Source of the DNA: Escherichia coli
GTDB lineage: Bacteria > Pseudomonadota > Gammaproteobacteria > Enterobacterales > Enterobacteriaceae
Strand: one strand, 5' to 3'
DNA: 64,000 nt
Assembly: GCF_003790525.1 (NCBI RefSeq)
Contig: NZ_CP033636.1
Part shown: positions 1 to 64,000 of the stretch, one piece after another
Position numbering within the stretch: the first letter of the stretch is position 1
How the letters are laid out: every line of letters starts with the position of its first letter
Made by a program: the position numbers and the translations under genes
Notes under the pieces: generated by a model
The model's database searches: none
Told to the model about the DNA's origin: nothing
What the model saw: the letters and a program-made list of their open reading frames with translations, nothing else

Positions 1-685
1 AGTGAGCAATCTGCGTTCTTGCCACGGGGAGCCCGTACTGGCCGAGAAGTACCGAGCAGAGCCATTCATTTTCAACCGACGAGCTCATGTCGGCTTTCAT
101 GTTCCCCACAAGTCCGAGCGGTAGCTTGAATATATGCGTCGTTGGTGTATTACCCTCCGGCATACACCACCGATCTTCATGCCACAGTAGGGCTGTTTTC
201 TCCTGAGCACCGGCAATAGATAAACGTAAGTCGTCGTTATCTTCTGGCCTGCCCGGTAGCAATGTCTCCGTGGTATTACGCAAAGTTGCCGCAATTTCTG
301 ATTCAGTAAGCGGGTGATACTTCACGGAATATAAATCAGTGGGTTCATCTCCGTCATGAAGCAGCTGTATCGCGCCCACGCAGTCTTTTCCCAGCTCCGT
401 CAGCAGATCAAAAGGCTCCAGGCTATCGGCCTTGTAACGCATTGCCAGACGTCTGCGTATGCCTTCGCTGTCCGGCAGTAAATTATCAAAATAGTCACGT
501 ACCACATTTCCACGCCAGACCTGGTTCCCGGGAGTAAAAGGAAGGGACAATGACAGCGGCCTTCCCTGTTCGTCAGCAACCCATTCAGGAAGGTATTCTA
601 AGCTGTCTACCCCTTTGCTTTTTTCCCAGTACCCGACTTTGATGCCGTTCATCCAAATTACCAGACGTTGCTGTTTCCGGCTCAT
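1..685 (-). CDS. hipA: HipA-like Ser/Thr kinase toxin, N-terminal part (gene continues past window start)
   Basis: Open minus-strand frame from ATG (complement of 683-685) to the window edge; translation MSRKQQRLVIWMNG...SIAGAQEKTALLW...THIFKLP resembles the HipA N-domain; starts 4 nt after the hipB stop. Confidence 0.7.
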   Translation of the reverse strand, partial: MSRKQQRLVIWMNGIKVGYWEKSKGVDSLEYLPEWVADEQGRPLSLSLPFTPGNQVWRGNVVRDYFDNLLPDSEGIRRRLAMRYKADSLEPFDLLTELGKDCVGAIQLLHDGDEPTDLYSVKYHPLTESEIAATLRNTTETLLPGRPEDNDDLRLSIAGAQEKTALLWHEDRWCMPEGNTPTTHIFKLPLGLVGNMKADMSSSVENEWLCSVLLGQYGLPVARTQIAH

Positions 686-689
686 ATCG

Positions 690-986
690 TTACCAATCCT
701 CCTGTCGTGCAGGTGAGTTTGATTTAAGCATTTCTTCCGTCTGCTTCCTCTCTGAAGAGGTGGTTGCCGAGGAGAAGCTGATTTTTACGCCCAGGATGGA
801 AAACACCTTGAATAGCCGTTCAATGCTCGCACTGGCAGGGTTGGCTTCCAGACGTGAGTATGTCTGTTGAGTGACGCCTAACCTTTCGGACAGGTCTTTT
901 TGCGTCAGGCCATTCGCCTTGCGAAAACCAATGAGCAAGGGACGCAGCTGGTTGAGCGTGTTTAACGGGTAATCATTATTGATCAT
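690..986 (-). CDS. hipB: HipB-like HTH (XRE family) antitoxin/transcriptional regulator
   Basis: 98-aa ORF with helix-turn-helix segment GLTQKDLSERLGVTQQTYSRLE; immediately upstream of hipA in the same orientation. Confidence 0.7.
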   Translation of the reverse strand: MINNDYPLNTLNQLRPLLIGFRKANGLTQKDLSERLGVTQQTYSRLEANPASASIERLFKVFSILGVKISFSSATTSSERKQTEEMLKSNSPARQEDW

Positions 987-1040
987 AAGCTGGCCTCAGT
1001 AGTTTCCTCTGATACACCTTGCAGGCTGTTTCCTAAACAT

Positions 1041-1114
1041 ACACCCTAAAAGCTGTAATATCAAATTAACAGCCTAAAAGCTGTTAAATAGGGCGTACAA
1101 CTTTTAGGCTGTTA
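1041..1114. promoter_or_regulatory. Three copies of an inverted-repeat operator ACAGCCTAAAAGCTGT upstream of hipB (putative autoregulation site)
   Basis: Read directly: acaccctaaaagctgt (1041-1056), aacagcctaaaagctgtt (1068-1085) and its reverse-orientation copy acaacttttaggctgtt (1098-1114), 55-130 bp upstream of the hipB start. Confidence 0.55.
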
Positions 1115-1586
1115 CTATGTGGCAGCATAAATCTTGTTAGCGATACAACTTTATTGTCTCATCGCTCCTCTTTGCAACCAGCTACATACGATCATAAGTG
1201 ACACAACATTAATATGAAGCGACATTCACCAAATTAACCTTCGTCATTTCAGATAGTTAGCTTACTTGCATGTCCTCATCCCATGAAGGGGAGGGCCTAC
1301 CCCTGGCATCGAGCAAAACTGACCACCCTGCCCTTATTAAGACCCCACATGCGGCAATGGTGCCCTGTCCACGCCGCCCGCGATTTTTGAGGAAATGGGA
1401 AGAAAATAAAAAGAAAACAAAAAGTTATCGGCTGAAGTATCGGCGCAGATCGGGAATCAGGCGAAGCCTGACAGCACGTTGGGGCCTGGCAGGGGGCTTG
1501 AGGGATGAGGACATGCAACTCTGATAGCCTTCCCGCCACGGGGTCGGTTAAATTCGTATCCGGCCGGTGCAATTCCAACGGCCGCG

Positions 1587-1979
1587 TTACCAGTTCGCCG
1601 GGTAGCATGGCCAGCAAAGCCAGGCATCGAGCACCCGGGTTTCACTAACGGCCGCTGCATAGACGCCGGTATCCGGAAAGAAATAAACCGGGGTGGCGTT
1701 GTTCAGCTGGTCGCCTTCATCGGCCAGAGCGCCGATCACCTCATGAGGCTTCAGCAGCATATCCGTTAAATATTCATCCGGGTGGATGGCATTCAGCGAT
1801 ATGGCCATCTCCAGAAATTCATCCAGTGTGTGGCGGGTACGATACCCCCGGAAAACCTCGTATGAAGGCGTGACGCATTCACCATCCAGGGAACAGGCAT
1901 CGTACCCGGCCAGCTGCTCTTCGGTGAGTCCGGAGGCATGCTTTGCCACAAGATTCGTAAACTGCTCTTTATCGTCCAT
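1587..1979 (-). CDS. hypothetical protein (about 130 aa)
   Basis: ORF with ATG at 1979 preceded by AAGGA; the track ORF 1587..2018 begins at an upstream GTG; no motif recognised. Confidence 0.4.
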   Translation of the reverse strand: MDDKEQFTNLVAKHASGLTEEQLAGYDACSLDGECVTPSYEVFRGYRTRHTLDEFLEMAISLNAIHPDEYLTDMLLKPHEVIGALADEGDQLNNATPVYFFPDTGVYAAAVSETRVLDAWLCWPCYPANW

Positions 1980-2321
1980 CACAATCCTTACTCTGTAGGG
2001 GCCTGTTTGTGTTATCACTGCTTCCGGATTTTACATCGCACAACCCGGCAGGTATCCGGTCGCCCGGGCGTCCTTTGCGGTCATGTTAGCCTTTGGCCTG
2101 TATTACGACGAATCCCTTTCACTACACGGGCTCGCAGGGTGACACCTCCCCTTTTCACCGGAAGCGAAAGAGGAAGAACAGTTTAACAGCCCGGATCCTC
2201 AATAATTTTTGCATAACGGACTAAATGACCGGTTTATGCAGCCCCTGTTACTTACTGTCGCGGTAAGGATAAAACCCTGGTTATGAAACAGAGTTTGTAT
2301 CGACGTTTAGGTTTTGGTTGA

Positions 2322-2693
2322 ATGAGTAACTCTAAGCAACCGGAATATGACATGGCCAAAGTACAAGGGCTCTTTGTTGGATACCGAAAATTTGCTGTTG
2401 ATCGCGAGTGGCTTCGGCAGCAGGAAGAACAACGTTATCGGGATCGCCAGCGACAATTTGATGAATGGTCCAGAAAATGGGTCACTGTAACTAGGCTAAA
2501 AGAGACTCGTTTATGGACTGACGGAGCCATCAGGCGATGGCTGGGTGAACCTCAGCAACAGGGTAAATATAAAGTTTTCCCCGTTGAAGCGGTTTTGGCT
2601 GCTGAGAAGTTGAATGAGTTTCAGCTCTGGCTTAAACCCCGGCTGGAAAAGAAACGTGCCCAGCATCACCACTTTTTAATTCCATTTCTGTAA
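2322..2693 (+). CDS. hypothetical protein (123 aa)
   Basis: ORF from track; charged, Arg/Gln-rich; no recognisable domain. Confidence 0.35.
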   Translation: MSNSKQPEYDMAKVQGLFVGYRKFAVDREWLRQQEEQRYRDRQRQFDEWSRKWVTVTRLKETRLWTDGAIRRWLGEPQQQGKYKVFPVEAVLAAEKLNEFQLWLKPRLEKKRAQHHHFLIPFL

Positions 2694-2784
2694 AGTAGAA
2701 ACAACGACAGTTCCGGCTGCATTCAAGGCTTCGGCATCTGGTCAGAAGTAAAGCGCCATTTTTCATTATAAGGGAGGTTAGATA

Positions 2785-2976
2785 GTGGAAGGTATTGAGA
2801 CACTGAGTTTGCGGCTTGATGAGAACGAAACTATGGCCCTTGCTCAATTTGTTAAACGTCTGAGCTGGAGCGATCTACGTGGTTGTGCTGTGAGTGACGA
2901 AGAAGCCTGGGTAATGAAAAGCGCAGTTGATAAATTACAACAGGCGTTAAGGGAAGAAGGTTATGCGCCTCGATGA
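2785..2976 (+). CDS. hypothetical small protein (63 aa)
   Basis: GTG start preceded by AAGGGAGG Shine-Dalgarno. Confidence 0.35.
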   Translation: MEGIETLSLRLDENETMALAQFVKRLSWSDLRGCAVSDEEAWVMKSAVDKLQQALREEGYAPR

Positions 2977-3025
2977 TGCAGGCTTCGTGTTATTTTCCGA
3001 TGACAAATTTTCTTAAGGACTAAGT

Positions 3026-3307
3026 ATGAGCCAGCACTGGTATGAGGTGAAAAGCAATCAGGGAATTGTTCAGGTGATGTTAGGCTGGGATCCACCTTTG
3101 CAGTGGTTTCATATGTGCATTGATTATGACATTAATGCAGCAGAAGACCCACTCTATACTAATCTGGCTGAACCTGATCCCTACTACGTTACTCCGGAAT
3201 ATCTGCAATTTGTACTTGAACGCTTCGAAATAACGGATATTGTAATAAAGCCCGATACCTCTGGGCTTTACGAAGAATTATTAATGGATCAGCTTTTAGA
3301 CCGATAG
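3026..3307 (+). CDS. hypothetical protein (93 aa)
   Basis: ORF from track; ATG preceded by AAGGA. Confidence 0.4.
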   Translation: MSQHWYEVKSNQGIVQVMLGWDPPLQWFHMCIDYDINAAEDPLYTNLAEPDPYYVTPEYLQFVLERFEITDIVIKPDTSGLYEELLMDQLLDR

Positions 3308-3647
3308 CTAAGCTGCCAGCAACAGACGTGCTGACATAATCGTCACTTAACTGTAATGTCAGATACTTCAGGTACAAATGTCCGGACTCGTTTGAAACCT
3401 ATCCAAAACTGTAAATATATTTTCGTTATAATATAACCTTAATTGAATTGCTTTCTAACAGTTCCCACTCTTCTTTTCTAAGTACATTTTTAATTATTGT
3501 TCCATTGGCAAGCGTCAGCTCATACTCCCTGTCACTATAAATAAGGTTTTTATTTTCGACTCGTCGAAAGCTGGTAATGGCAACCTTTCTTTATCCACCT
3601 AACGAATAATTATCTTTGATTTCTGCGAACATTTAAACTCCCGTATA

Positions 3648-3780
3648 TTAACGTCTTAAAGACAACTGAACCTTCTCGGCCCTTTCTGCGCCCCGACTAA
3701 TGATACTATCGTAGTTGTCGATTTCATCATCAGTTGGTGATTCTTCAGCTATCCATTTCAGGTACTTGATGCGGTCCATA
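3648..3780 (-). CDS. possible small protein (43 aa), not in ORF track
   Basis: Minus-strand ATG at 3778-3780 preceded by strong SD CAGGGAGGAGCAT; translation MDRIKYLKWIAEESPTDDEIDNYDSIISRGAERAEKVQLSLRR; below the track length cutoff. Confidence 0.3.
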
Positions 3781-3869
3781 TGCTCCTCCCTGTACGATTT
3801 CCAGTGAACAAAGGCTCTACAGTATTAAGCTGCTGTAGAGCTCCTTTAACCATGCGAAAACTGTGCGTA

Positions 3870-5111
3870 TTACAGGATGCCTAACCTTTTTGTTTCATCG
3901 ATCCACGGTCTGAATTCTTCCAGTAAATTATCATATAACTTTTCATCGCTGATCGAACCGAAATCATCCATGGCAAAGAAGTGGGTGTTATCAACCCGGC
4001 GGTCAGTAAAGTCATCCAGATTTTTGAGGATACCGTAGCTTGAACCACCCAGGCCGACAAACTTCCAGAAGATGGGGTAGTTGGCAGAACGCCGGATTGC
4101 ATCTTTAATCGCCCGGGTCTTGCTGATCCCGCCATCGGTAATAAATACAACATATACCGGGATTTTCGAGTCCTTAAAGTAGTCGACAATTTCTTCCATC
4201 ACAGGGGGCTCATTGTTTGTCCCACCAAGTCCCGGCAGGTTCTCCCAGGCTGAACGCTTTCCAGACCCGCGAATGGACTGAATATATGTGTCCAGGTTGT
4301 CCAGTGTGACGTTTGGATACTTCTTGTGCTTCTCTCCAAATCCCCAGACATCCATTTCACCGTCGTCGTCGAACTGGGCGGCAAGAACGGCGATGCGGTC
4401 CAGCACAGACTGAACGTTGCCCTTACTGAACTGGCCACTCATTGAGCCGGATGCGTCAAGTACAAATGCAACCGCTGCCTCAAGGGTGTCCAGTTTATTT
4501 TTAGTGAGACTGACCGAGGCTTTTTTAGCGAGGCTTACGAGGCGCGGAGATCTGGTTTCAAGTTTCTTTTCCAGACTGATACGAGCAGGCTTTGCTGGCT
4601 GCGGAGCTGGCTGTGCGACATCAACGCCAAAGCTAATGGCCAGAGGCTCAAGACCACCGTTGAAACCCTGCCCGAGCGCACGAAGCTTCCAGGCGCCATT
4701 GTGCCGATATACTTCACCCAGGATGATTGCTTTCTCACTGCGGCCCTGAGTCTCAGCCTGAAAATCAGCGATACCAGGAGCCTGAATGCTCAATAAACTG
4801 AGCCCACTGATAGTATCTTCACCATCAATGACAACGGTGATCGCAATCTTACTGACGTTCGCCGGAACACGATCCAGTGCTATCTCAATGCTGGACTGCT
4901 GAGAACCGGTAACGAGCTTTACTGCCCCTTCAGGAGAAGACAGATTATTATAAAAGATAAAGTCAGAATCGCCGGTTACCTTTCCCTGAGCATTAAGCAG
5001 GAAGAGGCAGGTATCGGGTTCGCCTTTAAAGCCGGATTTGGCAGGGTACTGAAGATTCAGCCTGATCGCAGATTGCTGAAGCGGTATGTTTTGTCCGGAT
5101 TGTAGATTCAC
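3870..5111 (-). CDS. terF: TerF-like tellurite resistance protein (N-terminal TerD domain fused to C-terminal vWA domain)
   Basis: 413 aa; N-terminal TerD-type sequence ([10 protein letters not shown]...[19 protein letters not shown]), C-terminal vWA MIDAS motif (VLDASGSM...FITDG); AGGAG SD before the ATG. Confidence 0.8.
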
Positions 5112-5206
5112 ATTAACTCTCCTGATTTTTGATTATTTTTAAAGCGCAGCGCTTATATATGTTCCCCAGGCTTAGTTCAGGACGCTGGATTTCTGGTGAG
5201 GCGTAT

Positions 5207-5225
5207 ATATGGTGTGACACCATAT
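5207..5225. promoter_or_regulatory. 19-bp perfect palindrome ATATGGTGTGACACCATAT upstream of terF (candidate operator)
   Basis: Read directly; about 95 bp upstream of the terF start, in the terE-terF intergenic region. Confidence 0.4.
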
Positions 5226-5497
5226 TTCATCACGCTGAAGTTTCTATACCTGTTGAACTGGAATTTTGATTGACCGGGTATCTTATGTTCCAGATCCCGT
5301 TCCTTCATAAACCGCAAAAGTAACATATATCAGAGGGGCATTCTGTTGATAAAAGGCACGGAATACCGGCTTTAACCAGCAACCAGAGATAAATCCGTTT
5401 CCTGCCTTTAAAAGGCTCAGGTCTGAATTAACATGACCTGCTTTCTGAAATTTCCAGTCCCCTTTCTACTACTCCCTCCTGAAAGCGGATCGCAACC

Positions 5498-5522
5498 AAA
5501 AAAAACCCCGGCATTGCCGGGG
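5498..5522 (-). terminator. Rho-independent terminator after terE
   Basis: On the minus strand: CCCCGGC-AAT-GCCGGGG hairpin followed by a T8 run, about 20 nt past the terE stop. Confidence 0.65.
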
Positions 5523-5539
5523 TATGATTCAGCGTTGTT

Positions 5540-6115
5540 TTAGATGTTAACGCCGTGCTGGGAGGCAAGAGCCGCCAGGCCACCGGCAAAGCCCTGACCG
5601 ACAGCTTTAAACTTCCACTCAGCGCCATGACGATACAGTTCACCGAAGACCATAGCGGTTTCGGTTGAGGCATCTTCAGACAGATCGAAACGGGCAATTT
5701 CCGTGCCGTTGTCGTTGTTGTAAACGCGTATGAAGCTGTTGCTCACCATGCCGAAGTTTTGTTTACGCGCTTCTGCATCATAGATGGTAACGGCAAACAC
5801 CAGTTTTTTGATATCTGCTGAGACTTTGGTCAGATCGATTTTGACCTGCTCATCGTCACCGTCGCCTTCACCGGTACGGTTGTCGCCCTGGTGCTCTACC
5901 GCGCCATCAGGGCTGGTTTTGTTATTGAAGAAAATGAAATGCGCATCTGACAGCACTTTACCGTCTTCGCCTACTGCGAACACGGAAGCGTCCAGGTCAA
6001 AAGCCTGACCGTCAGTTACACGGGCATCCCAGCCGAGGCCAACCATAGCGATATTCATGGTTGGTGCTTCTTTGGTCAGAGATACGTTGCCGCCTTTTAC
6101 GAGAGAAACTGCCAT
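5540..6115 (-). CDS. terE: TerE tellurite resistance protein (TerD domain)
   Basis: 191 aa from the internal ATG at 6115 (AGGAG SD); [13 protein letters not shown]... shows the TerD-family pattern; the longer track ORF (to 6319) is an in-frame upstream extension. Confidence 0.85.
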
Positions 6116-6167
6116 TTTTAGCTCCTGCAAACAGTTGAATGAGGGCTGCATTAACAGCCCCGGGTGA

Positions 6168-6178
6168 AAAGTTACTTT
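6168..6178. repeat. AAAGTWACTTT palindrome copy 1 (intergenic terD-terE)
   Basis: Exact match gAAAAGTTACTTTTc read from sequence. Confidence 0.9.
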
Positions 6179-6182
6179 TCGA

Positions 6183-6761
6183 TCAGGACGCGTTAATGCC
6201 GTACTGAGCACATACAGATGCCAGACCACCAGCATAACCCTGGCCCACTGCGCGGAATTTCCACTCACCATTGTGGCGATACAGCTCGCCGAACAGCATG
6301 GCAGTCTCAGTGGACGCATCTTCGGTCAGATCGTAGCGAGCGACTTCAGTCTGGTTATCGTCATTGACCAGGCGAATAAACGCACCGGATACCTGACCAA
6401 AGCTCTGGCGACGAGCCTGAGCATCATGGATAGTGACAACGAAGATGATCTTGTCAACATCAGACGGGACGGCGTCCAGTTTAATTTTCAGCGATTCATC
6501 ATCACCATCACCTTCACCGGTACGGTTATCACCGGTATGGGTTACGGAACCGTCAGATGACGTCAGGTTGTTATAGAAGATGAAATCTGAATCGCCGCGC
6601 ACTTTGCCGTTTGAGGCCAGCAGGAACGCTGAAGCATCCAGGTCAAAGTCCTGACCGTCTGTTGAACGCGCATCCCAGCCAAGGCCCACCAGGACGTTTT
6701 TCATTGACGGAGCTGCTTTACTCAGGGAGACGTTCCCGCCTTTGGAAAGAGAAACACTCAT
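6183..6761 (-). CDS. terD: TerD tellurite resistance protein
   Basis: 192 aa; [15 protein letters not shown]...[10 protein letters not shown]...[19 protein letters not shown]; AAGAGG SD. Confidence 0.9.
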
Positions 6762-6809
6762 AAAATAACCTCTTCGATTAGTAATTGTTCAGGTTAACAC
6801 TTAAGGGGA

Positions 6810-7850
6810 TTAACTCCCCTTTTCCTCAGATTCAGGTTTGCCCGGGAACATGACGCTTGCGAGAATGCCCAGCGCCAGTACACCCAGTACAACATACAGG
6901 CTGGTTGTTGCCGCGATGCTGTAACCATGATGCCAGATGTGATCGGTCGCATTCAGGCCGAGTTTTGCCGCGATGAAGAACAGCAGCACGATAACGGCCT
7001 TCTCCAGATGAACCAGGTACTGTTTCAGTGCCTCAAGGACAAAGTACAGAGTACGCAGGCCCAGGATAGCAAACATCATGGCACTATAGACGATAAGCGG
7101 TTCACGACTGACGGCAATGATTGCCGGTACCGAGTCAAACGCGAACATTACGTCCGAGAGTTCAACCACAGCTACACACAGGAACAGCGGGGTCGCATAC
7201 AGCGCCGCTTTTTTACCACGGCCAATGGTGACATCGCTGTTTTCTGGTTTCGCCAGTTCAGCATCCACTTCCTTCTGGTTAAGCAGGAAGGCATGCCCTC
7301 TGAGCTTCGGCCAGATAGGGAAGAAGCGTTTAACCATGCGGTAAGCCAGATGCTGGGAGTAATCCTCAATTTCATCATCGTCATCACCGCTTTTAAGCAT
7401 CATGACCGCTGTCCAGGCAACGATAATAGCGAAGACAACTTCAACGTACGGCCCCAGACTCAGCAGGCTCGTACCGATGGCGACAAAGATGCCCCTGAAG
7501 ACAATGGCACCAATGATCCCCCAGTAGAGAACACGGTGGCGATAACGATCCGGAACGGCGAACCAGGAGAAGATGGCCATCATGACGAACAGGTTATCGA
7601 CCGACAGCACTTTCTCCAGCGCATAACCCGTGACAAACAGACTGGCAACCTCAGCACCGTGGTGGATATAGAGGAAACCGGCAAATGCCATCGCAACCAC
7701 AACCCAGAATACGGACCAGAGCGCCGCACTCTTCAGCGAGATAGGCTTGTCATCACGGTGCATAAACAGGTCAATAAAGATGGCACCGACTGAAAGCGCA
7801 ATAAAAACAATGACCGTTTCAGTCGGGAAGCCGATGTGTGTGGAAACCAT
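6810..7850 (-). CDS. terC: TerC integral membrane protein
   Basis: 346 aa, multiple hydrophobic helices and an acidic loop (DDDDEIED); position between terB and terD. Confidence 0.85.
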   Translation of the reverse strand: MVSTHIGFPTETVIVFIALSVGAIFIDLFMHRDDKPISLKSAALWSVFWVVVAMAFAGFLYIHHGAEVASLFVTGYALEKVLSVDNLFVMMAIFSWFAVPDRYRHRVLYWGIIGAIVFRGIFVAIGTSLLSLGPYVEVVFAIIVAWTAVMMLKSGDDDDEIEDYSQHLAYRMVKRFFPIWPKLRGHAFLLNQKEVDAELAKPENSDVTIGRGKKAALYATPLFLCVAVVELSDVMFAFDSVPAIIAVSREPLIVYSAMMFAILGLRTLYFVLEALKQYLVHLEKAVIVLLFFIAAKLGLNATDHIWHHGYSIAATTSLYVVLGVLALGILASVMFPGKPESEEKGS

Positions 7851-7872
7851 ATTTTACCCTTAGGGATGTGGA

Positions 7873-8328
7873 TCAGAGGCCAAATTCAGCCGGGTCGAAG
7901 CCCAACGCGATAGCGATCTCGCGGGAGGCCAGTTTCTCGTCCTGATCGAAGTTACCGTCACTTTTCGCAACGGCAATACCAACACGTAAGGCCAGCTGAG
8001 CGGCCTCAGGCTGATCTTTCAGCGCCAGGATGTATTTCATGGTTTCGCCCTTGCCGATTTCAACATCGAAATCGAAGCTTGAAACCAGTTTATTGAAGAA
8101 CTCAATCACCTCATTGGTATCGAAGACCTTCAGCTCTTCTGAAGAGCGCAGAAAGCCCATCATTTTCTGCTTTTCTTCCGAACTTACGCCGTCACTCGAT
8201 ACGGCAATACGGGCACATACAGCAACGGTGCCCTGCATGAATTTTTTGTTTTTGAAACGGCCAACCTGGCGGGTCAGTTCGTCACGGCCTGAGTTAATGG
8301 CACCTTTAACTTTGTCGAAAAAGCTCAT
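7873..8328 (-). CDS. terB: TerB tellurite resistance protein
   Basis: 151 aa from the internal ATG at 8328 (AGGA SD); MSFFDKVKGAINSGRDELTRQ...; the track ORF extends 20 codons upstream. Confidence 0.8.
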   Translation of the reverse strand: MSFFDKVKGAINSGRDELTRQVGRFKNKKFMQGTVAVCARIAVSSDGVSSEEKQKMMGFLRSSEELKVFDTNEVIEFFNKLVSSFDFDVEIGKGETMKYILALKDQPEAAQLALRVGIAVAKSDGNFDQDEKLASREIAIALGFDPAEFGL

Positions 8329-8350
8329 ACCTGTTTCCTTTGTTGCTGTG

Positions 8351-9508
8351 TTATTTAGAACCGGCGCTCCAGCGAAATCCCCAGCCAAATGCCCGGTCCA
8401 TTTCGTCCTGGCCTTTGAAGTACTGGTTAATTCGCTCGACTTTAATTGCGCCGTTTTCGTTTACGAGTCTGGCAATGGCGCACAATGTGCGACGGTTTTC
8501 ACCTTCGGTCAGGCGGGTCTCAATGGGCGGTTGATCCGGCACATGAATGGTGACCACACCATCAGTCTTGTCCCAGCTGGGAACACCTTCATAAATAAAG
8601 GCGTAAATCAGCACTTCGCGGATATGCTTCCATTCACGTCCATTGATATGCAGCCACTCGCCGTCTGATACATCACCCGTACGGTCATCGCCCTTGAGCT
8701 GAACATACGGTTCATCCCGATAATTACCGAATGCATTACCGAGCGCCTGAATGACCGATTTATACCCGTCCTGAAGCTCAACAAAGGCCCCCAGATCCAG
8801 GTCGATTCCTTTGGAGCCGAACATGCCTGCAAAGCCTGATTTGCCGCTGCCCCGGTGCCAGTTCAGGTTGATCCGGATTTCACCGAAGTTATCCCGTTTG
8901 GTCAGGCTGATTGCAGGCTTCTCTTTTGTCAGCGATACCTTGCTCAGGCTGATTTTTGTCTCAACTGGCGGAGGGGTTACAACCGGAGGAGTCGGGGCTG
9001 CGGGAGCCGGTTCGTCGGCAATATTTACGCCGAAATGCTCTGCCAGCGGTTTAAGTCCACCGTTGAACCCCTGCGCAACGAAGCGGAATTTCCAGTCATT
9101 ATTACGACGGTAAAATTCACCCAGAATTAAGGCTGCTTCCTGACGGCCGCTCAGTTCGACACTGCCGCTAACCAGGCCGGTAGCCCCTTGCTCCACGTCG
9201 ATGGAAAGATTACGAAGACCGGACACCGTCTGCCCACCGTCACAGGTCACGGTGAACGCAATTTTCTGGACATCAGGTTTCAGCCGGTTGAGCGCGACAG
9301 TAAAGGTTGAGTACTGGCCTTCACTGACCAGGCTGACGGTACCATCATCGTTACGTGGCTGACCATAAAACACCATGTCCGCATCACCCTGCACCTTCCC
9401 GTCGGCATACAGGCGAAACGCCGAAGCATCCACCTGGCCGCCCGAGGTGATCCGGACCCGCAACTCCTGGGCTGGAACGGGGGCATTGCCCCCCGGCGTC
9501 AGGTTCAT
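8351..9508 (-). CDS. terA: TerA tellurite resistance protein (tandem TerD-like domains)
   Basis: 385 aa; TerD-like blocks; start overlaps the terZ stop by 1 nt. Confidence 0.8.
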   Translation of the reverse strand: MNLTPGGNAPVPAQELRVRITSGGQVDASAFRLYADGKVQGDADMVFYGQPRNDDGTVSLVSEGQYSTFTVALNRLKPDVQKIAFTVTCDGGQTVSGLRNLSIDVEQGATGLVSGSVELSGRQEAALILGEFYRRNNDWKFRFVAQGFNGGLKPLAEHFGVNIADEPAPAAPTPPVVTPPPVETKISLSKVSLTKEKPAISLTKRDNFGEIRINLNWHRGSGKSGFAGMFGSKGIDLDLGAFVELQDGYKSVIQALGNAFGNYRDEPYVQLKGDDRTGDVSDGEWLHINGREWKHIREVLIYAFIYEGVPSWDKTDGVVTIHVPDQPPIETRLTEGENRRTLCAIARLVNENGAIKVERINQYFKGQDEMDRAFGWGFRWSAGSK

Positions 9509-10089
9509 TAGCGAATAACCGCTGAAACGATATCGGAGTGCATATCGTCAATTGTGCGGCCGCGACAGGCATGGCCAAGGGCGGTAAAGTCCCAGTTGCC
9601 GTTATTACGGCGCAGCGAAGAAATAACGATCCCGGTATGTGAGCCCTGCTCAGTCAGCTTGTAGCGAGCCAGCTCTTTGCCGGTTTGATCGACAACGCGG
9701 CAGAACGCGTTTTCGACGTCATTGAACGACTGACCACGGAAGCTGTTTACCGTAAACGCCAGGTATTCAACGTTTGCAGGCAGTCGGGAGAGGTTGACCT
9801 TAATCACCTCATCGTCACCGTCACCCTCACCGGTCAGGTTATCGCCACTGTGCACAACAGCGCCGCAGGTGGATTCCAGTTTGCGGAACCAGATGGTGTC
9901 AATTGTTTTACCGGTGCTGTCCATTAATACGCAGCCAGCATCGAGATCGATTGAGTCGTTGCCTCCAAACAATCCTCCAAGAAGACCTTTTTTCTTAACC
10001 GGATCCCAACCGAGACCGAAATGAAGCTGGCTTAATGCAGATGATTCTTTGCTGAGTGATACCGTCTGGTTCTTAACTAATGAAACCAT
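9508..10089 (-). CDS. terZ: TerZ tellurite resistance protein (TerD domain)
   Basis: 193 aa; MVSLVKNQTVSLSKE...[13 protein letters not shown]; AAGGA SD; first gene of the minus-strand ter operon. Confidence 0.85.
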   Translation of the reverse strand: MVSLVKNQTVSLSKESSALSQLHFGLGWDPVKKKGLLGGLFGGNDSIDLDAGCVLMDSTGKTIDTIWFRKLESTCGAVVHSGDNLTGEGDGDDEVIKVNLSRLPANVEYLAFTVNSFRGQSFNDVENAFCRVVDQTGKELARYKLTEQGSHTGIVISSLRRNNGNWDFTALGHACRGRTIDDMHSDIVSAVIR

Positions 10090-10335
10090 GTTTTATTCCT
10101 TAAAATGGTAATGACCGAGACAATCAAAGGTATATTTAGTAACTGACGAAGAAAATCATATCATGATGAAGTTCTCTGACAAGGGAAATTTTGGTAGTTT
10201 TCTTCAAAAACACAAAAATAAATCCTTTTCATGGTGTTCATTTTTCTATTTTTAATTTAAATATCAATACGTTATAAGGTACTAAAAAAACACTGACGCA
10301 CTCCATAACCACTGAAGTTATTAATCATATTATGA

Positions 10336-10364
10336 TTGACATGTAGCGTAGACACTCATAGACT
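10336..10364 (+). promoter_or_regulatory. Candidate sigma70 promoter for the plus-strand ter-associated biosynthetic operon
   Basis: TTGACA (10336-10341), 17-bp spacer, TAGACT (10359-10364), in the AT-rich divergent intergenic region between terZ and the ATP-grasp gene. Confidence 0.35.
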
Positions 10365-10411
10365 CACTTCTCAATCATAAATTTGCATGGCGTTCCGGAT
10401 AATTAAAAAAA

Positions 10412-11470
10412 ATGAACAAGAAAATTTGGTTTATGGAAGGTTTGTCCTCCCAGCGAGATATTATTCAGGGGGTAAAATCATTTGCACAAAAAAATAATTT
10501 TGCTATTACCGTATTTGCCTCCCACCGTAACGAAAGACATGAAATTCTTTCCGTTGCCGATTATTCTTTGACTGAACCTGAAGATCCTCAAAAACGTCTT
10601 CAGTTTATTCAGGAAACCATTCAGACCTACGGCATCCACCATATTCATACTGGCCGTAACAGCCAGTGGTTTGAAGAACACCGTTCAGCCATTGAATCGA
10701 CCGGAGCCACCCTTACTACCGGTGCAACAGGCGTCGACTGGTTAACTCTGGCTGACGAAAAAGTTACTTTTGCTCAGTTTATGGAGCAAAACGGGCTCCC
10801 GGTCGTACCGTCCTGGCGGGTGAATACGCTGGCAGAATTAAAGACGCACCTCGCGGCCCCGCCGTTCTCGGACAGCCCGGTATGCGTGAAGCCGGTGACG
10901 GGTATCTATGGCATGGGATTCTGGCGCTTTGATGACAGTGCTTCGCCCATGGCCGTCTTTAATCATCCCGAACATCGTCTGGTCAGTCCGCAACAGTATA
11001 TTGCAGCAGCATCGGCTTCTGAGTCGTTTAAACCCCTTGTTTTGATGCCGTACCTGCCAGGCCCGGAATTTTCCGTCGATATCCTCGCGGATAAGGGCGA
11101 AATACTCGCAGCCGTGGGACGCCGTAAGGAAGGGGCTATCCAGTATCTGGTAAACGAAGGAAGCGCCTGGGAACTGGCTTGTGACTGCGCCCGGGTTATG
11201 AAGGCCGACGGGCTGGTGAATGTTCAGACGCGAAACGATGTGAATGGCAACCCGGTGCTGCTTGAAACCAACATGCGTCCGTCAGGCGGGGTGGGTTATA
11301 CCCTTCACAGCGGGGTGAACCTTCCCGGGTTGTTTGCTGCCTTTAAGCTCGGTCTGATGTCTGAAGATGCGGTGATCCAGAGCGCCAGAAATACCTTTTC
11401 TCCGGTTGCAGTGAGATCCATCACAGATGTCATCGTTTACCCGGAATCACTCTCTAACCATCTGAATTAA
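10412..11470 (+). CDS. ATP-grasp family protein (ter-associated biosynthetic module)
   Basis: 352 aa; ATP-grasp-like fold pattern; gene order matches the ter-linked biosynthetic operon described in comparative genomics. Confidence 0.7.
   Translation: MNKKIWFMEGLSSQRDIIQGVKSFAQKNNFAITVFASHRNERHEILSVADYSLTEPEDPQKRLQFIQETIQTYGIHHIHTGRNSQWFEEHRSAIESTGATLTTGATGVDWLTLADEKVTFAQFMEQNGLPVVPSWRVNTLAELKTHLAAPPFSDSPVCVKPVTGIYGMGFWRFDDSASPMAVFNHPEHRLVSPQQYIAAASASESFKPLVLMPYLPGPEFSVDILADKGEILAAVGRRKEGAIQYLVNEGSAWELACDCARVMKADGLVNVQTRNDVNGNPVLLETNMRPSGGVGYTLHSGVNLPGLFAAFKLGLMSEDAVIQSARNTFSPVAVRSITDVIVYPESLSNHLN
10760..10770. repeat. AAAGTWACTTT palindrome copy 2 (inside ATP-grasp CDS, encodes K-V-T-F)
   Basis: Exact match cgaAAAAGTTACTTTTgc. 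Confidence 0.9.
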
Positions 11471-11473
11471 GGC

Positions 11474-12622
11474 GTGTTTATGTCTGATACCCTCGAAGAT
11501 ATGATTTATCGCCGTACCCTCTCATGCGGTACGATACAGGTAACCCGCGACCAGGGTGATGTTTCGCTCGATGACCTGTTTGATATCGCTGAAAGACGTA
11601 ACCCGAAACGCGCCTTTCTGTTTGTCAGCAAAGTACTCGGCAGGCACATTCCCGTGCCACCCTCAGTCATGCGGCAGGCCTACAGACAGCTTGCCAGCCA
11701 GTTCCCCGCAACGCTGACAGGGCCCGTACTTTTTATCGGTATGGCTGAAACCGCCGTTGGGCTAGGGGCCGGTGTGTTTGATGAAGTGCGCCACCAGCAT
11801 CGTGAATCTGTCTATCTGACCTCTACCCGTCACCCGGTTGATGGCACGTTACTTTGCGAGTTCAAGGAAGAACACAGCCACGCCACCGATCATCTGATCT
11901 ATCTGCCAGATGATGAAGAGAAAAGACGTCGTGTTACCAACGCACGAACGCTGGTTTTGATTGATGACGAGGCAACCACCGGTAATACCTTTATTAACCT
12001 GCTTTCTGCCCTGCGTAATACCGGCAAGCTTCAACATATTGAACAGGTTATCGCCGTTACGCTTACCGACTGGAGTAGCAACGCCCTGTCGGAGCGCACA
12101 TCCTTGCCCGTCACTTCGGTTTCGCTTGTAAGCGGTCAGTGGGGATGGACCCCATTACCTGATGCACCTGTCCCGGACATGCCGAAAGTCAACGTAACTT
12201 CACGCGGAGAATGGGACATCCTGGGAAAACAGTCCTGGGGTCGACTGGGGATGCTCGCACCTGCGGCCGATCTCGGCCATGAGGTCTCCGTCCGCAAGGG
12301 GGAACGTATTCTGGTTCTCGGGACCGGGGAATTCGTCTGGGAGCCGTTCCTGCTTGCTGAACGGCTCGAAGCTGCCGGAGCACAGGCACTTTATGGTTCG
12401 ACCACCCGCTCCCCTATCGCCGTTGGTTATGCCATTGAGTCCGCCATTTCCTTTACGGATAACTACGGGCTGGGCATCCCCAATTTTGTCTATAACGTCG
12501 CCCACCAGCAGTTTGACCGTATTCTTGTGTGTACTGAGACACCCGCAGAAAGTATTGACACGCAGCTTCTTAAAGCCCTGGCTGAGGTTGCGCCCGTCGT
12601 GGAGATTGTTACCTATGAATAA
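11474..12622 (+). CDS. Phosphoribosyltransferase (PRTase)-type protein with C-terminal extension (ter-associated)
   Basis: 382 aa; PRTase PRPP-binding-like motif TLVLIDDEATTGNT; stop overlaps the next start (ATGAATAA). Confidence 0.7.
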   Translation: MFMSDTLEDMIYRRTLSCGTIQVTRDQGDVSLDDLFDIAERRNPKRAFLFVSKVLGRHIPVPPSVMRQAYRQLASQFPATLTGPVLFIGMAETAVGLGAGVFDEVRHQHRESVYLTSTRHPVDGTLLCEFKEEHSHATDHLIYLPDDEEKRRRVTNARTLVLIDDEATTGNTFINLLSALRNTGKLQHIEQVIAVTLTDWSSNALSERTSLPVTSVSLVSGQWGWTPLPDAPVPDMPKVNVTSRGEWDILGKQSWGRLGMLAPAADLGHEVSVRKGERILVLGTGEFVWEPFLLAERLEAAGAQALYGSTTRSPIAVGYAIESAISFTDNYGLGIPNFVYNVAHQQFDRILVCTETPAESIDTQLLKALAEVAPVVEIVTYE

Positions 12623-13388
12623 ACCCGTTGTTCTGAGCGACCTTGACGACACGCTCTTTCAGACCCGTCGTAAAATGGTGGACGAGCTGGCCCTGGAGCC
12701 ATTCCGTACCGGTGCCGTTGATCGCACCCTGAATCCACGAAGCTTTATGACGGAAGAACAGTCCATGTTGGTGGACTGGCTCCTGGAGCAGGCTGAACTC
12801 ATACCTGTTACCGCCCGGGGAACTGAAGAAATCAGCCGCGTCCGGATCCCTTTCCACTCCTGGGCAATCACCACGCACGGGGCCGTCATTCTCACGCCTG
12901 AAGGCAAACCCGACGAGGAGTGGAAGGCCCATATGCTTGGCCAGCTGGCTCCCTACCAGGAAAAGCTGACATCGATGCAGCGTCTGATCACTGAAATGAT
13001 GGACGCAAAAGGGATCAATGCCTGGGCAAGGCTGAACTTCGAATACGGTGAAACGGCGGTTTATATGGTGATGAAGCACCGCGACAGCACCCGCCTTGAC
13101 GAGCTCAATGCCATTGCAGATGAGATAGAAACGGTGTTTCCGACCGAGGGCTTCTACATCCACCGCAACAGTAATAACGTGGCCTGGCTTCCCACCCCGG
13201 TTGAGAAAGGGCTGGCCGTCAGATGGCTGCTTGAAAAACTTCGGGCTGAACGCGGAGTCTTCCCCGTAATTGGCCTGGGCGACAGCCTGAGCGATCATCG
13301 TTTTATGAAACTGTGCAGCTGGTTTGGCATCCCGCGTCAGAGTCAGTTTGCAGATGCCATTTCACAGCGAATTTTTGGAGAAAATTAA
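12615..13388 (+). CDS. HAD-superfamily hydrolase/phosphatase (ter-associated)
   Basis: 257 aa from ATG 12615; HAD motif I VLSDLDDTLF at the N-terminus; the track ORF from 12279 is an upstream extension overlapping the PRTase gene. Confidence 0.7.
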   Translation: MNKPVVLSDLDDTLFQTRRKMVDELALEPFRTGAVDRTLNPRSFMTEEQSMLVDWLLEQAELIPVTARGTEEISRVRIPFHSWAITTHGAVILTPEGKPDEEWKAHMLGQLAPYQEKLTSMQRLITEMMDAKGINAWARLNFEYGETAVYMVMKHRDSTRLDELNAIADEIETVFPTEGFYIHRNSNNVAWLPTPVEKGLAVRWLLEKLRAERGVFPVIGLGDSLSDHRFMKLCSWFGIPRQSQFADAISQRIFGEN

Positions 13389-13389
13389 A

Positions 13390-14469
13390 ATGCAGCCACA
13401 TGACACATTTACCGGCTCATACCAGCCCGGTGACGTGGAATTTCTGCTAAAGCCGGTTGTCATTGAGATGACGCCGGTTGAGCAAAAAGAAGAGCTGATT
13501 CAGTCAGGGAAGAAACATTATTCGGACATGCTCAGTCAGGAGCCAGCGCCAACACAATGGCATCTTGATTTGTTTCACCGGGCGCTGGATCGGGGCGCAG
13601 AGAGACTTGCAAAAGAAGTCACACAGCTCGCTATTGCTCTGGCCAAACGCTTTGGTGATGAGCCCATTGTACTGGCCAGTCTTGTCAGGGCTGGCGTGCC
13701 GCTCGGCGTTATGCTGCACCAGGCCCTGCGTGACATGGGGAAAACCTCATGGCATTACGGTATCAGCATTATCCGGGATCGTGGAATTGACGGTGCAGCC
13801 CTCGACGTCATTGAAGAGCGGCATGGTACCAGCGGTATTGTCTTTGTTGACGGATGGACAGGTAAAGGCGCAATTACCGGAGAGCTTGTACGCGCACTGA
13901 AAGATCGCCCGGGCTATCCTGAGCAGCCGCGACTGGTTGTCCTGGCCGATCCCTGTGGCTGCTCCTGGCTTGCAGCCAGTGATGATGACTGGCTCATTCC
14001 TTTTGGCATCATGGGTGCGCCGGTGTCAGGCCTGATCTCCCGGTCAGTGTGGTCCTCTGAAGGATTACACGGGTGCATGGTTTGCGAGCATCTCAGTGAA
14101 TTCGAATGCAGCCGGATGCTTGTCGATACCGTCGCTCATTTCCGTAAGAAGTTAACCCCGTCATCCCTCGCTCCCCTGAGCTGGAATACGGAGTCAGCCC
14201 GGATCTTATGGCAGACAAGTCGCGACGTTATCGCGTTCCTGGCCGATGAATTTAAAGTGGACAGCGTCAATCGTATAAAACCCGGTATTGCTGAAGCAAC
14301 CCGGGCTGTATTACGTCGGGTACCGGACCATGTATTTGTGCGTTCTATTGACGACCCGGACGTTGCCTTGCTTGTAGGGCTTGCTCGTGAAAAGGGAATA
14401 GTTGTTACAGAAATGGGGGGAACCCTCGGCCAGTATCGGGCTGTAACCATTATCAAGAAGGTACTTTGA
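13390..14469 (+). CDS. ter-associated protein with PRTase-like segment and conserved cysteines (possibly StiP-like)
   Basis: 359 aa from ATG 13390; segment GIVFVDGWTGKGAITGEL resembles a PRTase nucleotide-binding loop; CGCSW and CMVCEH cysteine clusters; exact family not certain. Confidence 0.5.
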   Translation: MQPHDTFTGSYQPGDVEFLLKPVVIEMTPVEQKEELIQSGKKHYSDMLSQEPAPTQWHLDLFHRALDRGAERLAKEVTQLAIALAKRFGDEPIVLASLVRAGVPLGVMLHQALRDMGKTSWHYGISIIRDRGIDGAALDVIEERHGTSGIVFVDGWTGKGAITGELVRALKDRPGYPEQPRLVVLADPCGCSWLAASDDDWLIPFGIMGAPVSGLISRSVWSSEGLHGCMVCEHLSEFECSRMLVDTVAHFRKKLTPSSLAPLSWNTESARILWQTSRDVIAFLADEFKVDSVNRIKPGIAEATRAVLRRVPDHVFVRSIDDPDVALLVGLAREKGIVVTEMGGTLGQYRAVTIIKKVL

Positions 14470-15425
14470 TGAAAAATCGTCTTTCTCCCTGGAATCTGGG
14501 AGCCACGCTATACATGCCTGCAACACGGGAAGATATTGCTGATGCCGTCCTGCACGGGAAAATCCCGGGTTTGCGCTCTCTGGTGATTTGCCTGGAGGAT
14601 GCTGTCAGTGAAGCAGACATCCCCGTCGCCCTCAAAAATCTGGAGCACCTGCTGCACGAGCTCAGTAACAGCATGCATAGCCTGGGTAAAAATGACTGGC
14701 CTCTGGTGTTCATTCGCCCCCGGCATGCCGAAATGGGCAGATGGTTAAAAGCGCATTATGATCTTTCCGCTGTCGACGGGTTTGTGTTGCCGAAATTTAC
14801 CCTCAGTTCGTTAGCTGAATGGTGGGATATCATGGGCGGGACTCACCTGTGCATGATGCCAACGCTGGAAACAGAAGACGTCTTTGACGTGGTTCAGATG
14901 CGGGAGCTGGCCACCCGTCTGGTGGAACATCCCTGCCACGACCGCATTATTGCGCTTCGAATCGGCGGCAACGATCTTATGAACGTTGTGTCGCTTCGCC
15001 GTCCCCGGGACCTGACGCTGTATGACAGCCCGATGGGCTACGTCATCAAAATGCTCGTTTCGGTCTTCGGCCCGCGTGATTTTGCCCTGACCGCGCCCGT
15101 ATGTGAGCATATTGACGATCATGCCGTAATGGCCAGAGAGCTGGCTCTTGATATGGCACATGGGCTTGTTGGGAAAACGGCCATTCACCCGGGTCAGATA
15201 GAGGTCATTCAAAACGCGCTGATGGTCACTCAGGGTGAGCATTCTGACGCTCTGCGGATCCTGAACTCTACCCAGGCCGTGTTTAAGTCGCAGGGAGCAA
15301 TGTGTGAACCCGCCACACATCGCCGCTGGGCGGCTGGCATTCTGGACAGAGCTCGTTTTTATGGGTTACAGAACGAGCAAAGCGCTGATGGAATCAGATT
15401 ACTTACCGTGACCCAGCATCATTAA
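14469..15425 (+). CDS. HpcH/HpaI aldolase / citrate-lyase beta-like TIM-barrel protein (ter-associated)
   Basis: 318 aa; motif VICLEDAVSEADIP; ATG overlaps the upstream stop (TGATG); AAGAAGG SD. Confidence 0.65.
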   Translation: MKNRLSPWNLGATLYMPATREDIADAVLHGKIPGLRSLVICLEDAVSEADIPVALKNLEHLLHELSNSMHSLGKNDWPLVFIRPRHAEMGRWLKAHYDLSAVDGFVLPKFTLSSLAEWWDIMGGTHLCMMPTLETEDVFDVVQMRELATRLVEHPCHDRIIALRIGGNDLMNVVSLRRPRDLTLYDSPMGYVIKMLVSVFGPRDFALTAPVCEHIDDHAVMARELALDMAHGLVGKTAIHPGQIEVIQNALMVTQGEHSDALRILNSTQAVFKSQGAMCEPATHRRWAAGILDRARFYGLQNEQSADGIRLLTVTQHH

Positions 15426-15435
15426 GGAAATCATA

Positions 15436-16644
15436 ATGGGGTTCAGATTCAGAAAGTCGATCAACATTATTCCTGGTGTTCGCCTCAACCTGAGTAACGG
15501 TGCACCGAGCCTGAGTGTCGGGCCGAGAGGTGCTTCCGTTTCTTTTGGAAGCCGGGGGACCTATGCCAATCTGGGCTTGCCCGGTACCGGGCTGAGTTAC
15601 CGTACCCGGCTTGATCGGGCCGCGCGTTCCGGAGGTGGGAACCGGACGGCTACCGACCCGGGGCTCAGACAGGCGCTTGAGGAGGAAGCCGCTGATCTCA
15701 TGTCAGCGGTGACCGCAATCCGTAATATTCACGAGCTGACGCCGGATCCTAAAACAGGCATCAGCTGGGCAGAGCTGGAAGCAGTATACCTGCATAACAG
15801 AACGTCGCCTTTTCAGGTTCCGGCACCGGTGCGTCCAGAAAAGCCAGACTATCTTGCATTGCCGGAAAAGCCTGCCGAGAGCGAAGGCATTAGTTTTCTG
15901 GGTAAATGGTTTGAATCGGAATCAGCTAAAGCTGAGCGCCACGCCGAAAATCTTCGCCGGTGGCAGCAGGAGCTGATTGATGTGGAGCGTGAGAATACCC
16001 TTCGACAGCACCGGTACCAGCAACAACGGACGGCCTGGGCCGAACAGTATGCAAACTGGAAGTTTGAGGCTGAAGAACATGAAAAACGGCTCGCCACGGC
16101 TCAGGCAGATGCCCGGCAGCAGTTCCGGACAGACGCCGCGTTTTTCGAATCATACCTGGCGGGTGTGCTGGCAGAAACTGAATGGCCGCGTGAAACGCTT
16201 GTTGCATTTGAAGTAAAGCCGGAGCTATCAGCAGTCCTGCTGGATGTTGATTTAGCTGAGATTGAAGATTTCCCTGATAAGATTTACGGCGTTAATGCCC
16301 GGGGCACGGAGCTGACGGAAAAAGCCATGACGCAAAAAGCCGTACGCGAAAACTATGCCCGCCACGTCCATGGCTGCTTGTTCCGCCTGGTCGGTATCGT
16401 TTTACATACGCTACCGTTCGACAACGTGATTGTGTCAGGCTTTACGCAACGGGTCAGTAAGCGGACCGGCTATCTGGAGGATGAGTATATCCTGTCCTGC
16501 AAATGCAGTCGCAGCCAGATGTCGTCAGTAAATTTTGCAGGCTTAGAACACATTGATCCGGTTGAAGCGTTAGGCGATCACCCGGTTATTCGAAAGATGA
16601 GCAGTACCTTCATTTTTCAGCCTATTGAACCACTAACCCTTTAA
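15436..16644 (+). CDS. DUF4236-like protein
   Basis: 402 aa; N-terminus MGFRFRKSINIIPGVRLNLSNGAPSLSVGPRGASVSFG resembles the DUF4236 signature; remainder charged and helical. Confidence 0.55.
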   Translation: MGFRFRKSINIIPGVRLNLSNGAPSLSVGPRGASVSFGSRGTYANLGLPGTGLSYRTRLDRAARSGGGNRTATDPGLRQALEEEAADLMSAVTAIRNIHELTPDPKTGISWAELEAVYLHNRTSPFQVPAPVRPEKPDYLALPEKPAESEGISFLGKWFESESAKAERHAENLRRWQQELIDVERENTLRQHRYQQQRTAWAEQYANWKFEAEEHEKRLATAQADARQQFRTDAAFFESYLAGVLAETEWPRETLVAFEVKPELSAVLLDVDLAEIEDFPDKIYGVNARGTELTEKAMTQKAVRENYARHVHGCLFRLVGIVLHTLPFDNVIVSGFTQRVSKRTGYLEDEYILSCKCSRSQMSSVNFAGLEHIDPVEALGDHPVIRKMSSTFIFQPIEPLTL

Positions 16645-16661
16645 GCAGGCTAAATCTTACG

Positions 16662-17129
16662 ATGCAATTAAATACCAGACAGGCCCGGATTTTTAAGCTT
16701 GCCAACTTACTGGGCACCGGCAAGCCCGTTTCCGCTGCCGACATTATAACCAGTCTGGAATGCTCAGAGCCGACATTAACCCGGGCACTCAAAGAGCTAC
16801 GCGAGTCATATTCTGCGGAGATCAAATACAGCAAGGCAGGTCATTCCTACCATCTCGTTAATCCGGGCCAGCTGGATAAAAAGACCCTTCGCCGGATGAA
16901 TGAAGCGCTCGCACAGAATGCTGAACTGAAAACCGGTGAGTCCACAGGGAAGGTCGTACTCGATAAGGATAAAAAAACAGCCGTGTCATTATCGCTACGC
17001 ATGCGGATTTTAAGAAAAATTGACCGTCTGGCTGCGCTGAGTGGCTCGACCCGAAGTGAAGCGGTAGAGAAGCTGGCTCTGCACTCCGTTGATGAACTGA
17101 TAAAAGAATACAGCGCTAAAAAGTCCTGA
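16662..17129 (+). CDS. terW: TerW-like DNA-binding protein
   Basis: 155 aa; size and position (just upstream of the terY/terX module) match terW; HTH-like segment SAADIITSLECSEPTLTRALKEL. Confidence 0.7.
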   Translation: MQLNTRQARIFKLANLLGTGKPVSAADIITSLECSEPTLTRALKELRESYSAEIKYSKAGHSYHLVNPGQLDKKTLRRMNEALAQNAELKTGESTGKVVLDKDKKTAVSLSLRMRILRKIDRLAALSGSTRSEAVEKLALHSVDELIKEYSAKKS

Positions 17130-17142
17130 CGCTAAATCTCAG

Positions 17143-17168
17143 ACCGGGGTGAAAACCCCGGTTTTGTC
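17143..17168 (+). terminator. Rho-independent terminator after terW
   Basis: ACCGGGGT-GAAA-ACCCCGGT hairpin followed by TTTGTC, 14 nt after the terW stop. Confidence 0.6.
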
Positions 17169-17591
17169 ATATTTCACCTCTGTATCTGCGTGACGGAGTT
17201 TTGATCTATTCTCCTCCCGCAATGTCAGCAGCGCCTTTCTGCCTACAAAACCTGGTGTCTTGACATCCTCTTGTGCTACACATCAATCTTTGGGCGATTT
17301 ACACTCCATTCATGCAGATCTGTGATGTATGATGATTTTCATACATAAGAAAGTTTATTTTTGCCGGAGTTTTTTTCAGAAATTTATATTCCAGTACGGT
17401 CTGAATTTTTTTCTCTGATAAGAGGCCATTCACATGTCGGTAATTCAATGGTGGTTAACTTATTTCTTTAATGCCGCTTCTGAGTATTTAATCTCCACCC
17501 GACAGATGTCGTGCCGTTTTATCAAATCTACAAACTCTGGCCTCTTCCTGAAACTACTCTCCTCTTCCGATCTCTTAAGAAGGAATTACAT

Positions 17592-18230
17592 TTGAGACGC
17601 TTACCCGTATATCTGCTACTCGACACGTCCGGCTCTATGCACGGAGAGCCTATCGAAGCGGTTAAGAATGGCGTTCAGACGCTGCTTACCACGCTGAAAC
17701 AGGATCCGTATGCACTCGAAACGGCTTACGTGTCAGTGATCACCTTTGATTCTTCAGCCCGACAGGCAGTCCCCCTGACAGACCTCCTGAGTTTCCAGAT
17801 GCCAGCACTAACAGCCAGCGGCACCACCTCTCTTGGCGAAGCGCTTTCCCTCACGGCCAGCTCCATTGCCAAAGAAGTACAGAAAACGACGGCTGACACT
17901 AAAGGTGACTGGCGTCCCCTTGTATTCCTGATGACGGATGGAAGTCCGAATGATGACTGGCGTAAAGGCCTGAATGACTTTAAAGCGGCCAGAACCGGCG
18001 TTGTTGTGGCATGTGCAGCCGGGCATGATGCCGATACCAGCGTCCTCAAAGAAATCACTGAAATCGTGGTTCAGCTCGATACAGCTGACAGTTCGACGAT
18101 TAAAGCTTTCTTTAAATGGGTCAGTGCGAGCATTTCGGTAGGCAGTCAGAAAGTGGAGTCCAGCAAAAAAGAAGTGATCGGTCTTGAAGACCTGCCACCG
18201 CCGCCGCCAGAAGTAAACGTGGTCTTATAA
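17592..18230 (+). CDS. terY: TerY-like vWA domain protein
   Basis: vWA MIDAS motif LLLDTSGSM...LMTDGSPND; proposed TTG start at 17592 preceded by AAGGA, in the same context (AGGAATTACAT) as the next terY paralogue; the track ORF starts at ATG 17511 without an SD. Confidence 0.65.
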   Translation: MRRLPVYLLLDTSGSMHGEPIEAVKNGVQTLLTTLKQDPYALETAYVSVITFDSSARQAVPLTDLLSFQMPALTASGTTSLGEALSLTASSIAKEVQKTTADTKGDWRPLVFLMTDGSPNDDWRKGLNDFKAARTGVVVACAAGHDADTSVLKEITEIVVQLDTADSSTIKAFFKWVSASISVGSQKVESSKKEVIGLEDLPPPPPEVNVVL

Positions 18231-18252
18231 TTTTATTAATTAAGGGGATGTC

Positions 18253-18894
18253 ATGTCTGTCAGTCTGAGCAAAGGCCAGGGCGTAAGCCTGAAAAAAAAT
18301 GAATACGATCTCTCGTCCGTTACTATCGGCCTGGGTTGGGATATTAATGAGGAAAAGAAAGGTTTCCTCGGCGGGATCTTTGGTAAAAAAGAAGAAGAAT
18401 ACGACCTTGATGTGATCGCTTTCCTGTGTAATTCAGCCGGAAAGGTGACCGATCTCGGCAATGTGGAAAATGGTAAACCAACGCTTGTGAATGGCGATAT
18501 CATCTTTTTCAACAGCCTTCGCCATAAGTCAGGAAATATCTGGCTGACGGGCGATAACCGAACCGGAGCCGGTGATGGTGACGATGAGCAAATTATTGTG
18601 CGCCTGAATTCCCTTGACGCTCAGTACGAGAAAATTGTGTTCATCGTTCAGATCTACAATGGTGAAAAGCTCCAGCAGCACTTTGGTAAAGTTCAGAATG
18701 CCTTCATCCGGGCAGTAGATGCCCGTAATATTGAAATGGCACGATTCGATCTTTCTGGCGGACCCGCCTTCGCCAGCCAGCGCTCCATGGTTTTTGCCGA
18801 GCTGATACGCGAGGCTACAGGCTGGAAACTCAGGGCAATTGGTGAGCCTTCAGAATCAGATTCGTTTGTCTCGCACCTGAGGAATTACATGTGA
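18253..18894 (+). CDS. terX: TerX-like TerD-domain protein
   Basis: 213 aa; [15 protein letters not shown]...GDNRTGAGDGDDE TerD-family pattern; AAGGGGA SD. Confidence 0.8.
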   Translation: MSVSLSKGQGVSLKKNEYDLSSVTIGLGWDINEEKKGFLGGIFGKKEEEYDLDVIAFLCNSAGKVTDLGNVENGKPTLVNGDIIFFNSLRHKSGNIWLTGDNRTGAGDGDDEQIIVRLNSLDAQYEKIVFIVQIYNGEKLQQHFGKVQNAFIRAVDARNIEMARFDLSGGPAFASQRSMVFAELIREATGWKLRAIGEPSESDSFVSHLRNYM

Positions 18895-19532
18895 TGCGCC
18901 GCCTGCCTGTTTACCTTGTTATCGACACATCCGGCTCGATGCGCGGTGAGTCCATCCATTCCGTTAACGTTGGAATTCAGGCGATGCTTAGCGCTCTTCG
19001 CCAGGATCCCTACGCCCTCGAAAGCGTTCATATCTCCATTATCACCTATGACAATGAGGCGCGTGAGTTCATTCCTCTCACGCCGCTGGAAGACTTCCAG
19101 TTTTCTGACATCGTTGTGCCAAGCGCAGGCGGGACGTTCACCGGTGCTGCCCTTGAATGTCTGATGCAGTGTGTTGAACGGGATGTACGTCGCTCAGATG
19201 GTGATACAAAAGGAGACTGGCGTCCTCTGGTATTCCTGATGACTGATGGAACCCCTTCTGATGCCCTGGCGTACGGTGAAGCGGTAAAAGCGATTCGCGG
19301 CCGGGGATTCGGATCCATCATTGCCTGCGCCGTTGGTCCTAAAGCAGGCCATGAGCACTTAAAACAGCTCACCGATAAGGTTGTGTCTCTGGAGACGCTA
19401 GATTCAACCGCGTTTGCAGGTTTCTTTAAATGGGTATCGGCCAGCGTGTCTTCCGGCAGCACAAGCGCGGGGATCAATAACGGAACTGATACCCTTCCCC
19501 CTCCTCCACCAGAAATCCAGCTGGTGCTCTGA
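18894..19532 (+). CDS. terY: TerY-like vWA domain protein (second copy)
   Basis: MRRLPVYLVIDTSGSMRGE...LMTDGTPSD; ATG overlaps the terX stop (TGATG). Confidence 0.7.
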   Translation: MRRLPVYLVIDTSGSMRGESIHSVNVGIQAMLSALRQDPYALESVHISIITYDNEAREFIPLTPLEDFQFSDIVVPSAGGTFTGAALECLMQCVERDVRRSDGDTKGDWRPLVFLMTDGTPSDALAYGEAVKAIRGRGFGSIIACAVGPKAGHEHLKQLTDKVVSLETLDSTAFAGFFKWVSASVSSGSTSAGINNGTDTLPPPPPEIQLVL

Positions 19533-19535
19533 CAG

Positions 19536-19572
19536 ACAGAAAGGTGCTGCTTTCCGGGCAGCACCTTTCTGT
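19536..19572 (+). other. Perfect 15-bp-stem hairpin between two terY genes (intercistronic RNA structure)
   Basis: ACAGAAAGGTGCTGC-TTTCCGG-GCAGCACCTTTCTGT; no U-run follows, so not a canonical intrinsic terminator. Confidence 0.6.
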
Positions 19573-19617
19573 ACAGCAACGTTTTCTGCTGGCCGTACCA
19601 GCCGTACGAGGAAAATT

Positions 19618-20658
19618 ATGAGACGCCTTCCCGTGTTTTTTGTCCTGGACTGTTCAGAGTCCATGATTGGTGAAAACCTGAAAAAAATGACTGATGGTCT
19701 GCAAATGATCATCGGAGATTTAAGAAAGGATCCACACGCACTTGAAACAGCCTGGGTTTCGGTAATCGCATTTGCCGGTGTAGCCCGTACGATTGTACCT
19801 CTTCACGAAATTGCCTCGTTCTACCCTCCCCGCCTTCCCGTTGGCGGCGGTACGAGCCTTGGGGCCGCATTGCGTGAGCTGACCGTACAAATTGATACCC
19901 AGGTCAGAAAAACCACTCATGAGGCTAAAGGCGACTGGAAACCCGTCGTGTATCTCCTTACCGACGGACGTCCGACTGACGACACAACCGCAGAAGTGAA
20001 GCGCTGGAAGGATCACTACGCGAGTAAAGTGAATCTCATTGCCGTTGGCCTGGGGCCGTCAGCGGACCTGAATACCCTGCGGCAACTGACAGAGAATGTC
20101 ATGCTGTTCACCGAGTCTCAGGAAGGGGACTTTACCCGCTTCATCAAATGGATCACAGCCTCGGTTACGGCGCACAGCCGCAGCGTCGGAGACGACAAAC
20201 AACCTGAGCTCAGCCAGACTGAATACATAGTCCGGCTGGCCAAGGACGAGCCAGTAAAAGCGTACGACGAAAACTGCGTTACGCTTACCGGCCGTTGCAG
20301 CAAGACCCGTCGTCCGTATCTGATGAAGTATGAACGGCCACCAGCAAGGATTTCCGGGCTCGATTTCAGCCTGAACCTGAACAGCTTTAATATTGCCGGA
20401 TGCTATCCCATCGATGAAGACTATTTTGCATGGTCAGATGCCACCGCTACCGGTTTGCAGGTAAACACCAGCGAACTGCATGGCGTACCGGGTTGCCCTC
20501 ACTGCGGTAATGCCAGTGCGTTTGCCCTGTGCTCATGCGGAAAATTGCTGTGCATTGACGGCCCGGATGACGTGATCTGCCCGTGGTGTGAAACAGGTCT
20601 GTCATTCAGCAATGATGGCGGAAACACTAACTTCGACGTAAACAGAGGGAGAGGTTGA
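19618..20658 (+). CDS. terY: TerY-like vWA protein with C-terminal cysteine-rich zinc-ribbon-like domain
   Basis: 346 aa from ATG 19618; MRRLPVFFVLDCSESM...LLTDGRPTDD; C-terminal CPHCGN...CSCGKLLC...CPWCE; the track ORF from 19414 is an in-frame upstream extension across the hairpin. Confidence 0.7.
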   Translation: MRRLPVFFVLDCSESMIGENLKKMTDGLQMIIGDLRKDPHALETAWVSVIAFAGVARTIVPLHEIASFYPPRLPVGGGTSLGAALRELTVQIDTQVRKTTHEAKGDWKPVVYLLTDGRPTDDTTAEVKRWKDHYASKVNLIAVGLGPSADLNTLRQLTENVMLFTESQEGDFTRFIKWITASVTAHSRSVGDDKQPELSQTEYIVRLAKDEPVKAYDENCVTLTGRCSKTRRPYLMKYERPPARISGLDFSLNLNSFNIAGCYPIDEDYFAWSDATATGLQVNTSELHGVPGCPHCGNASAFALCSCGKLLCIDGPDDVICPWCETGLSFSNDGGNTNFDVNRGRG

Positions 20659-22295
20659 TGTCGCAAAATGTTTTACTTGAAGAGAAGATTATCCGCTTAG
20701 TGCTGTCTGAGCTGGGCCACCCTGTAGAAGGTGAGCGGCTTTTTCTTCTATCGCACGACCCTTCCCTTACTGAAGAGATTATGCGGCTTAAAGAGCGGAT
20801 TGAGAGCCTTGCACAGGGTTTATCTGCGCGGGTTAGCGAAGGTTATAACGACGCAGAGATCGCCCCCTCGTCAGCATCCAGCCTTTCCGATCAGCAACAA
20901 ACGGTCGTAAGTGATGCTGATAACCCGGGCATTGACGCTACCGATACACCATTACTGCAACCCCTGCCAGAAAATGAACCTCATCCTCCGTTCTGGAAGC
21001 TGATGCCTTATTACGAATTTGATAAACCAGCACAGAGGGAAGACGAAAACCTGTCTTCCCTGGTATTAAAACCCGGGCAGATACCGACAGGCCAGCAGCG
21101 GGCCGGATTAGCTGTGCCACCTGCCGTTCCCCCGAGAGCTAAAATAGTTATTCCCAACGCCCGCGCAGGCGAACGTTTCTCTTCGCCGGTTGCTATAGTT
21201 CTGGATGAGGGCCAGCAGGCTACTGTCAGGGACGTTGTCTTTCCCAGGAACATTGGCCTGACCTTTGACAAAGAGCATAAGTTGCTGACAGGTACACCCA
21301 CCGAAAGCGGCGATATAGAGCTTTCAGTACTCTGGTCATGCGCTTCGCACGACGAATGCGAAACAAAACAGCTTTTTATAGTCAATCCCGATCCGAGAAG
21401 CCTGTGGAAGGTGGTAGAGCCACCAGCAGACGCTTCCTACCCTAAGTCCCATCTGGACGCTGCTGGCCTGGTCAGGGGTGACATACGTATTGCTGCCGCC
21501 AGTCGCCGGGGACGATCTCATGAGCATGCCGGGAGCTTCAGAGATGACGACTTCTATATCAACCACTGCCAGGAAACAGGATGGTCTGTCATGCTGGTCG
21601 CAGACGGGGCCGGTAGTGCGGTAAATTCCCGGGAAGGCTCCCGGATTGCAGTCCAAACGGCTGGCGATTACCTTTTCAATCAGCTCAGTGGTTTGAAAGG
21701 CGTCCATCTAAAGCAGCACATCACGGCGTGGGAAGGGAGCGATCAGCAGGCAACCATAAACGCCATGCTTCATCATTTTAAACAGGCAGCTACGCTCGCG
21801 GTCAACAGTATCCAGAACGAAGCCATTTGTGCAGAACAACCTGTGAAATCCTATTCAACAACCCTACTGGCAACTGTAGCGCTACGAACTGATAACGAGC
21901 TGTTTGCGGCTGCATTCTGGCTTGGTGATGGTGCGATAGGTGCATACAGCCCTTCCGGTAAAGTCAGGATACTGGGAAATCCCGATAGCGGAGAATACGC
22001 AGGACAAACCCGCTTTCTTGACCAGAGCATTATCGCAGACCCCTCGTTTAGCGGCCGCATCAGCGTGGGTAAATGGAATGATGTATCTCACTTGATCCTC
22101 ATGACAGATGGCGTATCAGACCCTCTGTTTGAGACAGATAACGGGCTTCGCAGTGACGAAAAATGGACCCGTCTCCTTGATGAGCTCATCCCTGTCCTTA
22201 CAGACGCCAGTATTGCGCCTGAGAGGTTAGGCGACTGGCTTAACTTTTTCTCCACAGGGAACCACGATGACCGCACTATTGCGGTGTTGTGGTAA
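20655..22295 (+). CDS. PP2C-family Ser/Thr protein phosphatase (ter-associated)
   Basis: 546 aa; PP2C-like motifs (RGRSHEHAGSFRDDDF, LVADGAGS, LMTDGVSD); GGGAGAGG SD; ATGA overlap with the upstream stop. Confidence 0.75.
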   Translation: MMSQNVLLEEKIIRLVLSELGHPVEGERLFLLSHDPSLTEEIMRLKERIESLAQGLSARVSEGYNDAEIAPSSASSLSDQQQTVVSDADNPGIDATDTPLLQPLPENEPHPPFWKLMPYYEFDKPAQREDENLSSLVLKPGQIPTGQQRAGLAVPPAVPPRAKIVIPNARAGERFSSPVAIVLDEGQQATVRDVVFPRNIGLTFDKEHKLLTGTPTESGDIELSVLWSCASHDECETKQLFIVNPDPRSLWKVVEPPADASYPKSHLDAAGLVRGDIRIAAASRRGRSHEHAGSFRDDDFYINHCQETGWSVMLVADGAGSAVNSREGSRIAVQTAGDYLFNQLSGLKGVHLKQHITAWEGSDQQATINAMLHHFKQAATLAVNSIQNEAICAEQPVKSYSTTLLATVALRTDNELFAAAFWLGDGAIGAYSPSGKVRILGNPDSGEYAGQTRFLDQSIIADPSFSGRISVGKWNDVSHLILMTDGVSDPLFETDNGLRSDEKWTRLLDELIPVLTDASIAPERLGDWLNFFSTGNHDDRTIAVLW

Positions 22296-22320
22296 GGGAT
22301 ACGCTTCTTCGGTGATCAAT

Positions 22321-23820
22321 ATGGCAAATATTGTTACGTGCAAAACAAAGGACGGCGAAACAGTCCAGTATGTTGACGAGGTAATTGGTTCGGGCTCGAT
22401 GAAGGATGTTTACTTCTCGCCTGATAAATCATACGTCGTCGCTTTTTATCATAAACCGCAGAACGAGCAGGCCCGGGATCGGATTGATATGATCACCGGA
22501 CGCTACAGGCAAAACATTTTTGGCCAGTCCGGAGGTGAATACTGGAAGGACCTGTTTTGCTGGCCGACCCACGTTGTTGAGCATGGGGATAAAATCGGCA
22601 TCGTGGTTCCAACCTACAAAAGCTACTTTTTCTTTAAATACGGCTCTAAAAACGATGATTTTCTTGGCATAAAAGGCCGTGAAAAGGAAGGCAAATGGTT
22701 TGCCAGCGCCAGCAACCAGAATAAATTTCTCGACCCACGTGAACGAGGCAATACGCTTACCTATCTCAAGGTCTGTCTGCTGCTAACAAGAGCCGTCAGA
22801 AGGATGCATGCGGCAGGTCTCTGTCACAGCGATCTAAGCTATAAAAACGTGCTTATCGATCCAGAAATGGGACATGCCTGCATCATTGACGTAGACGGCC
22901 TGGTTGTCCCTGGAAAGTATCCTCCCGACGTCGTGGGCACCCCGGATTTTATCGCTCCGGAAGTGGTGAAAACCAGCCATCTTTCCAAAGAGGATCCGAA
23001 CCGCGTATTGCCAAGCATTTCTACTGACCGTCATGCGCTGTCGGTGCTTATCTACATGTATCTGTTCTTCCGTCATCCGCTACGTGGCGGAAAAATACAT
23101 GACATGTCGGATGAAGTACGTGATGAGACCTTATCTATGGGTGAGAAGGCACTCTTCATTGAACATCCGACAGACAAAAGCAATGCAGTCAAAGTCAGTC
23201 AGCTATCCTCCTTTTCACTGCCCTGGGCTGACCCGGAGAAAATTCCTTACACCATCATGGGCCCTTATTTGACGCCTTTGTTTGAACGCGCCTTTATTGA
23301 TGGCTTACACGATGCCAATAAACGCCCGACCGCCGATGAGTGGGAAAGTGCCCTGGTTAAAACAGTCGATCTGATACAGCCCTGCCAGAACAAGGCGTGT
23401 GAACAGAAATGGTACGTTTTCTCAGGTAAGACAAAGCCGGTTTGTCCCTACTGCGGTACGCCATACAAGGGTAAATTACCGGTTCTAAATTTATATTCAT
23501 CCCGAAAGGAAGGCAGTTATCGTCCTGACGACCACCGGTTGATGGTGTGGAGCGGGCAGTCAATCTATGCGTGGCATGTGAATCGCCTCATTGCGCCAAA
23601 TGAGCGCACAACCGATGCACAAAGGAAACGAGTTGGGTATTTTGTTTTCCATAACGATCAGTGGTGGTTAGTAAATGAAGGCATAAATGGGCTTATGTCA
23701 TTACCGGATAAACGACAGATTGCCATTGGGGAAAAAATTGAACTGACGAATAACGCTCAGTTTGTTCTGTCAAAGGAGGAAGGCGGCAGGCTGGTCGTCG
23801 TTCAGTTAGTTGAAAACTAA
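22321..23820 (+). CDS. Ser/Thr protein kinase with C-terminal zinc-ribbon (ter-associated)
   Basis: Kinase catalytic-loop-like HSDLSYKNVLID and IIDVDG; C-terminal CQNKACEQ...CPYCG; start taken at ATG 22321, track ORF starts at 22267. Confidence 0.7.
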   Translation: MANIVTCKTKDGETVQYVDEVIGSGSMKDVYFSPDKSYVVAFYHKPQNEQARDRIDMITGRYRQNIFGQSGGEYWKDLFCWPTHVVEHGDKIGIVVPTYKSYFFFKYGSKNDDFLGIKGREKEGKWFASASNQNKFLDPRERGNTLTYLKVCLLLTRAVRRMHAAGLCHSDLSYKNVLIDPEMGHACIIDVDGLVVPGKYPPDVVGTPDFIAPEVVKTSHLSKEDPNRVLPSISTDRHALSVLIYMYLFFRHPLRGGKIHDMSDEVRDETLSMGEKALFIEHPTDKSNAVKVSQLSSFSLPWADPEKIPYTIMGPYLTPLFERAFIDGLHDANKRPTADEWESALVKTVDLIQPCQNKACEQKWYVFSGKTKPVCPYCGTPYKGKLPVLNLYSSRKEGSYRPDDHRLMVWSGQSIYAWHVNRLIAPNERTTDAQRKRVGYFVFHNDQWWLVNEGINGLMSLPDKRQIAIGEKIELTNNAQFVLSKEEGGRLVVVQLVEN

Positions 23821-23986
23821 CGGACGCCCATTACGACTAAAACGTTCTGGCAGCATACTGAACCTGTTTAATGAATCACTATATTAAGCAGTGTCAAATT
23901 TAAGCTGCCAGAAAAAACTGACTGTCTGTGCCGGATATGCGGTACACCGCCTGCGGCAAGGGTTTAATGCGCAAAGCCCAAGTTAT

Positions 23987-25069
23987 TTATAAAAGTGAAT
24001 AATTTTGTGACTCTACCCTGCCGCTCTTCTTTCCAGTGTCATGGTTTTTAACATCTGAAATACTGACATTGTTAAGCCGGTGATTGTAAAAGGCGATGCG
24101 GACAATCTCATGAAGATATTCAAGTTCGTTTTGTGTCAAGGACTGGCCTTCCTGGGTTTTTGAAATCATTTCCTGCCAGCAGATCAGTCTTTCGTAACTG
24201 ACATGTTCGCTGTTTTCCAGGCAGTGCAACCTGAAATAGCGAAGGAACAAAGGAAATTCATCGGTCTGAGCGATGTCATAAGCCCGAACCGTTAACCGAC
24301 ACAGACATACAATCGTATCCTGCTGTAACCTGACTAGCGCGTTATGACTGCCCGGAAGGATATCAGGCAATTTCATCTTACAGTCAGCAAGGCGCTGAAG
24401 AAGAGGCCCTTCCTCTGAAGGCTCCCGTCCCCGATACTCCTGAAGAGGTTCAGATTCAAGTTCATGCATTAATGGATGATATAGCCATTCCCGGGAACTG
24501 GTCTCATCAATGATCAGGCTTTCAATGCACTCACTGTATGTTGTTTTACGTCGCCCGAGCTGCACCTGACTGATTTCATATTCAATATCAGGAAGATCGA
24601 TACGCAATGCGGCAACTCTTTCGGAAGGATGAAGATGGTCAAAGGTTAACTTCTCTGAAATGCTGCGATCCCTGTCCAGAAAGACGGCCACACATAAATC
24701 ATTAACCTTTACGAACAGATCAGCTGTGCCTCCGAACATACTGCCGCTTCCACTAACCTCATTCAGTGAAACCGGCCCACCATCGTCGCCAGCGAGAAGA
24801 TTTGGGAAACCAAGAACCTGGTGCTCGTTGATGACTTCAATAATCTTTCCCCGGATGGCTTCCATCAGACCATCACAGTCACCGGCTACAGCTGTACTGT
24901 GTGAGAAATGCCAAAGCTTGACCTCCCCCTGCTTTGCTAACAGATCAGTTTTGCAAGCGGGGCAGATGCAGTTACAGTCAATACCCCGGCTGACCTCTGT
25001 AATATCTAAAAAGAGTCCTGATTCTCGCTGGAGTCCAAATGGAATACCAAATGTATAACTCTTACGCAT
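23987..25069 (-). CDS. hypothetical protein with CoiA-like N-terminal zinc-finger motif (possible nuclease-related)
   Basis: Motif CNCICPACKTDLLAKQGEVKLWHFSH resembles the N-terminal motif of CoiA-like proteins; start ambiguous (TTG 25099 or ATG 25069). Confidence 0.4.
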   Translation of the reverse strand: MRKSYTFGIPFGLQRESGLFLDITEVSRGIDCNCICPACKTDLLAKQGEVKLWHFSHSTAVAGDCDGLMEAIRGKIIEVINEHQVLGFPNLLAGDDGGPVSLNEVSGSGSMFGGTADLFVKVNDLCVAVFLDRDRSISEKLTFDHLHPSERVAALRIDLPDIEYEISQVQLGRRKTTYSECIESLIIDETSSREWLYHPLMHELESEPLQEYRGREPSEEGPLLQRLADCKMKLPDILPGSHNALVRLQQDTIVCLCRLTVRAYDIAQTDEFPLFLRYFRLHCLENSEHVSYERLICWQEMISKTQEGQSLTQNELEYLHEIVRIAFYNHRLNNVSISDVKNHDTGKKSGRVESQNYSLL

Positions 25070-25228
25070 GGCTGCACCCCGTTTTTGATAATGATTCAAA
25101 CTATATCCGAAATAACGGAGGAGGATTTCTGTAAAACGTATTAAAAGAAATGATTTTTCCGTCTTCCAGATTAATGTTTGACAAAAATCAAATGAGAGCC
25201 TTACAAATATTGAGAGAGAAGTTTAGGT

Positions 25229-25239
25229 AAAGTAACTTT
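25229..25239. repeat. AAAGTWACTTT palindrome copy 3 (intergenic)
   Basis: Exact match ggtAAAGTAACTTTTatc. Confidence 0.9.
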
Positions 25240-25429
25240 TATCACTTCTAATAAAATGAAGGAGAATATCGGATGTATTTAGCAGTGGGCTTGGCTTATG
25301 ATTAAAGTTTTTCTCCGAACTTAATAAACAACTTTAAAAGACAGGCTATTACAATGCCTTTAGCCCCGAAAGGGGCATAAACTATTTTCAAATCTAGGCA
25401 CAGTCTTTTTGTTGTGCCAATATTAATAA

Positions 25430-25648
25430 TTACTCGCGAACAAAGGTCCACACACTCGCAGGAACTTTGTCATATAACTTTTTCATTGTCAGTTCGGCTT
25501 TACGATGATCATAAGCACCAGAAATTTCAAGAGAGGCGACACCCGAGTTTTTTTCACATAACCTTTCAAATACTTTTTCGAGCGTTTCGAACGAACTACA
25601 CTTACGGAATTTCATTAAATAAGACTGCTTTGTGTCAGACATAATCAA
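25430..25648 (-). CDS. hypothetical small protein (72 aa), divergent from the recombinase gene
   Basis: ORF from track; no motif recognised. Confidence 0.35.
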   Translation of the reverse strand: MIMSDTKQSYLMKFRKCSSFETLEKVFERLCEKNSGVASLEISGAYDHRKAELTMKKLYDKVPASVWTFVRE

Positions 25649-25803
25649 CCTTCTTTAGACAGGCCTCAACTGGCCAGGGATAATCTTAATATCATTTTTC
25701 ACTTAAGCCTAACGATTTCACAACCTTTTTCGTTGTTTCCACCCTGTTCATAACCAGGTACATGAGTGCTAAAATGACCTGTAATTAAAACCAGTGTATC
25801 CCG

Positions 25804-26988
25804 GTGAGCAGGATGAAGAATCAATCAGTGATCAGACAGTTTTCGGAAAGCGAATTGCATCAGCAGCTGGAAACGTTCGGCAACCATGATAAACAGCTTT
25901 CACGCTTGATCCGTTACTTTTCCCATCTGAGATACAACACTGCTAAAACCTATCTGCACTGGCTACGAGTATGGAACGAATGGTATCTGGCGAATGCCCG
26001 GTTGCATACAGACTGGCCAGTAAGTTCGCTCCCCGTGTCTGAGGACGCTCTGCTTGCGTTTATGGGGCATCTTGAAGGCAAATTGTCACGAAGCAGCATA
26101 AACAGCTGTCTTCAGGCCTTAAATAGTATCCATAAAAAAGGGCTTAACCTGCCCGGGATTATTACGTCTGAAGCATGGTACATGCTGGAAGCCTTAAAAC
26201 AATCGGAAGCCCGGAAGCGAAAGACGACTAAACAGGCAACTCCCTTTCTTATTGGCGATCTCAAGGCTCTGATAAAGTTACGCAGTACTACAAACTCAGT
26301 TCGTAAACTTCGTGACCTGTGCCTGATCTGGACAGGCTTTGAAACACTGCTCCGTTCATCCGAAATTCGACGTATACGTCTGAAAGATCTGTCTCTGGAT
26401 AGTATGACCGGTGAATTTAACCTGACGGTATACCGTACAAAAACGAACATTAGTACACTTCTTACCTACCGGCTGACACGTCAGTTAACTAACTGCCTCT
26501 TGAGATTGATGAACCTCGTGAAAATGGATCAGCACAGTCATCCGGATGAATTCCTTTTCCAGGCCGTAAATTTCCATGATACAGGCTATATGCCACCCGG
26601 CTGGAAGCTTCGGAGTAAGGGGAATGAGCTATCTGAACTTCTTAAAAGGCATAACCTACCCTATCGTGCTAAGCAAAGTCTTCTGAACGATGAAGATGAA
26701 GAAGACACTGTGGACGATGCCGGTATGCTCAGCAAAAATTCCCTTTTACGAGCATTTAAAGAGATGTGGAATGAGCTTTATCCAAATGAGACTAAAACTC
26801 GTTACTGGACAGGGCACAGCGTTCGTGTAGGCGGAGCGATACAGCTAAATATTGAAGGTTACTCGCTACCACAGATTATGGAAATGGGGAACTGGTCGAA
26901 TGAAGAAATGGTTATGCGCTACATTCGTAATATTGAAGCTGGTAAAAAAGCAATGATCAAGCTTATGCGAAATGCCTTTGATGAATAG
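25804..26988 (+). CDS. Tyrosine site-specific recombinase (phage-integrase family)
   Basis: 394 aa; C-terminal catalytic-region pattern HSVRVGGA...GNWSNEEMVMRYIRN (His-x-x-Arg, terminal Tyr) and upstream Arg block LRSSEIRRIRLKDL; alternative ATG at 25813. Confidence 0.75.
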   Translation: MSRMKNQSVIRQFSESELHQQLETFGNHDKQLSRLIRYFSHLRYNTAKTYLHWLRVWNEWYLANARLHTDWPVSSLPVSEDALLAFMGHLEGKLSRSSINSCLQALNSIHKKGLNLPGIITSEAWYMLEALKQSEARKRKTTKQATPFLIGDLKALIKLRSTTNSVRKLRDLCLIWTGFETLLRSSEIRRIRLKDLSLDSMTGEFNLTVYRTKTNISTLLTYRLTRQLTNCLLRLMNLVKMDQHSHPDEFLFQAVNFHDTGYMPPGWKLRSKGNELSELLKRHNLPYRAKQSLLNDEDEEDTVDDAGMLSKNSLLRAFKEMWNELYPNETKTRYWTGHSVRVGGAIQLNIEGYSLPQIMEMGNWSNEEMVMRYIRNIEAGKKAMIKLMRNAFDE

Positions 26989-27018
26989 CGCCCTCACGGG
27001 CGCATAACTTTATTTTTT
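26988..27018 (+). terminator. Probable terminator after the recombinase gene
   Basis: GCGCCC-TCAC-GGGCGC hairpin at the stop codon, T-run 27011-27018. Confidence 0.45.
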
Positions 27019-27354
27019 CTTGAACGGGTTAAGTCTGGTGAGATTAGAGAGTGCCCCTCCCGGAGGCAAAATTCCCGTTCTTTTATATTTGTACACGCCA
27101 TTTAATTTCATTGTCTGGATTCCAAGATTAATAAGCGTGACAAGTTTAAGGGTATACAGAAGTGTAAATTGTGGAGCAACCTGAATAAAAACCAATAACA
27201 AGCCTGCACACATTACACGTAGCCATGCCGCGTACTCCATGCTCAGCGGACGCTTGAAATAGAATCTTTCGAGCAAATCAACTGTCTTATTACTGATCCA
27301 CGCCGCCGCCACGGAGAGTAACAACACGATGCACACCATAATGCCCAGTTCCAT
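27010..27354 (-). CDS. hypothetical membrane protein
   Basis: Hydrophobic N-terminus (GIMVCIVLLLSVAAAW) and second helix; GAGAAGGGA SD. Confidence 0.4.
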   Translation of the reverse strand: MELGIMVCIVLLLSVAAAWISNKTVDLLERFYFKRPLSMEYAAWLRVMCAGLLLVFIQVAPQFTLLYTLKLVTLINLGIQTMKLNGVYKYKRTGILPPGGALSNLTRLNPFKKK

Positions 27355-28195
27355 TTTCACTCCCTTCTCTTTTAGTCTCTTTAAGTTGAGGCTTAGCCAC
27401 AGTAGTTTTGTTTTTTGCTTTTTTCTTAGGTTTGGTATGATGAAACAGAAAACAATCCACCATTACCCAACCATTTTTATATCGAGCCACCAGCATCTTC
27501 TGGCTGGGGTAATGAGCATGAAACAGCATTTTCACGTCCATGGTGCCCATCAACGACTGTTTGCGCTTTAGCTCATCCTCAGCCATCTGAAATTCTTGTA
27601 AGAATTCTGAAGACAGACGCTGACGCAGGATTCTTATGGCACTGGAGTTTTCATCATTCTTTGCCAGATGCCCGAAGCGTACTAGTGCCTTGTGGGTTAT
27701 CTGGATGGGTCCCAGATGAGAGCTGAGCTGTTCGTACTGCCAGAAGTAGGTCAAATCCACCTTAACCCAGCTGATGCTGTCCAGCAGAGCCTCGTTCATG
27801 ATGGTTCCGGACATTGGTACCATTGTCAGCCTGGCCAGACGCATATGTATGTAGTCCGTAAGCAACCTCAGCGACTCAGGAACGTTTTTATTGAGCAGGA
27901 GATGCTGAAGCACCGGGGTTGCGGTCTGCCAACACAGATTGCGCCCGTCAGGCAGGAAAGCAAACTTTTGATCGTCAGGCGCAGAGTTCGAAGCGTTTTC
28001 CTTACGAAGCAAAAAATAATGGCCGCACAGCAGCTCTGCTCTTACCTGGTCCTCGTCAGGGTCATGTCGGGCTTTACTTAGATCAACGGTAAGCACAACG
28101 CGGTTAATCGCATCAGCGTGATATTTTTTTACCCAGACGCAGACACGATAGAGACGCTCATCGATTTTCTGGCTGGCTGTGGAAATCCATTGCAT
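27290..28195 (-). CDS. hypothetical protein (301 aa)
   Basis: ORF from track; lysine-rich C-terminal tail overlaps the next gene by about 65 nt. Confidence 0.45.
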   Translation of the reverse strand: MQWISTASQKIDERLYRVCVWVKKYHADAINRVVLTVDLSKARHDPDEDQVRAELLCGHYFLLRKENASNSAPDDQKFAFLPDGRNLCWQTATPVLQHLLLNKNVPESLRLLTDYIHMRLARLTMVPMSGTIMNEALLDSISWVKVDLTYFWQYEQLSSHLGPIQITHKALVRFGHLAKNDENSSAIRILRQRLSSEFLQEFQMAEDELKRKQSLMGTMDVKMLFHAHYPSQKMLVARYKNGWVMVDCFLFHHTKPKKKAKNKTTVAKPQLKETKREGSENGTGHYGVHRVVTLRGGGVDQ

Positions 28196-28204
28196 TGTTG
28201 TTCC

Positions 28205-29185
28205 TTAATTTTCGGGGCTGACAATGAAAATGCCCAGCTCAGCCCCCGGCACGAGTTCTGTATATTTCAGGCTCAGCTTCCGTTGGTTGGACGGGCCCTG
28301 GCTGTTTTCAGGAGCCCAGTCAGAGAGCGTTTTTAATTGAGGTATGTTGCCTGCTGCGAAAATGGGCAAGGATGCTTTTACTACTGAATAATCAGTCTCA
28401 GCATATTTATTCCCGTTTCGTTCCTGCCCTTCAGGCCTAAATGCAAAAATGTGAGCAATCGGAACAGGGAAAGAGTTAGTTCGACAAAGGCGATAAGATT
28501 CGCCCTGCTTCAGTGGGTGAAATTCAAGACGGTGTAAAGCCTTATCGATATTAGACACGACATTCAAATTGGTAGTTGCTACATTTTTTACTTCTGAGGC
28601 TCTCCTGCGCTCCAACAAACTCACAAGTTGCTCTGCTGTTTTAACTTCCTGGTTTCGGTTTAGCCGCCATGAAAAAGTAACTTTTTTAAGCTGGGACTTG
28701 ATGAAAAGGACATTTCTTGTTGAGTGCATAGCGACAAGGCCCGGGAGCTTCTTGTGCACTTTATCAAAACGGACATTCTTTTTATTATCGATACGCCTCA
28801 TTGCCGCAGCAAAATCATTTTTTGCTTCATTTATAGATGTGATCAAGCTTTCGAGAAGATCTGCTCTTTCTGGGACAATGATAAGACCCGGGTATTTAGT
28901 GGTCACTTTGGTGGAATCATGACTTAATGACTCTATGTCATCCACACAGATGTCAGTAAGTGCCTGAATAATTTCCTCAACCGAAGCATCGTCTTTAACA
29001 CTAACCCTGATGGGTTTAACCTGCTTCAGTCGCTCTTCTGTTCGAGATACGGTGGAGACAGTCATCAGGTTTGCCATCAGCGGGGGGGTGTTCGAAAGAA
29101 AACACTTAAGCGAGTCGATACGTTCCAGAATCTGGTCACGAAAATAGGGCAAATCGTCATAACTCATACGTTTCTCCAGGCTCAT
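28205..29185 (-). CDS. hypothetical protein (326 aa)
   Basis: ORF from track; codirectional tightly packed gene. Confidence 0.45.
   Translation of the reverse strand: MSLEKRMSYDDLPYFRDQILERIDSLKCFLSNTPPLMANLMTVSTVSRTEERLKQVKPIRVSVKDDASVEEIIQALTDICVDDIESLSHDSTKVTTKYPGLIIVPERADLLESLITSINEAKNDFAAAMRRIDNKKNVRFDKVHKKLPGLVAMHSTRNVLFIKSQLKKVTFSWRLNRNQEVKTAEQLVSLLERRRASEVKNVATTNLNVVSNIDKALHRLEFHPLKQGESYRLCRTNSFPVPIAHIFAFRPEGQERNGNKYAETDYSVVKASLPIFAAGNIPQLKTLSDWAPENSQGPSNQRKLSLKYTELVPGAELGIFIVSPEN
28675..28685. repeat. AAAGTWACTTT palindrome copy 4 (inside CDS 28205..29185, encodes K-V-T-F)
   Basis: Exact match tgaAAAAGTAACTTTTTTaag. Confidence 0.9.
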
Positions 29186-29257
29186 GTTATTTCAAATCAA
29201 TTTTGCTGCCCTGGCTGACCTTGCAGAACATAAATGTCATGTAAACCTCTAAAGAAG

Positions 29258-29704
29258 TCATTTTGAAACAGCTTTCACAGCATGCGATTTATGTTCGATA
29301 GGGCTCATGAACAAAGGATGATAATGGAGACGCCATGGATAGTGGATAGTCTTACCCACCTGGGTGATCCGATTGAGGCGAAAACGACCATTTATACAGT
29401 CAACTGACCAAAGCCCGGGAGAAACTAACCTCTTCCAGCGGTAAAAAGAGAAACCTGCAACACAGAGGTCATGCTCCAGGAAATGTTGAGTTTCGACGAC
29501 GCGAACTTTTATCAAAAACCCCAGCATTGGCGAAAACCAGATCAACAACCATGTTGGCGGCAGGATGACTTTGTTCAGGAGATGATCTGTCATAAGCAAG
29601 GCAGATAACATCAGAAAACTGATAGTCAACCACAGGGCCATCCAACCGGCCCATACGCGGCTCTGACAGGGTTTCCATTCGAGAAGAAAAAGTTTTTTAT
29701 GCAT
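29258..29704 (-). CDS. hypothetical membrane protein (148 aa)
   Basis: Two to three hydrophobic helices (WAGWMALWLTISFLMLSALLM, LLIWFSPMLGFLI). Confidence 0.4.
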   Translation of the reverse strand: MHKKLFLLEWKPCQSRVWAGWMALWLTISFLMLSALLMTDHLLNKVILPPTWLLIWFSPMLGFLIKVRVVETQHFLEHDLCVAGFSFYRWKRLVSPGLWSVDCINGRFRLNRITQVGKTIHYPWRLHYHPLFMSPIEHKSHAVKAVSK

Positions 29705-29720
29705 TCTGCCCCGCCTAATT

Positions 29721-30257
29721 TTAATGTATTGCCGAAGTATGCTGCATCATGATGGTGGTGCGGGGAAAGATTTCAAACTTCCACAATTCTGAAGCCGTGT
29801 TCCAACCATGAAAGATCCCGTCTCCACAGCGAGTGTTAAAAGCAAGAATTTCATCCCTGACCTGGTAAGCGAGCACTTCTGGCATATCAATAAATTCAGG
29901 TAAGGAAAGAAGAATCCCATGGATAACTTCTCCGGTTAACTTACTCATAACCTCTTCCTCAGACAGGGCAGCGTCCGGGAACAAACACGACGGAAGTGAA
30001 AAACAACATAGGTCAAGACCAAGAGCAGCCCTTCCTGCGTCGTAGCCTTCTTCATTAACGACAAAACGAAAGAATTTTTCAGCCTCACCCAGTAATGTTG
30101 ACGGTCCTTCAGACGGAACTTCAATACCACTGAAGACTTTATCGGTCCAGTTGGTAAATGGACTGGTGAAAACCCAACAAATTAAGGATAACGCCAGCTC
30201 TTCCTTAAACATACGTTCAGTGCCGGTTGTTCTGGAAAGTTGCTTTTGAGTACTCAT
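29721..30257 (-). CDS. hypothetical protein (178 aa)
   Basis: ORF from track. Confidence 0.4.
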   Translation of the reverse strand: MSTQKQLSRTTGTERMFKEELALSLICWVFTSPFTNWTDKVFSGIEVPSEGPSTLLGEAEKFFRFVVNEEGYDAGRAALGLDLCCFSLPSCLFPDAALSEEEVMSKLTGEVIHGILLSLPEFIDMPEVLAYQVRDEILAFNTRCGDGIFHGWNTASELWKFEIFPRTTIMMQHTSAIH

Positions 30258-30330
30258 GTTTTACCTGTTGCATGAAATTATTGATGTTATATAAACACAA
30301 CCGGCATTTTATCTAATAGGTTTGAAAACA

Positions 30331-30588
30331 CTAAAAATCGCAAATGCTGGTACCTTTCTGTTTTAAGAGATTTTCAAGGTAAAGTGAGCCGAGATCAATT
30401 GGCTGGTTCTCTTCAAGACAGGCTCGCACAAGATCTTCAATAGAGACCGAATCAACCCCCCTTCCCTGTAAAATTTCTTTAGCAGATGCCAGCGTTTTAT
30501 GAACGCTTCGACTTAGTTGTAATCTGACTTGTGTGCGGGTATCAAAAAGACAATCTTCTGTGACACTTTGTGAAACGGTTCTACTCAT
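30331..30588 (-). CDS. hypothetical protein (85 aa)
   Basis: ORF from track. Confidence 0.35.
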   Translation of the reverse strand: MSRTVSQSVTEDCLFDTRTQVRLQLSRSVHKTLASAKEILQGRGVDSVSIEDLVRACLEENQPIDLGSLYLENLLKQKGTSICDF

Positions 30589-30595
30589 TGAAAAA

Positions 30596-31186
30596 TCACT
30601 CCATTTCTGGGATCGAATGAAAATTAACAGCTATAGATGTATCAGGTTTCCCATTTTCTACGATACTCAACCACGTACGCGCTGAGATTTGTTGTTCACA
30701 GACGAGTATGTAACCTGTTCCCTGTTGATGATGTAGCTCAAGAGCTTTTAGGATAGGCCCTGAATGAGGTCCGAGAGCATCACGCGTGTGAATAAGCGTT
30801 TGCTCTGGCAATACGTTGCTAAGCATAGACAGCAGAACATTACGCTCATCCTCATTATCCGACAAAACAAGAATTATACGAAAACCCGTTTTTATACGAA
30901 ATCTGATCTCTGAAACTAACTTTCTTAATCTTAATTTATATATGACCAGGCGGAATCGAGTCATCAGTAAAGAAACCACTGTGAAGATAACGATTACTGC
31001 GCCATATTTTGACCTGTAGAACCACCAGTTAAGGCCTCCAGCAACTATCAGGATTAACATTAAAATTAAACTCCCATAGAAAAAAAGTGCTGGGTAGCGA
31101 GTTGTCTTTCCTTCAATTAGTGCTGAGGCAAATATCAAAATGGATATTCCGTAAATTACCCAGTCAAAAATACTTTCTCCAATCAT
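30596..31186 (-). CDS. hypothetical membrane-anchored protein (196 aa)
   Basis: Three N-terminal hydrophobic helices then a soluble C-terminal domain. Confidence 0.4.
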   Translation of the reverse strand: MIGESIFDWVIYGISILIFASALIEGKTTRYPALFFYGSLILMLILIVAGGLNWWFYRSKYGAVIVIFTVVSLLMTRFRLVIYKLRLRKLVSEIRFRIKTGFRIILVLSDNEDERNVLLSMLSNVLPEQTLIHTRDALGPHSGPILKALELHHQQGTGYILVCEQQISARTWLSIVENGKPDTSIAVNFHSIPEME

Positions 31187-31230
31187 TCTTTAGTGAACAT
31201 CCTTAAAAGTGGAAATGTAGGTTTATGGGT

Positions 31231-31536
31231 TTATGCATTTTCCTGATGGCCTTGACAACCAAGGATTTCACAGAAATTGTCACAGTGTGAAGCTGTAACA
31301 AAGCGCTCTCCACGTTCGAATCGCTCAACCAAATCCTTTCTTACTTCACTTCCAGGTTTCTGGAAGATGTACTCAAGCTGGAGATCCTCGGCCGTAGAAA
31401 GTAGTCGTTCTATGCTGAAATCAACATGGTAAAAGCAAAACTGATTATCAACCGGGGGAAAGTTGCTTTTGGTACTGTTCTCGTTTTTGGATTTTAGTTC
31501 ATTCATGAGCTCTCCTTGGTTGAGAACAGTATACAA
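31231..31536 (-). CDS. hypothetical protein (101 aa)
   Basis: ORF from track. Confidence 0.35.
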   Translation of the reverse strand: MYTVLNQGELMNELKSKNENSTKSNFPPVDNQFCFYHVDFSIERLLSTAEDLQLEYIFQKPGSEVRKDLVERFERGERFVTASHCDNFCEILGCQGHQENA

Positions 31537-31704
31537 ATCTCTTTAGGGATTTTTTTTCGTTAATAGCACTTTTTTGAGTTTAAAGAGTATGTTCATACCA
31601 GAGCATTAGAGGCTACGAAAAGGATAATGGAATTAGAAAGATAGATTTTAAGTGGTGATGTAAGGTGGGATAGGTAGAAGAGGAGTAGACGCTTGTAAGC
31701 GAGG

Positions 31705-31730
31705 CAAAAAAAAGGCACGGAAACCGTGCC
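31705..31730 (-). terminator. Rho-independent terminator ending the paralogue array
   Basis: On the minus strand: GGCACGG-TTT-CCGTGCC followed by T8; about 40 nt past the P5 stop. Confidence 0.65.
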
Positions 31731-31769
31731 ATAAGAGTATGTGAGAAAAAATCAAAATCAGGGAAAGAA

Positions 31770-32726
31770 TCAAGCAGCTTGTGAAACTGAATCTCCAACT
31801 GCAAGATTTAAATTTCTTAGGTTATCGAAAACTTCAGATACTAAGTCATTACGGTCGTGGATTTTAATCCGCCCACCGGTTAACTCTGAAACATAAACGG
31901 TATGGCAGAGGTCAGTAACCACTTCGCCGTATTCATCAACGACTTCCAAAGATGCAATCATCGGAATATAAGAAGCCGCAGCATAGCTCTCATAAATACT
32001 TATTATGGAGTCATTGTTGCGTCGAGAAATTACCCTACCAGAAGGTAAAGCCTCATCTTCCATATAGCAATCAGATAGGTCCTCACAGAAGTCATTTTCT
32101 TTAAGTGAAATATTAAGGGTCAATTCACTGTTGATAGAGCGTGAATAAGAATATTCACTCAGTTTATAGCAAGCCAAACTAATATCACTAAAAGTTTCAT
32201 AAGCTTTATAGAGGCTCGATGTTATAGACTCAGATACAAATGTTATTAGTCCAATAAAATGAGTATCCCAGAACTGTTGCAAAGCAAAACGGGCAATCAT
32301 AACCTGACCATCAACCTGCATCAGTCTGTTATATTCATCCCGGTCATAACCTTTCGACTGAGAAACATCATTAGACATGCTAAGAACTTCACTACAAACA
32401 TCATCATATTCAAAACGACTAGTTGCAAAGTGTTTTCCTGAAATTTCAAGGTACTGACCAGAGACTGCGTCAAACACCTCAAGAAAGTAACAGAGTCGCG
32501 ATTTTAAAGATTCTCTGTTTAAAGCTTCTATTTCATTCTCAGAGATACTATCGACATATAAATCAACAACATTCTTGAGTTCAATAGCTTTGATATTACA
32601 GGTAAAAGAAAGCTCGTCACTTTGACAATGGCAAACACTTAATACTATATCCGCCTCATCAAAATCTATGCCAAGATAACTCAGAACTGCTCGGACATAG
32701 TTTTTATCATCAGATGAATGTGTCAT
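31770..32726 (-). CDS. paralogue-array protein P5 (about 318 aa, unknown function)
   Basis: Clear similarity to P4 (e.g. QVDGQVMIARFALQQFWDTHFIGLITFV versus KVDGKVLVAKFALKQFFHSDFGDFISFV); ATG 32726 preceded by GAGGTAGTGTAT as for P4. Confidence 0.55.
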   Translation of the reverse strand: MTHSSDDKNYVRAVLSYLGIDFDEADIVLSVCHCQSDELSFTCNIKAIELKNVVDLYVDSISENEIEALNRESLKSRLCYFLEVFDAVSGQYLEISGKHFATSRFEYDDVCSEVLSMSNDVSQSKGYDRDEYNRLMQVDGQVMIARFALQQFWDTHFIGLITFVSESITSSLYKAYETFSDISLACYKLSEYSYSRSINSELTLNISLKENDFCEDLSDCYMEDEALPSGRVISRRNNDSIISIYESYAAASYIPMIASLEVVDEYGEVVTDLCHTVYVSELTGGRIKIHDRNDLVSEVFDNLRNLNLAVGDSVSQAA

Positions 32727-32866
32727 ATACACTACCTCGAATTTGAGAGGAAGTGCCCCAGAAGGGAAGCGACTTCCCCACTGGGTTAGATAAAAATTTG
32801 GTTAAGCTAAAAGAAGATGCCAGCGACAGATTTTACATTGTCATAGACAAGTGTCTTCAGCCAACC

Positions 32867-32877
32867 AAAGTTACTTT
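32867..32877. repeat. AAAGTWACTTT palindrome copy 5 (intergenic P4-P5)
   Basis: Exact match ccAAAGTTACTTTTTTgg. Confidence 0.9.
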
Positions 32878-32897
32878 TTTGGACTGAAGCAAAAGGA

Positions 32898-33836
32898 TCA
32901 TTGAGACGCGTTACGAAAATCGTCAAAAGCTTCAGTTATTAGTAATGTGCGATCAGTTACTCTGTATCGGTCATTACTTTCGAGAGATACGTAAGTTGAA
33001 TGCGAAGAATCACAGACAACACGCCCTCTTTTATTGATCAATCTTACTTCCATCATCACCGGCACATTGATAATTGAAGCAACATCGGTATAGAGGGATA
33101 TGAGGGCATCATTGTCACAATATAACGCCCCGTTCCCATCAAATGTATCGTTAAACTTAATATATATATCTGGCATATTTGCCGGATAATCATCAGTATT
33201 GAAATCAATGCATAACTTTAAGTCATCATTAATACGGCGATTAATCTTATGCTGCCCTACACGTACAAAGCCATGTTCAACAGCTTTGATAATCCTTAAA
33301 GTTTCATTAAGACAATCTGTAATTCTTTTCTCGACAAATGAGATAAAGTCACCAAAGTCGGAATGAAAAAACTGTTTAAGTGCAAATTTCGCAACTAACA
33401 CTTTCCCATCCACCTTCATTTTATCGAGATAAAGATTTCTTATAGCATCAGTAGAAGAATTAGCTTTAGATAACTCTTCACAGTCATTAATAATCATTGA
33501 AACAATATCAATAACTTTAACTGGGCTTAAAGTATTACTATATCCGCGAATATCAAACGTAAAAAATCCGAAATTCTTAAATACTCCAAGAAAATAAATT
33601 ATTTTTTGTTTCAAAAGAATAGAATCGGAGTAAGATGCGTTGTGCTTTATTAGCTCAGATATGTAGAGATCCAACATACAATTTAAATTATCGATATCTA
33701 CATCGTAATCAAAGGTTACTTTGTCGAACGAAGTATCAGATAATTGAACGGTTATATCGTCAGCGGAAACATTAAGGCCTAAATTTTGATAAAGAAAGGC
33801 ACTAACAAATTCCACGTGGTCAGATTCTTTAAACAT
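32898..33836 (-). CDS. paralogue-array protein P4 (312 aa, unknown function)
   Basis: Paralogous to P5; GAGG SD. Confidence 0.55.
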   Translation of the reverse strand: MFKESDHVEFVSAFLYQNLGLNVSADDITVQLSDTSFDKVTFDYDVDIDNLNCMLDLYISELIKHNASYSDSILLKQKIIYFLGVFKNFGFFTFDIRGYSNTLSPVKVIDIVSMIINDCEELSKANSSTDAIRNLYLDKMKVDGKVLVAKFALKQFFHSDFGDFISFVEKRITDCLNETLRIIKAVEHGFVRVGQHKINRRINDDLKLCIDFNTDDYPANMPDIYIKFNDTFDGNGALYCDNDALISLYTDVASIINVPVMMEVRLINKRGRVVCDSSHSTYVSLESNDRYRVTDRTLLITEAFDDFRNASQ

Positions 33837-33902
33837 TTACACTACCTCATGACTAAAAAGGAAGTGCTTCCCACCGGGAAGCAGGTTCCCGGATGGGTTA
33901 GA

Positions 33903-34823
33903 TTAATTATAAAAGAGTTCTTCAGAAGGTACATGCATTTCTGGTTTGAACTGTTTTAAGGAGTTGTTTATAGCTTTTCGATATAACCCTGAAGAGTGTG
34001 GCTTAAACATTTGATATTCCGTAACGAGCAGAGGAGACGTAAAGCATCCTAAGTTCACTAGTGAAATACTTGATGTTTCTTCACAAACATCTAATTCAGC
34101 GTATATCCGCCTCTTCATTACCCTGCCTGCTAAATAGCGACGAACATGATTTATAAACTTGTCCGCATCTGATATAGAATTAACTATATAATCAGATGTG
34201 ACTATCTGATTAGATACAGTTTCAGGTATAGCTTCGGCTATTATTTTTACGTTCATTTCATAATCAACACTATGGAAGCAAGCAAGAATTTGTGGCTTCG
34301 CGCTTTCTAAAATCTTTTCAAGAACAGAAAAAATCAGAGAGAACTCGTTTAAAATTCGCTTTTGTATAAGTCCATGTAGATGTTTTATGAAAGGAGAACC
34401 GTGTTCAACAAGGCCTAGTATAAGATCCTTAGAGGCCAAATCTGAGCGGTAATAAACGTATTCTAGATTATCCCGGTTAAATCCTTTGAAAAGCAAATCA
34501 GGCTGCTCTGAGACCAGTCGTAAATGAGTTGAAGCTATAGAAACTTCAAAACGAAAGTTCGCGAGATTTACAGGACCTGCTTTTAATGTAGCCGCTTCGG
34601 AAAAATAAATGAAAAGAGGATGCAAATCATCGTTACCACTGTAAAGATGGTCTGCACCCTTAAGATATTTCACCAAATGAGGTAGAAAAGATATTACTGG
34701 AATATCAGCCACAAATCGAATATGCCGAAATGGTTTTGAATCCAAATATATATTTTCCACTACAGCGCCAACAAAACCCATTTTAACAAGAATAGATTCA
34801 ACTAACTTTTGTATAGCATTCAT
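33903..34823 (-). CDS. paralogue-array protein P3 (306 aa, unknown function)
   Basis: Same size class and array position; AAGAGGG SD; homology to P4/P5 not verified. Confidence 0.5.
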   Translation of the reverse strand: MNAIQKLVESILVKMGFVGAVVENIYLDSKPFRHIRFVADIPVISFLPHLVKYLKGADHLYSGNDDLHPLFIYFSEAATLKAGPVNLANFRFEVSIASTHLRLVSEQPDLLFKGFNRDNLEYVYYRSDLASKDLILGLVEHGSPFIKHLHGLIQKRILNEFSLIFSVLEKILESAKPQILACFHSVDYEMNVKIIAEAIPETVSNQIVTSDYIVNSISDADKFINHVRRYLAGRVMKRRIYAELDVCEETSSISLVNLGCFTSPLLVTEYQMFKPHSSGLYRKAINNSLKQFKPEMHVPSEELFYN

Positions 34824-34843
34824 TTCAATACCCTCTTAATAGA

Positions 34844-34879
34844 GGGATTTCTCCCATAGGGAGAAATCCCTATGGGAGA
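34844..34879 (-). repeat. Two overlapping, mutually exclusive perfect hairpins between P2 and P3
   Basis: GGGATTTCTCCC-ATA-GGGAGAAATCCC (34844-34870) overlaps TCTCCCATAGGGA-GAAA-TCCCTATGGGAGA (34850-34879); followed by CCCTCT-ATTA-AGAGGG which pairs with the SD of P3. Confidence 0.7.
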
Positions 34880-34891
34880 AAATAATTTTAA

Positions 34892-35827
34892 TTAATAATT
34901 ATAGCGAAGCGCATGTTCTTTTTCACTAAGATGGTTTTCATATTCCGACTTACCAGAACTTAAACACTCTTTGAAAAAGACCTTTGAAAAATTCTTCAAG
35001 TCACTTCGGTTATTAATTTCTTTGTCAGACATCAACTTAGCTGAGTGTGAGGTATCAACAGGCCCCAACCACCATTCATATTTAATATAAACACAATTGG
35101 TTTGTGTATGTCCATTTAGAAATCGTTTTGCATTTCTAAGTATTTTTCTACAACCGTTAAGGTCTGAAAGTAAGATATCTGGAGCAATGAGCTCTTCCAG
35201 AATATGACCAGGTAAGCCTTTCCTAAAAAGCTCAACATCGTAACTACAATACCAGTCACGATAATTAAAAGCTTTAATAAGTCTTTCAGGTGTATCCAAA
35301 GATATCTTATTCAGGATTTTTAATGCAAAGCATACAGCATCTTTTAACAACTCGTGCACCTCAACATTGATAAATGAGAAAAACGAGCTTAATTCTTTCT
35401 CTAAGGAATTATACAACTTACCGTAAATATCCTGAGAAAAAAGATACTGCAATCTTTCTTTATTATAAGTGCAATTCGAAATTGAATAGACTTCTCCTCT
35501 TTCGATTTTGCACCCTTCCCTTAAAACTATAGGAAACCTCAAATGGTTAACAAAGAAAGAATGATTCTTTCTTTGCTTCAAAGCATCTAATTGAAATTTC
35601 GTAATTTCCTCCAGATTTGCATCTTCAAAACCTGGAAAGGGAATATCACAGAAACAAGAACTATATGCTTTTGCTGATTCATACATAAACTCCAGTGAAA
35701 CATCAGCATCAAAAGACATACCAGAGAACATGCCCTGCCCATTGTCTAAAAATGTAATGTTTTTAACCTGTATTTTTTTATGTTGAACAACCAAAAAGGC
35801 ATTAATGATTTTTTCGATAATTTTCAT
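34892..35827 (-). CDS. paralogue-array protein P2 (about 311 aa, unknown function)
   Basis: ATG at 35827 preceded by GAGAGAGG; the track ORF starts at an upstream TTG (35842). Confidence 0.5.
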   Translation of the reverse strand: MKIIEKIINAFLVVQHKKIQVKNITFLDNGQGMFSGMSFDADVSLEFMYESAKAYSSCFCDIPFPGFEDANLEEITKFQLDALKQRKNHSFFVNHLRFPIVLREGCKIERGEVYSISNCTYNKERLQYLFSQDIYGKLYNSLEKELSSFFSFINVEVHELLKDAVCFALKILNKISLDTPERLIKAFNYRDWYCSYDVELFRKGLPGHILEELIAPDILLSDLNGCRKILRNAKRFLNGHTQTNCVYIKYEWWLGPVDTSHSAKLMSDKEINNRSDLKNFSKVFFKECLSSGKSEYENHLSEKEHALRYNY

Positions 35828-35843
35828 GTGATCCTCTCTCAAT

Positions 35844-35879
35844 AAAAAAAGGGATCACTCCCATATGGGGTGTGATCCC
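35844..35879 (-). terminator. Terminator-like hairpin with U7 between P1 and P2
   Basis: On the minus strand: GGGATCAC-(13-nt loop containing palindrome CCCATATGGG)-GTGATCCC followed by T7, then the SD and start of P2. Confidence 0.6.
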
Positions 35880-35897
35880 CACATGGGTATAATTTAA

Positions 35898-36776
35898 TTA
35901 AAAATCTGTAAGACCTAAATCTTTATTTCTACCACAAACTGTAGAAGATATAAGACGTTTTACTCGCTTTCGAGCACTTCGGCCTGACGTATCTTTCAAG
36001 TACATCGGTAATGACAATGATGAAATTTGATTACTTCGCTTATGATGGCAGACTATATAGCCCTGCCTCCACCCCGAACGCACAAACTCACGGATGCGGT
36101 TAATATATGCCGAAGCTTGAGATTTTGTACTTATCGATTCAGAACACTTTAAGTTCTGTTCGATAGAGTAAAGCTCAGCCGCCATGAATTTCACCTCATA
36201 CAGCTCATCGCCATAACTTATAGTTTTCAACAGCTCTTCCTTTTCCCGAATGAAAAATACTTGCTGCATTCCAAGGATCAGGTCATAGGCCTCTCGAAAG
36301 AGGTCGATAAGCTTATTACGAACATAAATCATAAACTCCTCAAAGTGCTGAAGCCAGAAATAAGCCGCATTACTTATTTGTGAATTGTGAGAACAAACAA
36401 GCCCTTTAGCAAGCTCGACCTCTTCCTCCCGAAAAGTAAAGTTACTTTTCTTAAACCGACTTTGTTCAAAAATGCTTTGATGCATTTCTATCCATACAGA
36501 AACAAAACCGAGGGATTCAAATTCTTCGTTTAACAAATGTAAACTTTCGAAGATTTTCTGAATTTCGATCCCGATGTCATATGACAGTGGACATTCTTTT
36601 ATAGAATAAACATAACCGGGTAGGAAGTGAGATAAATGCTCAGTTCGCAAATATAAACTGAATTTAAGTTCTGTCAGTGGTTGTTTCAAAGATAACTTAG
36701 ATGATTCGCTTATATTTACTGGTTCAACGCCATTTCTAATCAAAATAGCTTTTACCAGGTCCGTAGCTAACTTCAT
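35898..36776 (-). CDS. paralogue-array protein P1 (292 aa, unknown function)
   Basis: First gene of the array; GGAGG SD. Confidence 0.5.
   Translation of the reverse strand: MKLATDLVKAILIRNGVEPVNISESSKLSLKQPLTELKFSLYLRTEHLSHFLPGYVYSIKECPLSYDIGIEIQKIFESLHLLNEEFESLGFVSVWIEMHQSIFEQSRFKKSNFTFREEEVELAKGLVCSHNSQISNAAYFWLQHFEEFMIYVRNKLIDLFREAYDLILGMQQVFFIREKEELLKTISYGDELYEVKFMAAELYSIEQNLKCSESISTKSQASAYINRIREFVRSGWRQGYIVCHHKRSNQISSLSLPMYLKDTSGRSARKRVKRLISSTVCGRNKDLGLTDF
36438..36448. repeat. AAAGTWACTTT palindrome copy 6 (inside P1 CDS, encodes S-N-F register)
   Basis: Exact match gaaaagtAAAGTTACTTTTc. Confidence 0.9.
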
Positions 36777-36854
36777 ACAGCCTCCATTCGTTATTGAGGC
36801 CTCCCTGATGCAGGTTGGCCATCAGGGAAAATATGTAAATCAATTAGCAATCAA

Positions 36855-37376
36855 TCAGACCGTTGCCATGACATTGTCAATGTATCTGACAAGGGATGGG
36901 CGGTCGTCCTGTAAGGCAAAACGGCGAAGGTCATCAAGATTATACGCAGGAAGATAATCAGCGTAACCTCGAATACGAAGGTCCTCAACCACAACTTTTA
37001 TATACTCAAATCGTCCAAGATTCCCTTTTAATGGGGGTTTTCCTGGACTAGACAGCATATCGTCTGCTTGCTCCCATGTGATTTCTTTAGCTTCACCACT
37101 ATGTAGATCAAGATGGACATATATGAATGACTTATAATCTCCACGGCAACGAAGATAATATTTCGGATAGAAATATTTGTCACAACGCAACAAACACGTT
37201 CCTGAAGGACGAACTACGTACAACAGGTTTCTGTCATTTTCTAATATGCTATGTTTCAAAATCGTTATATCTATCTCATTATCATGCAGCAAATAGCATG
37301 ACGATGGTTCATTGACGATGCGCGATTTTATAACAGCAGCAAATTTATTAAAAACTTCGTTAATTTGAAAATTCAT
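36855..37376 (-). CDS. hypothetical protein (173 aa)
   Basis: ORF from track. Confidence 0.4.
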   Translation of the reverse strand: MNFQINEVFNKFAAVIKSRIVNEPSSCYLLHDNEIDITILKHSILENDRNLLYVVRPSGTCLLRCDKYFYPKYYLRCRGDYKSFIYVHLDLHSGEAKEITWEQADDMLSSPGKPPLKGNLGRFEYIKVVVEDLRIRGYADYLPAYNLDDLRRFALQDDRPSLVRYIDNVMATV

Positions 37377-37569
37377 TAAAATGCTCTCCGATGTAAAACG
37401 ACGAGCATCACCATAACGGTAATACTCCCGTTATGGGTTTTAATAGTTTATGGAATAACCATGTCATACAACCGACCATAGCCAGTAGTACCGCACATTT
37501 ATTTAACTGAGCAAGCATCTCAGCCGTGAAAAGACCTTAAAGGCAGGTAATTATCACGAAGGAAAGCGG

Positions 37570-37613
37570 TTATCTTATCAATACAATTTTAAAATATAAT
37601 ATTGATAAGATAA
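37570..37613. promoter_or_regulatory. 14-bp perfect inverted repeat TTATCTTATCAATA / TATTGATAAGATAA with 16-bp AT-only spacer (candidate operator or origin-like site)
   Basis: Read directly; immediately followed by the CCCCCGC-AAAAA-GCGGGGG hairpin (37614-37636); lies between the primase stop and the next gene. Confidence 0.5.
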
Positions 37614-37646
37614 CCCCCCCCGCAAAAAGCGGGGGAGTTATCGTTG

Positions 37647-38879
37647 TTACAGCTGATTAAGACATTCAGGAGCCCAGTGAATCGGGAATCCATCCTGCCC
37701 TGTTAACTGGAGAACATCGTTCCAGTCGATACCCTTTTTCCCATCAGGAATATCTTGTGCTGGTTCGAAGACTTCAATTGTCAGCTTTGATGCGGGATAT
37801 CGTTTAGCCAAAAACTCAACCATGCGGCTTTGAAGTCGCTGAGCAGCTTCAATACCGGCACGAGTGCCTTGTGAGTTAGCAATATCCTTATCCGCCCAGA
37901 TATAAAAGTTTATAGATTTTACATCCGGCGGAGGCAGTAAAAAATCAGGAACAGTAACGTTTTCAAGGCACCATGCGGAGCTGGCTGCCCAGCATGGTGT
38001 TGAAGTCGCTTCTACAACAGAAAGCGCGTTCTCGATCCCTTCAGCCACTCCCAGTGTCCAGGTCGAACTACCTGAATCATAGTGAGGGTCAAACAACTGA
38101 ATTGAGCCACCTGTCATATCGGCAGGAGGCTTCATCATCAGCTTTGGATTTTCTACAGGTGCCTTATCACCATTTTTGTCTACGTATGTTCTATGAATAG
38201 TCAGAGGCCGACCTCGGGTGTCACGATAGATCGCAATCATTCCCGGATAGATAATCGATTTCTGCTTATCTTTATCCCAATAGTAGATCCGGTTATTAAA
38301 GCCTAAATCCTTTGGTAAGTGACTCAGTAAGCGGGAGATCCCACGATTACGGAGGTACAAAGCAACAGGAGTATTAGGCTTGATTTCACCGGTATAGTGA
38401 TACATCACATCAAGTTTTCGCATTCGCTTTGCCACTTCCTCTCGGTCAAGAGTTTCTGTGGCACGAACTGCTGATTTATAGCGTCGTTCATTTTCAATGT
38501 CGGCGTCAGTTAACGGAGCATGCAGATCCATCCCGAAAAAATCTGAGAGAATCTTTTTGCAAGTCTGCGTTTTACTTAATTCATAATATTTCGCCAGAAC
38601 ATCAATTCCGTCGCAAAACTCATTTACCGGAAAGTCATTATGGATCGCACATCCGGTATAAAGGTCTTTTTGTCGGAAACGAAACTTCGATTTCCCTGCG
38701 CCAGTAAACGGGCAAGGAACCTGGCTCGGGGCTTTTGCACAAGCGTCTTTGAAAGCAGGTATTCTTTCGAATATATACTTCCAGCCAGACACTTCAGCAA
38801 TTCGAGCATGAACGAGTTTAATAAAGTGTTCAGATACTTCCTGTGGATTACGACGAAGAGCCGGGGATGCATAAGTCAT
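37647..38879 (-). CDS. DNA primase-like protein (CHC2 zinc finger plus TOPRIM domain)
   Basis: Zinc-binding motif CPFTGAGKSKFRF...C.H; TOPRIM-like GVAEGIENA and WADKDIANSQG; start taken at ATG 38879, track ORF starts at 38951 and overlaps the upstream terminator. Confidence 0.65.
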   Translation of the reverse strand: MTYASPALRRNPQEVSEHFIKLVHARIAEVSGWKYIFERIPAFKDACAKAPSQVPCPFTGAGKSKFRFRQKDLYTGCAIHNDFPVNEFCDGIDVLAKYYELSKTQTCKKILSDFFGMDLHAPLTDADIENERRYKSAVRATETLDREEVAKRMRKLDVMYHYTGEIKPNTPVALYLRNRGISRLLSHLPKDLGFNNRIYYWDKDKQKSIIYPGMIAIYRDTRGRPLTIHRTYVDKNGDKAPVENPKLMMKPPADMTGGSIQLFDPHYDSGSSTWTLGVAEGIENALSVVEATSTPCWAASSAWCLENVTVPDFLLPPPDVKSINFYIWADKDIANSQGTRAGIEAAQRLQSRMVEFLAKRYPASKLTIEVFEPAQDIPDGKKGIDWNDVLQLTGQDGFPIHWAPECLNQL

Positions 38880-38960
38880 GATGATCTCTCTTATCTGGCA
38901 TTGTGAGTTTCTCAATGCCTTCTGCGGTGCAGAAGACAGGGAGAAACCCACAACGCAGAA

Positions 38961-38987
38961 TTTAAGAAAGAGGGCCCGGGGGCCCTC
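38961..38987 (-). terminator. Terminator-like hairpin after the 73-aa gene
   Basis: GAGGGCCC / GGGCCCTC stem followed on the minus strand by a U-rich tract (TTTCTTAAATT). Confidence 0.5.
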
Positions 38988-38992
38988 AACAT

Positions 38993-39214
38993 TTATGCTT
39001 CAGTCGTGAAGCCATTATTCTCAAGACACTGTATGTAGTTATCTACAAGTAACGCAGCCTGCTGGCTATTACCCTCCGCTATAGTGACTTCGCGGAAGAT
39101 TCTTTCCTGAGGGCTATCATTGCTTATAACTTCACCAACACGTCCGAAAATACGGACTTTATGCATCGCACCGACTTTTTCATGTTCTACACGGTAAGTT
39201 TTTATCTGAGTCAT
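38993..39214 (-). CDS. hypothetical small protein (73 aa)
   Basis: AAGGAG SD; no motif recognised. Confidence 0.4.
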   Translation of the reverse strand: MTQIKTYRVEHEKVGAMHKVRIFGRVGEVISNDSPQERIFREVTIAEGNSQQAALLVDNYIQCLENNGFTTEA

Positions 39215-39242
39215 ATTTTGCTCCTTATTCCTTCATGGAGCA
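39215..39242 (-). other. Hairpin that pairs with the SD of the 73-aa gene
   Basis: TTTGCTCC (39215-39222) pairs with GGAGCAAA (39235-39242); on the mRNA the AAGGAG SD lies inside the stem. Confidence 0.45.
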
Positions 39243-39285
39243 AAAAGACCCACCGGGGCCTTTTGCCCCGATTGGGTAGAGTTTA

Positions 39286-41298
39286 TTAAGAAAGTATTTG
39301 ATGAACTAGCTTACTGACTTCAATAGACAATAAAGAAGTATCATCAACTGTTACGAAAGTGTCCGTTTCAAAACCAATTATTTCATCAGTCTTAATACCA
39401 ACACCAACGATTTCTATTCCATTACATTTAGCCTTTTCCATAACTTCGCCGATAGTAAATTCCGATTTATTCGGATAACCATCAGTTATAAGAAAAATTA
39501 TTTTCCTATCGAATTGGCTGTCAAGTAACAGATCAACAGCTGCCATTAAAGCCGATCCCGTAGGGGTATAATAACCCTTACATCCAAGAGTGAATTTCGA
39601 TAGAGATTCCTCAACGCTTTGATCAAACGTTTTGATAATCTCAAATTCACTTTCCTTGAAGGGAAAGACTATATTGGAGACATGCATTTTTGACAAACTT
39701 TCAGCGGCCATCGATAAAGCAAGATCTGACTTAATGGCATGAATATATCTTTCATCATTAGCCATTGACGCTGAAATATCACGAACTAATACGAGGCCAA
39801 CATGCCCTCTATTTTTAGATTCGCTTTGAGCTCTGAAGACATCACGAACTCCCATTGGTGACAGAATTAATCGATTTCCATCGAAGGTAATTCCACGCTC
39901 ATGAGTTTTGTTTCGGCCACGCATTTTAACCTGCTGTAAAACAGACAAGTCGCTACCGATTGAATGACTCAGAGACAAAGCCTCATTGTAAACATTCAAA
40001 TCGATAAGGAGATCAGGGATATCCCATTCAGAAGCACCGAATTCGGCTTTCACGTCATCGGATACTTTTGATGCAATACCTTCAATCTCTTCAGCCAAAG
40101 CATCGTGATAATCTTCGCTATCCTCATCACTGCCAAGAAAGGCATCCAACAAATCTGCCAGTATCTCCCATTGAGCCGATGAAAAGTTACTTTCATCTTC
40201 AACGTTAGTCGAACTGGCTTCATCTGATTCACTCTCGGAAGGGTTAATCGCATCAGTATCGTCTTCAATAATGTTATCACCTGTGGGATTGCCACCGGTG
40301 GGTTCATTATTTCCCTCGTTATCTTCAGCAAGTTCTGAAGGCTCAGAACATCCCTCTTGAGCAAGATCAGAGTTATCGGAAGTATCTGCCTGACCTTCAC
40401 TATCGTCCTCAGAATCATCCTCACGACTATCAGTCGACTCAAGCGATTTATCTTCTGATTCGGTATCGGTATCGGTATCGGTCTCGGATTCATCATATGC
40501 CTCCTGCTCCTCCTGCTCTGTCTGCTGCTGTTGTTCCCTTGCCTCATCCCGCAGTCTCTCTAAAAGAGCCAGGGTCTTACGAGCAAGGGATTCACAGCCC
40601 TGAGTATTTTCACAACCAAGAGCATCATGAAAAATTTCCTCAACATCAGAAATTACTGGAGAAAGTATCTTTTGGGCATAGTCAAAAAACGGATCGAGTG
40701 TTTCTTTGTGACCTGCCTGCTGAAGGACTTTTACTCGCAATGAGTTAAGCAGATACCACTCAATAAATAGGACAGGATTTTCCGGACGAGAAGATATATC
40801 AGGAGTCATCCTTCCGGCTTTAACCATCAGTGCGTAAGTGGCTGCAAGCCGCCGCTTTGCATCCGGATAATCGTTACCAACCTTCTCTTCCATCTGTACA
40901 TCATCGAACAGATTTATAAGCCCGGTAAGACGTTTTGCCCTGCTATAAGCTTTACGTTTCTCAGCGAGGCTCTCAAACTCTGCATTCATTCCGTCATCGA
41001 AGCGTGTAAACCCTTCAGATGACTTGAGAACACTATTAAAGGCGTCACTGTAAACCTCGCTGTCGGTATAGCGACCATGACCAGCTTCATGACAGGTAAA
41101 ACCTTCAATCAGACTGACAAAGTCATCATCGCTATAATCGCCGTTTGGTAAAACACAAACTTTATTTACAGGATCAAAATACGGTCCTTTGGTATTGTCG
41201 TCTATTACAACTCTTACATCGCCTAAGCCGCTAATGACTTTTGCTATATTCTGTAAACGCTTAATATGGCGCGGTGATGATTTAAGATCTAATTTCAT
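39286..41298 (-). CDS. vWA domain protein with acidic low-complexity region (CobT-like)
   Basis: 670 aa; C-terminal vWA (LVLVRDISASM...FLITDGYPN); central acidic, Asp/Glu/Ser-rich region with TDTDTDTE repeat; AAAGAGG SD. Confidence 0.65.
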   Translation of the reverse strand: MKLDLKSSPRHIKRLQNIAKVISGLGDVRVVIDDNTKGPYFDPVNKVCVLPNGDYSDDDFVSLIEGFTCHEAGHGRYTDSEVYSDAFNSVLKSSEGFTRFDDGMNAEFESLAEKRKAYSRAKRLTGLINLFDDVQMEEKVGNDYPDAKRRLAATYALMVKAGRMTPDISSRPENPVLFIEWYLLNSLRVKVLQQAGHKETLDPFFDYAQKILSPVISDVEEIFHDALGCENTQGCESLARKTLALLERLRDEAREQQQQTEQEEQEAYDESETDTDTDTESEDKSLESTDSREDDSEDDSEGQADTSDNSDLAQEGCSEPSELAEDNEGNNEPTGGNPTGDNIIEDDTDAINPSESESDEASSTNVEDESNFSSAQWEILADLLDAFLGSDEDSEDYHDALAEEIEGIASKVSDDVKAEFGASEWDIPDLLIDLNVYNEALSLSHSIGSDLSVLQQVKMRGRNKTHERGITFDGNRLILSPMGVRDVFRAQSESKNRGHVGLVLVRDISASMANDERYIHAIKSDLALSMAAESLSKMHVSNIVFPFKESEFEIIKTFDQSVEESLSKFTLGCKGYYTPTGSALMAAVDLLLDSQFDRKIIFLITDGYPNKSEFTIGEVMEKAKCNGIEIVGVGIKTDEIIGFETDTFVTVDDTSLLSIEVSKLVHQILS
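40183..40193. repeat. AAAGTWACTTT palindrome copy 7 (inside vWA CDS, S-N-F register)
   Basis: Exact match tgAAAAGTTACTTTcat. Confidence 0.9.
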
Positions 41299-41314
41299 AG
41301 AATACCTCTTTATA

Positions 41315-41362
41315 AAAAAGGGGTACTCACCCAGATGGTGAAGTACCCATCTGGGGTTTTTA
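41315..41362. terminator. Bidirectional terminator-like palindrome between the 379-aa gene and the vWA gene
   Basis: AAAAAA-GGGGTACTCACCCAGATGGTGAAGTACCCATCTGGGG-TTTTT; nested stems CCCAGATGG/CCATCTGGG and GGGTACT/AGTACCC flanked by A6 and T5. Confidence 0.6.
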
Positions 41363-41375
41363 ATAAAGCAAACAG

Positions 41376-42503
41376 TTACCAGCCTTTGAGCTCGATATCA
41401 AAACCATTTTCAACATTGTCTTCCTGTTGCGAAACTGATTTCTCAGGTTCAGCTACAGGATCAGTGTTTGAAAACGTGCTGTTATTTATATCGTTCTCTA
41501 CGACAGGTTCAACCTGGAACACATTTGTTGAATCTAAAATAGCTTCAATACCTGTGTTCTGTAGCGCGTTCGGTTCTGTTTGTGAGCTTTGATTAAATGA
41601 TCTGGTAATAGATTCCAACCAGTCAGTAACCTTTTGCTCTCCTGAAATAATACGCTTTAACATTGAAGCATCACTCATGAAATAAAACCACTGCTGTAAC
41701 ACCGCAACGTCGCGAGGTTCAGAAATGGCACCTTTAGGTAAATTATTCATTATGTGTTTTATAGCTTCTGCAAGTACTGCCGCCTCTTTATGTATAAACA
41801 TGAAGCTAATGATCTTATTTTGCATTTGCTTCAGTCGGTCAATAGTACTTGAGCGCAAATTGTTATTTTTGCTAATTTTTTCATAAACCTTCATTGCTTC
41901 TTCTGCCAGATCTGTTATCAATTGTTCCTGATAGTAGTCCTGGGTTTCATCACCTTCAACGCTAATAGGCGTAAAAGGAATAAAGTGAGCAATATTAAAT
42001 CTAAAGGATTTTATGAAATCATCTTTAGTTAATTTCAACTGATCAATCAAAGAAGACATTCTTGGGCTTCTATTTTTTTCAGCCTCAATATGCATCTCAT
42101 AATTGTCTACAACGTTTTGAATACCTGCCTGAAACTCTCGTTCAATCTCTTGGGCCCCTTCCAGAAACTCTTCCATACTGGATACTGGTAAAATCCACAT
42201 ATTGCTATAGCGGATGCACAAGCGTGAGCAAAGAGTTGATATTCTGCTGGTAATCGTACTTTTGAAGCTAAGGGCTTTTATGTCAATCCAGCGTACTTCG
42301 CTTTTAGATACGCTTTTTTGATCCGTAATATCATCTCCATCATAAGACAAATCGATTTTATCGGTTCGACGCGATCCTTGACAGCCACTTATTTCAATTT
42401 TTGTTATAACTGCACCTTCCAGTAAATCTGGATATGATTTTGCAAAATTCTCAGAGATTTGTTTTGCAGATACTTTGTTAAGCATTGAAGTATTTAAAGT
42501 CAT
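41376..42503 (-). CDS. hypothetical protein (about 375 aa)
   Basis: ATG at 42503 preceded by GGAG; the track ORF starts at TTG 42515; sits between the AAA+ and vWA genes. Confidence 0.45.
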   Translation of the reverse strand: MTLNTSMLNKVSAKQISENFAKSYPDLLEGAVITKIEISGCQGSRRTDKIDLSYDGDDITDQKSVSKSEVRWIDIKALSFKSTITSRISTLCSRLCIRYSNMWILPVSSMEEFLEGAQEIEREFQAGIQNVVDNYEMHIEAEKNRSPRMSSLIDQLKLTKDDFIKSFRFNIAHFIPFTPISVEGDETQDYYQEQLITDLAEEAMKVYEKISKNNNLRSSTIDRLKQMQNKIISFMFIHKEAAVLAEAIKHIMNNLPKGAISEPRDVAVLQQWFYFMSDASMLKRIISGEQKVTDWLESITRSFNQSSQTEPNALQNTGIEAILDSTNVFQVEPVVENDINNSTFSNTDPVAEPEKSVSQQEDNVENGFDIELKGW

Positions 42504-42871
42504 GGGTTTCTCCAAAAAAAAGGGGAAACCCTCCCCAACGGGAAAGATTTCCCGATAGGGTTGATATTAAAGCTTCTCTGGTGAAATTAAAAGAATACCG
42601 GGAAACTCAGCAACAACATCATCATTGCCCATTGCTCCCTGATACATATAACCTTTTAATTCCATTTGTTTAATCAGACCTTCCATATTTATTTTACCAT
42701 CATGATAAAACAATAAAGAATAGTCGTTATTCAGTTGCATAAGTCCAGTAAAATTAGTTCCGTTTTTTGCTATAGCAATGGTAGCAGCACCATCCGTACT
42801 TAAAAACGCACTAAATTCAAGATGGGATAACTCTGAGATACAAATATCAGAGGTTTCATAACAAATCCCAT

Positions 42872-43930
42872 CTAACTCGACTTTTTTGCTGTGAAATACT
42901 CCAGCGATTTATCCTTGTCTTCGCCAAGAGAAAGATCTATAGCTTGAAGAACAAGATCGACCACATGTAAAGGTAAAGCAGAAGCAAAAGCTATTTTGAA
43001 AGTGTCAAGAAGACTAAAGGTTTTTAACGTCATCGACGTGCCAACCCAAGCTACTAATTGACGAATATCCATCACACTGTCTTCTGTACCAGAGTCATTT
43101 ACTGCAATCGCTACTCTTACGAACTTCTCAATGACCTGAAAAGGCAAAGAGCTATATCGTTTAGTAAGCACATTGGTTAAAGCAACTTTGTCGGGCTTCT
43201 CCATTTCAACTATCAAGAACCGCTTTATAAAAGCTGCATCTTGACGTTGAGAAGAAACGAACCGGCGAGCGCCTCCACTCATGTTTGTGTTTGCAGTACC
43301 AATAAATCGCGTGTAGCCATTAGCAGTTATAACCTCACCACCATTAGCACTGAGTGACCAGGGCTTACGTTCAATGGGCATGTGAAGTTTTGCTGCCGTA
43401 TCAGGATCGATTTTGTCCACTTCATCCAGAAGAATGAGGTGACCATTACGAAATCCCGTTACCAAATCGCTGTGTACAAAACCTGTATTACCACCATTAA
43501 GACTGCGCTCACCTTCAAGCTCATCAACTCGAATATTGCTGTTGATCTGCTTAATTGTCAGCGGCCAATTCATCATGTGGCTAATGTACATTACCATTTC
43601 AGTCTTGCCAGAACCGGACTCACCTTTAAGACACACACTTAAATCTATATCCGGACTGATAAGCAGTTTAACCACTTGTTCAAGTATTCGGGGATTTGGT
43701 ATGTAGTCTTTGTTCAGCGGAGCTCGATACGAGGTTTTAGTTTTGAAAACAGGCACAGCCATCTTTGGATCCATTTCTGGAATACCAAAAAGGTCCTTTG
43801 CTAGAACTAAAAGATACTCACCTTTATCCACATAATGTTTTAACTTTATAACATCCGGGGAAAGAAGAGCTTCTAATTTTTCATAAGCATCAGAAGATGT
43901 TTCATTTAACTTCATAGCGGCATTAGACAT
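42872..43930 (-). CDS. AAA+ ATPase (MoxR/CbbQ/CobS-like)
   Basis: Walker A GESGSGKT and Walker B LILLDEVD; 352 aa; paired with the downstream vWA gene as in MoxR-vWA and CobS-CobT systems. Confidence 0.7.
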   Translation of the reverse strand: MSNAAMKLNETSSDAYEKLEALLSPDVIKLKHYVDKGEYLLVLAKDLFGIPEMDPKMAVPVFKTKTSYRAPLNKDYIPNPRILEQVVKLLISPDIDLSVCLKGESGSGKTEMVMYISHMMNWPLTIKQINSNIRVDELEGERSLNGGNTGFVHSDLVTGFRNGHLILLDEVDKIDPDTAAKLHMPIERKPWSLSANGGEVITANGYTRFIGTANTNMSGGARRFVSSQRQDAAFIKRFLIVEMEKPDKVALTNVLTKRYSSLPFQVIEKFVRVAIAVNDSGTEDSVMDIRQLVAWVGTSMTLKTFSLLDTFKIAFASALPLHVVDLVLQAIDLSLGEDKDKSLEYFTAKKSS

Positions 43931-43987
43931 TTTTAACTCCGGTAAAATGCAAACACCGCCCTCTGGCAGATGTTTGCCAGTGGCATT

Positions 43988-44965
43988 TTATTTGAGATTC
44001 ATTTGGCAAATAGTTGCCATCAGTTTCCTGATTTGAGGCACATTATAACCAAGATGATTTCCCACTATTTCAAAAGCTTCAGACATGATCCATTCAAAAT
44101 GATTTTCGAATATTGGATTGATTTCTAACTTGCCAAAAGCGTTTCGTTTAGTTAACAGATCACATGAAACAAGCTCGTCAAACAACTCTAATGTGGATTT
44201 AAAAGCTTTTATGTAAACATCCATAATTTCCCTGTCAGTCCATTTAACAGCCAGTTTTTTTTCTGACATTAAATAATCCTGATCAAAGAAGATGTCCCAG
44301 CCCATATCGTCATTGCAATCATGCAAAATGATTTCATCATCATTCCTGCATTCAGCTAATTTCGTGTTTTCACTAATCGAACGATGCGAATGATAATAGA
44401 GCCATGATTTTAATTCCGCTCTAAATTCACATGCATCAAGTCCATGACATAAACAAGTGTATTCAAATGATTTTGACATATACCACCGTGTTTCAGCTTC
44501 TAAAAGTGGATTCACTGTGATATTACCATTGTCATCTTTGAAGAATAACTTTCTCCTCAACACTAGTTCTTTAATGATTTCCAAAGACTCTTCCATAGCG
44601 GATAGAAAAACAACATACACATCCTCAGGGGTCCATTCTATTACCAGACCACCCAAATCTGGGTTATATTCTTCAACCGTATATAGATAATCTGTTTCTG
44701 CTGCAAAATTAATTGTATGCAAAATCTGATTTTTAAGTAATTTGGATTTTTCATAAAGGTGATTTTCACGCCTTTCAGAATCATAATTTATCTCAGAAAT
44801 GTTACTTTCTTCTGATTTAAAGTTTAATCCGGACGTGTAAGCATCATTTAAATGCTCTTTGGGTGAATCAACTATTTGCGTTATTTCATCTTCATCTATA
44901 TCGAGTATAGAAAAAAAACTAAGTTGATTACTACTTATTGCAGTAGCCCTAAATTTTTGTTTCAT
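43988..44965 (-). CDS. hypothetical protein (325 aa)
   Basis: ORF from track; GGAG SD. Confidence 0.45.
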   Translation of the reverse strand: MKQKFRATAISSNQLSFFSILDIDEDEITQIVDSPKEHLNDAYTSGLNFKSEESNISEINYDSERRENHLYEKSKLLKNQILHTINFAAETDYLYTVEEYNPDLGGLVIEWTPEDVYVVFLSAMEESLEIIKELVLRRKLFFKDDNGNITVNPLLEAETRWYMSKSFEYTCLCHGLDACEFRAELKSWLYYHSHRSISENTKLAECRNDDEIILHDCNDDMGWDIFFDQDYLMSEKKLAVKWTDREIMDVYIKAFKSTLELFDELVSCDLLTKRNAFGKLEINPIFENHFEWIMSEAFEIVGNHLGYNVPQIRKLMATICQMNLK

Positions 44966-44978
44966 GGGGACTCCAAAA

Positions 44979-45005
44979 GGAGAAATCCCATGAAGGGATT
45001 TCTCC
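44979..45005 (-). repeat. Perfect 11-bp-stem hairpin, arm-swapped relative of the hairpin at 34844
   Basis: GGAGAAATCCC-ATGAA-GGGATTTCTCC; same stem sequence as 34844-34870 with the two arms exchanged; followed on the minus strand by UUUU, SD and ATG. Confidence 0.7.
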
Positions 45006-45025
45006 CCTTTAGGGTGGGTTTAATG

Positions 45026-45403
45026 TCAGATCTGATTAAAGCTACTTTGTCCAAAACCTTTTAGAGGTTTAGGTATGTGAGCCAACTTACTTGTTGCTAC
45101 CACTCTCATGTAGTCAAGAGGATGTTCTCTCCCTTCAATCATAATAGTATCGACAACAATATAACCGGAGACCATCAACTCATCACCCTGATTTATACCA
45201 GTGAAACAGGTTGAATACATTTCAGGCGACACCTTGATTTGAACTGAAAATTCTCTCTCAGTGATTTCACCATCAACTTCTGTCTTCATCCTATTTTTGA
45301 GCTTTATTAACAAACCTATACTCTGGTCAGTCATTTTTTTCTCCACAGCACTGATAACTATCCCGGACACTTTTACTTCATTGATATATTCAAGATATGA
45401 CAT
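45026..45403 (-). CDS. hypothetical protein (125 aa)
   Basis: GAGGAG SD. Confidence 0.4.
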   Translation of the reverse strand: MSYLEYINEVKVSGIVISAVEKKMTDQSIGLLIKLKNRMKTEVDGEITEREFSVQIKVSPEMYSTCFTGINQGDELMVSGYIVVDTIMIEGREHPLDYMRVVATSKLAHIPKPLKGFGQSSFNQI

Positions 45404-45460
45404 TTTCCGCTCCTCGATTTGTTCAAAGAGAAGCCCCGTTAGGGTTCCCCCTTAACAGGA

Positions 45461-46333
45461 TTAAATAAATTTATTAGTTACATACATGAACGTGCAGACT
45501 ACCAAACAGGCAATTCCGGCAATATGTAACCAATTTCTTGTTGGTTTAGTTGGTGCAATCGCTAAAGAGTTCTCCAACTTCTCTGTTACAAGACGTCGAT
45601 TCTCTGCTTTAGCCGCATCATCTAAATATTGAGTTTCACGCTTAGCGAGAGTCTCAATTTTCGATTTTATTGCATGGTCCCATCCTTTAGTTTCAAAAAC
45701 GCTTAACTCACTAAAGGTGTGCGTCATGAGATCTTCTGGGAAACCCAGTTTTTTCATTAACGGACGAATGGTATCATACATTTTTTCTACATTTTCGTAG
45801 TGGGCCTTTACTGCGACATCAAAACGCTTACGTAAAGTTAATTTTTCACGTTTGCAAATGATGTCCGAAACCCAATTTATTAACTGCTCATTTTTGAGTT
45901 CACTGGCTTTTTCAAGTGAGTAATCCAGATTATCCACGTCAAGAAATGAATTTAATCCGTATTTTTCAAACTCCTCAACAAGATATTTATCCAGTTCAGT
46001 TAAGCTTTTAAAAAGTGGTACATCTGGGGAAGCTTTAAGAAGCTTATAAGCTCCTTCGAAATCAATTTTCTTGACCACGAGCTCCACAACATCCACATGA
46101 TAATAGCTTGAATAAGCAGAAAGCTTTTCGGCCAACAAAGACACAGGCTTAAGAGACTTAAGTTCAATGATATTTGGGCCGTCCTCATTCAAAATAACAA
46201 TCAGTTCATTATCACGTTCTGTATATTTCATCAGAACTTCTAAGAGCTGTTTGTTTAGCGCCTTATCCATCTCTGGAATAATTTCACTAAAGGTTTGATG
46301 AAGGGCTTTACTGCGAGCTTTATTTTTAGACAT
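45461..46333 (-). CDS. hypothetical protein with C-terminal membrane anchor (290 aa)
   Basis: C-terminal hydrophobic helix WLHIAGIACLVVCTFMYV; AGGTGA SD. Confidence 0.45.
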   Translation of the reverse strand: MSKNKARSKALHQTFSEIIPEMDKALNKQLLEVLMKYTERDNELIVILNEDGPNIIELKSLKPVSLLAEKLSAYSSYYHVDVVELVVKKIDFEGAYKLLKASPDVPLFKSLTELDKYLVEEFEKYGLNSFLDVDNLDYSLEKASELKNEQLINWVSDIICKREKLTLRKRFDVAVKAHYENVEKMYDTIRPLMKKLGFPEDLMTHTFSELSVFETKGWDHAIKSKIETLAKRETQYLDDAAKAENRRLVTEKLENSLAIAPTKPTRNWLHIAGIACLVVCTFMYVTNKFI

Positions 46334-46462
46334 TTGGGGTCACCTATATATAGTAAGAAGGAAGAAACAATTTTTTGTTTCAACACGAAGGCAAAGCCTG
46401 TCATTCATCTCCCGTAAGCTATGAACCGCCTGATTTATACTATCTGGCATTAGAAGTACGCA

Positions 46463-46487
46463 ACAAAAATAGCTCCAGGAGGAGCTA
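46463..46487 (-). terminator. Rho-independent terminator about 240 nt downstream of the helicase gene
   Basis: On the minus strand: TAGCTCC-TCCT-GGAGCTA followed by TTTTTGTTG. Confidence 0.55.
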
Positions 46488-46628
46488 AATTAGTTACGGT
46501 TTGGTAAATTCAGATTGCCTTTTTCAGGCATGGGAAGTGCACCAGCGACAAAGGTGACATTTTGCCGGTGGTGTCTTACAGCTTGTTTAAGCTGGCCGCT
46601 TTTCACGGCTAAATCAACGCTTAACGCG

Positions 46629-46639
46629 AAAGTAACTTT
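46629..46639. repeat. AAAGTWACTTT palindrome copy 8 (intergenic), paired with an inverted partial copy
   Basis: cgAAAGTAACTTTaagcAAAGTTACTcaa; the two copies can form a 9-bp stem. Confidence 0.9.
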
Positions 46640-46727
46640 AAGCAAAGTTACTCAAATTTGGGAGCTGATATTTAAGCTCATTGTTTTTATACTATAGCTT
46701 TAAGCATAAGTAAATGCCCATATCGAA

Positions 46728-48512
46728 TTATTCTGTATAAACTGGAGAAATTCGAATATTAGCTGCTTCTTTTATCTTTTCTTCACTGCATTCTCTTAAA
46801 AAGAAAGAAGGGTCACCATACCACATTACAAAAAGTTGCTTTTCTGCACGCGTAAATCCAACATAAAGCAAACGTCTTTCTTCTTCTATTGCCTCCTCCC
46901 CAACTGATCTTTTACTTGGTATCTGATCCGCATTACAACTCATTATTATTACTTTATTCCACTCAAGACCCTTTGAACCATGCAAGGTTGATAGGACTAC
47001 TTTCTCTGGGCTGTATTCCTCGTCCTTCTTCCTAGGGCCTAATGACATTGCAGCAGCACGATTGATCATATTCATCCAACCAGTCTTTTCTGCCCACTGT
47101 TTACAAGTGTCTAAAGCAATTTTTGTTAAGGTTGCTGTACCTTTATTACTCCTCATCTTGATTGACGACGATTCCATCCATTTCGTAAGGTTGGCGAAAC
47201 GTTTTGCTATCTCAACTTTATCAGTACTTTCCTGGGTAAAGCGCACGAAGTTTGAATGTAATGTTTTTGTTTCGAGAGAACTGTCCTCCGGGATGGCAAG
47301 GTCGCCAAAAGTAACTTTTCTTCCTCTCATACTCAATGCCACATCATCCAAAACTGATTCCTGTTCTCCAAACAATGCCAATACTCTCTTCATTAAGCGA
47401 GGATCATTTGATTGTCGGAAAAAGGCCATAAGGCTTAACACATCGCTTGTTTCTTTTTCATCCCAGAATGATTTACCTCCGTAACGAATTACTGGCTGTT
47501 CGATCAAACTTTCTAGCTCATCCAAGTGAGCATTATTGCGGCTTAGAATTGCCCATCCATGTGGATCCTGATTTATAAGGCTTAAAATACCCTGTATCTG
47601 TTCCTCCATATCTACATATGAACGAAAAGTGACCTTTCCTCCTCCCTTTTTTGCCGAGCGTAACTCTTTGGCATAACGGTAAACATTCTTTCCTATCAGT
47701 GCTCCGGCCACCTCTAAAATTTCAGGTTCACACCTAAAGCATGTGTTTAAGTAAAATATGTTAGGTCTGAAGTGTTTTTCAAACTGTTGAAATATTTTGA
47801 CTCCTCCTGAGGATCTGAAGGAGTAGATGGCCTGATCATCGTCTCCAACTATACTCGTATAGACTCCAGCTCTTGTATGCAATGCTATCCATGAGAATTG
47901 TATAGAGTCAGTATCCTGAACTTCGTCTACTATCAAATGTGTCAAATCTAACGTGCGCATTTTTCCCGAATGCATTTGACCGACAACAAATTTTGAAAGA
48001 GCATTGAGGTCCGCCACATGGTCTTTCTGGCATAACGCCTGATAGGTATTAAATAAATGGATCTGTTGTCTGTTATGCCGAACTGAAATCACATCCGTAT
48101 CCATTTCTCTGCCGATAGCATCAATAACGAATTCAGCTTCAGCAAACTTCATCGTTACACCGGATTCTTTCAAAGCCCGGTGAATGACAGATCTCTGTGC
48201 TGGCCCTATCAACATCTTTCCCGGCCAGCGAATCATGTCCAGTTGCTTCTTAACGAGTCCGTGAAAAGTATCCACCAGCACCCGGTCAAGATCCTTCTTG
48301 CTCAATCGCTTTTGTAACTTTGCTGCAAGTGCGTTTGTTGCAGCGCGAGTAAAGGTCACCATCCCGATTCTTGCATATGGATACTTTTTGAGAATCGATA
48401 TAACCGCTTCTATCATGGTGAATGATTTGCCTGATCCAGGCGCTGCTATCACCATATTGTTTGCGCTAGCATTCTCGATAACAGGTCTTTGCTCTTCTGT
48501 TGGCTTACCCAT
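46728..48512 (-). CDS. UvrD/Rep-type superfamily-1 DNA helicase
   Basis: 594 aa; N-terminal Walker A AAPGSGKS; UvrD-like layout; GAGG SD. Confidence 0.7.
   Translation of the reverse strand: MGKPTEEQRPVIENASANNMVIAAPGSGKSFTMIEAVISILKKYPYARIGMVTFTRAATNALAAKLQKRLSKKDLDRVLVDTFHGLVKKQLDMIRWPGKMLIGPAQRSVIHRALKESGVTMKFAEAEFVIDAIGREMDTDVISVRHNRQQIHLFNTYQALCQKDHVADLNALSKFVVGQMHSGKMRTLDLTHLIVDEVQDTDSIQFSWIALHTRAGVYTSIVGDDDQAIYSFRSSGGVKIFQQFEKHFRPNIFYLNTCFRCEPEILEVAGALIGKNVYRYAKELRSAKKGGGKVTFRSYVDMEEQIQGILSLINQDPHGWAILSRNNAHLDELESLIEQPVIRYGGKSFWDEKETSDVLSLMAFFRQSNDPRLMKRVLALFGEQESVLDDVALSMRGRKVTFGDLAIPEDSSLETKTLHSNFVRFTQESTDKVEIAKRFANLTKWMESSSIKMRSNKGTATLTKIALDTCKQWAEKTGWMNMINRAAAMSLGPRKKDEEYSPEKVVLSTLHGSKGLEWNKVIIMSCNADQIPSKRSVGEEAIEEERRLLYVGFTRAEKQLFVMWYGDPSFFLRECSEEKIKEAANIRISPVYTE
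47308..47318. repeat. AAAGTWACTTT palindrome copy 9 (inside helicase CDS, encodes K-V-T-F)
   Basis: Exact match ccAAAAGTAACTTTTct. Confidence 0.9.
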
Positions 48513-48691
48513 TTCAACCTCATTACTTCGTTTTAATAATTATACATTTTTATAAAAGCGCTTTTCTTGTGTACTGCTGGTTCTACTGGAAATCACTTTT
48601 TTTCCTTTTTTATGCAATCAGGTTGTTTGTGAAACGCGTGACTATGGAATAATGGTTCCATCTCCAAAAGACATTACAAAAAGGGCTTTAA

Positions 48692-49564
48692 ATGAAACTT
48701 TTACGTTTAGTATCTCTGGTCTCTTCTGTCGTCATTGGTTTTTCCCTATCGGGTTGTGCCGGTGACACCGGCACTACGCCAGGCACCGCTCTGAATGCGT
48801 ACAGTCACGGCCAGTACTGGCATGCTAAAGCAAATGATTCTGTCGCCAAGAATGCCTATTCGTTTGCTGGTTTCGACGTTAATTTTAAGGAGCAAGAGGT
48901 TACTCCTGGAGGGGATGCCGACAACTTTCTTTCTAAGTATCTCATCAATAGTTCGATGGGCTACGTAACAGGCGGTCTAAAAGGTTTTGGGATCATGAGC
49001 CTCGGCTCTTTGTACAGTTCTTCTGACGCCGAATACATCCAGGTCAATCAATACCTAGTGTTCGTCCCCAATCCAAAAAAATTGCCTTACAATGATGAAA
49101 GTTTGGTACGTGAAGGAGCTAAGTATGTTTTTGAGCATACAAAAGCAACTCAGGCCTCATTTGGATACAACCCTGAAAAACAGAAAGCAGCTCTGGCCAC
49201 ATGTAAAATTGATATGGCAGTCGTCAATAAATGGAGTACCTGTGATCTGCCCTCTAAGCCTGATGCTGATGTTTTCCCTACAGATTCAATGTACAGCTTT
49301 CAGGCGATTCGCCCCGCAACAGGAACCGAAACTCCTCAGCTAAACCTTCCCGCTGGTGATTACGCTGTAATTCGTTATGTGTTCATCCCATTTAAAGGAA
49401 ACGAAACAAGCGCTGATTTTTCGGGTATCATTTTCCGTTCTGATAGCCCAAATACAACAACTCCAGGGGGTGTTGCAGCCTCCATCAACGGAAAAGATTA
49501 TTACCTCTTTACCGGTGAATACGGTAAAAAAGGCTTCCCAGAAAAAACATTGAAAGCCAAGTAA
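48692..49564 (+). CDS. putative lipoprotein (290 aa)
   Basis: Signal peptide with lipobox MKLLRLVSLVSSVVIGFSLSGC; only sizeable plus-strand gene in this region. Confidence 0.55.
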   Translation: MKLLRLVSLVSSVVIGFSLSGCAGDTGTTPGTALNAYSHGQYWHAKANDSVAKNAYSFAGFDVNFKEQEVTPGGDADNFLSKYLINSSMGYVTGGLKGFGIMSLGSLYSSSDAEYIQVNQYLVFVPNPKKLPYNDESLVREGAKYVFEHTKATQASFGYNPEKQKAALATCKIDMAVVNKWSTCDLPSKPDADVFPTDSMYSFQAIRPATGTETPQLNLPAGDYAVIRYVFIPFKGNETSADFSGIIFRSDSPNTTTPGGVAASINGKDYYLFTGEYGKKGFPEKTLKAK

Positions 49565-49565
49565 T

Positions 49566-49592
49566 TAAAAAAGGGGCCTAACGGCCCCTTCT
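49566..49592. terminator. Bidirectional terminator between the lipoprotein gene and the traN-like gene
   Basis: AAAAAAA-GGGGCC-TAAC-GGCCCC-TTCTT; T-run on both strands. Confidence 0.65.
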
Positions 49593-52500
49593 TCAATATT
49601 TCGGCAACTGCTTGCCCGTAACCGGATCCAGCGTAGTTGAACCTACCTCACATATGGCCGGTCGAGGTAAATAGCTACAATCTACATTTTCCTCTTTTAT
49701 AGCCTGAGCATTTTCTTGTCTGGCCTTTATCATATTTTCTTCACCGCCCATTGCTTCCTTGGTACGTTCTGATGGAAGTTGATAGTTCTCATTCTGGAAT
49801 GGTAAGTTTTCCACAATTGATTCTTCGGAGAATTTTGAATATTGATCAGGAACTTCTCCTACCTGAACTGCATCATTAATCCACTCCGTCAGATCAATTT
49901 TATCGAAATCCAGTTGCTGTATTTGCTTTATTGATAGCCCCACGCAATTAGAGGCGACAGGGTCTATTCCTAATTGCGGATAAGCTTGTTGCATAATAAC
50001 GCGTGACAACATGGAATTATAACAGCACATGTCTGTTGCTTTTTTAACGCATTTCTTTGTGAAACCAACATTCAGATATTTGACGCATCGTTCCGTATCT
50101 AATGTAAAACAGGATTTTTGATTCTTATGAATAGAAGCTTCCATCTCTTTCTGGTCGCATGCTACCAACATTTCTAAAAGCATTTTAGTGACCTGATAGG
50201 CTGTATAAATCCAACCGATCACGTTTAATGCAAGCATAAAGTTTTGAACCGCAGCCGAGAAGACAACCTCTCCTCCGGTAGTAGCAACGTTCTTAAAGAC
50301 AAAGTCTCGAACTGTATCTGGTAGCAATTCGTAGGCTTTCTTCATTGCCATCTGCTTAAGCTGACCTATACCGAAGCTGGACATTGTTTCCTGTGCCAAC
50401 TGGCCAGCACCTCCTGCCCCTCCAGAAGTTGCGGAAGACCCAACTGCCCTGCTTAGATTACCAGCGACGTTTTCATATACGCTCGTTAAGGAGCTCGTGA
50501 CATTGTTCCACATTTGCCCTACTGTTTTACCAGCTGATGCAGTCCACTCACCGACCGCATTGGACATAGAAGCCCATGTACCTGTATCACCGCCGGTCCA
50601 TTTTATTAGCTGAGCATTAACTCTGGTCCAGTTAGTGTTTCTGATCATAGATCCGGCAAGCATGATACCTTCAAGTGCTCCTGCGGTTCCCTGCGGTGCT
50701 TCGCAGCAGTCCGTCTTTGCCAGGCCATTTACAAAGCCTACTGAACGACCACACCATTCAGGTTTTCCTTCAAAGACAGAACAGGAATTGGCATCGTTAG
50801 GGTCTTCGCATTTGGCTTCGCCCTGCATGTACTGAACCATGTTTGAATAAGCCGCAACTTTTCCAAAATCGTTGTTCTCTTCCTTTGGCCCAGTTTCGCA
50901 TGTTCCTCCAGAACATGGGATCATGCCAACACAGGCATTTGTAGAAGATTCAACCTCACGAACTACATCCTTACCTCTGTCACAGGTGTATTTCTGTTCA
51001 TACATGTAGCAGCTGTTAGTGCCCTCATCGAACCAACCCTCTGCACATGTTTGTTTATCGAGTACACATGCTGCATCATTTTTATAAGAACTACATGCAT
51101 CAGGCATACTCTTAATTTCTTCGTAGTTGTAACAGAGGTCCTTTCCATTAGCGTCTTTCATAATTTTCCCACTGGCGTCATAAGAGCAAATCTTGTCTTT
51201 AGCCAATGGATCACAAAAATAGCCTTCAAGGTTAGTCTTCCAGGTAAGAAAGCCTTTATCGCCTTCATACAGCGGCTTTGCCATAGAAAGCACGCTTTCC
51301 GGAAGCCGCTTCGTGCCAACATCCATATCTTTAAACCGATCGAAACGGCAGAATGTATTTGGTGTTTGTACAGCATCGTAACAACCAGCTGGTTCCTGGA
51401 CGTGCTTATCTTCGAGCTTCATATTTTCAAACGTCAGCTCAACCTCAAAGTACCCTTCACCTCCCCCACCAACCCAGACTCTGGATGCCATTGTCACTTC
51501 ACGATCAGGTTCTTCATAAACTGATTTTCTGACCTTTTCAGTTACATCGTATACTTTGTCGAGTTTCCACGATTTTTTTAACTCCCAAGATCCCTTTGGA
51601 GCCGGATAGTCACTTTCTCGATATGCACCATCTATGTGAGCAAAAATCTGCGTGCCATCAAGTGTTACCCGCATGTGGTCATCCCACTCCGCGTTAACAA
51701 TCTTTGCTGAGGCCAATTTTGCATCCGGATGGAATTTTAATGTCAGTTCGTTATCAAATACCCCGTCACTCCAGTAGTTGTCATCACGGCGACCAAACCA
51801 TATACGCACACAATTATCGCCGCACATCGACATGTCTCCGTTTCCGCCTGAAATGTATACAGGAACAGAGAAGTCACGAGTTATCGTGCAGCTGCTGAAG
51901 TTATCTTGCTTAGGCGAGTTACAGTAGAACTCTTTGTAATCAGGATAGTGTGTGGTTACTGTTTTTTTGGAGGTCTCAACATTACAGTTCTGAAGCCAGT
52001 TTCCAGTACCAGCAACAGCATTGGTTATCTCATTTCTCCCCGCAGTAAACATGGGATCGTTAGGCTTTACAGACGATGCCGGGTTGTCCTTGTTAGCATT
52101 TACGAGGGTGCGGTAGGCAACGCCATCATAACTTTGAGCATCAAATAACTGGCTTTTCCGATTCTTTATATCGTTAACAAAGCCATCCTCATCCCCATAA
52201 CGATCTGCGGCGTTGAACTTTATATCGCTGTGCTTTTGCTCTGAGCTGAAAATCTCTCCCGTATTTGTTTTGGTTCCAGGAGTAGTATTGGGATTACTGC
52301 TTATACCAATGTTGCCATTAGCATCACGAGAGAGCAGCTTTGCCCCTTCCTTGGTGTAGTTTGAATTGATTGTCCCTCCAGACATACTCGGCAGTTGTAC
52401 GGCGCTACCAATAGACTTTCCATCGGATGCGGCATTTTTCATGACACTTTCATTAGAGTTCCCTGCCCCATACTTCCCGAGATTAAGATTAGCGGATTCG

Positions 52501-52781
52501 GCTTTACCCACGTATTTCTCGGTGATCTTCCCACTGACATTCTCGCCTGAATCCGCGTTCTTGTATTTCTCCACAATGTCCTGAGCACTGGTGGTTGCAT
52601 TGCGATTTGCGTTAGGATTTGCAAGGTTAAAATTATTTTCGAGCTGGTCAAATATAGCGTCAGCAGCGTAAACACGTGGTGTCATTACCATGTTTATGAG
52701 TGTGACATAAAAAGCCCAACTCATAGTATTGGCAACCATTGATGCAATAATCGCTGAGGTGATTGTTTTTCTAAGTTTCAC
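49593..52781 (-). CDS. trhN: TraN-like cysteine-rich outer-membrane mating-pair stabilisation protein (IncH TrhN-like)
   Basis: 1062 aa; signal-peptide-like N-terminus; many cysteines in the C-terminal half; gene order peptidase-traW-traU-traN; GTG start preceded by AAGGAG. Confidence 0.6.
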   Translation of the reverse strand: MKLRKTITSAIIASMVANTMSWAFYVTLINMVMTPRVYAADAIFDQLENNFNLANPNANRNATTSAQDIVEKYKNADSGENVSGKITEKYVGKAESANLNLGKYGAGNSNESVMKNAASDGKSIGSAVQLPSMSGGTINSNYTKEGAKLLSRDANGNIGISSNPNTTPGTKTNTGEIFSSEQKHSDIKFNAADRYGDEDGFVNDIKNRKSQLFDAQSYDGVAYRTLVNANKDNPASSVKPNDPMFTAGRNEITNAVAGTGNWLQNCNVETSKKTVTTHYPDYKEFYCNSPKQDNFSSCTITRDFSVPVYISGGNGDMSMCGDNCVRIWFGRRDDNYWSDGVFDNELTLKFHPDAKLASAKIVNAEWDDHMRVTLDGTQIFAHIDGAYRESDYPAPKGSWELKKSWKLDKVYDVTEKVRKSVYEEPDREVTMASRVWVGGGGEGYFEVELTFENMKLEDKHVQEPAGCYDAVQTPNTFCRFDRFKDMDVGTKRLPESVLSMAKPLYEGDKGFLTWKTNLEGYFCDPLAKDKICSYDASGKIMKDANGKDLCYNYEEIKSMPDACSSYKNDAACVLDKQTCAEGWFDEGTNSCYMYEQKYTCDRGKDVVREVESSTNACVGMIPCSGGTCETGPKEENNDFGKVAAYSNMVQYMQGEAKCEDPNDANSCSVFEGKPEWCGRSVGFVNGLAKTDCCEAPQGTAGALEGIMLAGSMIRNTNWTRVNAQLIKWTGGDTGTWASMSNAVGEWTASAGKTVGQMWNNVTSSLTSVYENVAGNLSRAVGSSATSGGAGGAGQLAQETMSSFGIGQLKQMAMKKAYELLPDTVRDFVFKNVATTGGEVVFSAAVQNFMLALNVIGWIYTAYQVTKMLLEMLVACDQKEMEASIHKNQKSCFTLDTERCVKYLNVGFTKKCVKKATDMCCYNSMLSRVIMQQAYPQLGIDPVASNCVGLSIKQIQQLDFDKIDLTEWINDAVQVGEVPDQYSKFSEESIVENLPFQNENYQLPSERTKEAMGGEENMIKARQENAQAIKEENVDCSYLPRPAICEVGSTTLDPVTGKQLPKY

Positions 52782-52799
52782 TTATTTTCTCCTTAGAAA

Positions 52800-53861
52800 T
52801 CAAACGCCTGGAACGTAGCGAACACAACAGTCATTGTAACGCCACAACATATAGACATAATTATCGTTGCCTATTTTTTTGCGCCCACCTTTAAGGGTTG
52901 ACCAGTCGTGTACCGAATCACCAAGACGATGACAGCAATCCGGTCCCTTCGCCTCAGGAGTAGGGAAAAGCATTGAAAGCCGATACTGGGAACGTGGTGT
53001 AAAGTATTCCCACGTTTTCTCACACATTGCGTCTGCTCCCATCGTTCGCATCAGCATGCCTTGGCGATGTAGTTTTGTCAGAAGACGCTGGGTAATCAGT
53101 GAACTCGTCCTTACAGCGTCATCATTTGCGTAAATGTGGCCGGTTAATGGGTAAAGGTTGCCATCGCATCCGGCACAAAAGTATGCAGCGAGATTATCCT
53201 TTCCTGCTGTTACTGCTACACAGTCAGCAGCGCACACCATTGAGGCAATTGGGTTTGCAAAAACTACTGCCTCGGGATTCAGGACGAGTGTAAGCAGATC
53301 ACTTTCCCACATAGGGTCCACTTCGCTTATATAGGTCAGGCTGGCATCTATATAGGGTTCAGCAGTGCACTCGCCAATAATCAGTAATTTGAGCATTGTC
53401 ATGATTGGGAACTCCCAAAGATGAACATCGTAAAATCCGGCTTCAGTTGCTGTCATTGGCTGATTAGTGTTGCTTTTACCAATATCAAACTGCGATTTTT
53501 GAAGCATCGTGCCTTCAAGAAAGGGGCTGCACCAGGGGCTCTTTACAACTTCTACAATCTTCACCGGCTGAAAGAAGCTCAATTGCCAACCTATTTCCGG
53601 TACGCCGTTCTGATCTGTGCAGTAGCAACCCGGACGTGAAGGTGCAGCGCCTTCTGGAGCAGCCCCTATGCCCATTATCCTCATGGGAAAAATGCAGCTC
53701 CAACAGATATTCTTAATCAAGCCCTGCCACACTCCAGCTGACTGACACATAGCCCCAGGGACTCCAGCATCTGCTGCCATAGCCATACCAGGTATAGAAA
53801 GCGAAAGCATAACTGCTACAATGAACTCTAAAAGTAACTTTTTGAATTTTTTCACCATCAT
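52800..53861 (-). CDS. trhU: TraU-like conjugative pilus assembly protein (TrhU-like)
   Basis: Signal peptide MMVKKFKKLLLEFIVAVMLSLSIPGMAMA; cysteine pattern CWSCIFPM, CYC typical of TraU as I recall it; start taken at 53861, track ORF extends to 53960. Confidence 0.6.
   Translation of the reverse strand: MMVKKFKKLLLEFIVAVMLSLSIPGMAMAADAGVPGAMCQSAGVWQGLIKNICWSCIFPMRIMGIGAAPEGAAPSRPGCYCTDQNGVPEIGWQLSFFQPVKIVEVVKSPWCSPFLEGTMLQKSQFDIGKSNTNQPMTATEAGFYDVHLWEFPIMTMLKLLIIGECTAEPYIDASLTYISEVDPMWESDLLTLVLNPEAVVFANPIASMVCAADCVAVTAGKDNLAAYFCAGCDGNLYPLTGHIYANDDAVRTSSLITQRLLTKLHRQGMLMRTMGADAMCEKTWEYFTPRSQYRLSMLFPTPEAKGPDCCHRLGDSVHDWSTLKGGRKKIGNDNYVYMLWRYNDCCVRYVPGV
53831..53841. repeat. AAAGTWACTTT palindrome copy 10 (inside traU-like CDS)
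   Basis: Exact match ctAAAAGTAACTTTTTga. Confidence 0.9.
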
Positions 53862-53999
53862 GCTCACTTGGATGTAATAAATGTTGCAACACTTTCGATA
53901 TAGTCGACGGCTTTGGTAAAATAACTTCTCATCTGGTCCGGATAATTTAGCGTCAGCCATGTTGCAAAGAGAGCGCCTATAATAAATCCGAGTTTCATA

Positions 54000-55511
54000 T
54001 TATTTTTCCTCTGAAAGATTTGGGGCTCCGATTCCACGGACTTCTGCCTCGCTAAACAGGGTGATCCGGAATTTATCTTGGTCAGTAGTTATAAGCGCAG
54101 GTGTATTTTTAATCTGAAAGCGTGAGATAATCTGTTCGTTTACTTTAAACACCTTACCGTTAAATTTTTCACGTAAATCATTTAGGTGATCCCATCCATT
54201 ATCTTTTTGGATACGGGTAAACATTGGCATTACTTTTCCACTACCCAGACGTTGTCGATACTGCTGCTCAGCCCATACCAGCTGGCCCGGATTGAGTGGA
54301 TCGAAAATTATCATCGTCAGGTTTTGAGGAAATCTCGAAAGTGGATTAATCAACTCCCCGGCGGAAGCTATTACACGGCCCTGCTTATCTTTTACGTCCT
54401 GAGTGACCCTCACTGTAGGGTCAATTAAAAATTCTTTGTGTTCCTGGGCAGGAGGGAGATCGACCATCCATTGATTTTTCCAGGTGTCCGCAACGGCCCT
54501 TTTTTTTGCACCTTCCCAGTCATATTTTTGTGCGCGTTCTTCCAGTTCTTTAATGATGCTCTTTTCTTCAACGGGATAAATCGTACCAGCAACAGGAAAA
54601 ATGTCCTGATCGGGTTTTTTAGCAAGTTCTCGCTGAAAAAACTCAACGTTGAAGGACCCTACCATTTTTGCAAAACGAGCTTGCTCCCGAGAAATAATTG
54701 TCGGTACTTGAGTTACTTGATACTGACTGAAGCTATCAGGATCAATTGTAATCAAAGGAGATTCAAATTTTCCTTTGACAATCATTTGGTTTATTGCTGC
54801 CTGTGTCTCTGGTAGCCGAGTAGTTCCTTTCTTTAGACCATTGAAAACTACACGAGCTTTATGCTCTGAGGCCGTACGTAAAAGGTCTTCCAGTACATAA
54901 TCCGGTAAGCTAAATGAAGCAAAGATCGTTATACCATTTTCAGTTGATAGTGCTTCTTCACGTGTGCTATCCATTTTTCTTTCGAAGTCAGCAGCTGTGA
55001 TGCCCGAGGAACCAAACAATTTTTCGATATTTTTAGATTGTCCTCGCATGACTTCCGGCTTATTTTCCACAGCTTTCAGAGCCGCTTCATTAAGGCTGGC
55101 GTTTTCCTGAATTTCATCACGTCTTCTAATTATATCGTTGACAGCATCAGAGTTATTACTTTGGGCCCTTATAGCCTGGGTATGGTCTATAACTGCTTGA
55201 ACACTATCCGCATTCATACCGGGCACGTAACCACGGTTTGTTTGCCTGCTCAGGTCCTGGTTTTTTTTGAGTGCTTCAGATTGCGCAATGTACTTCTGCA
55301 CATCTGGTGAATTTAGCGTAGCATCAAGGCTAAGAGCCCCATCTGGCTGCTGTGCACCTTTAGCCTGAGCGCCAAGCCCTTTTGCTTGCTGAGCGATTAG
55401 GTCAGCATCATGTTGATACTCAGTGCTTGCATTTGTATTACTTAAAACTGCACATAACGCAAGTCCAGGAAGTATTGGTAAATATTTTTTATTTACATTA
55501 AAAGATCGCAT
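54000..55511 (-). CDS. trhW: TraW-like pilus assembly protein with long N-terminal extension (TrhW-like, possibly a TrbC-TraW fusion)
   Basis: C-terminal region (GRVIASAGELINPLSRFPQNLTMIIFDPLNPGQLVWAEQQ) resembles F TraW as recalled; signal peptide; ATG 55511 preferred over the track TTG at 55523. Confidence 0.55.
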   Translation of the reverse strand: MRSFNVNKKYLPILPGLALCAVLSNTNASTEYQHDADLIAQQAKGLGAQAKGAQQPDGALSLDATLNSPDVQKYIAQSEALKKNQDLSRQTNRGYVPGMNADSVQAVIDHTQAIRAQSNNSDAVNDIIRRRDEIQENASLNEAALKAVENKPEVMRGQSKNIEKLFGSSGITAADFERKMDSTREEALSTENGITIFASFSLPDYVLEDLLRTASEHKARVVFNGLKKGTTRLPETQAAINQMIVKGKFESPLITIDPDSFSQYQVTQVPTIISREQARFAKMVGSFNVEFFQRELAKKPDQDIFPVAGTIYPVEEKSIIKELEERAQKYDWEGAKKRAVADTWKNQWMVDLPPAQEHKEFLIDPTVRVTQDVKDKQGRVIASAGELINPLSRFPQNLTMIIFDPLNPGQLVWAEQQYRQRLGSGKVMPMFTRIQKDNGWDHLNDLREKFNGKVFKVNEQIISRFQIKNTPALITTDQDKFRITLFSEAEVRGIGAPNLSEEK

Positions 55512-56010
55512 ATGTTTTCCCAATTACTGAATTCAGCTTTACTGTTCCCCAAAAACGGGAATCCCATGAGTGATCGGTTTGCCCAATTAGGAAAACTTCG
55601 CCTTCAGGAATTATCAATTCTTTTTCAATCAAAATGGACGGAATACTGTATTTCTTTGAAATACGACGTGCATTAGCTTCAAAAAATTTGTCCCCGTTAT
55701 AAACCCCATCCATTGTTACTTTGAGTTTGTCACCGCCCACACCGGCAACAATTTTTATGACTCGTTCATTTTCTGGGATAAAACGAACCGATTTCGGCAT
55801 GTTGAAAGCTATGAGTTCACCAGTTTTAATAGTTTTATCCGAATGATCAATCATATAAAAATCAGCAGGCAGGCACCCATTCAATAAACCGTATCCAAAT
55901 GTATAACGGGTGAAAAAGACACACATAACGAGAATCAGCAATAAAATATTAATGGGGACATACCAATCCAGTATAAGCAGCCCTCTCTTTTTAGGTATGT
56001 AGTCGCTCAT
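55498..56010 (-). CDS. trhP: S26-family signal-peptidase-like protein (TraF(RP4)/TrhP-like pilin-processing peptidase)
   Basis: 170 aa; N-terminal membrane anchor; C-terminal signal peptidase I-like motif GQTDHSWDSRFWG. Confidence 0.55.
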   Translation of the reverse strand: MSDYIPKKRGLLILDWYVPINILLLILVMCVFFTRYTFGYGLLNGCLPADFYMIDHSDKTIKTGELIAFNMPKSVRFIPENERVIKIVAGVGGDKLKVTMDGVYNGDKFFEANARRISKKYSIPSILIEKELIIPEGEVFLIGQTDHSWDSRFWGTVKLNSVIGKTYAIF

Positions 56011-56194
56011 ATTTTTCTCACTAGCACTGAAGAATATTTTTACTAAGTAGATACACCTCTATCCAAGTAACTATTATCCATGTTTTTCAACGCTCGGAAG
56101 TCTGCAAACTAACCTAATATTAACCTATAAGGATGTTAATTTCTCAGCATGTAGACGCAGCCTTGTTAGCGGCCATGAAAGATACCTTTGTAGC

Positions 56195-56205
56195 AAAGTT
56201 ACTTT
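56195..56205. repeat. AAAGTWACTTT palindrome copy 11 (intergenic)
   Basis: Exact match gcAAAGTTACTTTcc. Confidence 0.9.
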
Positions 56206-56241
56206 CCGGTATTAATTTTTCAAAGGTCCAATTGTTGGGCA

Positions 56242-56276
56242 TAAAAAAGCCGGGACAAAATGTCCCGGCTTTATAT
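56242..56276 (-). terminator. Rho-independent terminator after the 1434-aa gene
   Basis: AGCCGGGAC-AAAAT-GTCCCGGCT with T6 on the minus strand (A6 on plus). Confidence 0.65.
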
Positions 56277-56287
56277 TTAAAAATTTA

Positions 56288-59200
56288 TTACTCACTGCTT
56301 GGTATTGATACAGTGTTTTCAGACTTACTTGCCTCTTCAGCCGGTCCGAAAACTGTCACGTGCTGCGTTGCAAAGTCTCCACTATCATCATAAGCAATTA
56401 CTTTTATGTCCTGCTTACCACGGTTAAGGTTTTTAGAAAGTGTAGCCGTACTACCGAAAACGTTCCTTAATTCGCCGTTGATGAACCATTCATATCTAAC
56501 CATTTTTCCATCAGTATCATCACATTTATTGGTAAAGCTCCAGCTTAGGTTGGTTTCCGTGTAGCTCAATGTACAATTAGGCACTGCGTTTTTAACGACA
56601 TCAAACTCAACAGATGCTGAACCTCTCTGTCCAAGTTTACTAACAACATCAATTGTGATCTCGTATTTCTTTTCTTTTAAACCCGAAATCAGTTGAGCCC
56701 AATAATTTTTGCCGCTGGGTATTACCTCACCGTTCACCTTGTATGTGACCGTATCTATCGAGTCCGCCGAATGAGATAGCTTGATGTTTGACCTTAAGGT
56801 TACATCGAGTGGAGCTCTCATATATTTGTTAGAGAACTTGGGTGTCATCTCAACGTTCATTGGCGTTTGTTCATCGACAACAAAGGTATTTTCGATACGC
56901 TGTTCATTGTTGCGGTTATCTTTGAAAACAACCATCAATGTATATTTGCCAGGATTTTCAATTGTAAATTCTTTGGTGTCACCTTCATCTTTAGTGATTA
57001 CCAGATTCTCTTTGTCGTAAATCCATTCTCGGGAATAAGTAACACCAGGATAGTCTCCATCCTTAATACCGCTCAACGCAACGCGTAGGGTGGTCGGTGC
57101 CATGTCGTATTTAAGTTTGGAGCTTATTTTCATTTCGGGGAATTTATAAACCCACGATTTGACAGAAACTCTACGGGTAGAAACCGTATTCACCTTATTG
57201 TCCGCTAACCATGCACTGTATTCAAAAGCAGCATATCCCTGTTTATCCAACATTTGCTCAGTAAGGGTAACAGACAGTGTAGAGCCTTTAAATGTCTGGC
57301 CATCCGGTGTTTTCCATTCTTCAACTACGTTATTACCATTCTGGTACTTACTGTTAGGGTTCGTGAACTTACCTTCCAAAGTAACTTTTTGACCAACCTC
57401 TACCTTAGAAACCCCCGTTACCGAGACAGAAAGGCGCTTGGGTTTTGCGGCTGCCAACCGAGCAGACGTTTCCTTCCATGAAGACTCCTCTGCCAGTTCA
57501 TCGGAATCAAGGTAACGCATCCGGGCATAAATCGTAGACGGTAGGGTATCAGCTGAAGCCACAGTGTAAGTTGTATCTCCCTGCACCCAGTTGACTTTAT
57601 CCTCTGACCAGAGAACCTCAGCGGTGCCTGCTGGTATAGGCTCATCGTTATCAAGCAGGGTTACAGGTACATCTGAGCCCTGAAGAATGTCTGTCACATC
57701 TATACTGAGCTTAGGCTGCTTGTAGGTAACTACCGTTAAGGCATCTGTGTAGGAAACCTTAGATGTGAATTTATTGGTCATTTTTGCCCTATAAAGCCAC
57801 TTTCCTACTTCTGTCTTTTTGATACTTACACTTCTCTTTCCGGTCATGTCGGAAAGCATATTCCAGGTTTGACCATTATCAGAGGACTGCTGCCATTCGG
57901 TGGGGGCAAGTGCGTCAGAGTTAGCAGTACTGGCAGATTTGAAGCTTACCAGAGTACTAAGTGGGATCCTTCCGATAATAAGGCTTTTCGACAGGTTACC
58001 CTCCAGTTCCTCACCTTTATAGATTCGAATGCCTACAGCACTGGTCTCACGTTTCATTTCAAAATCAGAGAATGGCGATCTGACCTTAGCCACACCAACC
58101 AGACGCATATTACCCAGATCCATATTTTCAATTTTAATCTTGGTTTCGACAATGCCCGCATCATTGACCGGCAATGCTTCAGTCAGCGCAGTTCTTTCGT
58201 ATGTAGTTTTATAACGGCCTGTTTCTGGATCTTTGCCGTATACACTTTTTTGCGAGTATATCGTGACGTCCCATTCTCCCATTGTTTTACGGTCAAATGC
58301 ACTTTTACGTGTGGAGTTGTTATAACGCCCCACTGTTACCTTTAAGGGCACTTCAAGAGATGTGGCTGTTTTTCTGTCATCCACTTCCATCGATGCTCGA
58401 ATATTGAAATCAGGCACCGTATATACGTTGAGTGTGTCTGTAGTTCTTAATTCTGGATCCTTTGAGTATTCTACAGCTATGTCAAAGACGTTCTTTGTCC
58501 ACAATGGTGCAGCAGCAACCTTAACCCTTTGTACAAAGGTCGTTGCATCGTTGTTTGAGGAACGATTTTTAAATGACGTTTTGACAGCCTCAGAGCCGTT
58601 TTGAGAGACGATCATCGTAACGTCAGCTGGTACCACCTTCGCTAATATTCGAGCGGCCTCCCCCCCGGTCGTATAAGCCAGAGCAGTGTTCGGATTGATG
58701 CCAGCTATGACTTTATTCTTTTTGTAAGAGATGATCGGGTTGTATGGTAATTGTGTGGTCAGAGTACGGCGATTCCTTGCGGATACCGCTTTAGAGCCCT
58801 TCCCGTTAATCATATAGACTTGATAGTCGAGCAGATTCTCACCTGTTTTATTAAAGAATCCAGTTAGACCCGGGGTACGTCCTTTAAAATAGAACTCCAA
58901 CCCATCAGGGACATTGTTCCACTGAGGGTAGCATGCTGTAACATCTGATTTTTCCCCATACCAGGCGAGGTAAGCATTCGCATTTTCCTCTGTGGTAAAC
59001 AGAGTGCATTTATCACCAGCTGTTTGACTAAGCAGGTCCGTATACTGACGTACACGCGAGTAAAGAGTTACGTTTTTTTCCAGATTCTTGAGAGTGAATC
59101 CAGTAGGTTGATAAGTGAAAACGGTACTGAAATTAACGTTTTTTCCATAAAGGTTTTCAGCCACCACAGTAATCTCGTGATCCGAATTAACTGCTAAATC

Positions 59201-60592
59201 GTCTCCAACCGGCAGGTAGTAAATACCTCTATAATTTGTAGGTGTTAACGAAACTACTTTGTTGTCTATTGTTACTGATTTTATGTCAGCAACCCCAGCC
59301 TGCCCCTGGAAAGCTGCAACGATAATCTCGTTCAGGAAGTATACGGGTGCTCGTTTAGTTAATACCTGCCCATCTTTGAGAACCATAAGCGTTGGGTTAT
59401 CAGACAGCATCAGTTTGCTTTCAGGCTCAGTGTACGTAGAAGAGTTTTTGCTCGTATTTTCTACTGTAAAAGTCGCTGCGTAGGACCCGTTTATAAGATC
59501 CGTTAAGTCGAAGATATAGAGGTACTCATCACCGACTTTTTGAGGTCCACTTACCGGCTGTAAAGTTCTACGTAAAGGGGTTGCCCAGGACTGTTTGAAA
59601 TCAATCTCAGTGCCATCATCTAAAGTCACTTTAGTCGTCGGTTTAAACACGCCATCCGGAGTCATAGTGAGCGACATAGCTGTTGGGAGCCACCATTCAC
59701 CTTCTGTTTCTTGCTGGGGTACCTTAACGGCCACAGCAACGGTTTTGGCTCCGGTATAGATGTCCTGGCCACCTACTTTGATTGTTTTAGCCTCATCGGT
59801 AAAATTCCAAAGTGTATGGTCTACTACAGGAGGCCGATAATCCCAGTTAACAACAAGCTTTTTGGATTCAGGAGGTGCGAAATAATTATTCTTAGAGTTT
59901 GCTGTAATTGTGATATCACGTGAACCCAAAAGTTCATCTGTATCACTGGCCTTAATGCTTCCAACTTCAATGGTACAGGAAGTTCCGCCAATAGGAACTT
60001 CACAGGCGGAGCCTGAACCTATTGAGATGTATTGAATATAATTGCGGGGCTCAACAGAAACAGCGATATCTTTGATCGCTTCATCCTTTAAATACGATTT
60101 GAAAGAAAAGCCGTCATAGACTAATCCGTTCAGGGATGATTTAAGACCGGTGATAGTAGGTTTTACCGGTGCCACACTTTTGATTGAATATTCACCTTTT
60201 ACTATTTCAACTTTTTTCCGTTCAGAACCAGAGAAGTAAGAAATCTTGTAAGGTAGTTTTAAATCACCGGTGGTGTTGGGAACGCCTGAAAGAGTGAAAC
60301 CGTTAGAAGTAAATCCCAAGGTATTGGGTAACCACTCAAAAAAACAAACGAGGTTATCAACAGAGGAAGTCGCTCGATCATCAACCGTTACATTACAGGC
60401 TGTGCCTGCACCTGAGGCAGTGATAGTGTTAGAATTAACGTATGCAACAAAGTCGCCCGGCCCCGGGTCAAAGGATACGGCTGGCAAATCAGCCTGTAGC
60501 TTTCCTGAAATCATAATCGCTTCGGCGTAGACCGCTTTAATCGGAGCAATTAAAGAAAACAACAGGGCTAAACCTAAACCTGATTTTCTCAT
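56288..60592 (-). CDS. large exported protein (1434 aa), beta-rich, possible surface or adhesin-like repeats
   Basis: Signal peptide MRKSGLGLALLFSLIAPIKAVYA; Thr/Ser/Val/Asn-rich composition; no nucleotide-binding motif seen; function unknown. Confidence 0.5.
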   Translation of the reverse strand: MRKSGLGLALLFSLIAPIKAVYAEAIMISGKLQADLPAVSFDPGPGDFVAYVNSNTITASGAGTACNVTVDDRATSSVDNLVCFFEWLPNTLGFTSNGFTLSGVPNTTGDLKLPYKISYFSGSERKKVEIVKGEYSIKSVAPVKPTITGLKSSLNGLVYDGFSFKSYLKDEAIKDIAVSVEPRNYIQYISIGSGSACEVPIGGTSCTIEVGSIKASDTDELLGSRDITITANSKNNYFAPPESKKLVVNWDYRPPVVDHTLWNFTDEAKTIKVGGQDIYTGAKTVAVAVKVPQQETEGEWWLPTAMSLTMTPDGVFKPTTKVTLDDGTEIDFKQSWATPLRRTLQPVSGPQKVGDEYLYIFDLTDLINGSYAATFTVENTSKNSSTYTEPESKLMLSDNPTLMVLKDGQVLTKRAPVYFLNEIIVAAFQGQAGVADIKSVTIDNKVVSLTPTNYRGIYYLPVGDDLAVNSDHEITVVAENLYGKNVNFSTVFTYQPTGFTLKNLEKNVTLYSRVRQYTDLLSQTAGDKCTLFTTEENANAYLAWYGEKSDVTACYPQWNNVPDGLEFYFKGRTPGLTGFFNKTGENLLDYQVYMINGKGSKAVSARNRRTLTTQLPYNPIISYKKNKVIAGINPNTALAYTTGGEAARILAKVVPADVTMIVSQNGSEAVKTSFKNRSSNNDATTFVQRVKVAAAPLWTKNVFDIAVEYSKDPELRTTDTLNVYTVPDFNIRASMEVDDRKTATSLEVPLKVTVGRYNNSTRKSAFDRKTMGEWDVTIYSQKSVYGKDPETGRYKTTYERTALTEALPVNDAGIVETKIKIENMDLGNMRLVGVAKVRSPFSDFEMKRETSAVGIRIYKGEELEGNLSKSLIIGRIPLSTLVSFKSASTANSDALAPTEWQQSSDNGQTWNMLSDMTGKRSVSIKKTEVGKWLYRAKMTNKFTSKVSYTDALTVVTYKQPKLSIDVTDILQGSDVPVTLLDNDEPIPAGTAEVLWSEDKVNWVQGDTTYTVASADTLPSTIYARMRYLDSDELAEESSWKETSARLAAAKPKRLSVSVTGVSKVEVGQKVTLEGKFTNPNSKYQNGNNVVEEWKTPDGQTFKGSTLSVTLTEQMLDKQGYAAFEYSAWLADNKVNTVSTRRVSVKSWVYKFPEMKISSKLKYDMAPTTLRVALSGIKDGDYPGVTYSREWIYDKENLVITKDEGDTKEFTIENPGKYTLMVVFKDNRNNEQRIENTFVVDEQTPMNVEMTPKFSNKYMRAPLDVTLRSNIKLSHSADSIDTVTYKVNGEVIPSGKNYWAQLISGLKEKKYEITIDVVSKLGQRGSASVEFDVVKNAVPNCTLSYTETNLSWSFTNKCDDTDGKMVRYEWFINGELRNVFGSTATLSKNLNRGKQDIKVIAYDDSGDFATQHVTVFGPAEEASKSENTVSIPSSE
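57378..57388. repeat. AAAGTWACTTT palindrome copy 12 (inside 1434-aa CDS, encodes K-V-T-L)
   Basis: Exact match ccAAAGTAACTTTTTga. Confidence 0.9.
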
Positions 60593-60711
60593 GACGAATA
60601 CCTGTTTTTCTGAGCAAAATTAAACTCACTTTACGATGAAAAACAGAAATATCCGTTCGTATAACATTTAAAAAAACCTGTATTTTTCCATGTATTCCGT
60701 ATGTTAATACG

Positions 60712-61293
60712 CTATTTTGAATTCTTGGCTTCAGATAAGCGAAGCGCGGTAATTATAGACTCGGAGCTTACCCAAGGCGTTTTTTGAGCAAGATATCCAA
60801 GTATGTAGAGGCCAATTTTAACGCAGTCCATTTGTGAGACGGGGACCATGTGCATGAAGGGTTTTAAGCCGTCTTTATCGACTGGAACTATCCCTGCTGA
60901 TAACAACAAACCGCCCCTCTCGTTTGGGGTAACGCTTATATTTTTGTATACGACGTGGCCATGATGTGAGGTTTTCCTCTTATCAATTTTTAAAGTATGC
61001 ATGATTCTAAGAAATACAGATGCCATCTGCATAACTTCATTCGTCGACAATTTTAGAAGTACAGAACGGTTTGAGCCCCAGTCATAATCTTTTTTGGCGT
61101 TCCTCGGAGCGACGTGCAATGTAAGATAATAATTATCAATCTCATTTGAAAAAGGTGAAGGTTTTGATGAGCTAACATCTTCATTGTTCATCTCAATGAC
61201 AAGTGCTGCATCCTGACCAAAAGCTTTTACATTATGGTTTTTAAGAGAGAAGTCTGAAGTTGCCATATAAAAAGTCACTTTTGATAAAACCAC
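60712..61293 (-). CDS. hypothetical protein (193 aa)
   Basis: GTG start at 61293 preceded by AGGTGG; a near-variant motif AAAGTCACTTT lies in its first codons (61270-61280). Confidence 0.45.
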   Translation of the reverse strand: MVLSKVTFYMATSDFSLKNHNVKAFGQDAALVIEMNNEDVSSSKPSPFSNEIDNYYLTLHVAPRNAKKDYDWGSNRSVLLKLSTNEVMQMASVFLRIMHTLKIDKRKTSHHGHVVYKNISVTPNERGGLLLSAGIVPVDKDGLKPFMHMVPVSQMDCVKIGLYILGYLAQKTPWVSSESIITALRLSEAKNSK

Positions 61294-61700
61294 ATACCAC
61301 CTAATGATTCATCATCGGCAAGATGCTTGAAATTTGAGAGTGTATATCCTGTTTTGGTTTCAGAAATCACCATGCTGTAAGATGCCGTATGTACAAGGCG
61401 AGAATTGTTTAGATCAAGATCATCACAAAAACCAGGGCTTTTGACGGGGTCAGCCTTTTCAACAAAAGTTACTTTTGAAGCGATGCCGTTGATCACGATT
61501 TTCTCGTTATCAGCAATTTTAATGTTTAAAGAAGGCGAGCTTTTATCACATGGCAGGAAGAGTGATGTCTTTTTAAATGTGTTTCCAGTGAAGTCCAAAA
61601 GGTCAGGTTTAACCGGAACATTGTTTAGGATTTTATAAACTCCAGCAAATGCACATATCACAACAAAACCAGATAAAACATATCTAATCTTAGACTTCAT
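61275..61700 (-). CDS. hypothetical exported or membrane-anchored protein (141 aa)
   Basis: N-terminal hydrophobic segment YVLSGFVVICAFAGV; GAGAGGA SD. Confidence 0.45.
   Translation of the reverse strand: MKSKIRYVLSGFVVICAFAGVYKILNNVPVKPDLLDFTGNTFKKTSLFLPCDKSSPSLNIKIADNEKIVINGIASKVTFVEKADPVKSPGFCDDLDLNNSRLVHTASYSMVISETKTGYTLSNFKHLADDESLGGMWFYQK
61465..61475. repeat. AAAGTWACTTT palindrome copy 13 (inside CDS 61275..61700, encodes K-V-T-F)
   Basis: Exact match caAAAGTTACTTTTga. Confidence 0.9.
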
Positions 61701-62142
61701 CCCCCAGTTCCTCTCCTAAAAGTTTTAACGCACTTACGCACATAAGCCTCAACTGATACAGTAAGTTATCAGCGGTTATTCCACCAACGAAGGTAACTGT
61801 ACGTCGTATTGATGCTCCGCCAGGCTCGCACTGGATATGGCCGATACCAGAATCACGGAGGAAGTCATTTTCTGCACTTACAAGGTCTGACTCTACAGGT
61901 GGAATGATAACTTCAATGAGTATTGTATCAACTGGGGCCCACTCCCAATCGAACTTAAGAGAGGAAATTGGGGATATAGAAACAAGAAGCTCATCAATAT
62001 TAAAAATTACGGGTTTTATTCCCATAACCTCAGACTGAATGAAGTGGCTTTCTACCATAACTACCGGAAACTCTGAAATAGTCAGAACTCCGATTAACTG
62101 GTCTCGGCGTAAACCATGTATTAGTGAGTTGCGAGATAGCAT
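61690..62142 (-). CDS. hypothetical protein (about 150 aa)
   Basis: ATG at 62142 preceded by AAAGG; the track ORF starts at TTG 62169. Confidence 0.4.
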   Translation of the reverse strand: MLSRNSLIHGLRRDQLIGVLTISEFPVVMVESHFIQSEVMGIKPVIFNIDELLVSISPISSLKFDWEWAPVDTILIEVIIPPVESDLVSAENDFLRDSGIGHIQCEPGGASIRRTVTFVGGITADNLLYQLRLMCVSALKLLGEELGDEV

Positions 62143-62467
62143 TCGATCAGCCTTTATTATAATAATCAAACATTTGGGACAAGAACAAAAGGGATTACAG
62201 AAACGAAGATTCTACATGAACATCGTTGTCAGTGACCTTAGGTCCATCGGGTATAAGGGTATCAAAAAATCCTTACATAACCATTAAAGCACAGAGACTT
62301 TATAAGTAAAATAATAATTAAGTACCAGATTTATTAAGATAATTCTTAGGTTTTTTACAAATTTAGGAAAAATCCGCACTTCCTGTAACAGCACCCAAAT
62401 TAACCTAAAATACCGTTTCATTAACAGTAATTTTACATACCCAGGTGAAGCCTGAAATTATTATAAC

Positions 62468-62497
62468 AAAAAAAAGGCCAGCAAGTATGCTGGCTTT
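62468..62497 (-). terminator. Rho-independent terminator after the 212-aa gene
   Basis: A8 then GCCAGC-AAGTAT-GCTGGC on plus, i.e. hairpin followed by T8 on the minus strand. Confidence 0.6.
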
Positions 62498-62545
62498 CCT
62501 GGTAAGACAAGTTGGAACTCAGAAGTCGATTGTACTGTCTCTCAC

Positions 62546-63184
62546 CTATCTTGCCAAAGTTGCCAGTCGCTTGTTTGCCTTAGCTTTAGATTTTATGCTT
62601 ATGGAGGCGGTTTGATTTTCATCCGATACTTTTTCTAGCACTGGCACCACAGCGGAAATGGACTTTTCTTTTGAAATTTTGGATGCATCTGAAGAAAGTG
62701 GGCTTTCAGATGGTATAGAGGTATCGCTTCCCTCATTTTCAATCTTCACACCAAAGCAGGCATGTTCCTTTTGTACAAGGAAGGTTTCTTTTACAGAAAC
62801 AGAATCCTGCTTTGAATTATCTAATTGTAGAGGTGTTAAATACTCCTTAAACTTTTGATCTAAGACATTCTCTAGCAATACATTAATAGGAGGCTTAGGT
62901 TCAGTATCTATAGTATTTCCATCATTCAGAAACCTATTAAGATCTGCAAGTGTTAATCTTTCGTTTAAACCATTTATAAAATTTGCCAAGTCAGGAAATA
63001 AATTATTCAATACCAACCCGGTACTAATAGCCGACCTAATTAAATCCAGTTGGTCACCCCTATGAGAAAGTTCTGTTTTTTTCAAGAAACTATAAACATA
63101 GGGTGCTTTTCTTTCGGATATCCAGAAAGACCGGATCTGAATCCGGTCGTTATCTGCCTTATTTGAGATAGGGTTTTTAGCCAT
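62546..63184 (-). CDS. hypothetical protein (212 aa) downstream of the parM-like gene (possible partition adaptor)
   Basis: Position is where a ParR-type adaptor would sit; no sequence motif recognised. Confidence 0.4.
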   Translation of the reverse strand: MAKNPISNKADNDRIQIRSFWISERKAPYVYSFLKKTELSHRGDQLDLIRSAISTGLVLNNLFPDLANFINGLNERLTLADLNRFLNDGNTIDTEPKPPINVLLENVLDQKFKEYLTPLQLDNSKQDSVSVKETFLVQKEHACFGVKIENEGSDTSIPSESPLSSDASKISKEKSISAVVPVLEKVSDENQTASISIKSKAKANKRLATLAR

Positions 63185-63195
63185 GTTCTAGCTCA

Positions 63196-64000
63196 TTATT
63201 CTGAATAAATAGTATCAGCAATTGCCAAAGATAATGCGAACTGCGGATTGTCTACCATGATAACTTTAGCCGTTTCAAAATGTTTACGAATAGCTGTTTC
63301 GATGAGATATGAACCTCCCCCAACAAGGAAAACATTATGAGGCCTCTCTTCGACTTGTGTAACCGCTCTGATTACTTTACTTTGCAACTTCTGTACCGCA
63401 GAGTTTACCGCATCAAAAACACCGTCACGCTTGTCCTCTGCAACCTTCAAAGCTGATTTATCATGACGATTATCAACAAGATGATGAATGTAAGCATTAC
63501 TCGTATTCAGTTTCTCAGATTCAAGATACCTGCTGATCTCATCGTAAACAATAGAACAACCAATACGGTCAAAACCTTTTACTTTCGAAATCTGTTCTAA
63601 TTGCCCAGTAATACTTGCAACATCAAGAGTAGTACCACCAAGATCAATTACCAAACTTGATTCAAATGAAGCAATATCCTCAATTTCATCTGCCCGGGTC
63701 ACAGCTGGTAAAGATTCAGGGAAAACAGTCACAGACAAAACGTTGAAAGAATAGCGTTTACCGTCAAGATAACGCTCAACTGGTTTCATCAGGTTATCTT
63801 TTTTTCTCTGAATATTTTCAATATTCGTTTCCCCTAAAGCAGTATAGAACTGGCTAAGAGGTAAAGTAACAAAGAGGTGAACATCCTGAGGAACTAAACC
63901 AGAAGCATGAAGTGCATGGTGAACATTTAACCGGCTAATTTCATCGTATTGGTGAGATACATCAGTCGATTCCAGTGAGTTACTAGATTCGCTGTGATGC
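63196..64000 (-). CDS. parM: ParM/StbA-like actin-type partition ATPase, C-terminal part (gene continues past window end)
   Basis: Actin-fold phosphate-binding-like motifs LVIDLGGTTLDV and VFLVGGGS; frame stays open upstream of the first Met to the window edge. Confidence 0.55.
   Translation of the reverse strand, partial: HHSESSNSLESTDVSHQYDEISRLNVHHALHASGLVPQDVHLFVTLPLSQFYTALGETNIENIQRKKDNLMKPVERYLDGKRYSFNVLSVTVFPESLPAVTRADEIEDIASFESSLVIDLGGTTLDVASITGQLEQISKVKGFDRIGCSIVYDEISRYLESEKLNTSNAYIHHLVDNRHDKSALKVAEDKRDGVFDAVNSAVQKLQSKVIRAVTQVEERPHNVFLVGGGSYLIETAIRKHFETAKVIMVDNPQFALSLAIADTIYSE

Follow-up and report, generated by a model that had tools for sequence, protein, structure and literature searches.

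Ter modules are known to provide resistance to tellurite, phages and colicins. In the IncHI2 plasmid R478, the ter region comprises terZABCDEF together with terW and terXY, and tellurite, phage and colicin resistance have been ascribed to it (Whelan et al., 1995, 1997, as listed in PMC8193136). IncHI2 plasmids have been assigned ter-type 2, and chromosomal ter elements of E. coli are found at tRNA genes together with other integrases (PMC8193136). A triad formed by TerY, a PP2C protein and a kinase has also been defined (PMC10542128), and a preprint makes the case that ter was ancestral to IncHI and disappeared from R27-like plasmids (10.1101/334409). As for the backbone genes, ORF R0182 of the IncHI1 plasmid R27 is hha, the counterpart of the hha gene considered below (PMC4853401).

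The stretch of DNA analysed here (64,000 nucleotides, hereafter the window) belongs to an IncHI2 plasmid. A sequence search matched 1505 records, with 100% identity to IncHI2 plasmids over 6 kb; identity of the window to these plasmids ranged from 97.8 to 100%, and hundreds of sequenced plasmids reached 100%. According to the annotation of an identical plasmid, its ter module (about 20 kb) contains terZABCDE, a VWA gene, ATP-grasp, PRTase, StiP and HpcH genes, terW, and the TerY, PP2C and kinase genes. The three adjacent genes that close the cluster (VWA, PP2C and Ser/Thr kinase) form a TerY-P triad, in which the VWA gene was taken from the annotation and the PP2C gene matched PF13672 (PP2C_2, E 1.3e-46). 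The features around the right end of the module, and the backbone segment to its left, are the following:

1266–2008, minus strand: left-hand backbone gene segment, homologue of a 393-bp IncHI gene (89.5% identity to the IncHI1 plasmid pSRC27-H, L008 18815–19556; 72% to the IncHI4-like plasmid L010)
3871–23821, no strand: ter module, delimited by the annotation of an identical plasmid and by similarity to the pNDM-CIT-like plasmid L012; GC 0.512
22321–23820, plus strand: Ser/Thr kinase gene, last in the ter module, after the PP2C gene (Pkinase PF00069, E 6e-10)
23802–23824, no strand: small hairpin spanning the kinase stop codon (inverted repeat, arms TCAGTTAGTT and AACTAACGGA)
23821–23822, no strand: junction point at the right end of the ter module, where the window, L012 and the E. 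coli chromosome L021 all diverge straight after GAAAACTAAC
23822–24064, no strand: IncHI2-specific spacer of 243 bp, which takes in the final 26 codons of the CoiA-like ORF and shows no similarity to IncHI1 or IncHI4-like DNA
23845–23913, no strand: inverted repeat pointed out by an earlier note on this DNA, arms TTCTGGCAGC (23845–23854) and GCTGCCAGAA (23904–23913)
23960–23979, plus strand: terminator-like hairpin with a T-rich tail, from a consensus scan only, downstream of the kinase gene and beside the CoiA-like stop codon
23987–25069, minus strand: backbone gene for a 360-aa protein (CoiA_N-type zinc ribbon, divergent restriction-endonuclease-like domain, C-terminal helical domain)
25070–25429, no strand: AT-rich intergenic region (computed GC 33%) between hha and the CoiA-like gene, tolerant of insertions
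25430–25642, minus strand: backbone gene hha, Hha/YmoA nucleoid-associated modulator (PF05321, E 9.3e-19; 77% nucleotide identity to IncHI1)
25643–25812, no strand: divergent control region, a conserved block with a promoter-like and a LexA-box-like site (three-lineage alignment, promoter scan)
25813–26988, plus strand: backbone gene for a Cre-like tyrosine recombinase (PF00589, E 1.8e-13; E 1.9e-23 to P1 Cre chains)
28205–29167, minus strand: gene for a Tus-like replication terminus protein (PF05472, E 4.6e-19), closing the conserved block

The right end of the ter module was found to be sharp, one base past the kinase stop codon. Indeed, L012, a pNDM-CIT-like IncHI plasmid, matched the window at 80.8% over 3871–5035 and at 94.5% over 5500–23821, with no similarity past either end. 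The ter copy in the chromosome of E. coli HUSEC2011 (O104:H4; L021) is 99% identical, and its similarity ends at 23821, where it is followed by an IS21-family end. In the IncF plasmid L009, an IS110-like insertion starts one base later, after the G at 23822 and within 1–2 bases of the seam, so that both this element and the IS21-family end abut the 3' side of the 23802–23824 hairpin. Klebsiella IncHI3 ter copies (72%) stop at about 23805. The IncF plasmid (OW968359.1), whose match stops at 23822, was rejected as independent evidence of an island end because its similarity comes from an IncHI2 fragment into which the IS110-like element has inserted, the spacer resuming after the IS; the insertion point is still notable. 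From the other side, similarity to the ter-less IncHI1 and to the IncHI4-like plasmid runs on the left up to about 2008 and resumes only at 24065, remaining collinear to at least 38.8 kb. In these plasmids, no ter separates the 393-bp gene from the nearby CoiA-like gene; the two genes are near or next to each other in ter-less relatives, and the distance is 527 bp in L002 and L010.

Taken together, these alignments point to 23821/23822 as the right-hand seam between the ter module and a conserved IncHI backbone block of an IncHI2 plasmid. This explanation is very probable as a whole, a judgement that covers jointly the seam, the travelling ter module, the independent backbone and the steps proposed below. 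The position of the seam is read directly from the aligned replicons rather than inferred. The same is true of the ter module travelling as a unit, since copies in other replicons share this right end, and of the independence of the backbone block from ter. The junction between a ter island and an AT-richer backbone that the earlier note had suspected is thus supported and given a precise location. Its suggestion of aligning ter-negative relatives yielded the insertion boundary, but no direct repeats: comparison of 3600–3900 with 23790–24070 revealed no direct or inverted repeats common to both module ends beyond scattered chance 8–9-mers. ARAGORN detected no tRNA or tmRNA gene in the window. 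The ter block therefore resembles a genomic island in its deviant GC and in its absence from relatives whose flanks lie near each other, but it shows neither attL/attR direct repeats, nor a co-travelling recombinase, nor insertion at a tRNA or tmRNA gene. The seam itself may have originated by illegitimate or IS-assisted recombination rather than through the neighbouring recombinase.

Gene orientation and base composition both change in this region, as had been noticed by eye. The plus-strand ter genes stop with the kinase at 23820, and the next two genes (23987–25069 and 25430–25642) lie on the minus strand. GC content is 0.512 for 3869–23820 versus 0.41 for 23821–64000, and GC3 is 0.52–0.61 in ter genes and 0.29–0.50 in backbone genes. 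However, the compositional break does not fall near 23.9 kb, where it had been placed: when the whole window was segmented by maximum likelihood, the dominant change point fell at about 25000 (log-likelihood ratio 285), where the CoiA-like gene has its 5' end, and the GC of the kinase gene (0.478) is similar to that of the CoiA-like gene (0.462). Since the change point lies about 1.1 kb to the right of the seam, composition alone would misplace the latter.

To the right of the spacer, the conserved backbone block comprises the genes for the CoiA_N protein, Hha, the divergent Cre-like recombinase, two small proteins and Tus. The order CoiA_N-domain protein, Hha, Cre-like recombinase and, further on, Tus is kept in IncHI1, IncHI2, IncHI3 and IncHI4-like plasmids, the position of the Tus-like gene being the same in the other three as in the window. 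This order is constant in plasmids where ter adjoins the block, where it lies elsewhere (next to the Tra1 region in the pNDM-CIT-like/IncHI4-like lineage; 7.6 kb away and in the same orientation in IncHI3) and where it is absent (IncHI1). Because the order is kept irrespective of ter, the CoiA_N protein, Hha and the recombinase are assigned to the backbone and not to an island integration module, as had been considered. The earlier note had regarded an unbroken composition together with identical gene order in ter-negative relatives as evidence against a boundary; the break is present, and the CoiA_N–hha–recombinase–Tus order is the same in ter-less IncHI1. No E. coli-type Ter sites for Tus were detected above chance, and searches of PADLOC, PHROGs and NCBIfam with the CoiA-like protein and the two small backbone proteins gave no match.

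The initial description of the flanking genes was accurate for the tyrosine recombinase (PF00589) and the small divergent gene, which encodes Hha, but the CoiA likeness extends only to the zinc ribbon and to a weakly restriction-endonuclease-like fold. The CoiA_N zinc ribbon (PF25164, E 6.3e-8, 32.5 bits versus a cut-off of 26.3) was matched over its 27-residue core only, and was present in all 48 relatives. The CoiA nuclease domain PF06054 was matched neither by the query nor by any of the 48 at E 0.01 or better; instead, DUF7828 and DUF7830 were found in 16 and 19 of them, respectively. The domain following the zinc ribbon has its best structural neighbours among restriction-endonuclease-fold nucleases, a weak likeness, and the catalytic motif typical of a PD-(D/E)XK fold appears to be lost, with Phe130 standing in place of the catalytic Glu in beta-strand 3. 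In natural ter-positive plasmids the gene is split by IS66 or IS100. The product, encoded downstream of hha on the same strand, may be a dispensable, probably non-catalytic accessory protein with predicted DNA binding. The intergenic region that separates both genes has received ISSen4 in L019, IS1-RepFIA-IS1 in IncHI1 and an extra 642-bp gene in L002. In the small protein encoded by hha, the HHA domain (residues 12–67, profile positions 1–56/57 of PF05321) spans the whole length. The surroundings of hha (33–40% GC) are the kind of AT-rich DNA silenced by H-NS and Hha.

Comparison of the recombinase with P1 Cre revealed 27% identity over the full length (BLASTP, E 8e-27), and phmmer aligned both proteins in two stretches (residues 40–256 and 332–390, E 1.9e-23), N-terminal domain included. 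Residues R181, E184, K210, H335, R338, W361 and Y370 correspond to Cre R173, E176, K201, H289, R292, W315 and Y324, and this R-E-K-H-R-W-Y set is invariant in the four IncHI lineages and Cre. Like P1 Cre, the IncHI enzyme is encoded on a low-copy replicon of plasmid type, which would benefit from dimer resolution, and it most likely serves plasmid maintenance in this manner. In R27, deleting ORFs of the hha region singly or in combination caused no loss of stability except in the case of incC; among the 18 deletions obtained, only deletion 16 lowered stability, and fine mapping led to incC (PMC4853401). Since no deletion is named there as covering the recombinase, the proposed role is drawn from homology. 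Both the Cre-like recombinase and the CoiA_N protein are conserved in IncHI1, IncHI2, IncHI3 and the IncHI4-like plasmid.

A search for 13-(6–10)-13 repeats near the recombinase gene in three lineages, together with a scan of the whole window, gave no conserved lox-like site. The best local candidate (25391–25424), which matches at 10/13 arm positions, is conserved in neither IncHI1 nor the IncHI4-like plasmid, the best AT-rich candidate of the whole-window scan (37575–37608) was rejected as not conserved in IncHI1, and the others looked like terminators or were not conserved. Cross-lineage comparison of inverted repeats showed that the equivalent slot holds conserved 34-bp palindromes (CTTAAnGCTAATG-N8-CATTAGCnTTAAG), which flank a gene in IncHI1 and IncHI3 and of which one stands alone in the IncHI4-like plasmid. 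They were discarded as a target of the recombinase, since the ORF family that they flank (150 aa, found in about 3300 plasmids) is accompanied by the same palindromes in an IncI-gamma/K plasmid with no annotated recombinase in the 7.5 kb examined. Neither the palindromes nor the 150-aa ORF are found in the window. Upstream of the recombinase gene, the control region holds a promoter-like site (25747–25775, TTCATA-17-TGcTAAAAT) and, just after the -10 element, a LexA-box-like CTG-N10-CAG (25777–25796) whose position is shared by three lineages with only about 70% identity to one another. A speculative and rather unlikely extension would make the block beside the seam a maintenance unit of the plasmid 'terminus', in which Cre-family dimer resolution near a Tus-type fork trap would be induced by DNA damage via this putative LexA operator; site-specific exchange could then have produced the variable slot, which holds ter in IncHI2, a palindrome-flanked gene in IncHI1 and IncHI3, and a lone palindrome in the IncHI4-like plasmid. 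As a side lead that is not established, a damage-inducible dimer resolvase would offer a plasmid-stability target and possibly a new Cre/lox-type tool.

The spacer between the seam and the backbone occurs only in IncHI2 plasmids and fragments derived from them. The stem pair described in it was found in place, with perfect arms of 10 rather than 9 bp and a 49-nt loop; allowing 92% complementarity, the arms extend to 13 nt with a 43-nt loop. The window has 37 perfect inverted repeats with arms of 9 bp or more and loops of 3–60 nt, this one included, versus 14 ± 3.8 in shuffled sequences; on its own, the stem pair is not more than chance. Hairpins in the spacer would at most terminate the two convergent transcripts or stabilise their RNA. 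The plus-strand fold of 23815–23990 is unusually stable (z = -3.9, 0/200 shuffles as stable), unlike that of the minus strand (z = -1.7), a point against the main explanation in so far as termination may not fully account for it.

That fold, together with G-U pairs favouring the plus strand, could indicate that the spacer encodes a functional RNA, for instance a small RNA or a 3' UTR with which the ter transcript is regulated. This is quite improbable: an Rfam search of 23000–27500 gave nothing relevant, the inner helix needs a sublineage-specific base and is removed by a natural deletion (28 bp of the loop, absent from p50935_IncHI2), one copy has an arm mismatch that is not compensated, with no covariation, and, within the region, conservation among IncHI2 plasmids is lowest in the spacer (95.9% between the two sublineages versus about 98%). 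The repeat fares no better as the site of a recombination module that would have inserted the ter island, or would still move it, by means of the tyrosine recombinase and perhaps the CoiA-like nuclease, since the repeat is confined to IncHI2, is not lox-like given its 49-nt loop and is partly deleted in that natural plasmid. A recombinase catalytically intact by its residues does lie 2 kb from the seam, breakpoints recur at 23821/2, and the content of the slot between the 393-bp and CoiA-like genes differs among IncHI lineages. Nevertheless, the position of the enzyme is unchanged in IncHI1, which has no ter, and in the lineage that carries ter next to Tra1. No such recombinase adjoins the ter copies of Klebsiella plasmids and E. 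coli chromosomes, and flanking direct repeats and a tRNA gene are missing, so that this origin is extremely unlikely.

The CoiA_N protein could also be a partner of ter, that is, a DNA-processing effector under a TerY/PP2C/kinase switch, the true module end then lying near 25.1 kb at the GC drop. In IncHI2 the gene is the convergent neighbour of the kinase gene, in IncHI3 it lies no more than 7.6 kb from ter, and its kinase-like GC and the change point would fit. However, orthologues (73% identity) lie beside hha in ter-less IncHI1 and in the IncHI4-like plasmid with ter elsewhere, similarity to ter-less backbones covers the gene from 24065, and no such gene follows ter in L012, L006 or L021. 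With the gene also disrupted by IS elements in ter-positive plasmids and the change to Phe130 in its product, this partnership is very unlikely. A different objection is that there is no island, ter being an ancestral IncHI core block lost from R27-like plasmids and the seam just intergenic. In IncHI3, ter lies close to this backbone block with its orientation unchanged, and ter trees are reported to mirror backbone trees, favouring ancestral presence (10.1101/334409); if so, 'island' overstates how recently ter was acquired. This view is doubtful, though a possibility to be reckoned with, considering the 94.5% identity of ter between IncHI2 and the pNDM-CIT-like lineage despite backbones that are only about 70% identical and a different backbone position, the 99% identical copies with the same right end in E. 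coli chromosomes, and the GC difference between module and backbone. It concerns timing and leaves the module boundary unaffected.

The seam between a travelling ter module and an independent backbone can be set against the described systems. Like the tRNA-inserted E. coli ter elements (PMC8193136), the window has a GC-deviant block that is absent from relatives and a tyrosine recombinase near one end; in contrast to these integrase-bordered islands, it has no tRNA gene or direct repeats, and the recombinase is not part of the block. This advises caution, as a nearby tyrosine recombinase is not automatically an island integrase. The enzyme shares with phage P1 Cre full-length homology and all seven catalytic residues, but it is about 50 residues longer and has an insertion before the H-x-x-R motif, and no 13-8-13 site was found near its gene or conserved between lineages, unlike in Cre/loxP. 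With the competence protein CoiA, the 360-aa protein has in common an N-terminal C-x-C-x2-C...H-x2-H zinc ribbon above the Pfam cut-off, followed by a restriction-endonuclease-like domain, but CoiA has the nuclease domain PF06054, and the protein of the window is encoded in a conjugative plasmid backbone of Enterobacteriaceae. No difference was seen from the Hha/H-NS silencing module of R27, where the orthologous small gene has the same backbone position. Finally, the ter region of R478 belongs to the same replicon family and has the same gene block, with no essential difference, and the finding is thus ordinary and largely known already. What is added to the knowledge of R478 is the exact position of the module's right end (23821/2), the observation that this end recurs in other replicons and the placing of the adjacent genes in the backbone. 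The exact module end and the list of backbone genes should aid the annotation and comparison of the very common IncHI2 resistance plasmids.

By alignment, the right end of the ter module is placed at 23821/23822, since backbone relatives and copies of the ter block in other settings agree on this position. The earlier note had proposed a junction between a ter island and the backbone near 23.9 kb; the junction is a real module boundary, and that reading had placed it almost to the base. The gene order on either side is listed below.

Gene order across the junction, taken from the annotation of pD90-1, a plasmid identical to the window
ter block, start: terZABCDE and a VWA gene
ter block, middle: ATP-grasp / phosphoribosyltransferase / StiP / HpcH group, DUF4236 gene, terW
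ter block, later part: two VWA (TerY) genes, TerD-family gene, TerY-C
ter block, end: PP2C phosphatase, kinase (22321-23820, plus strand)
Right of the kinase: hypothetical protein (CoiA-like gene, 23987-25069, minus), Hha (25430-25642, minus), tyrosine recombinase (25813-26988, plus), two hypothetical proteins, Tus, long minus-strand run of backbone genes

On the backbone side, nucleotide similarity to the ter-less IncHI1 plasmid pSRC27-H covers window positions 1266-2008 and then runs collinearly from 24065 to at least 38.8 kb. An IncHI1B-typed, pNDM-CIT-like Citrobacter plasmid agrees in these limits (1355-1940 and from 24065); there, just 527 bp separate the 393-bp gene from the CoiA-like gene. 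On the ter side, the block of a pNDM-CIT-like plasmid, which adjoins the Tra1 transfer region, is 94.5% identical to the window over 5500-23821 and 80.8% over 3871-5035, with no match beyond. A 99% identical copy in the chromosome of E. coli O104:H4 HUSEC2011 stops at 23821 and is followed by an IS21-family end, and the match to the Klebsiella IncHI3 ter copies (72%) finishes inside the last kinase codons. Set side by side, the window, the pNDM-CIT-like plasmid and the HUSEC2011 chromosome diverge directly after ...GAAAACTAAC, one base past the kinase stop codon. The 243-bp spacer to the right of this point was seen nowhere but in IncHI2 plasmids and IncHI2-derived fragments. The IncF plasmid OW968359.1 was rejected as a same-place break: an IS110-like insertion lies 1-2 bases from 23821/23822, and the IncHI2 spacer resumes beyond it.

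The earlier note had also interpreted the flanking genes as a recombination module. Its naming of these genes was roughly correct, but the mechanism proposed for them fails, as the order CoiA-like gene, hha, recombinase, two small genes and Tus is common to four lineages in which ter is adjacent, elsewhere or absent.

Arrangement of the block in four IncHI lineages
IncHI2: the window itself; block order as annotated
IncHI1: block order kept; no ter; known IS1-RepFIA-IS1 insertion between the CoiA-like gene and hha
pNDM-CIT-like lineage: block order kept; ter elsewhere
IncHI3 Klebsiella plasmids: block order kept; ter 7.6 kb off, similarly oriented and separated from the block by a RepB replicon

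These genes are accordingly assigned, from sequence comparison, to the backbone. No direct repeats flank the ter module and the window holds no tRNA gene; the signature of site-specific integration is absent. The identity of ter (94.5%) across backbones that are only ~70% identical, together with the 99% identical chromosomal copies, shows that the ter block moves between replicons as a unit. Ter has been argued to be ancestral to IncHI (preprint 10.1101/334409), which, with the IncHI3 arrangement, makes the age of its adjacency to the backbone block debatable. In IncHI3 Klebsiella plasmids, hha and the Cre-like gene are separated by a group II intron (ltrA; L011 9661-11148), which takes the place of a promoter region conserved in the other lineages.

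Several further observations concern the ends and the variable slot. Two unrelated insertion sequences, the IS110-like element of the IncF plasmid (L009 4919-7548) and the IS21-family end in HUSEC2011 (L021 7023 onwards), abut the same 1-2 nt after the kinase stop, beside a small hairpin that spans this stop codon (23802-23824), and the pNDM-CIT-like context diverges at exactly this point; the hairpin site may be a hot spot of insertion or recombination. The CoiA-like ORF has recurrent breakpoints in its 3' end: several non-IncHI plasmids with IncHI2 ter fragments stop at 24032 (matches H157, H159 and L009), and 24052 is where IS1-associated truncations begin (H41, H164). The 393-bp gene and its surroundings (1266-2008) are 89.5% identical to IncHI1, versus 64-77% for the remaining shared backbone, which suggests more recent exchange or stronger constraint. 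The kinase gene bears varying RefSeq names ("lipopolysaccharide kinase InaA family", "helix-hairpin-helix domain-containing protein", "protein kinase") and weakly matches the PADLOC defence-system kinase components mad6, PD-T4-6 and MkoA (E about 1e-5).

In the equivalent of the ter slot, other IncHI lineages carry a 150-aa ORF flanked by 34-bp palindromes (13-8-13, CTTAAnGCTAATG-TAYGYGTM-CATTAGCnTTAAG); both are absent from the window.

Positions of the 34-bp palindromes
pSRC27-H (L008): about 20166-20203, 20705-20738
Klebsiella IncHI3 plasmids: L011 16575-16608, 17116-17149; L006 12632, 13173
IncHI4-like plasmid (L002): 11744-11775, a single palindrome without the ORF
IncI-gamma/K plasmid (L022): 3449, 4005, with the same ORF

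The ORF is 52% identical between IncHI1 and IncHI3, and its family occurs in about 3300 plasmids. GC-rich palindromes of another kind (GGGAT..CC-CAT..GG-GG..ATCCC; 34842-34881 and 35851-35885) lie between paralogous backbone genes of ~300 aa; IncHI1 and the IncHI4-like plasmid share their sequence, and a role as intergenic terminators or protein-binding sites is probable.

The change of gene orientation noticed earlier holds, the switch following the kinase stop at 23820. A break in composition had been located near 23.9 kb: the difference is real (GC 0.512 in 3869-23820 versus 0.41 in 23821-64000; GC3 0.52-0.61 in ter genes, 0.29-0.50 in backbone genes), but the strongest change point that likelihood segmentation finds in the whole window lies at ~25000. 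In GC the kinase (0.478) is close to the CoiA-like gene (0.462), and the true trough is the hha region (0.33-0.40). The inverted repeat claimed for the convergent intergenic region is present, with arms perfect over 10 bp (23845-23854 / 23904-23913); it is unremarkable on its own, since the window holds 37 comparable repeats (14 +/- 3.8 in shuffles). The spacer RNA fold is unusually stable on the plus strand (z -3.9) and not on the minus strand (z -1.7), and no Rfam family matches the spacer region. No other piece of the region is as weakly conserved among IncHI2 plasmids as the spacer (95.9% versus about 98%): p50935_IncHI2 has a natural 28-bp deletion (window 23855-23882) that removes the loop interior and keeps both arms, in one copy an arm carries a mismatch without compensation, and the inner helix relies on a base particular to the window's IncHI2 sublineage.

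An exhaustive search with a cut-off of E 0.001 gives the CoiA-like protein 2369 relatives, mostly of 250-350 aa and aligned over residues 1 to about 210; its AF2 model is confident over residues 1-205 (pLDDT 92, pTM 0.90). In Pfam, the CoiA_N zinc ribbon alone matches, in the query and 48 of 48 aligned relatives, and the CoiA nuclease model matches none of them. The name given earlier is apt for the N-terminal domain and overall architecture, short of CoiA family membership. A sister subfamily has the classical E...PD...E-x3-T-H(K) pattern, of which only the Asp (D117) remains in the IncHI clade, with Phe130 at the acidic beta-3 position. Natural ter-positive IncHI2 plasmids have this gene broken by IS66, IS100 or IS1, and in R27, stability was unaffected by single-ORF deletions in its region (PMC4853401). 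The protein, whose gene follows hha on the shared minus strand, is probably dispensable, non-catalytic and a putative DNA-binding protein.

Many IncHI2 plasmids from Escherichia, Salmonella and Enterobacter match the 6 kb around the junction at 100% identity; in PLSDB, this query matched 1505 records, 1082 of them with at least 80% query coverage. The junction is ordinary, in a plasmid family that is among the most often sequenced, and the ter block has long been known as an IncHI2 accessory region (PMC8193136).

The recombinase is classed by homology as a relative of P1 Cre, which it matches over both domains (phmmer, E 1.9e-23; BLASTP, 27% identity, E 8e-27), and the IncHI1, HI2, HI3 and HI4-like proteins and Cre all share the catalytic R, E, K, H, R, W and Y. 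No lox-like site was found near the gene, and no conserved one between lineages. Six bp past the hha stop codon, an AT-rich 13-8-13 inverted repeat (25391-25424; AATCTAGGCACAG-TCTTTTTG-TTGTGCCAATATT, 10/13 arm positions) overlaps a minus-strand promoter-like site; neither IncHI1 nor the IncHI4-like plasmid conserves it. In published R27 deletion work, stability depended on incC only, the text consulted not specifying a deletion that covers the recombinase (PMC4853401). By analogy with P1, the recombinase would most likely act in plasmid dimer resolution. The 65 bp before its start codon are far better conserved than the surrounding intergenic DNA and include a promoter-like TTCATA-17-TGcTAAAAT; directly past the extended -10 element, a CTG-N10-CAG palindrome holds the same position in three lineages.

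LexA-box-like palindromes before the recombinase gene
IncHI2: window 25777-25796, ACCTGTAATTAAAACCAGTG, 12/20 to consensus
IncHI1 and IncHI4-like: pSRC27-H (L008) about 26230-26249 and Citrobacter plasmid L010 (reverse strand, upstream of 5309), A/GGCTGTAAATAAAAACAGTG, 14/20

The palindrome resembles a LexA operator and is offered as a lead only, a side lead to the idea that LexA may control a conserved Cre homologue.

Follow-up and report, generated by a model that had tools for sequence, protein, structure and literature searches.

The window analysed here, a 64,000-nucleotide stretch of Escherichia coli DNA (contig NZ_CP033636.1), carries five consecutive codirectional genes on its minus strand between positions 31770 and 36776, all of which had been described in a first-pass annotation made from the sequence alone. 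With starts as in the RefSeq annotation, these are gene A (35898..36776, 292 aa), the first paralogue, whose product is neutral to basic (pI 8.2); gene B (34892..35827, 311 aa from the ATG at 35827); gene C (33903..34823, 306 aa); gene D (32898..33836, 312 aa), with an acidic product (net charge -14); and gene E (31770..32726, 318 aa from the ATG at 32726), with a very acidic one (pI 4.3, net charge -30). Each of the RefSeq starts is also located directly 3' of a Shine-Dalgarno (SD) sequence, and the 316-aa TTG start proposed earlier for gene B falls within a hairpin module.

The array consists of genuine, expressed-type genes and is located in the backbone of a conjugative IncHI2 resistance plasmid, in agreement with the earlier proposal of a tandem paralogue family on a mobile element, and is flanked by a toprim (primase-like) gene on one side and a Tus-like gene on the other. 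It is preceded in every lineage by a 173-aa gene (36855..37376, minus strand) that has no match to any family and the same upstream module as the array genes. Together they are the distal part of a long minus-strand gene cluster, which begins beside trhI (Tra2) and ends at the intrinsic terminator after gene E; synteny with the toprim, VWA, DUF3150 and AAA_5 genes is kept throughout the IncH-like lineages and, in part, in pAQU1. GC content in the array is the lowest of the window (0.35), in line with DNA that could be H-NS-silenced. The window contains no oriT; the oriT of R27 is placed in Tra1, at a distance of tens of kb from the array, which adjoins Tra2, and on that map the array is not in a classical leading region.

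A conserved two-hairpin module stands ahead of each gene, the second stem of which (HP2) buries the SD sequence. On the minus strand, the modules occupy 36779..36828 before gene A (HP1 36802-36828; HP2 36779-36801), 35828..35887 before gene B (HP1 35860-35887; HP2 35828-35858), 34831..34881 before gene C (HP1 34848-34881, a 15-bp perfect stem; HP2 34831-34846), 33839..33897 before gene D (HP1 33870-33897; HP2 33839-33867), and 32729..32785 before gene E (HP1 32757-32785; HP2 32729-32756). The D and E modules are homologous, and the regions upstream of these genes align as the first-pass annotation had written them; before gene B, the motif GGATCAC is found in the arm/loop of HP1 and is repeated at the SD. 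The strong SD reported earlier was recovered as a GGAG/GAGG-type sequence at every one of the five genes. The hairpin attributed to each gene is likewise real, but it is one half of the module, and the module is shared by five more upstream genes (starts 37376, 39214, 41298, 42503 and 45403); it is thus a trait of the whole HtdA-controlled cluster rather than of the array alone. Predicted folding energies of the five spacers lie between -23 and -36 kcal/mol; against dinucleotide shuffles, their z-scores are -2.1, -6.9, -5.9, -4.1 and -6.5. In 33 of the 35 spacers compared across eight lineages, the SD lies inside the 3' arm of HP2, an arm that ends 0-7 nt upstream of the AUG, and the SD-pairing hairpins show RNA-type compensatory changes (two to five compensatory pairs per orthologous spacer set).

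The criteria for an intrinsic terminator single out the canonical hairpin after gene E (31706..31730, minus strand; GGCACGG-TTT-CCGTGCC followed by T8), which is conserved in IncHI1 and is the 3' boundary of the unit. The four internal spacers fail this test, HP1 not being directly followed by a U-run. Terminator-like sites number 11 against 4.1±2.1 expected. Another terminator-like GC hairpin (37615..37637, minus strand) is found after the toprim gene and upstream of the 173-aa gene. A search of positions 31000-38000 against Rfam gave no match near the gathering score, only four sub-threshold chance matches. The spacers contain neither a Frpo-like single-strand promoter, defined after Samuel et al. 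2024 (PMC11541004) as a single-strand promoter hairpin with -35/-10 elements, nor any -35/-10 hexamer pair; for the nearest promoter-like match, before gene C, the -35 element is located in the coding sequence of gene B. A dispersed 11-bp palindrome was noticed in passing. Together with the SD-burying module, it suggests that IncH genes are subject to further, as yet unexplored, layers of control.

The published microarray data for the IncHI1 plasmid R27, within the portion considered here and after the R27 gene-number mapping had been checked against the R27 record, provide an expression context for the orthologous genes R0198-R0203. Their signals of 9-129 units in wild-type R27 rise to 2740-6669 units in the htdA mutant at 25 °C, a 38-115-fold increase that is seen at 25 °C only, with nothing at 37 °C, and that is among the largest within R0078-R0210, as compared with just 5-27-fold for the Tra1 genes. 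Being derepressed on HtdA removal, the R27 orthologues are members of the conjugation regulon, and this part of the data set supports a transfer-related role for the array; since the htdA mutation derepresses 139 of the 181 expressed R27 genes, the co-regulation is non-specific. In the derepressed mutant the signals of R0198-R0203 are within 2.4-fold of one another, and this steady mRNA level along the array argues, as far as these data go, that the hairpin modules are not efficient terminators. A drop in signal from R0204 to R0203 in the same data suggests that the hairpin at 37615..37637 is probably a partial terminator.

Comparison of profiles built from 6-9 orthologues per gene established how the five proteins are related. 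The homology of D and E recognized by eye in the first-pass annotation is evident by BLASTP (27% identity over 309 aa, E 2e-37) and by hhalign (100%). For A, B and C, whose relationship had been left unverified, sequence comparison confirmed a single clade (hhalign B-C 99.1%, A-C 97.4%, A-B 83%). The suggestion of one five-member family stands within each clade, while the link between A/B/C and D/E in one superfamily is probable rather than certain. It is indicated by the pooled profiles (hhalign 90.8%, E 1.2e-6, 245 colinear columns) and by HMM searches in both directions (the A/B/C HMM finds D at E 1.3e-8 and the D/E HMM finds A at E 1.6e-4), neither of which matched any other ORF of the window. 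AlphaFold models of C (pLDDT 83, pTM 0.80) and D (pLDDT 91, pTM 0.84) are both confident and have their secondary-structure elements in the same order; the superfamily-conserved residues L15/L12, Y58/Y53, F164/F145, I246/I224 and L299/L280 sit in equivalent helices of the two models, which also have third-party Foldseek matches in common (A0A5B8HP55, A0A6L9JU38 and G5S0L1). The superfamily is one of ~300-aa proteins with a mixed alpha/beta fold and two clades.

None of the five proteins has a match in Pfam, NCBIfam, PADLOC, PHROGs or PDB, in agreement with the earlier statement that nothing identifies their function. Known anti-restriction and anti-defence families (ArdA, ArdB/KlcA, ArdC, PsiB, Acr and others) gave no profile match in Pfam or PADLOC, and no PADLOC family was hit at E <= 1 by any of the five. 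The proteins are predicted to be cytoplasmic, with no signal peptide or membrane segment, and no nuclease, ATPase, toxin or membrane domain was found. Neither polar nor catalytic residues are conserved in the superfamily alignment and the models, the positions conserved superfamily-wide being those of the hydrophobic core only, so that the proteins are most likely non-enzymatic binding or scaffold proteins with diverged surfaces. These results bear on the proposal that the array is a plasmid-borne defence, addiction or exclusion module, acting, for example, by abortive infection or by inhibiting competing elements, and not in transfer. Tandem genes without assigned function in AT-rich, accessory-looking DNA would suit such a module, and IncHI2 plasmids are known for phage-inhibition phenotypes. 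However, the known Phi phenotype is assigned to the ter region and not to the array, neither PADLOC families nor the domains listed above were detected, and genes that appear silent in the R27 data considered, except under transfer derepression, would be a poor design for a standing defence; we regard this proposal as very improbable.

The nearest relatives are uncharacterised proteins named 'NgrC', which were reached by structure. With the D model, Foldseek retrieves NgrC entries from AFDB50 at a probability of 1.00 (E 1.4e-8 to 1.3e-4, TM 0.52-0.64), whereas they are absent among the best 50 matches of the C model, and HMMER searches from the IncH family do not reach the NgrC-named proteins. 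Structural relatives found by Foldseek comprise plasmid proteins, one 'phage protein' and proteins of Pasteurellaceae, which we assume to be ICE-borne. Single-copy relatives are found on pAQU1, another MOBH plasmid, again close to a toprim gene; its 301-aa protein is weakly linked in sequence, being recovered by the family HMM (E 8.5e-6) and aligning colinearly over 265 columns to the profile of D/E (hhalign 61%, E 8e-5). NgrC-named proteins (e.g. UniProt A0A4R8FL14 and A0A095TG29) resemble the array proteins in size (~260-300 aa) and predicted fold, and the pAQU1 'NgrC' ORF131 (PMC4036041) may be the 301-aa WP_014386771.1 described above. In contrast to the array of five, the NgrC-named proteins are single-copy, with only 10-14% sequence identity, and as the name 'NgrC' carries no function the likeness explains nothing about the array.

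The duplication history, based on 35 paralogues from eight lineages, shows that the array expanded through tandem duplication. All five orthologues occur in both IncHI1 and IncHI2, and the five orthologous clades are older than the split of these groups. Copy number is 2, 4 or 5 depending on the lineage (five in IncHI1 and IncHI2), the smallest arrays consisting of one A-type and one D/E-type gene; either A or B is missing in some lineages, while at least one A/B/C-type and at least one D/E-type gene are present in every lineage, in fixed order. Every gene is under purifying selection (dN/dS 0.1-0.4), gene D being the fastest-evolving, and the array is at least 99% identical in 1114 of 1127 IncHI2 and 217 of 283 IncHI1 records. 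Decay into relics without present function, to which silence in wild-type R27 under the laboratory conditions of the data considered and tolerance of IS insertions might point, is in effect ruled out by selection, with dN/dS well below 1; intact reading frames in >98% of about 1,400 plasmids, confident AlphaFold models and the conservation of the SD modules with compensatory changes also speak against it. We assign this reading next to no probability. Circulating plasmids retain natural IS insertions in C, D or E, and E is split by IS2 in the transfer-proficient R27; any role of the array is therefore accessory.

These patterns do not support the arms-race type of diversification implied by the first-pass annotation, since the paralogues predate the IncHI1/IncHI2 split and are near-invariant within each lineage. 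In its strong form, that proposal describes independent anti-defence, exclusion or effector proteins, each countering its own system in the host or in a competitor, with conflict as the source of their diversity. It draws on the restriction of expression to the transfer-derepressed state in the R27 data considered, the diverged surfaces of several paralogues, the acidity of D and E, the structural relatives on plasmids, in Pasteurellaceae and in a 'phage protein', the dispensability in nature implied by the IS insertions, and the swap of the D allele by recombination in a close IncHI2 relative (dS 0.30 vs <=0.05 in neighbouring genes). Purifying selection, near-invariance in >1,300 plasmids, retention of the same five orthologues since before the split, spacers devoid of Frpo-like promoters or -35/-10 matches, and the lack of matches to anti-restriction or anti-CRISPR families in Pfam or PADLOC argue against it, and we consider it unlikely.

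A hetero-oligomeric machine would account for the fixed gene order, and for the finding of both clades in every lineage, no less well than a set of independent binders would. The paralogues would then be A/B/C-type and D/E-type subunits of one complex in conjugative DNA processing or priming, working with the toprim, AAA_5 ATPase, DUF3150 and VWA neighbours, and the SD-burying spacers would balance stoichiometry. Co-transcription with similar mRNA levels of R0198-R0203 in the R27 data considered, purifying selection with low within-lineage variation, as is typical of machinery, and the conserved synteny are consistent with such a complex. The varying copy number, the possible absence of A or B, the IS knockouts of single genes in circulating plasmids and R27, the single-gene state of relatives elsewhere, and the failure to find a DNA-binding or enzymatic motif weigh against it; we view it as possible though rather doubtful.

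Our preferred, still tentative explanation is that these are non-enzymatic binding proteins that act in transfer or establishment. They would be made only during the derepression burst, in transfer-competent donors and probably also in fresh transconjugants before HtdA accumulates, and their site of action would be the cytoplasm, with plasmid establishment or host factors (host interference) as the target. Each of the paralogues may have its own partner, possibly with A-type and D/E-type proteins in pairs, and the SD-burying hairpin before each cistron would keep independent translation low or conditional. The near-invariance in IncHI2 and IncHI1 and the purifying selection, atypical of an arms race with host defences, count against this explanation. 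A bolder version, improbable in our judgement, would make the proteins a new fold class of conjugation-coupled host-interference (anti-defence/establishment) proteins, released in a brief, ~100-fold burst without HtdA, whose expansion to five members would let IncHI plasmids neutralise several host systems across a broad enterobacterial host range, with the dual hairpins as a second, post-transcriptional gate.

Much of the multidrug resistance of Salmonella, E. coli and Enterobacter, mcr and ESBL genes included, is carried by IncHI1 and IncHI2 plasmids, and the array, intact in about 1,400 sequenced plasmids, represents ~5 kb of their backbone under purifying selection. This selection, combined with a ~100-fold switch-on that in the R27 data considered occurs only under derepressed conjugation, makes it very likely that the array contributes to transfer or establishment in natural hosts. 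The proteins are without structural precedent; their role could reveal a new step of conjugation or a counter-defence and, once defined, would suggest a target against plasmid spread.

Known intercistronic hairpins include SD-sequestering coupling or gating stems, REP-type 3' stabilisers (malE-malF) and the RNase III sites of T7 early genes. The array modules resemble them in placing a stable GC-rich stem between cistrons and a second stem that pairs with the SD of the next gene; the conserved, predicted SD-pairing stem next to the start codon is a feature shared with SD-sequestering control elements. The arrangement recurs at 10 successive genes. The modules differ in that their stems of 9-15 bp are shorter than typical RNase III substrates. 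A second comparison is with leading-region establishment and anti-defence genes, from which the array differs in being controlled via HtdA/TrhRY instead of single-strand promoters and in lying beside Tra2, presumably far from oriT. The array proteins, at ~300 aa, are not homologous to any known leading-region member (ArdA, PsiB, SSB and others; Samuel et al. 2024, PMC11541004), most of which are small, and the Frpo-type promoters of those genes have no counterpart in the array spacers. Both groups consist of plasmid-encoded cytoplasmic accessory proteins, often acidic and of unknown fold, that are expressed in connection with transfer and are dispensable for it in permissive laboratory matings.

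The five minus-strand ORFs (genes A, B, C, D and E) span precisely positions 31770-36776, as proposed in the first-pass annotation, and with the RefSeq starts, which also lie immediately 3' of a Shine-Dalgarno (SD) sequence, their products comprise 292, 311, 306, 312 and 318 amino acids, respectively. No other part of the window is as AT-rich as the array (GC content 0.35), which is flanked by a DUF7146/Toprim_3 (primase-like) gene on one side and a Tus-like gene (PF05472) on the other; the tellurite-resistance (ter) region fills the left third of the window, and the Tra2 transfer region (trhI, trhN, rsp) makes up the right third. Over a 6.5-kb stretch around the array, 1114 plasmid records from Escherichia, Salmonella, Enterobacter and Klebsiella match at 99-100% identity. 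Those examined individually are typed as IncHI2A / MOBH / MPF_F, and conjugation is predicted for 968 of 1127 matching records. The 'TTC39/IML2' label on a Salmonella Cubana plasmid match merely reflects a copy of gene E truncated at the end of the record.

Genes D and E are plainly homologous, as had been noticed by eye, with 27% identity over 309 amino acids (E 2e-37) in pairwise BLASTP. Weak homology was detected between B and C by the same method, and three-sequence profiles reached significance for D-E and B-C only. Using profiles enlarged by orthologues from an exhaustive HMMER search, hhalign linked D-E (100%), B-C (99.1%), A-C (97.4%) and A-B (83%), which places A, B and C, whose homology had been left unverified, in one clade. 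Comparison of the pooled A/B/C profile with the pooled D/E profile gave 90.8% (E 1.2e-6), with 245 columns aligned colinearly; among the 108 ORFs of the window, the A/B/C HMM picked up D at E 1.3e-8 and the D/E HMM picked up A at E 1.6e-4. Beyond the array genes, no match to the family HMMs was found among these ORFs, and the ~300-aa hypothetical proteins encoded at 45461-46333, 43988-44965 and 27320-28195 were thus placed outside the family. This all-against-all profile comparison supports family membership of the five genes. Based on the profile comparisons, the reciprocal HMM matches, the matching structure models and the Foldseek matches common to them, we conclude that A-E constitute one superfamily with two clades, in which the homology between A/B/C and D/E is probable rather than proven.

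The AlphaFold models of D (pLDDT 91, pTM 0.84) and C (pLDDT 83, pTM 0.80) have a common element order, H-E-E-H-H-E-H-long helix-E-E-H...E-E-H. The few residues conserved superfamily-wide map to equivalent helices in both models, and three third-party Foldseek matches are common to the two. The D model retrieved its own family first in AFDB50, followed by ~300-aa uncharacterized proteins of Brenneria, Dickeya, Photorhabdus, Serratia, Pectobacterium and a Pasteurellaceae species, as well as several 'NgrC' entries (E 1e-8 to 1e-4, TM ~0.6). The C model additionally matched a 'phage protein' and Pasteurellaceae proteins. No match to A-E was found in Pfam, NCBIfam or PADLOC, their weak PHROGs matches (E 0.005-0.17) were taken as chance, and neither family profile found a PDB sequence at E <= 1. 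The exhaustive HMMER search covered 1.84 billion representatives; beyond the IncH family, it brought up only three repetitive proteins (P0096, P0124, P0127), whose multi-stretch matches are compositional. The profile and structure searches suggested earlier matched no characterized family and yielded only uncharacterized relatives; by the predicted models, the family is rated as having a fold without precedent.

The nearest catalogued relatives are the 'NgrC' proteins, a name without a function. Functional data on NgrC were not found in the literature, in which the only relevant occurrence was as a gene label on pAQU1, a MOBH plasmid with a CobS-like ATPase and a VWA gene as well (PMC4036041); an 'ngrC' listed for V. 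cholerae VC2293 beside nqrB in a published table is apparently a misprinted nqrC. On pAQU1, a 301-aa hypothetical protein encoded two genes upstream of the toprim gene is colinear with the D/E profile (61%, E 8e-5). Neither a signal peptide nor a hydrophobic segment is present in the array proteins. Their charge goes from neutral to basic in A-C to acidic in D (net -14) and very acidic in E (net -30, pI 4.3). All positions conserved over 35 paralogues belong to a hydrophobic or aromatic core, and no conserved catalytic-type residue was found among them. The cytoplasmic, non-enzymatic appearance of these proteins is solidly supported.

All five genes recur in IncHI1A (R27-like) and IncHI1B plasmids, with order and sizes unchanged and 45-63% amino acid identity to the window. 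More distant IncH-like contigs retain the synteny of toprim, ~175-aa gene, array, small genes, Tus, integrase and Hha genes, and their array copy number differs: five genes in contigs L015 and L016, four in L017 (A, C, D, E), L007 (B, C and two E-type genes) and one further contig (an A-like gene and three more), and two in L013/L009 (one A-type and one D/E-type). A neighbour-joining tree resolves five orthologous clades, and dN/dS ranges from 0.09 to 0.41 for all array genes in informative comparisons, D being the fastest. The D gene of the close IncHI2 relative L015 (L015:6001-6939, compared with window positions 32898-33836) has a dS of 0.30 versus 0.005-0.05 for neighbouring genes, and its protein is 86% identical whereas the flanking genes are 97-100% identical. 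The raised dS in D alone indicates that this allele was exchanged by recombination and does not reflect accelerated evolution.

The array is near-invariant within IncHI2 and within IncHI1. This stability speaks against rapid diversification and, together with the dN/dS values, does not support the reading of the genes as diversified host-interaction paralogues in the first-pass annotation. Its strong version, in which the genes are arms-race effectors, seems unlikely to us, ranking after a hetero-oligomeric accessory complex that would work with the adjacent primase-like and AAA/VWA genes. The latter is the main rival of our favoured reading, and itself rather unlikely; the dispensability of the array, its varying copy number and the occurrence of relatives as single genes on other mobile elements argue against an obligatory machine. 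Among circulating IncHI2 plasmids (L020, L021, L022), IS903B interrupts C, and an IS21-family and an IS3-family element each interrupt D, while IS2 interrupts E in R27, which we take to be the transfer-proficient prototype. Because of these natural insertions in C, D and E, including that in R27, no single array member is essential.

The neighbouring module, encoded on the minus strand at 37647-46333, comprises an AAA_5 ATPase, a DUF3150 protein, a very acidic VWA protein (net -74) and the DUF7146/Toprim_3 protein. It is conserved across all IncH-like lineages and also occurs on the Vibrionaceae plasmid pAQU1 (L018 2731-29983), alongside bet/exo recombination genes.

Each array gene is preceded by two adjacent predicted hairpins. 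The first (HP1) is a GC-rich stem of 9-15 bp (CCCnnnGGG type) that begins 5-26 nt past the preceding stop codon before A, B, C and D, and ~110 nt into the 171-nt spacer before E. The 3' arm of the second (HP2) pairs with the SD of the next gene and ends 0-7 nt ahead of the AUG. The same layout is predicted in 33 of 35 spacers from eight lineages despite differing sequences; the two exceptions look like mis-called starts. Each set of orthologous spacers holds 2-5 compensatory base-pair changes. When 28 modules were pooled in a MAFFT alignment, RNAalifold recovered only 4 pairs, as their stems stand in different registers; the structure therefore rests on per-sequence folds and orthologous-spacer alignments. 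No match to the module was found in Rfam. The D-E spacer is over twice the length of the others, and upstream of its module (32786-32897) it contains an extra long imperfect hairpin and one copy of an 11-bp palindrome; its IncHI1 counterpart (176 nt) has the same layout.

There are hints of alternative, not universal, structures. The SD-proximal sequence is repeated in the HP1 5' arm or loop in 14 of 33 modules (p < 0.05), so that the anti-SD arm could pair with either copy, and in several modules a U-run immediately follows this arm. In the B spacer (35828-35887), a 7-nt SD-to-start copy in the HP1 5' arm/loop (GGATCAC in IncHI2; GGATTAC in IncHI1 and L016) co-varies with the anti-SD arm among the orthologous spacers in L002, L003 and L016, and a run of U5-U7 after that arm makes an alternative terminator-like hairpin possible. 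A universal three-element switch was rejected, the pattern being significant in those 14 modules only, and is kept as a lead.

A window-wide scan found the strong module ahead of ten genes, all of them on the minus strand and with starts between 32.7 and 45.4 kb: E, D, C, B, A, the 173-aa gene, the 73-aa gene, VWA, DUF3150 and the 125-aa gene, successive genes of the cluster adjoining trhI (32729-45459). The rest of the window has weaker matches only, with HP1 no stronger than -12.1 kcal/mol. Thus a hairpin and SD do accompany each paralogue, with two hairpins before each, but since ten genes carry the strong form the module characterizes the HtdA-controlled cluster as a whole and is not specific to the paralogues, and it cannot serve as evidence that gene and spacer duplicated as a unit. 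The spacers preceding D and E are clearly homologous, as stated in the first-pass annotation. The module may gate or couple translation, or mark sites of RNA processing or stabilization.

Expression data for the R27 orthologues were taken from Gibert et al. 2020 (PMC7366339). In the R27 record, R0001 and R0002 adjoin trhI (R0003), trhN is R0005 and rsp is R0009; counting back, R0204 is the toprim gene, R0203 the ~174-aa gene, R0202-R0199 are A-D and R0198 is a 5' fragment of E. This mapping is possibly off by one, which leaves the conclusion unaffected because R0198-R0203 all behave alike. In wild-type R27 their probes gave 27-129 units (25 C) and 9-61 units (37 C); the htdA mutant gave 2740-6669 units at 25 C (a 38-115-fold increase) and 16-64 at 37 C, and Tra1 genes rose only 5-27-fold (PMC7366339). 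HtdA regulation is broad, since 139 of 181 genes are derepressed in the mutant. The signal is about level along R0198-R0203, at about one third of R0204, which in these data rules out the hairpins as internal terminators and fits partial termination after the toprim gene with no efficient termination within the array; a canonical terminator lies 3' of E. The adjacent nine-gene cluster R0204-R0002, the HtdA-repressed R27 counterpart of the AAA_5/DUF3150/VWA/toprim module, is strongly cold-induced and of unknown function according to the authors. Literature searches found nothing relevant on R0199-R0203, DUF3150 or IncHI anti-defence.

Of the 11-bp palindrome AAAGTAACTTT (5-1-5 layout; extended consensus aAAAGTAACTTTt), the 64 kb contain 13 copies where 0.03 would be expected, on both strands, with 11-mers at 6168, 10760, 25229, 28674, 32867, 36438, 40183, 46629, 47308, 53831, 56195, 57378 and 61465. 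The copies lie in coding and intergenic DNA without conservation of their flanks, and each copy of the 9-mer core in the window extends to the full 11-mer. Two are in the array, one within gene A and one 21 nt past the D stop. Their positions are kept in IncHI1A/B and more distant IncH-like loci, though the proteins are ~50% identical; the palindrome is absent from the fetched 45-kb stretch of pAQU1, and a literature search found no mention of it. It looks like a site, dispersed over the DNA, that a dimeric DNA-binding protein would recognize; the KorB operators of RK2 and parS sites are comparable.

The evidence is solid that the array is a real, ancient and selected protein family, and that it is part of the conjugation regulon, to which occlusion of the SD adds a further layer. 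Our favoured reading, held tentatively, is that its products may be transfer- or establishment-associated binding proteins active in the burst of derepression. By every testable criterion of membership the array falls outside the known anti-defence families and the Frpo-driven leading-region islands. In function it resembles plasmid establishment genes, and we regard it as a set of transfer-coupled plasmid accessory genes, of a kind already known and with a predicted fold that is new.

Follow-up and report, generated by a model that had tools for sequence, protein, structure and literature searches.

Overlapping perfect hairpins upstream of the IncHI2 plasmid gene P3 belong to an iterated leader module predicted to sequester Shine-Dalgarno sequences

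Between the genes P2 and P3, located on the minus strand of the 64,000-nucleotide stretch of DNA analysed here (the window), two perfect palindromes overlap, which raises the question of what kind of element they form and whether it is peculiar to this junction. A sequence-only reading had described a 12-bp palindrome at 34844-34870 and a 13-bp palindrome at 34850-34879, together with a third stem, CCCTCT/AGAGGG, that pairs with the Shine-Dalgarno (SD) sequence of P3. All three stems are present in the minus-strand RNA, and the two palindromes proved to be even longer, comprising 13 bp (hairpin B) and 15 bp (hairpin A), respectively, whereas the third stem corresponds to hairpin C (Table 1). 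Together, the two palindromes form the core of a cis-acting element, approximately 58 nucleotides long, in the minus-strand mRNA directly upstream of P3.

Table 1. Parts of the P3 element, related modules in the window and gene order of the cluster. Positions refer to the window; energies are given in kcal/mol.
Feature	Position	Strand	Remarks
P2 stop codon UAA	34892-34894	-	P2: hypothetical protein of 311 aa, 34892-35827
Spacer	34882-34891	-	10 nt, A/U only, UUAAAAUUAU; from P2 stop to hairpin A
Hairpin A	34848-34881	-	15 perfect pairs, -25.1
Alternative hairpin B	34843-34871	-	13 perfect pairs, -21.6
Hairpin C	34831-34846	-	-8.1; P3 SD predicted to be unpaired with a probability of ~0.00
P3 start codon AUG	34821-34823	-	P3: 306 aa, 33903-34823
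Module before P2	35828-35887	-	A = CCCAUGUGGGG/CCCCAUAUGGG; B = GGGAUCAC/GUGAUCCC; C includes GAGGAUCAC
Module before P4	33837-33897	-	Intergenic folding
Module before P5	32727-32785	-	Intergenic folding
Module before P1	36777-36828	-	Intergenic folding
Module before 173-aa gene	37377-37436	-	Intergenic folding
Module before 73-aa gene	39215-39277	-	Folding upstream of start
Module before CobT-like VWA gene	41299-41355	-	Folding upstream of start
Module before DUF3150 gene	42504-42560	-	Folding upstream of start
Module before 125-aa gene	45404-45459	-	A begins 1 nt past the upstream stop codon
Cluster gene order, first part			290 aa, 125 aa, 325 aa, CobS-like AAA+ ATPase, 57 aa, DUF3150 protein
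Cluster gene order, second part			CobT-like VWA protein, 73 aa, Toprim primase-like protein, 173 aa, P1-P5

The P2-P3 intergenic RNA has a length of 68 nucleotides and reads, together with the flanking stop and start codons, UAA-UUAAAAUUAU-UUUCUCCCAUAGGGA-UUUC-UCCCUAUGGGAGAAA-U-CCCUCU-AUUA-AGAGGG-UAUUGAA-AUG. In hairpin A, the 5′ arm (34881-34867, UUUCUCCCAUAGGGA) is connected by the loop UUUC (34866-34863) to the 3′ arm (34862-34848, UCCCUAUGGGAGAAA). The 5′ arm of the alternative hairpin B (34871-34859, AGGGAUUUCUCCC) runs from the top of the A 5′ arm through the loop of A into the beginning of the A 3′ arm. The 3′ arm of B (34855-34843, GGGAGAAAUCCCU), located behind a loop of three nucleotides (34858-34856), covers the last part of the A 3′ arm, the linker and four nucleotides at the beginning of the anti-SD strand. 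An inverted-repeat search showed both repeats to be 100% complementary, with loops of 4 and 3 nucleotides for A and B, respectively. As stated in the sequence-only reading, only one of the two can form at a time, since their arms overlap by 24 nucleotides (34848-34871). Hairpin C consists of the anti-SD strand CCCUCU (34846-34841), the loop AUUA and the SD arm AGAGGG (34836-34831), which is the sole SD-like sequence at P3 and lies 7 nucleotides 5′ of the AUG. The B 3′ arm and the C 5′ arm have the sequence CCCU in common, and formation of B excludes C as well as A.

RNA folding of the minus-strand transcript, which had been proposed along with the sequence-only reading, yielded the A + C structure for nucleotides 34900-34815 at -34.8 kcal/mol, as compared to -17.0 ± 2.7 kcal/mol for 200 dinucleotide shuffles (z = -6.6), none of which was as good. 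Moreover, perfect hairpins with at least 12 bp in the stem and 3-8 nucleotides in the loop occur just four times in the entire 64 kb, two of these being the overlapping A/B pair, and 0.1 such hairpins per 64 kb are expected from first-order Markov random sequence. The palindromes at P3 are real and well past chance. At equilibrium, A + C is approximately 10 kcal/mol more stable than B.

The sequence-only reading had further argued that the arrangement is not a simple terminator, as no U-run follows, and this view is borne out. Taking a GC-rich hairpin directly followed by a U-tract (approximately five or more U in 8 nucleotides) on the transcribed strand as the terminator criterion, no U-tract was found after hairpin A, which is followed by UCCCUCUA, or after hairpin B, which is followed by UAUUAAGA with 3 U in 8 nucleotides. 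A terminator scan in the vicinity of P3 gave a single match, on the plus strand, where no gene reads in. Instead, canonical hairpin-plus-U-run terminators flank the gene cluster that comprises P2 and P3, at 46506-46437 and 31730-31714, which indicates that the internal hairpins lacking a U-run are a different kind of element.

The window represents an IncHI2 plasmid backbone, and the region is 100% identical in more than 1,100 IncHI2/IncHI2A conjugative plasmids from E. coli, Salmonella and Enterobacter. The genes of the array region are all encoded on the minus strand. The cluster has a length of 13 kb and lies directly downstream of the transfer helicase gene trhI within the Tra2 transfer region. 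P1-P5, annotated as "hypothetical protein" in the matching plasmid records, are five paralogs of approximately 300 aa each, with just 14-19% identity to P1, and no family match was obtained for them in Pfam, NCBIfam, PADLOC or PHROGs. The paralog family comprises 73 representative clusters among 1.84 billion proteins, and P3 peptide patterns gave no match in GTDB genome contigs; the family is confined to IncHI-like plasmids. The AlphaFold model of P3 is confident (pLDDT 82); it has no convincing structural neighbour and does not reveal a function.

In contrast to the sequence-only reading, which had placed the element at the P2-P3 junction, we observed that it is not specific for this junction, but represents one instance of a module repeated before at least ten genes and present in all related plasmids examined. 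A sliding 70-nucleotide fold of all 64 kb, combined with folding of the 80 nucleotides upstream of each annotated start, revealed the module before the 125-aa, DUF3150, VWA, 73-aa and 173-aa genes and P1-P5, and a variant before the 325-aa gene. In each case, a GC-clamped hairpin A is followed 0-4 nucleotides later by hairpin C, the 3′ arm of which is the SD and ends 2-8 nucleotides 5′ of the start codon. In these window folds, trhI, the first gene of the cluster (290 aa), the 57-aa gene, the ATPase and Toprim genes and all genes downstream of P5 lacked a module. The modules are restricted to one contiguous cluster. The Toprim gene is preceded by a different, very long hairpin.

The sister modules are alike in architecture, not in sequence. 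In the window, TCTCCCATAGGGA is present solely as the two P3 arms, even when up to two mismatches are allowed, and the many near-identical copies that characterise REP, BIME or ERIC-type repeats were not found. Nevertheless, a covariance model built from the P3-junction sequences alone recovered the nine P3 modules of the lineages described below with E-values of 1e-21 to 1e-28, and at E < 1 it gave full-length sense-strand matches ending at the starts of P5, P4, P2, VWA, DUF3150, 125-aa, 173-aa and P1. Hairpin A begins anywhere from 1 to more than 100 nucleotides past the upstream stop codon, whereas the distance between A and C is steady at 0-4 nucleotides, which indicates that the module is part of the translation initiation region of the downstream gene. 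In the predicted default state, the mean unpaired probability of the SD nucleotides is 0.00-0.26, the higher values reflecting one bulged nucleotide each. Some C hairpins reach -12 to -17 kcal/mol, and several whole modules reach -30 to -36 kcal/mol.

To assess conservation, we compared the syntenic arrays of IncHI1 (pHCM1), a Citrobacter plasmid typed IncHI1B, a 99.3% IncHI2 variant and five more lineages, taken from assemblies and metagenomes, whose P3 proteins are 45-86% identical. A and C fold in all 53 upstream regions covered (173-aa gene and P1-P5, six genes in nine lineages). At the P3 junction, all three helices are kept in nine of nine lineages despite differing sequences, with energies of -17.7 to -25.9 kcal/mol for A, -14.0 to -21.6 kcal/mol for B and -5.7 to -8.1 kcal/mol for C. 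The arms of B, for instance, are GGGAUUUCUCCC/GGGAGAAAUCCC in IncHI2, GGGAAUUCUUCC/GGGAGGAUUCCC in IncHI1 and GAGGGGC.UUUCCC/GGGGAA.GCUCCUC in the lineage L011. Modules are likewise found at the homologous genes of pNDM-MAR-like Klebsiella plasmids, where the DUF3150 protein is 40% identical, and in three still more distant metagenomic arrays.

For the A/B pairs at the P3 junction, MAFFT and covariance-model alignments leave the IncHI1 group one column off register. Pair counts were therefore run on the P2 junction, and the P3 junction was handled by constrained folding of each lineage. For A + C at the P2 junction, 95.5% of the cells pair, compared to 47-58% in slid registers, compensatory double changes are seen at four pairs, and on four of five measures the real value was matched by 0-10 of 500 shuffles. 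Among 86 distinct helices we counted 81 G·U pairs versus only four A·C single mismatches, a bias that points to selection on the sense-strand mRNA and not on the DNA duplex or an antisense RNA.

The conservation also extends to the complementarity that underlies B. We designate the top of the A 5′ arm together with the A loop as X, and the strand following A that forms the C 5′ arm as Y. In almost every module X is complementary to Y, and since Y is the anti-SD strand, X looks like the SD region; an example is P2, where X reads GGGGAUCACA and the SD region reads GAGGAUCACAUG. In the ten modules of the window, cognate X:Y duplexes average -10.6 kcal/mol versus -6.1 kcal/mol for non-cognate ones, and the cognate partner is the best one in seven of them. 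Upon random reassignment of X and Y the observed mean was reached in 2 of 100,000 trials (p = 2e-5). In the comparison between lineages, the best partner is the cognate one in 32 of 52 cases, against an expectation of 1 in 6. Helix B at the P2 junction pairs in all 72 of its cells (100%), compared to 43-59% in slid registers, and one position runs C-G / U·G / U-A. In the lineage L005, the loop at this junction has diverged from the SD copy and pairing is kept through G·U. When 8 nucleotides of the outer B 3′ arm at P3 were permuted, eight lineages gave the real energy in at most 0.9% of the trials and the remaining one in 4.6%, a test that does not isolate B, because the B-arm nucleotides are also constrained by A and C. 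Judged from these comparisons, the complementarity underlying B has very probably been selected.

When the outer A 5′ arm at P3 is masked, B becomes the minimum-energy fold in the four lineages tested, and the predicted unpaired probability of the SD increases from 0.00-0.01 to 0.38-0.80. In other modules the same treatment resulted in a partial response or none, and at P2 and P5 hairpin C is still predicted to beat B.

Based on the sequence comparisons and folding models, we consider it a little short of an even chance that the P3 element is a functional two-state translational gate. In the OFF state, which would represent the thermodynamic default, A forms and the adjoining hairpin C pairs the SD with the anti-SD strand. 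In the ON state, the top and loop of A, serving as an SD-like decoy, would pair with the anti-SD strand to form hairpin B, whereby C would dissolve and the SD would be exposed. We infer that B forms in vivo and activates translation. The sequence-only reading had likened the arrangement to an attenuator or an RNA switch: the exclusive three-helix layout with the SD in the last helix, kept in all nine P3 lineages, is consistent with a switch, the function of which we likewise infer, whereas nothing at the P2-P3 junction indicates transcription attenuation, as both a U-run and a leader ORF over the first segment are missing. As A + C is ahead by approximately 10 kcal/mol and A is transcribed before the 3′ arm of B, hairpin B should not form unaided, and a trigger would be required.

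The alternative that survives best, unlikely in our estimation yet a serious contender, is that the elements are static, with A serving as a stability, processing or insulation hairpin, C as a constant damper on each cistron, and the potential to form B being incidental. Hairpin A could act as a 5′ protective stem after an RNase E cut in the A/U spacer, as a 3′ barrier for the upstream cistron, or as a block to ribosome sliding. The succession of an A/U-only spacer and a GC-clamped hairpin is reminiscent of known RNase E sites and 5′ stem-loop stabiliser contexts, and A + C is strongly favoured in every module. A is also positioned at the minimal distance for staying folded beside a terminating ribosome, and no switching trigger was found. 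With respect to RNase III sites of the T7 type, which comprise ~20 bp of double-stranded RNA and often an internal loop, A offers 15 bp, and A with coaxially stacked C offers ~22 bp with a 1-nucleotide gap. However, a static role leaves unexplained both the module-specific complementarity between A loop and anti-SD strand and the fact that B is nearly as stable as A in all nine lineages at the P3 junction. Moreover, C hairpins of the strength given above would leave some genes almost untranslatable without an opening mechanism.

Returning to the two-state gate, our leading guess for its trigger, held with rather low confidence, is translation arriving from upstream, which would result in translational coupling along the operon. 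In line with this idea, and as in the MS2 coat-replicase and repY-repZ couplings, the downstream SD is predicted to be base-paired without upstream translation. The A 5′ arm would be pried open by a ribosome that terminates upstream or by a 30S subunit on standby at the A/U-rich spacer, and this opening would be relayed through B to the SD approximately 50 nucleotides away. The first gene of the cluster (290 aa) lacks a module, and the spacer between stop codon and A has a length of 1-10 nucleotides at six to seven of the ten modules, both of which favour such a relay. It is further favoured by the 173-aa gene, which follows a 270-nucleotide non-coding region and is preceded by a conserved mini-ORF, AUG-N6-CCA-UAA. 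In eight of nine lineages this mini-ORF ends approximately 10 nucleotides before A, which equals the spacing at the P2 and P3 junctions, and the CCAUAA motif is present with the same spacing also in the lineages L014 and L017. On the other hand, a ribosome at a stop codon reaches or protects only ~9 nucleotides downstream, as given by its footprint geometry. Since A begins 10 nucleotides past the P2 stop codon, the ribosome would abut A and not open it. The spacer is also not conserved, measuring 16-22 nucleotides at P3 in IncHI1, 20 nucleotides at VWA, 26 nucleotides at P1 and more than 100 nucleotides at P5.

About as likely as upstream translation, and by itself rather improbable, is a dedicated trans-acting factor that would open A in the same gate, either a plasmid or host RNA-binding protein or an sRNA recognising the conserved ACCCAU...GGG base of A, which would render the whole cluster one post-transcriptional regulon. 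This idea is made plausible by the consensus (A)CCC(A/U)N2-4GGG, which the leaders of non-homologous genes have in common at the base of A. It would also fit the confinement of the modules to one contiguous cluster and the variable distance between stop codon and A, which argues against a purely ribosome-driven trigger. However, no candidate regulator was found, the cluster proteins carry no RNA-binding annotation, and the CCC/GGG consensus may merely reflect the need for a GC clamp.

A transcription attenuator, with B as the terminator and A as the antiterminator, is very unlikely. In some sister modules a U-run does follow the 3′ end of B (U7 at P2, U8 at DUF3150 and U6 at VWA), but these runs fall within the C loop or stem and do not represent a general feature, and at P3 just 2-3 U are present in the 8 nucleotides after B in eight of nine lineages. 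Furthermore, A forms first and is more stable than B, so that read-through would be constitutive. For a trp-type attenuator, not only the U-tract at P3 in these eight lineages but also a leader peptide is missing.

Sequestration of the SD within a hairpin would also suit an RNA thermometer tied to the temperature-sensitive biology of IncHI plasmids, the conjugation of which is thermosensitive (PMC6764697). We regard this as highly improbable, as an SD hairpin of the ROSE or fourU type would melt between ~30 and 42 °C, whereas the predicted unpaired probability of the SD is flat from 20 to 50 °C in all ten modules, the predicted SD accessibility staying at 0.001; in addition, the C stems are GC-rich, and no match to the Rfam families ROSE or fourU was found. 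Given that the SDs are predicted to be essentially inaccessible over this temperature range, expression would need some active opening.

The least credible reading is a DNA-level palindrome, be it a protein operator, a recombination or cruciform site, a single-strand priming signal or a REP-type repeat. While the palindromes are perfect in the DNA and a Toprim primase-like gene is located nearby, the ratio of 81 G·U to 4 A·C reflects strand-specific selection on RNA, C always holds the SD and ends shortly before the start codon, and the module sequences differ from each other, the 13-mer being unique in the window.

Several further candidates were tried and rejected. Stop-codon read-through or frameshifting through the hairpins was considered, as the frame following P2 is open for at least 20 codons in eight of nine lineages at P3 and in seven of nine at P4. 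It was ruled out because these lineages represent only three to four independent clades, the chance expectation amounts to ~0.2 per junction, the stop is UAAU, and the P1, P2 (IncHI1) and P5 junctions are closed. A mini-ORF starting from an AUG in the A 3′ arm (AUGGGAGAA...UGA) is not conserved: UUG and no stop codon are present in the lineage L004, and IncHI1 carries differing versions. Pairing of the A loop with the anti-SD strand as an H-type pseudoknot is sterically implausible, since only 0-4 nucleotides link a stem of 11-15 bp to its target. For bypassing as in T4 gene 60, no matching take-off and landing codons are present. Likewise, a search of the element against Rfam returned no family at gathering score, permissive matches being at chance level, and no riboswitch aptamer was matched there; a module of ~58 nucleotides leaves no room for one. 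The P2-P3 intergenic region contains no RYYYAAC/GTTRRRY core sites of integron attC, and the hairpins track the downstream SD and not the end of the upstream gene.

The principle of the module is familiar, the closest systems being the ermC/cat leaders, ColIb-P9 repY-repZ and hok refolding, the defining trigger features of which are missing here. As in the ermC/cat leaders, four consecutive complementary segments are present, where A, B and C correspond to 1:2, 2:3 and 3:4; pairing 1:2 + 3:4 and pairing 2:3 exclude each other, the regulated SD resides in 3:4, and 2:3 frees it. In contrast to these leaders, the P3 module has no leader ORF over segment 1, as the intergenic region contains no ORF with an SD and P2 stops 10 nucleotides short of the A 5′ arm. 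It also lacks a known inducer logic, and it is repeated before at least ten genes, whereas ermC/cat leaders control one gene.

The repY-repZ arrangement of ColIb-P9/IncI and IncB plasmids is likewise plasmid-borne, with the downstream SD locked in a helix and the loop of an upstream hairpin complementary to a sequence just 5′ of it. There as here, loop pairing would hold the ribosome binding site open after upstream translation has disturbed the structure. ColIb-P9, however, employs a long-range pseudoknot with the upstream hairpin intact and control by an antisense RNA, whereas in the IncHI module the target adjoins A at 0-4 nucleotides, so that a pseudoknot is sterically implausible and A must open; to our knowledge, no antisense RNA has been described for this module.

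In hok mRNA refolding (tac/fbi/ucb/dcb) and in the tisB standby leader, exclusive helices also gate translation and the full-length fold is inert until remodelled. These systems are triggered by 3′ or 5′ processing, are countered by an antisense sRNA and serve a single toxin gene each, and they show no sequence or Rfam similarity to the module. Fold-back inhibition, known from IS10 transposase and the T4 genes e, soc and 49, resembles the module in that an upstream complementary strand sequesters the ribosome binding site in long transcripts, while transcripts without the 5′ arm are translatable. Here it would require a start inside the A 5′ arm, whereas transcription from the sole promoter-like site near P3 (34926-34898) is predicted to start upstream of A. 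Intercistronic stabiliser or processing hairpins (REP elements in malEFG, the pap and puf operons, T7 RNase III sites) are equally GC-rich, free of U-tracts and located between cistrons of a long operon. They differ in lacking an adjoining SD-sequestering helix and the complementarity between decoy and anti-SD strand, and REP elements are near-identical dispersed repeats, as opposed to the sequence-divergent modules. In full-text literature searches we found no description of these hairpins in IncHI plasmids. The module is most aptly classified as SD sequestration with an anti-sequestor in a new, iterated variant, and it belongs to no named family.

IncHI1 and IncHI2 plasmids are major carriers of multidrug resistance, including resistance to colistin, in Salmonella, E. 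coli and Enterobacter. Their conserved 13-kb backbone cluster, to which no function is assigned, carries a uniform RNA device, predicted to be strongly repressive, before almost every gene. A broader reading, which we put forward only as a possibility and consider somewhat doubtful, is that IncHI-type plasmids carry an undescribed class of iterated cis-regulatory RNA, in which a three-helix gate of decoy, anti-SD and SD precedes at least ten cistrons of the cluster. By default, translation of the cluster would then be blocked, and a common signal or a ribosome relay would release it one cistron at a time, providing a processive translational checkpoint for the CobS/CobT-like AAA+/VWA proteins, the primase-like protein and the private family of five paralogs. 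If the modules are real switches, they would constitute a post-transcriptional control layer for IncHI plasmids and a compact natural design, consisting of a decoy within a clamp hairpin followed by anti-SD and SD, for gating or coupling translation along long operons. The modules also offer clean covariation data for a new RNA family without an entry in Rfam.

The A/B/C modules, RNA elements in which hairpin A, the SD-sequestering hairpin C and the alternative stem B would gate the SD, are older than the expansion of the five paralogs (P1-P5) and independent of it. This conclusion derives from the Klebsiella pneumoniae plasmid NZ_CP027156.1 (IncFIB/IncHI1B; lineage L013), in which a syntenic cluster comprises, in this order, the helicase, AAA, DUF3150, VWA, Toprim and 179-aa genes. 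The five-paralog array is wholly absent from this plasmid and A/B/C modules are retained 5′ of several genes, indicating that the modules predate the array. The additional features of the minus-strand cluster are compiled in the table.

Additional minus-strand features of the gene cluster
Feature	Position	Strand	Basis or content
Promoter-like site, GTGAAA-17 nt-TATAAT	34898-34926	minus	consensus match, 10/12
Non-coding region of 270 nt, Toprim gene to 173-aa gene	37377-37646	minus	two structures inside
AUGG-N5-CCAUAA motif, 5′ of the 173-aa gene's hairpin A	about 37440-37470	minus	conservation
Long interrupted hairpin, leader of the Toprim primase-like gene	about 38895-38960	minus	fold
Perfect 11-bp hairpin, leader of the 325-aa gene	44979-45005	minus	sequence

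The arms of the 325-aa leader hairpin, GGGAGAAAUCCC and GGGAUUUCUCC, are 12-mers identical to those of stem B at the P2-P3 junction, though in swapped order. Moreover, the SD of the 325-aa gene (GGAG) is able to pair with CUCC, the terminal part of the 3′ arm of the same hairpin. The Toprim leader hairpin is unlike the A/C modules, as it comprises an interrupted stem of about 29 bp within an 83-nt leader of -42.7 kcal/mol; it is kept at the equivalent position in L013, L014, L016 and L017, which cover pNDM-MAR-like plasmids as well as three distant lineages.

Upstream of the 173-aa gene, the 3′ end of the AUGG-N5-CCAUAA motif lies about 10 nt 5′ of hairpin A in eight of the nine lineages with IncHI-like arrays, and likewise in L014 and L017. 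The motif can be read as a mini-ORF of 4-5 codons with a Pro-stop end (MVIP*, MVYP*, MDFP*, MEFPY*), and equally as a small palindrome. The two structures in the surrounding non-coding region are a G/C hairpin (CUCCCCCGC..GCGGGGGGG, 37637-37615, minus strand) without a good U-tract and, adjoining it, a long, near-perfect A/T-rich palindrome (about 37567-37615, minus strand). They could mark the boundary of a transcription unit or form an origin-like site.

The promoter-like site overlaps the final codons of P2, and the transcription start predicted from it would be located about 10 nt 5′ of hairpin A. However, we regard this site as a consensus match only, because the whole region contains fewer such matches than its shuffled counterparts (19 versus 29.8).

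Besides the pair at the P3 junction, the 64 kb contain only two perfect hairpins whose stems reach 12 bp or more, at 19536-19572 and 56246-56272. The former (15 bp), which has U-runs downstream on either strand, is situated in a GC-rich portion of the window and looks like a bidirectional terminator.
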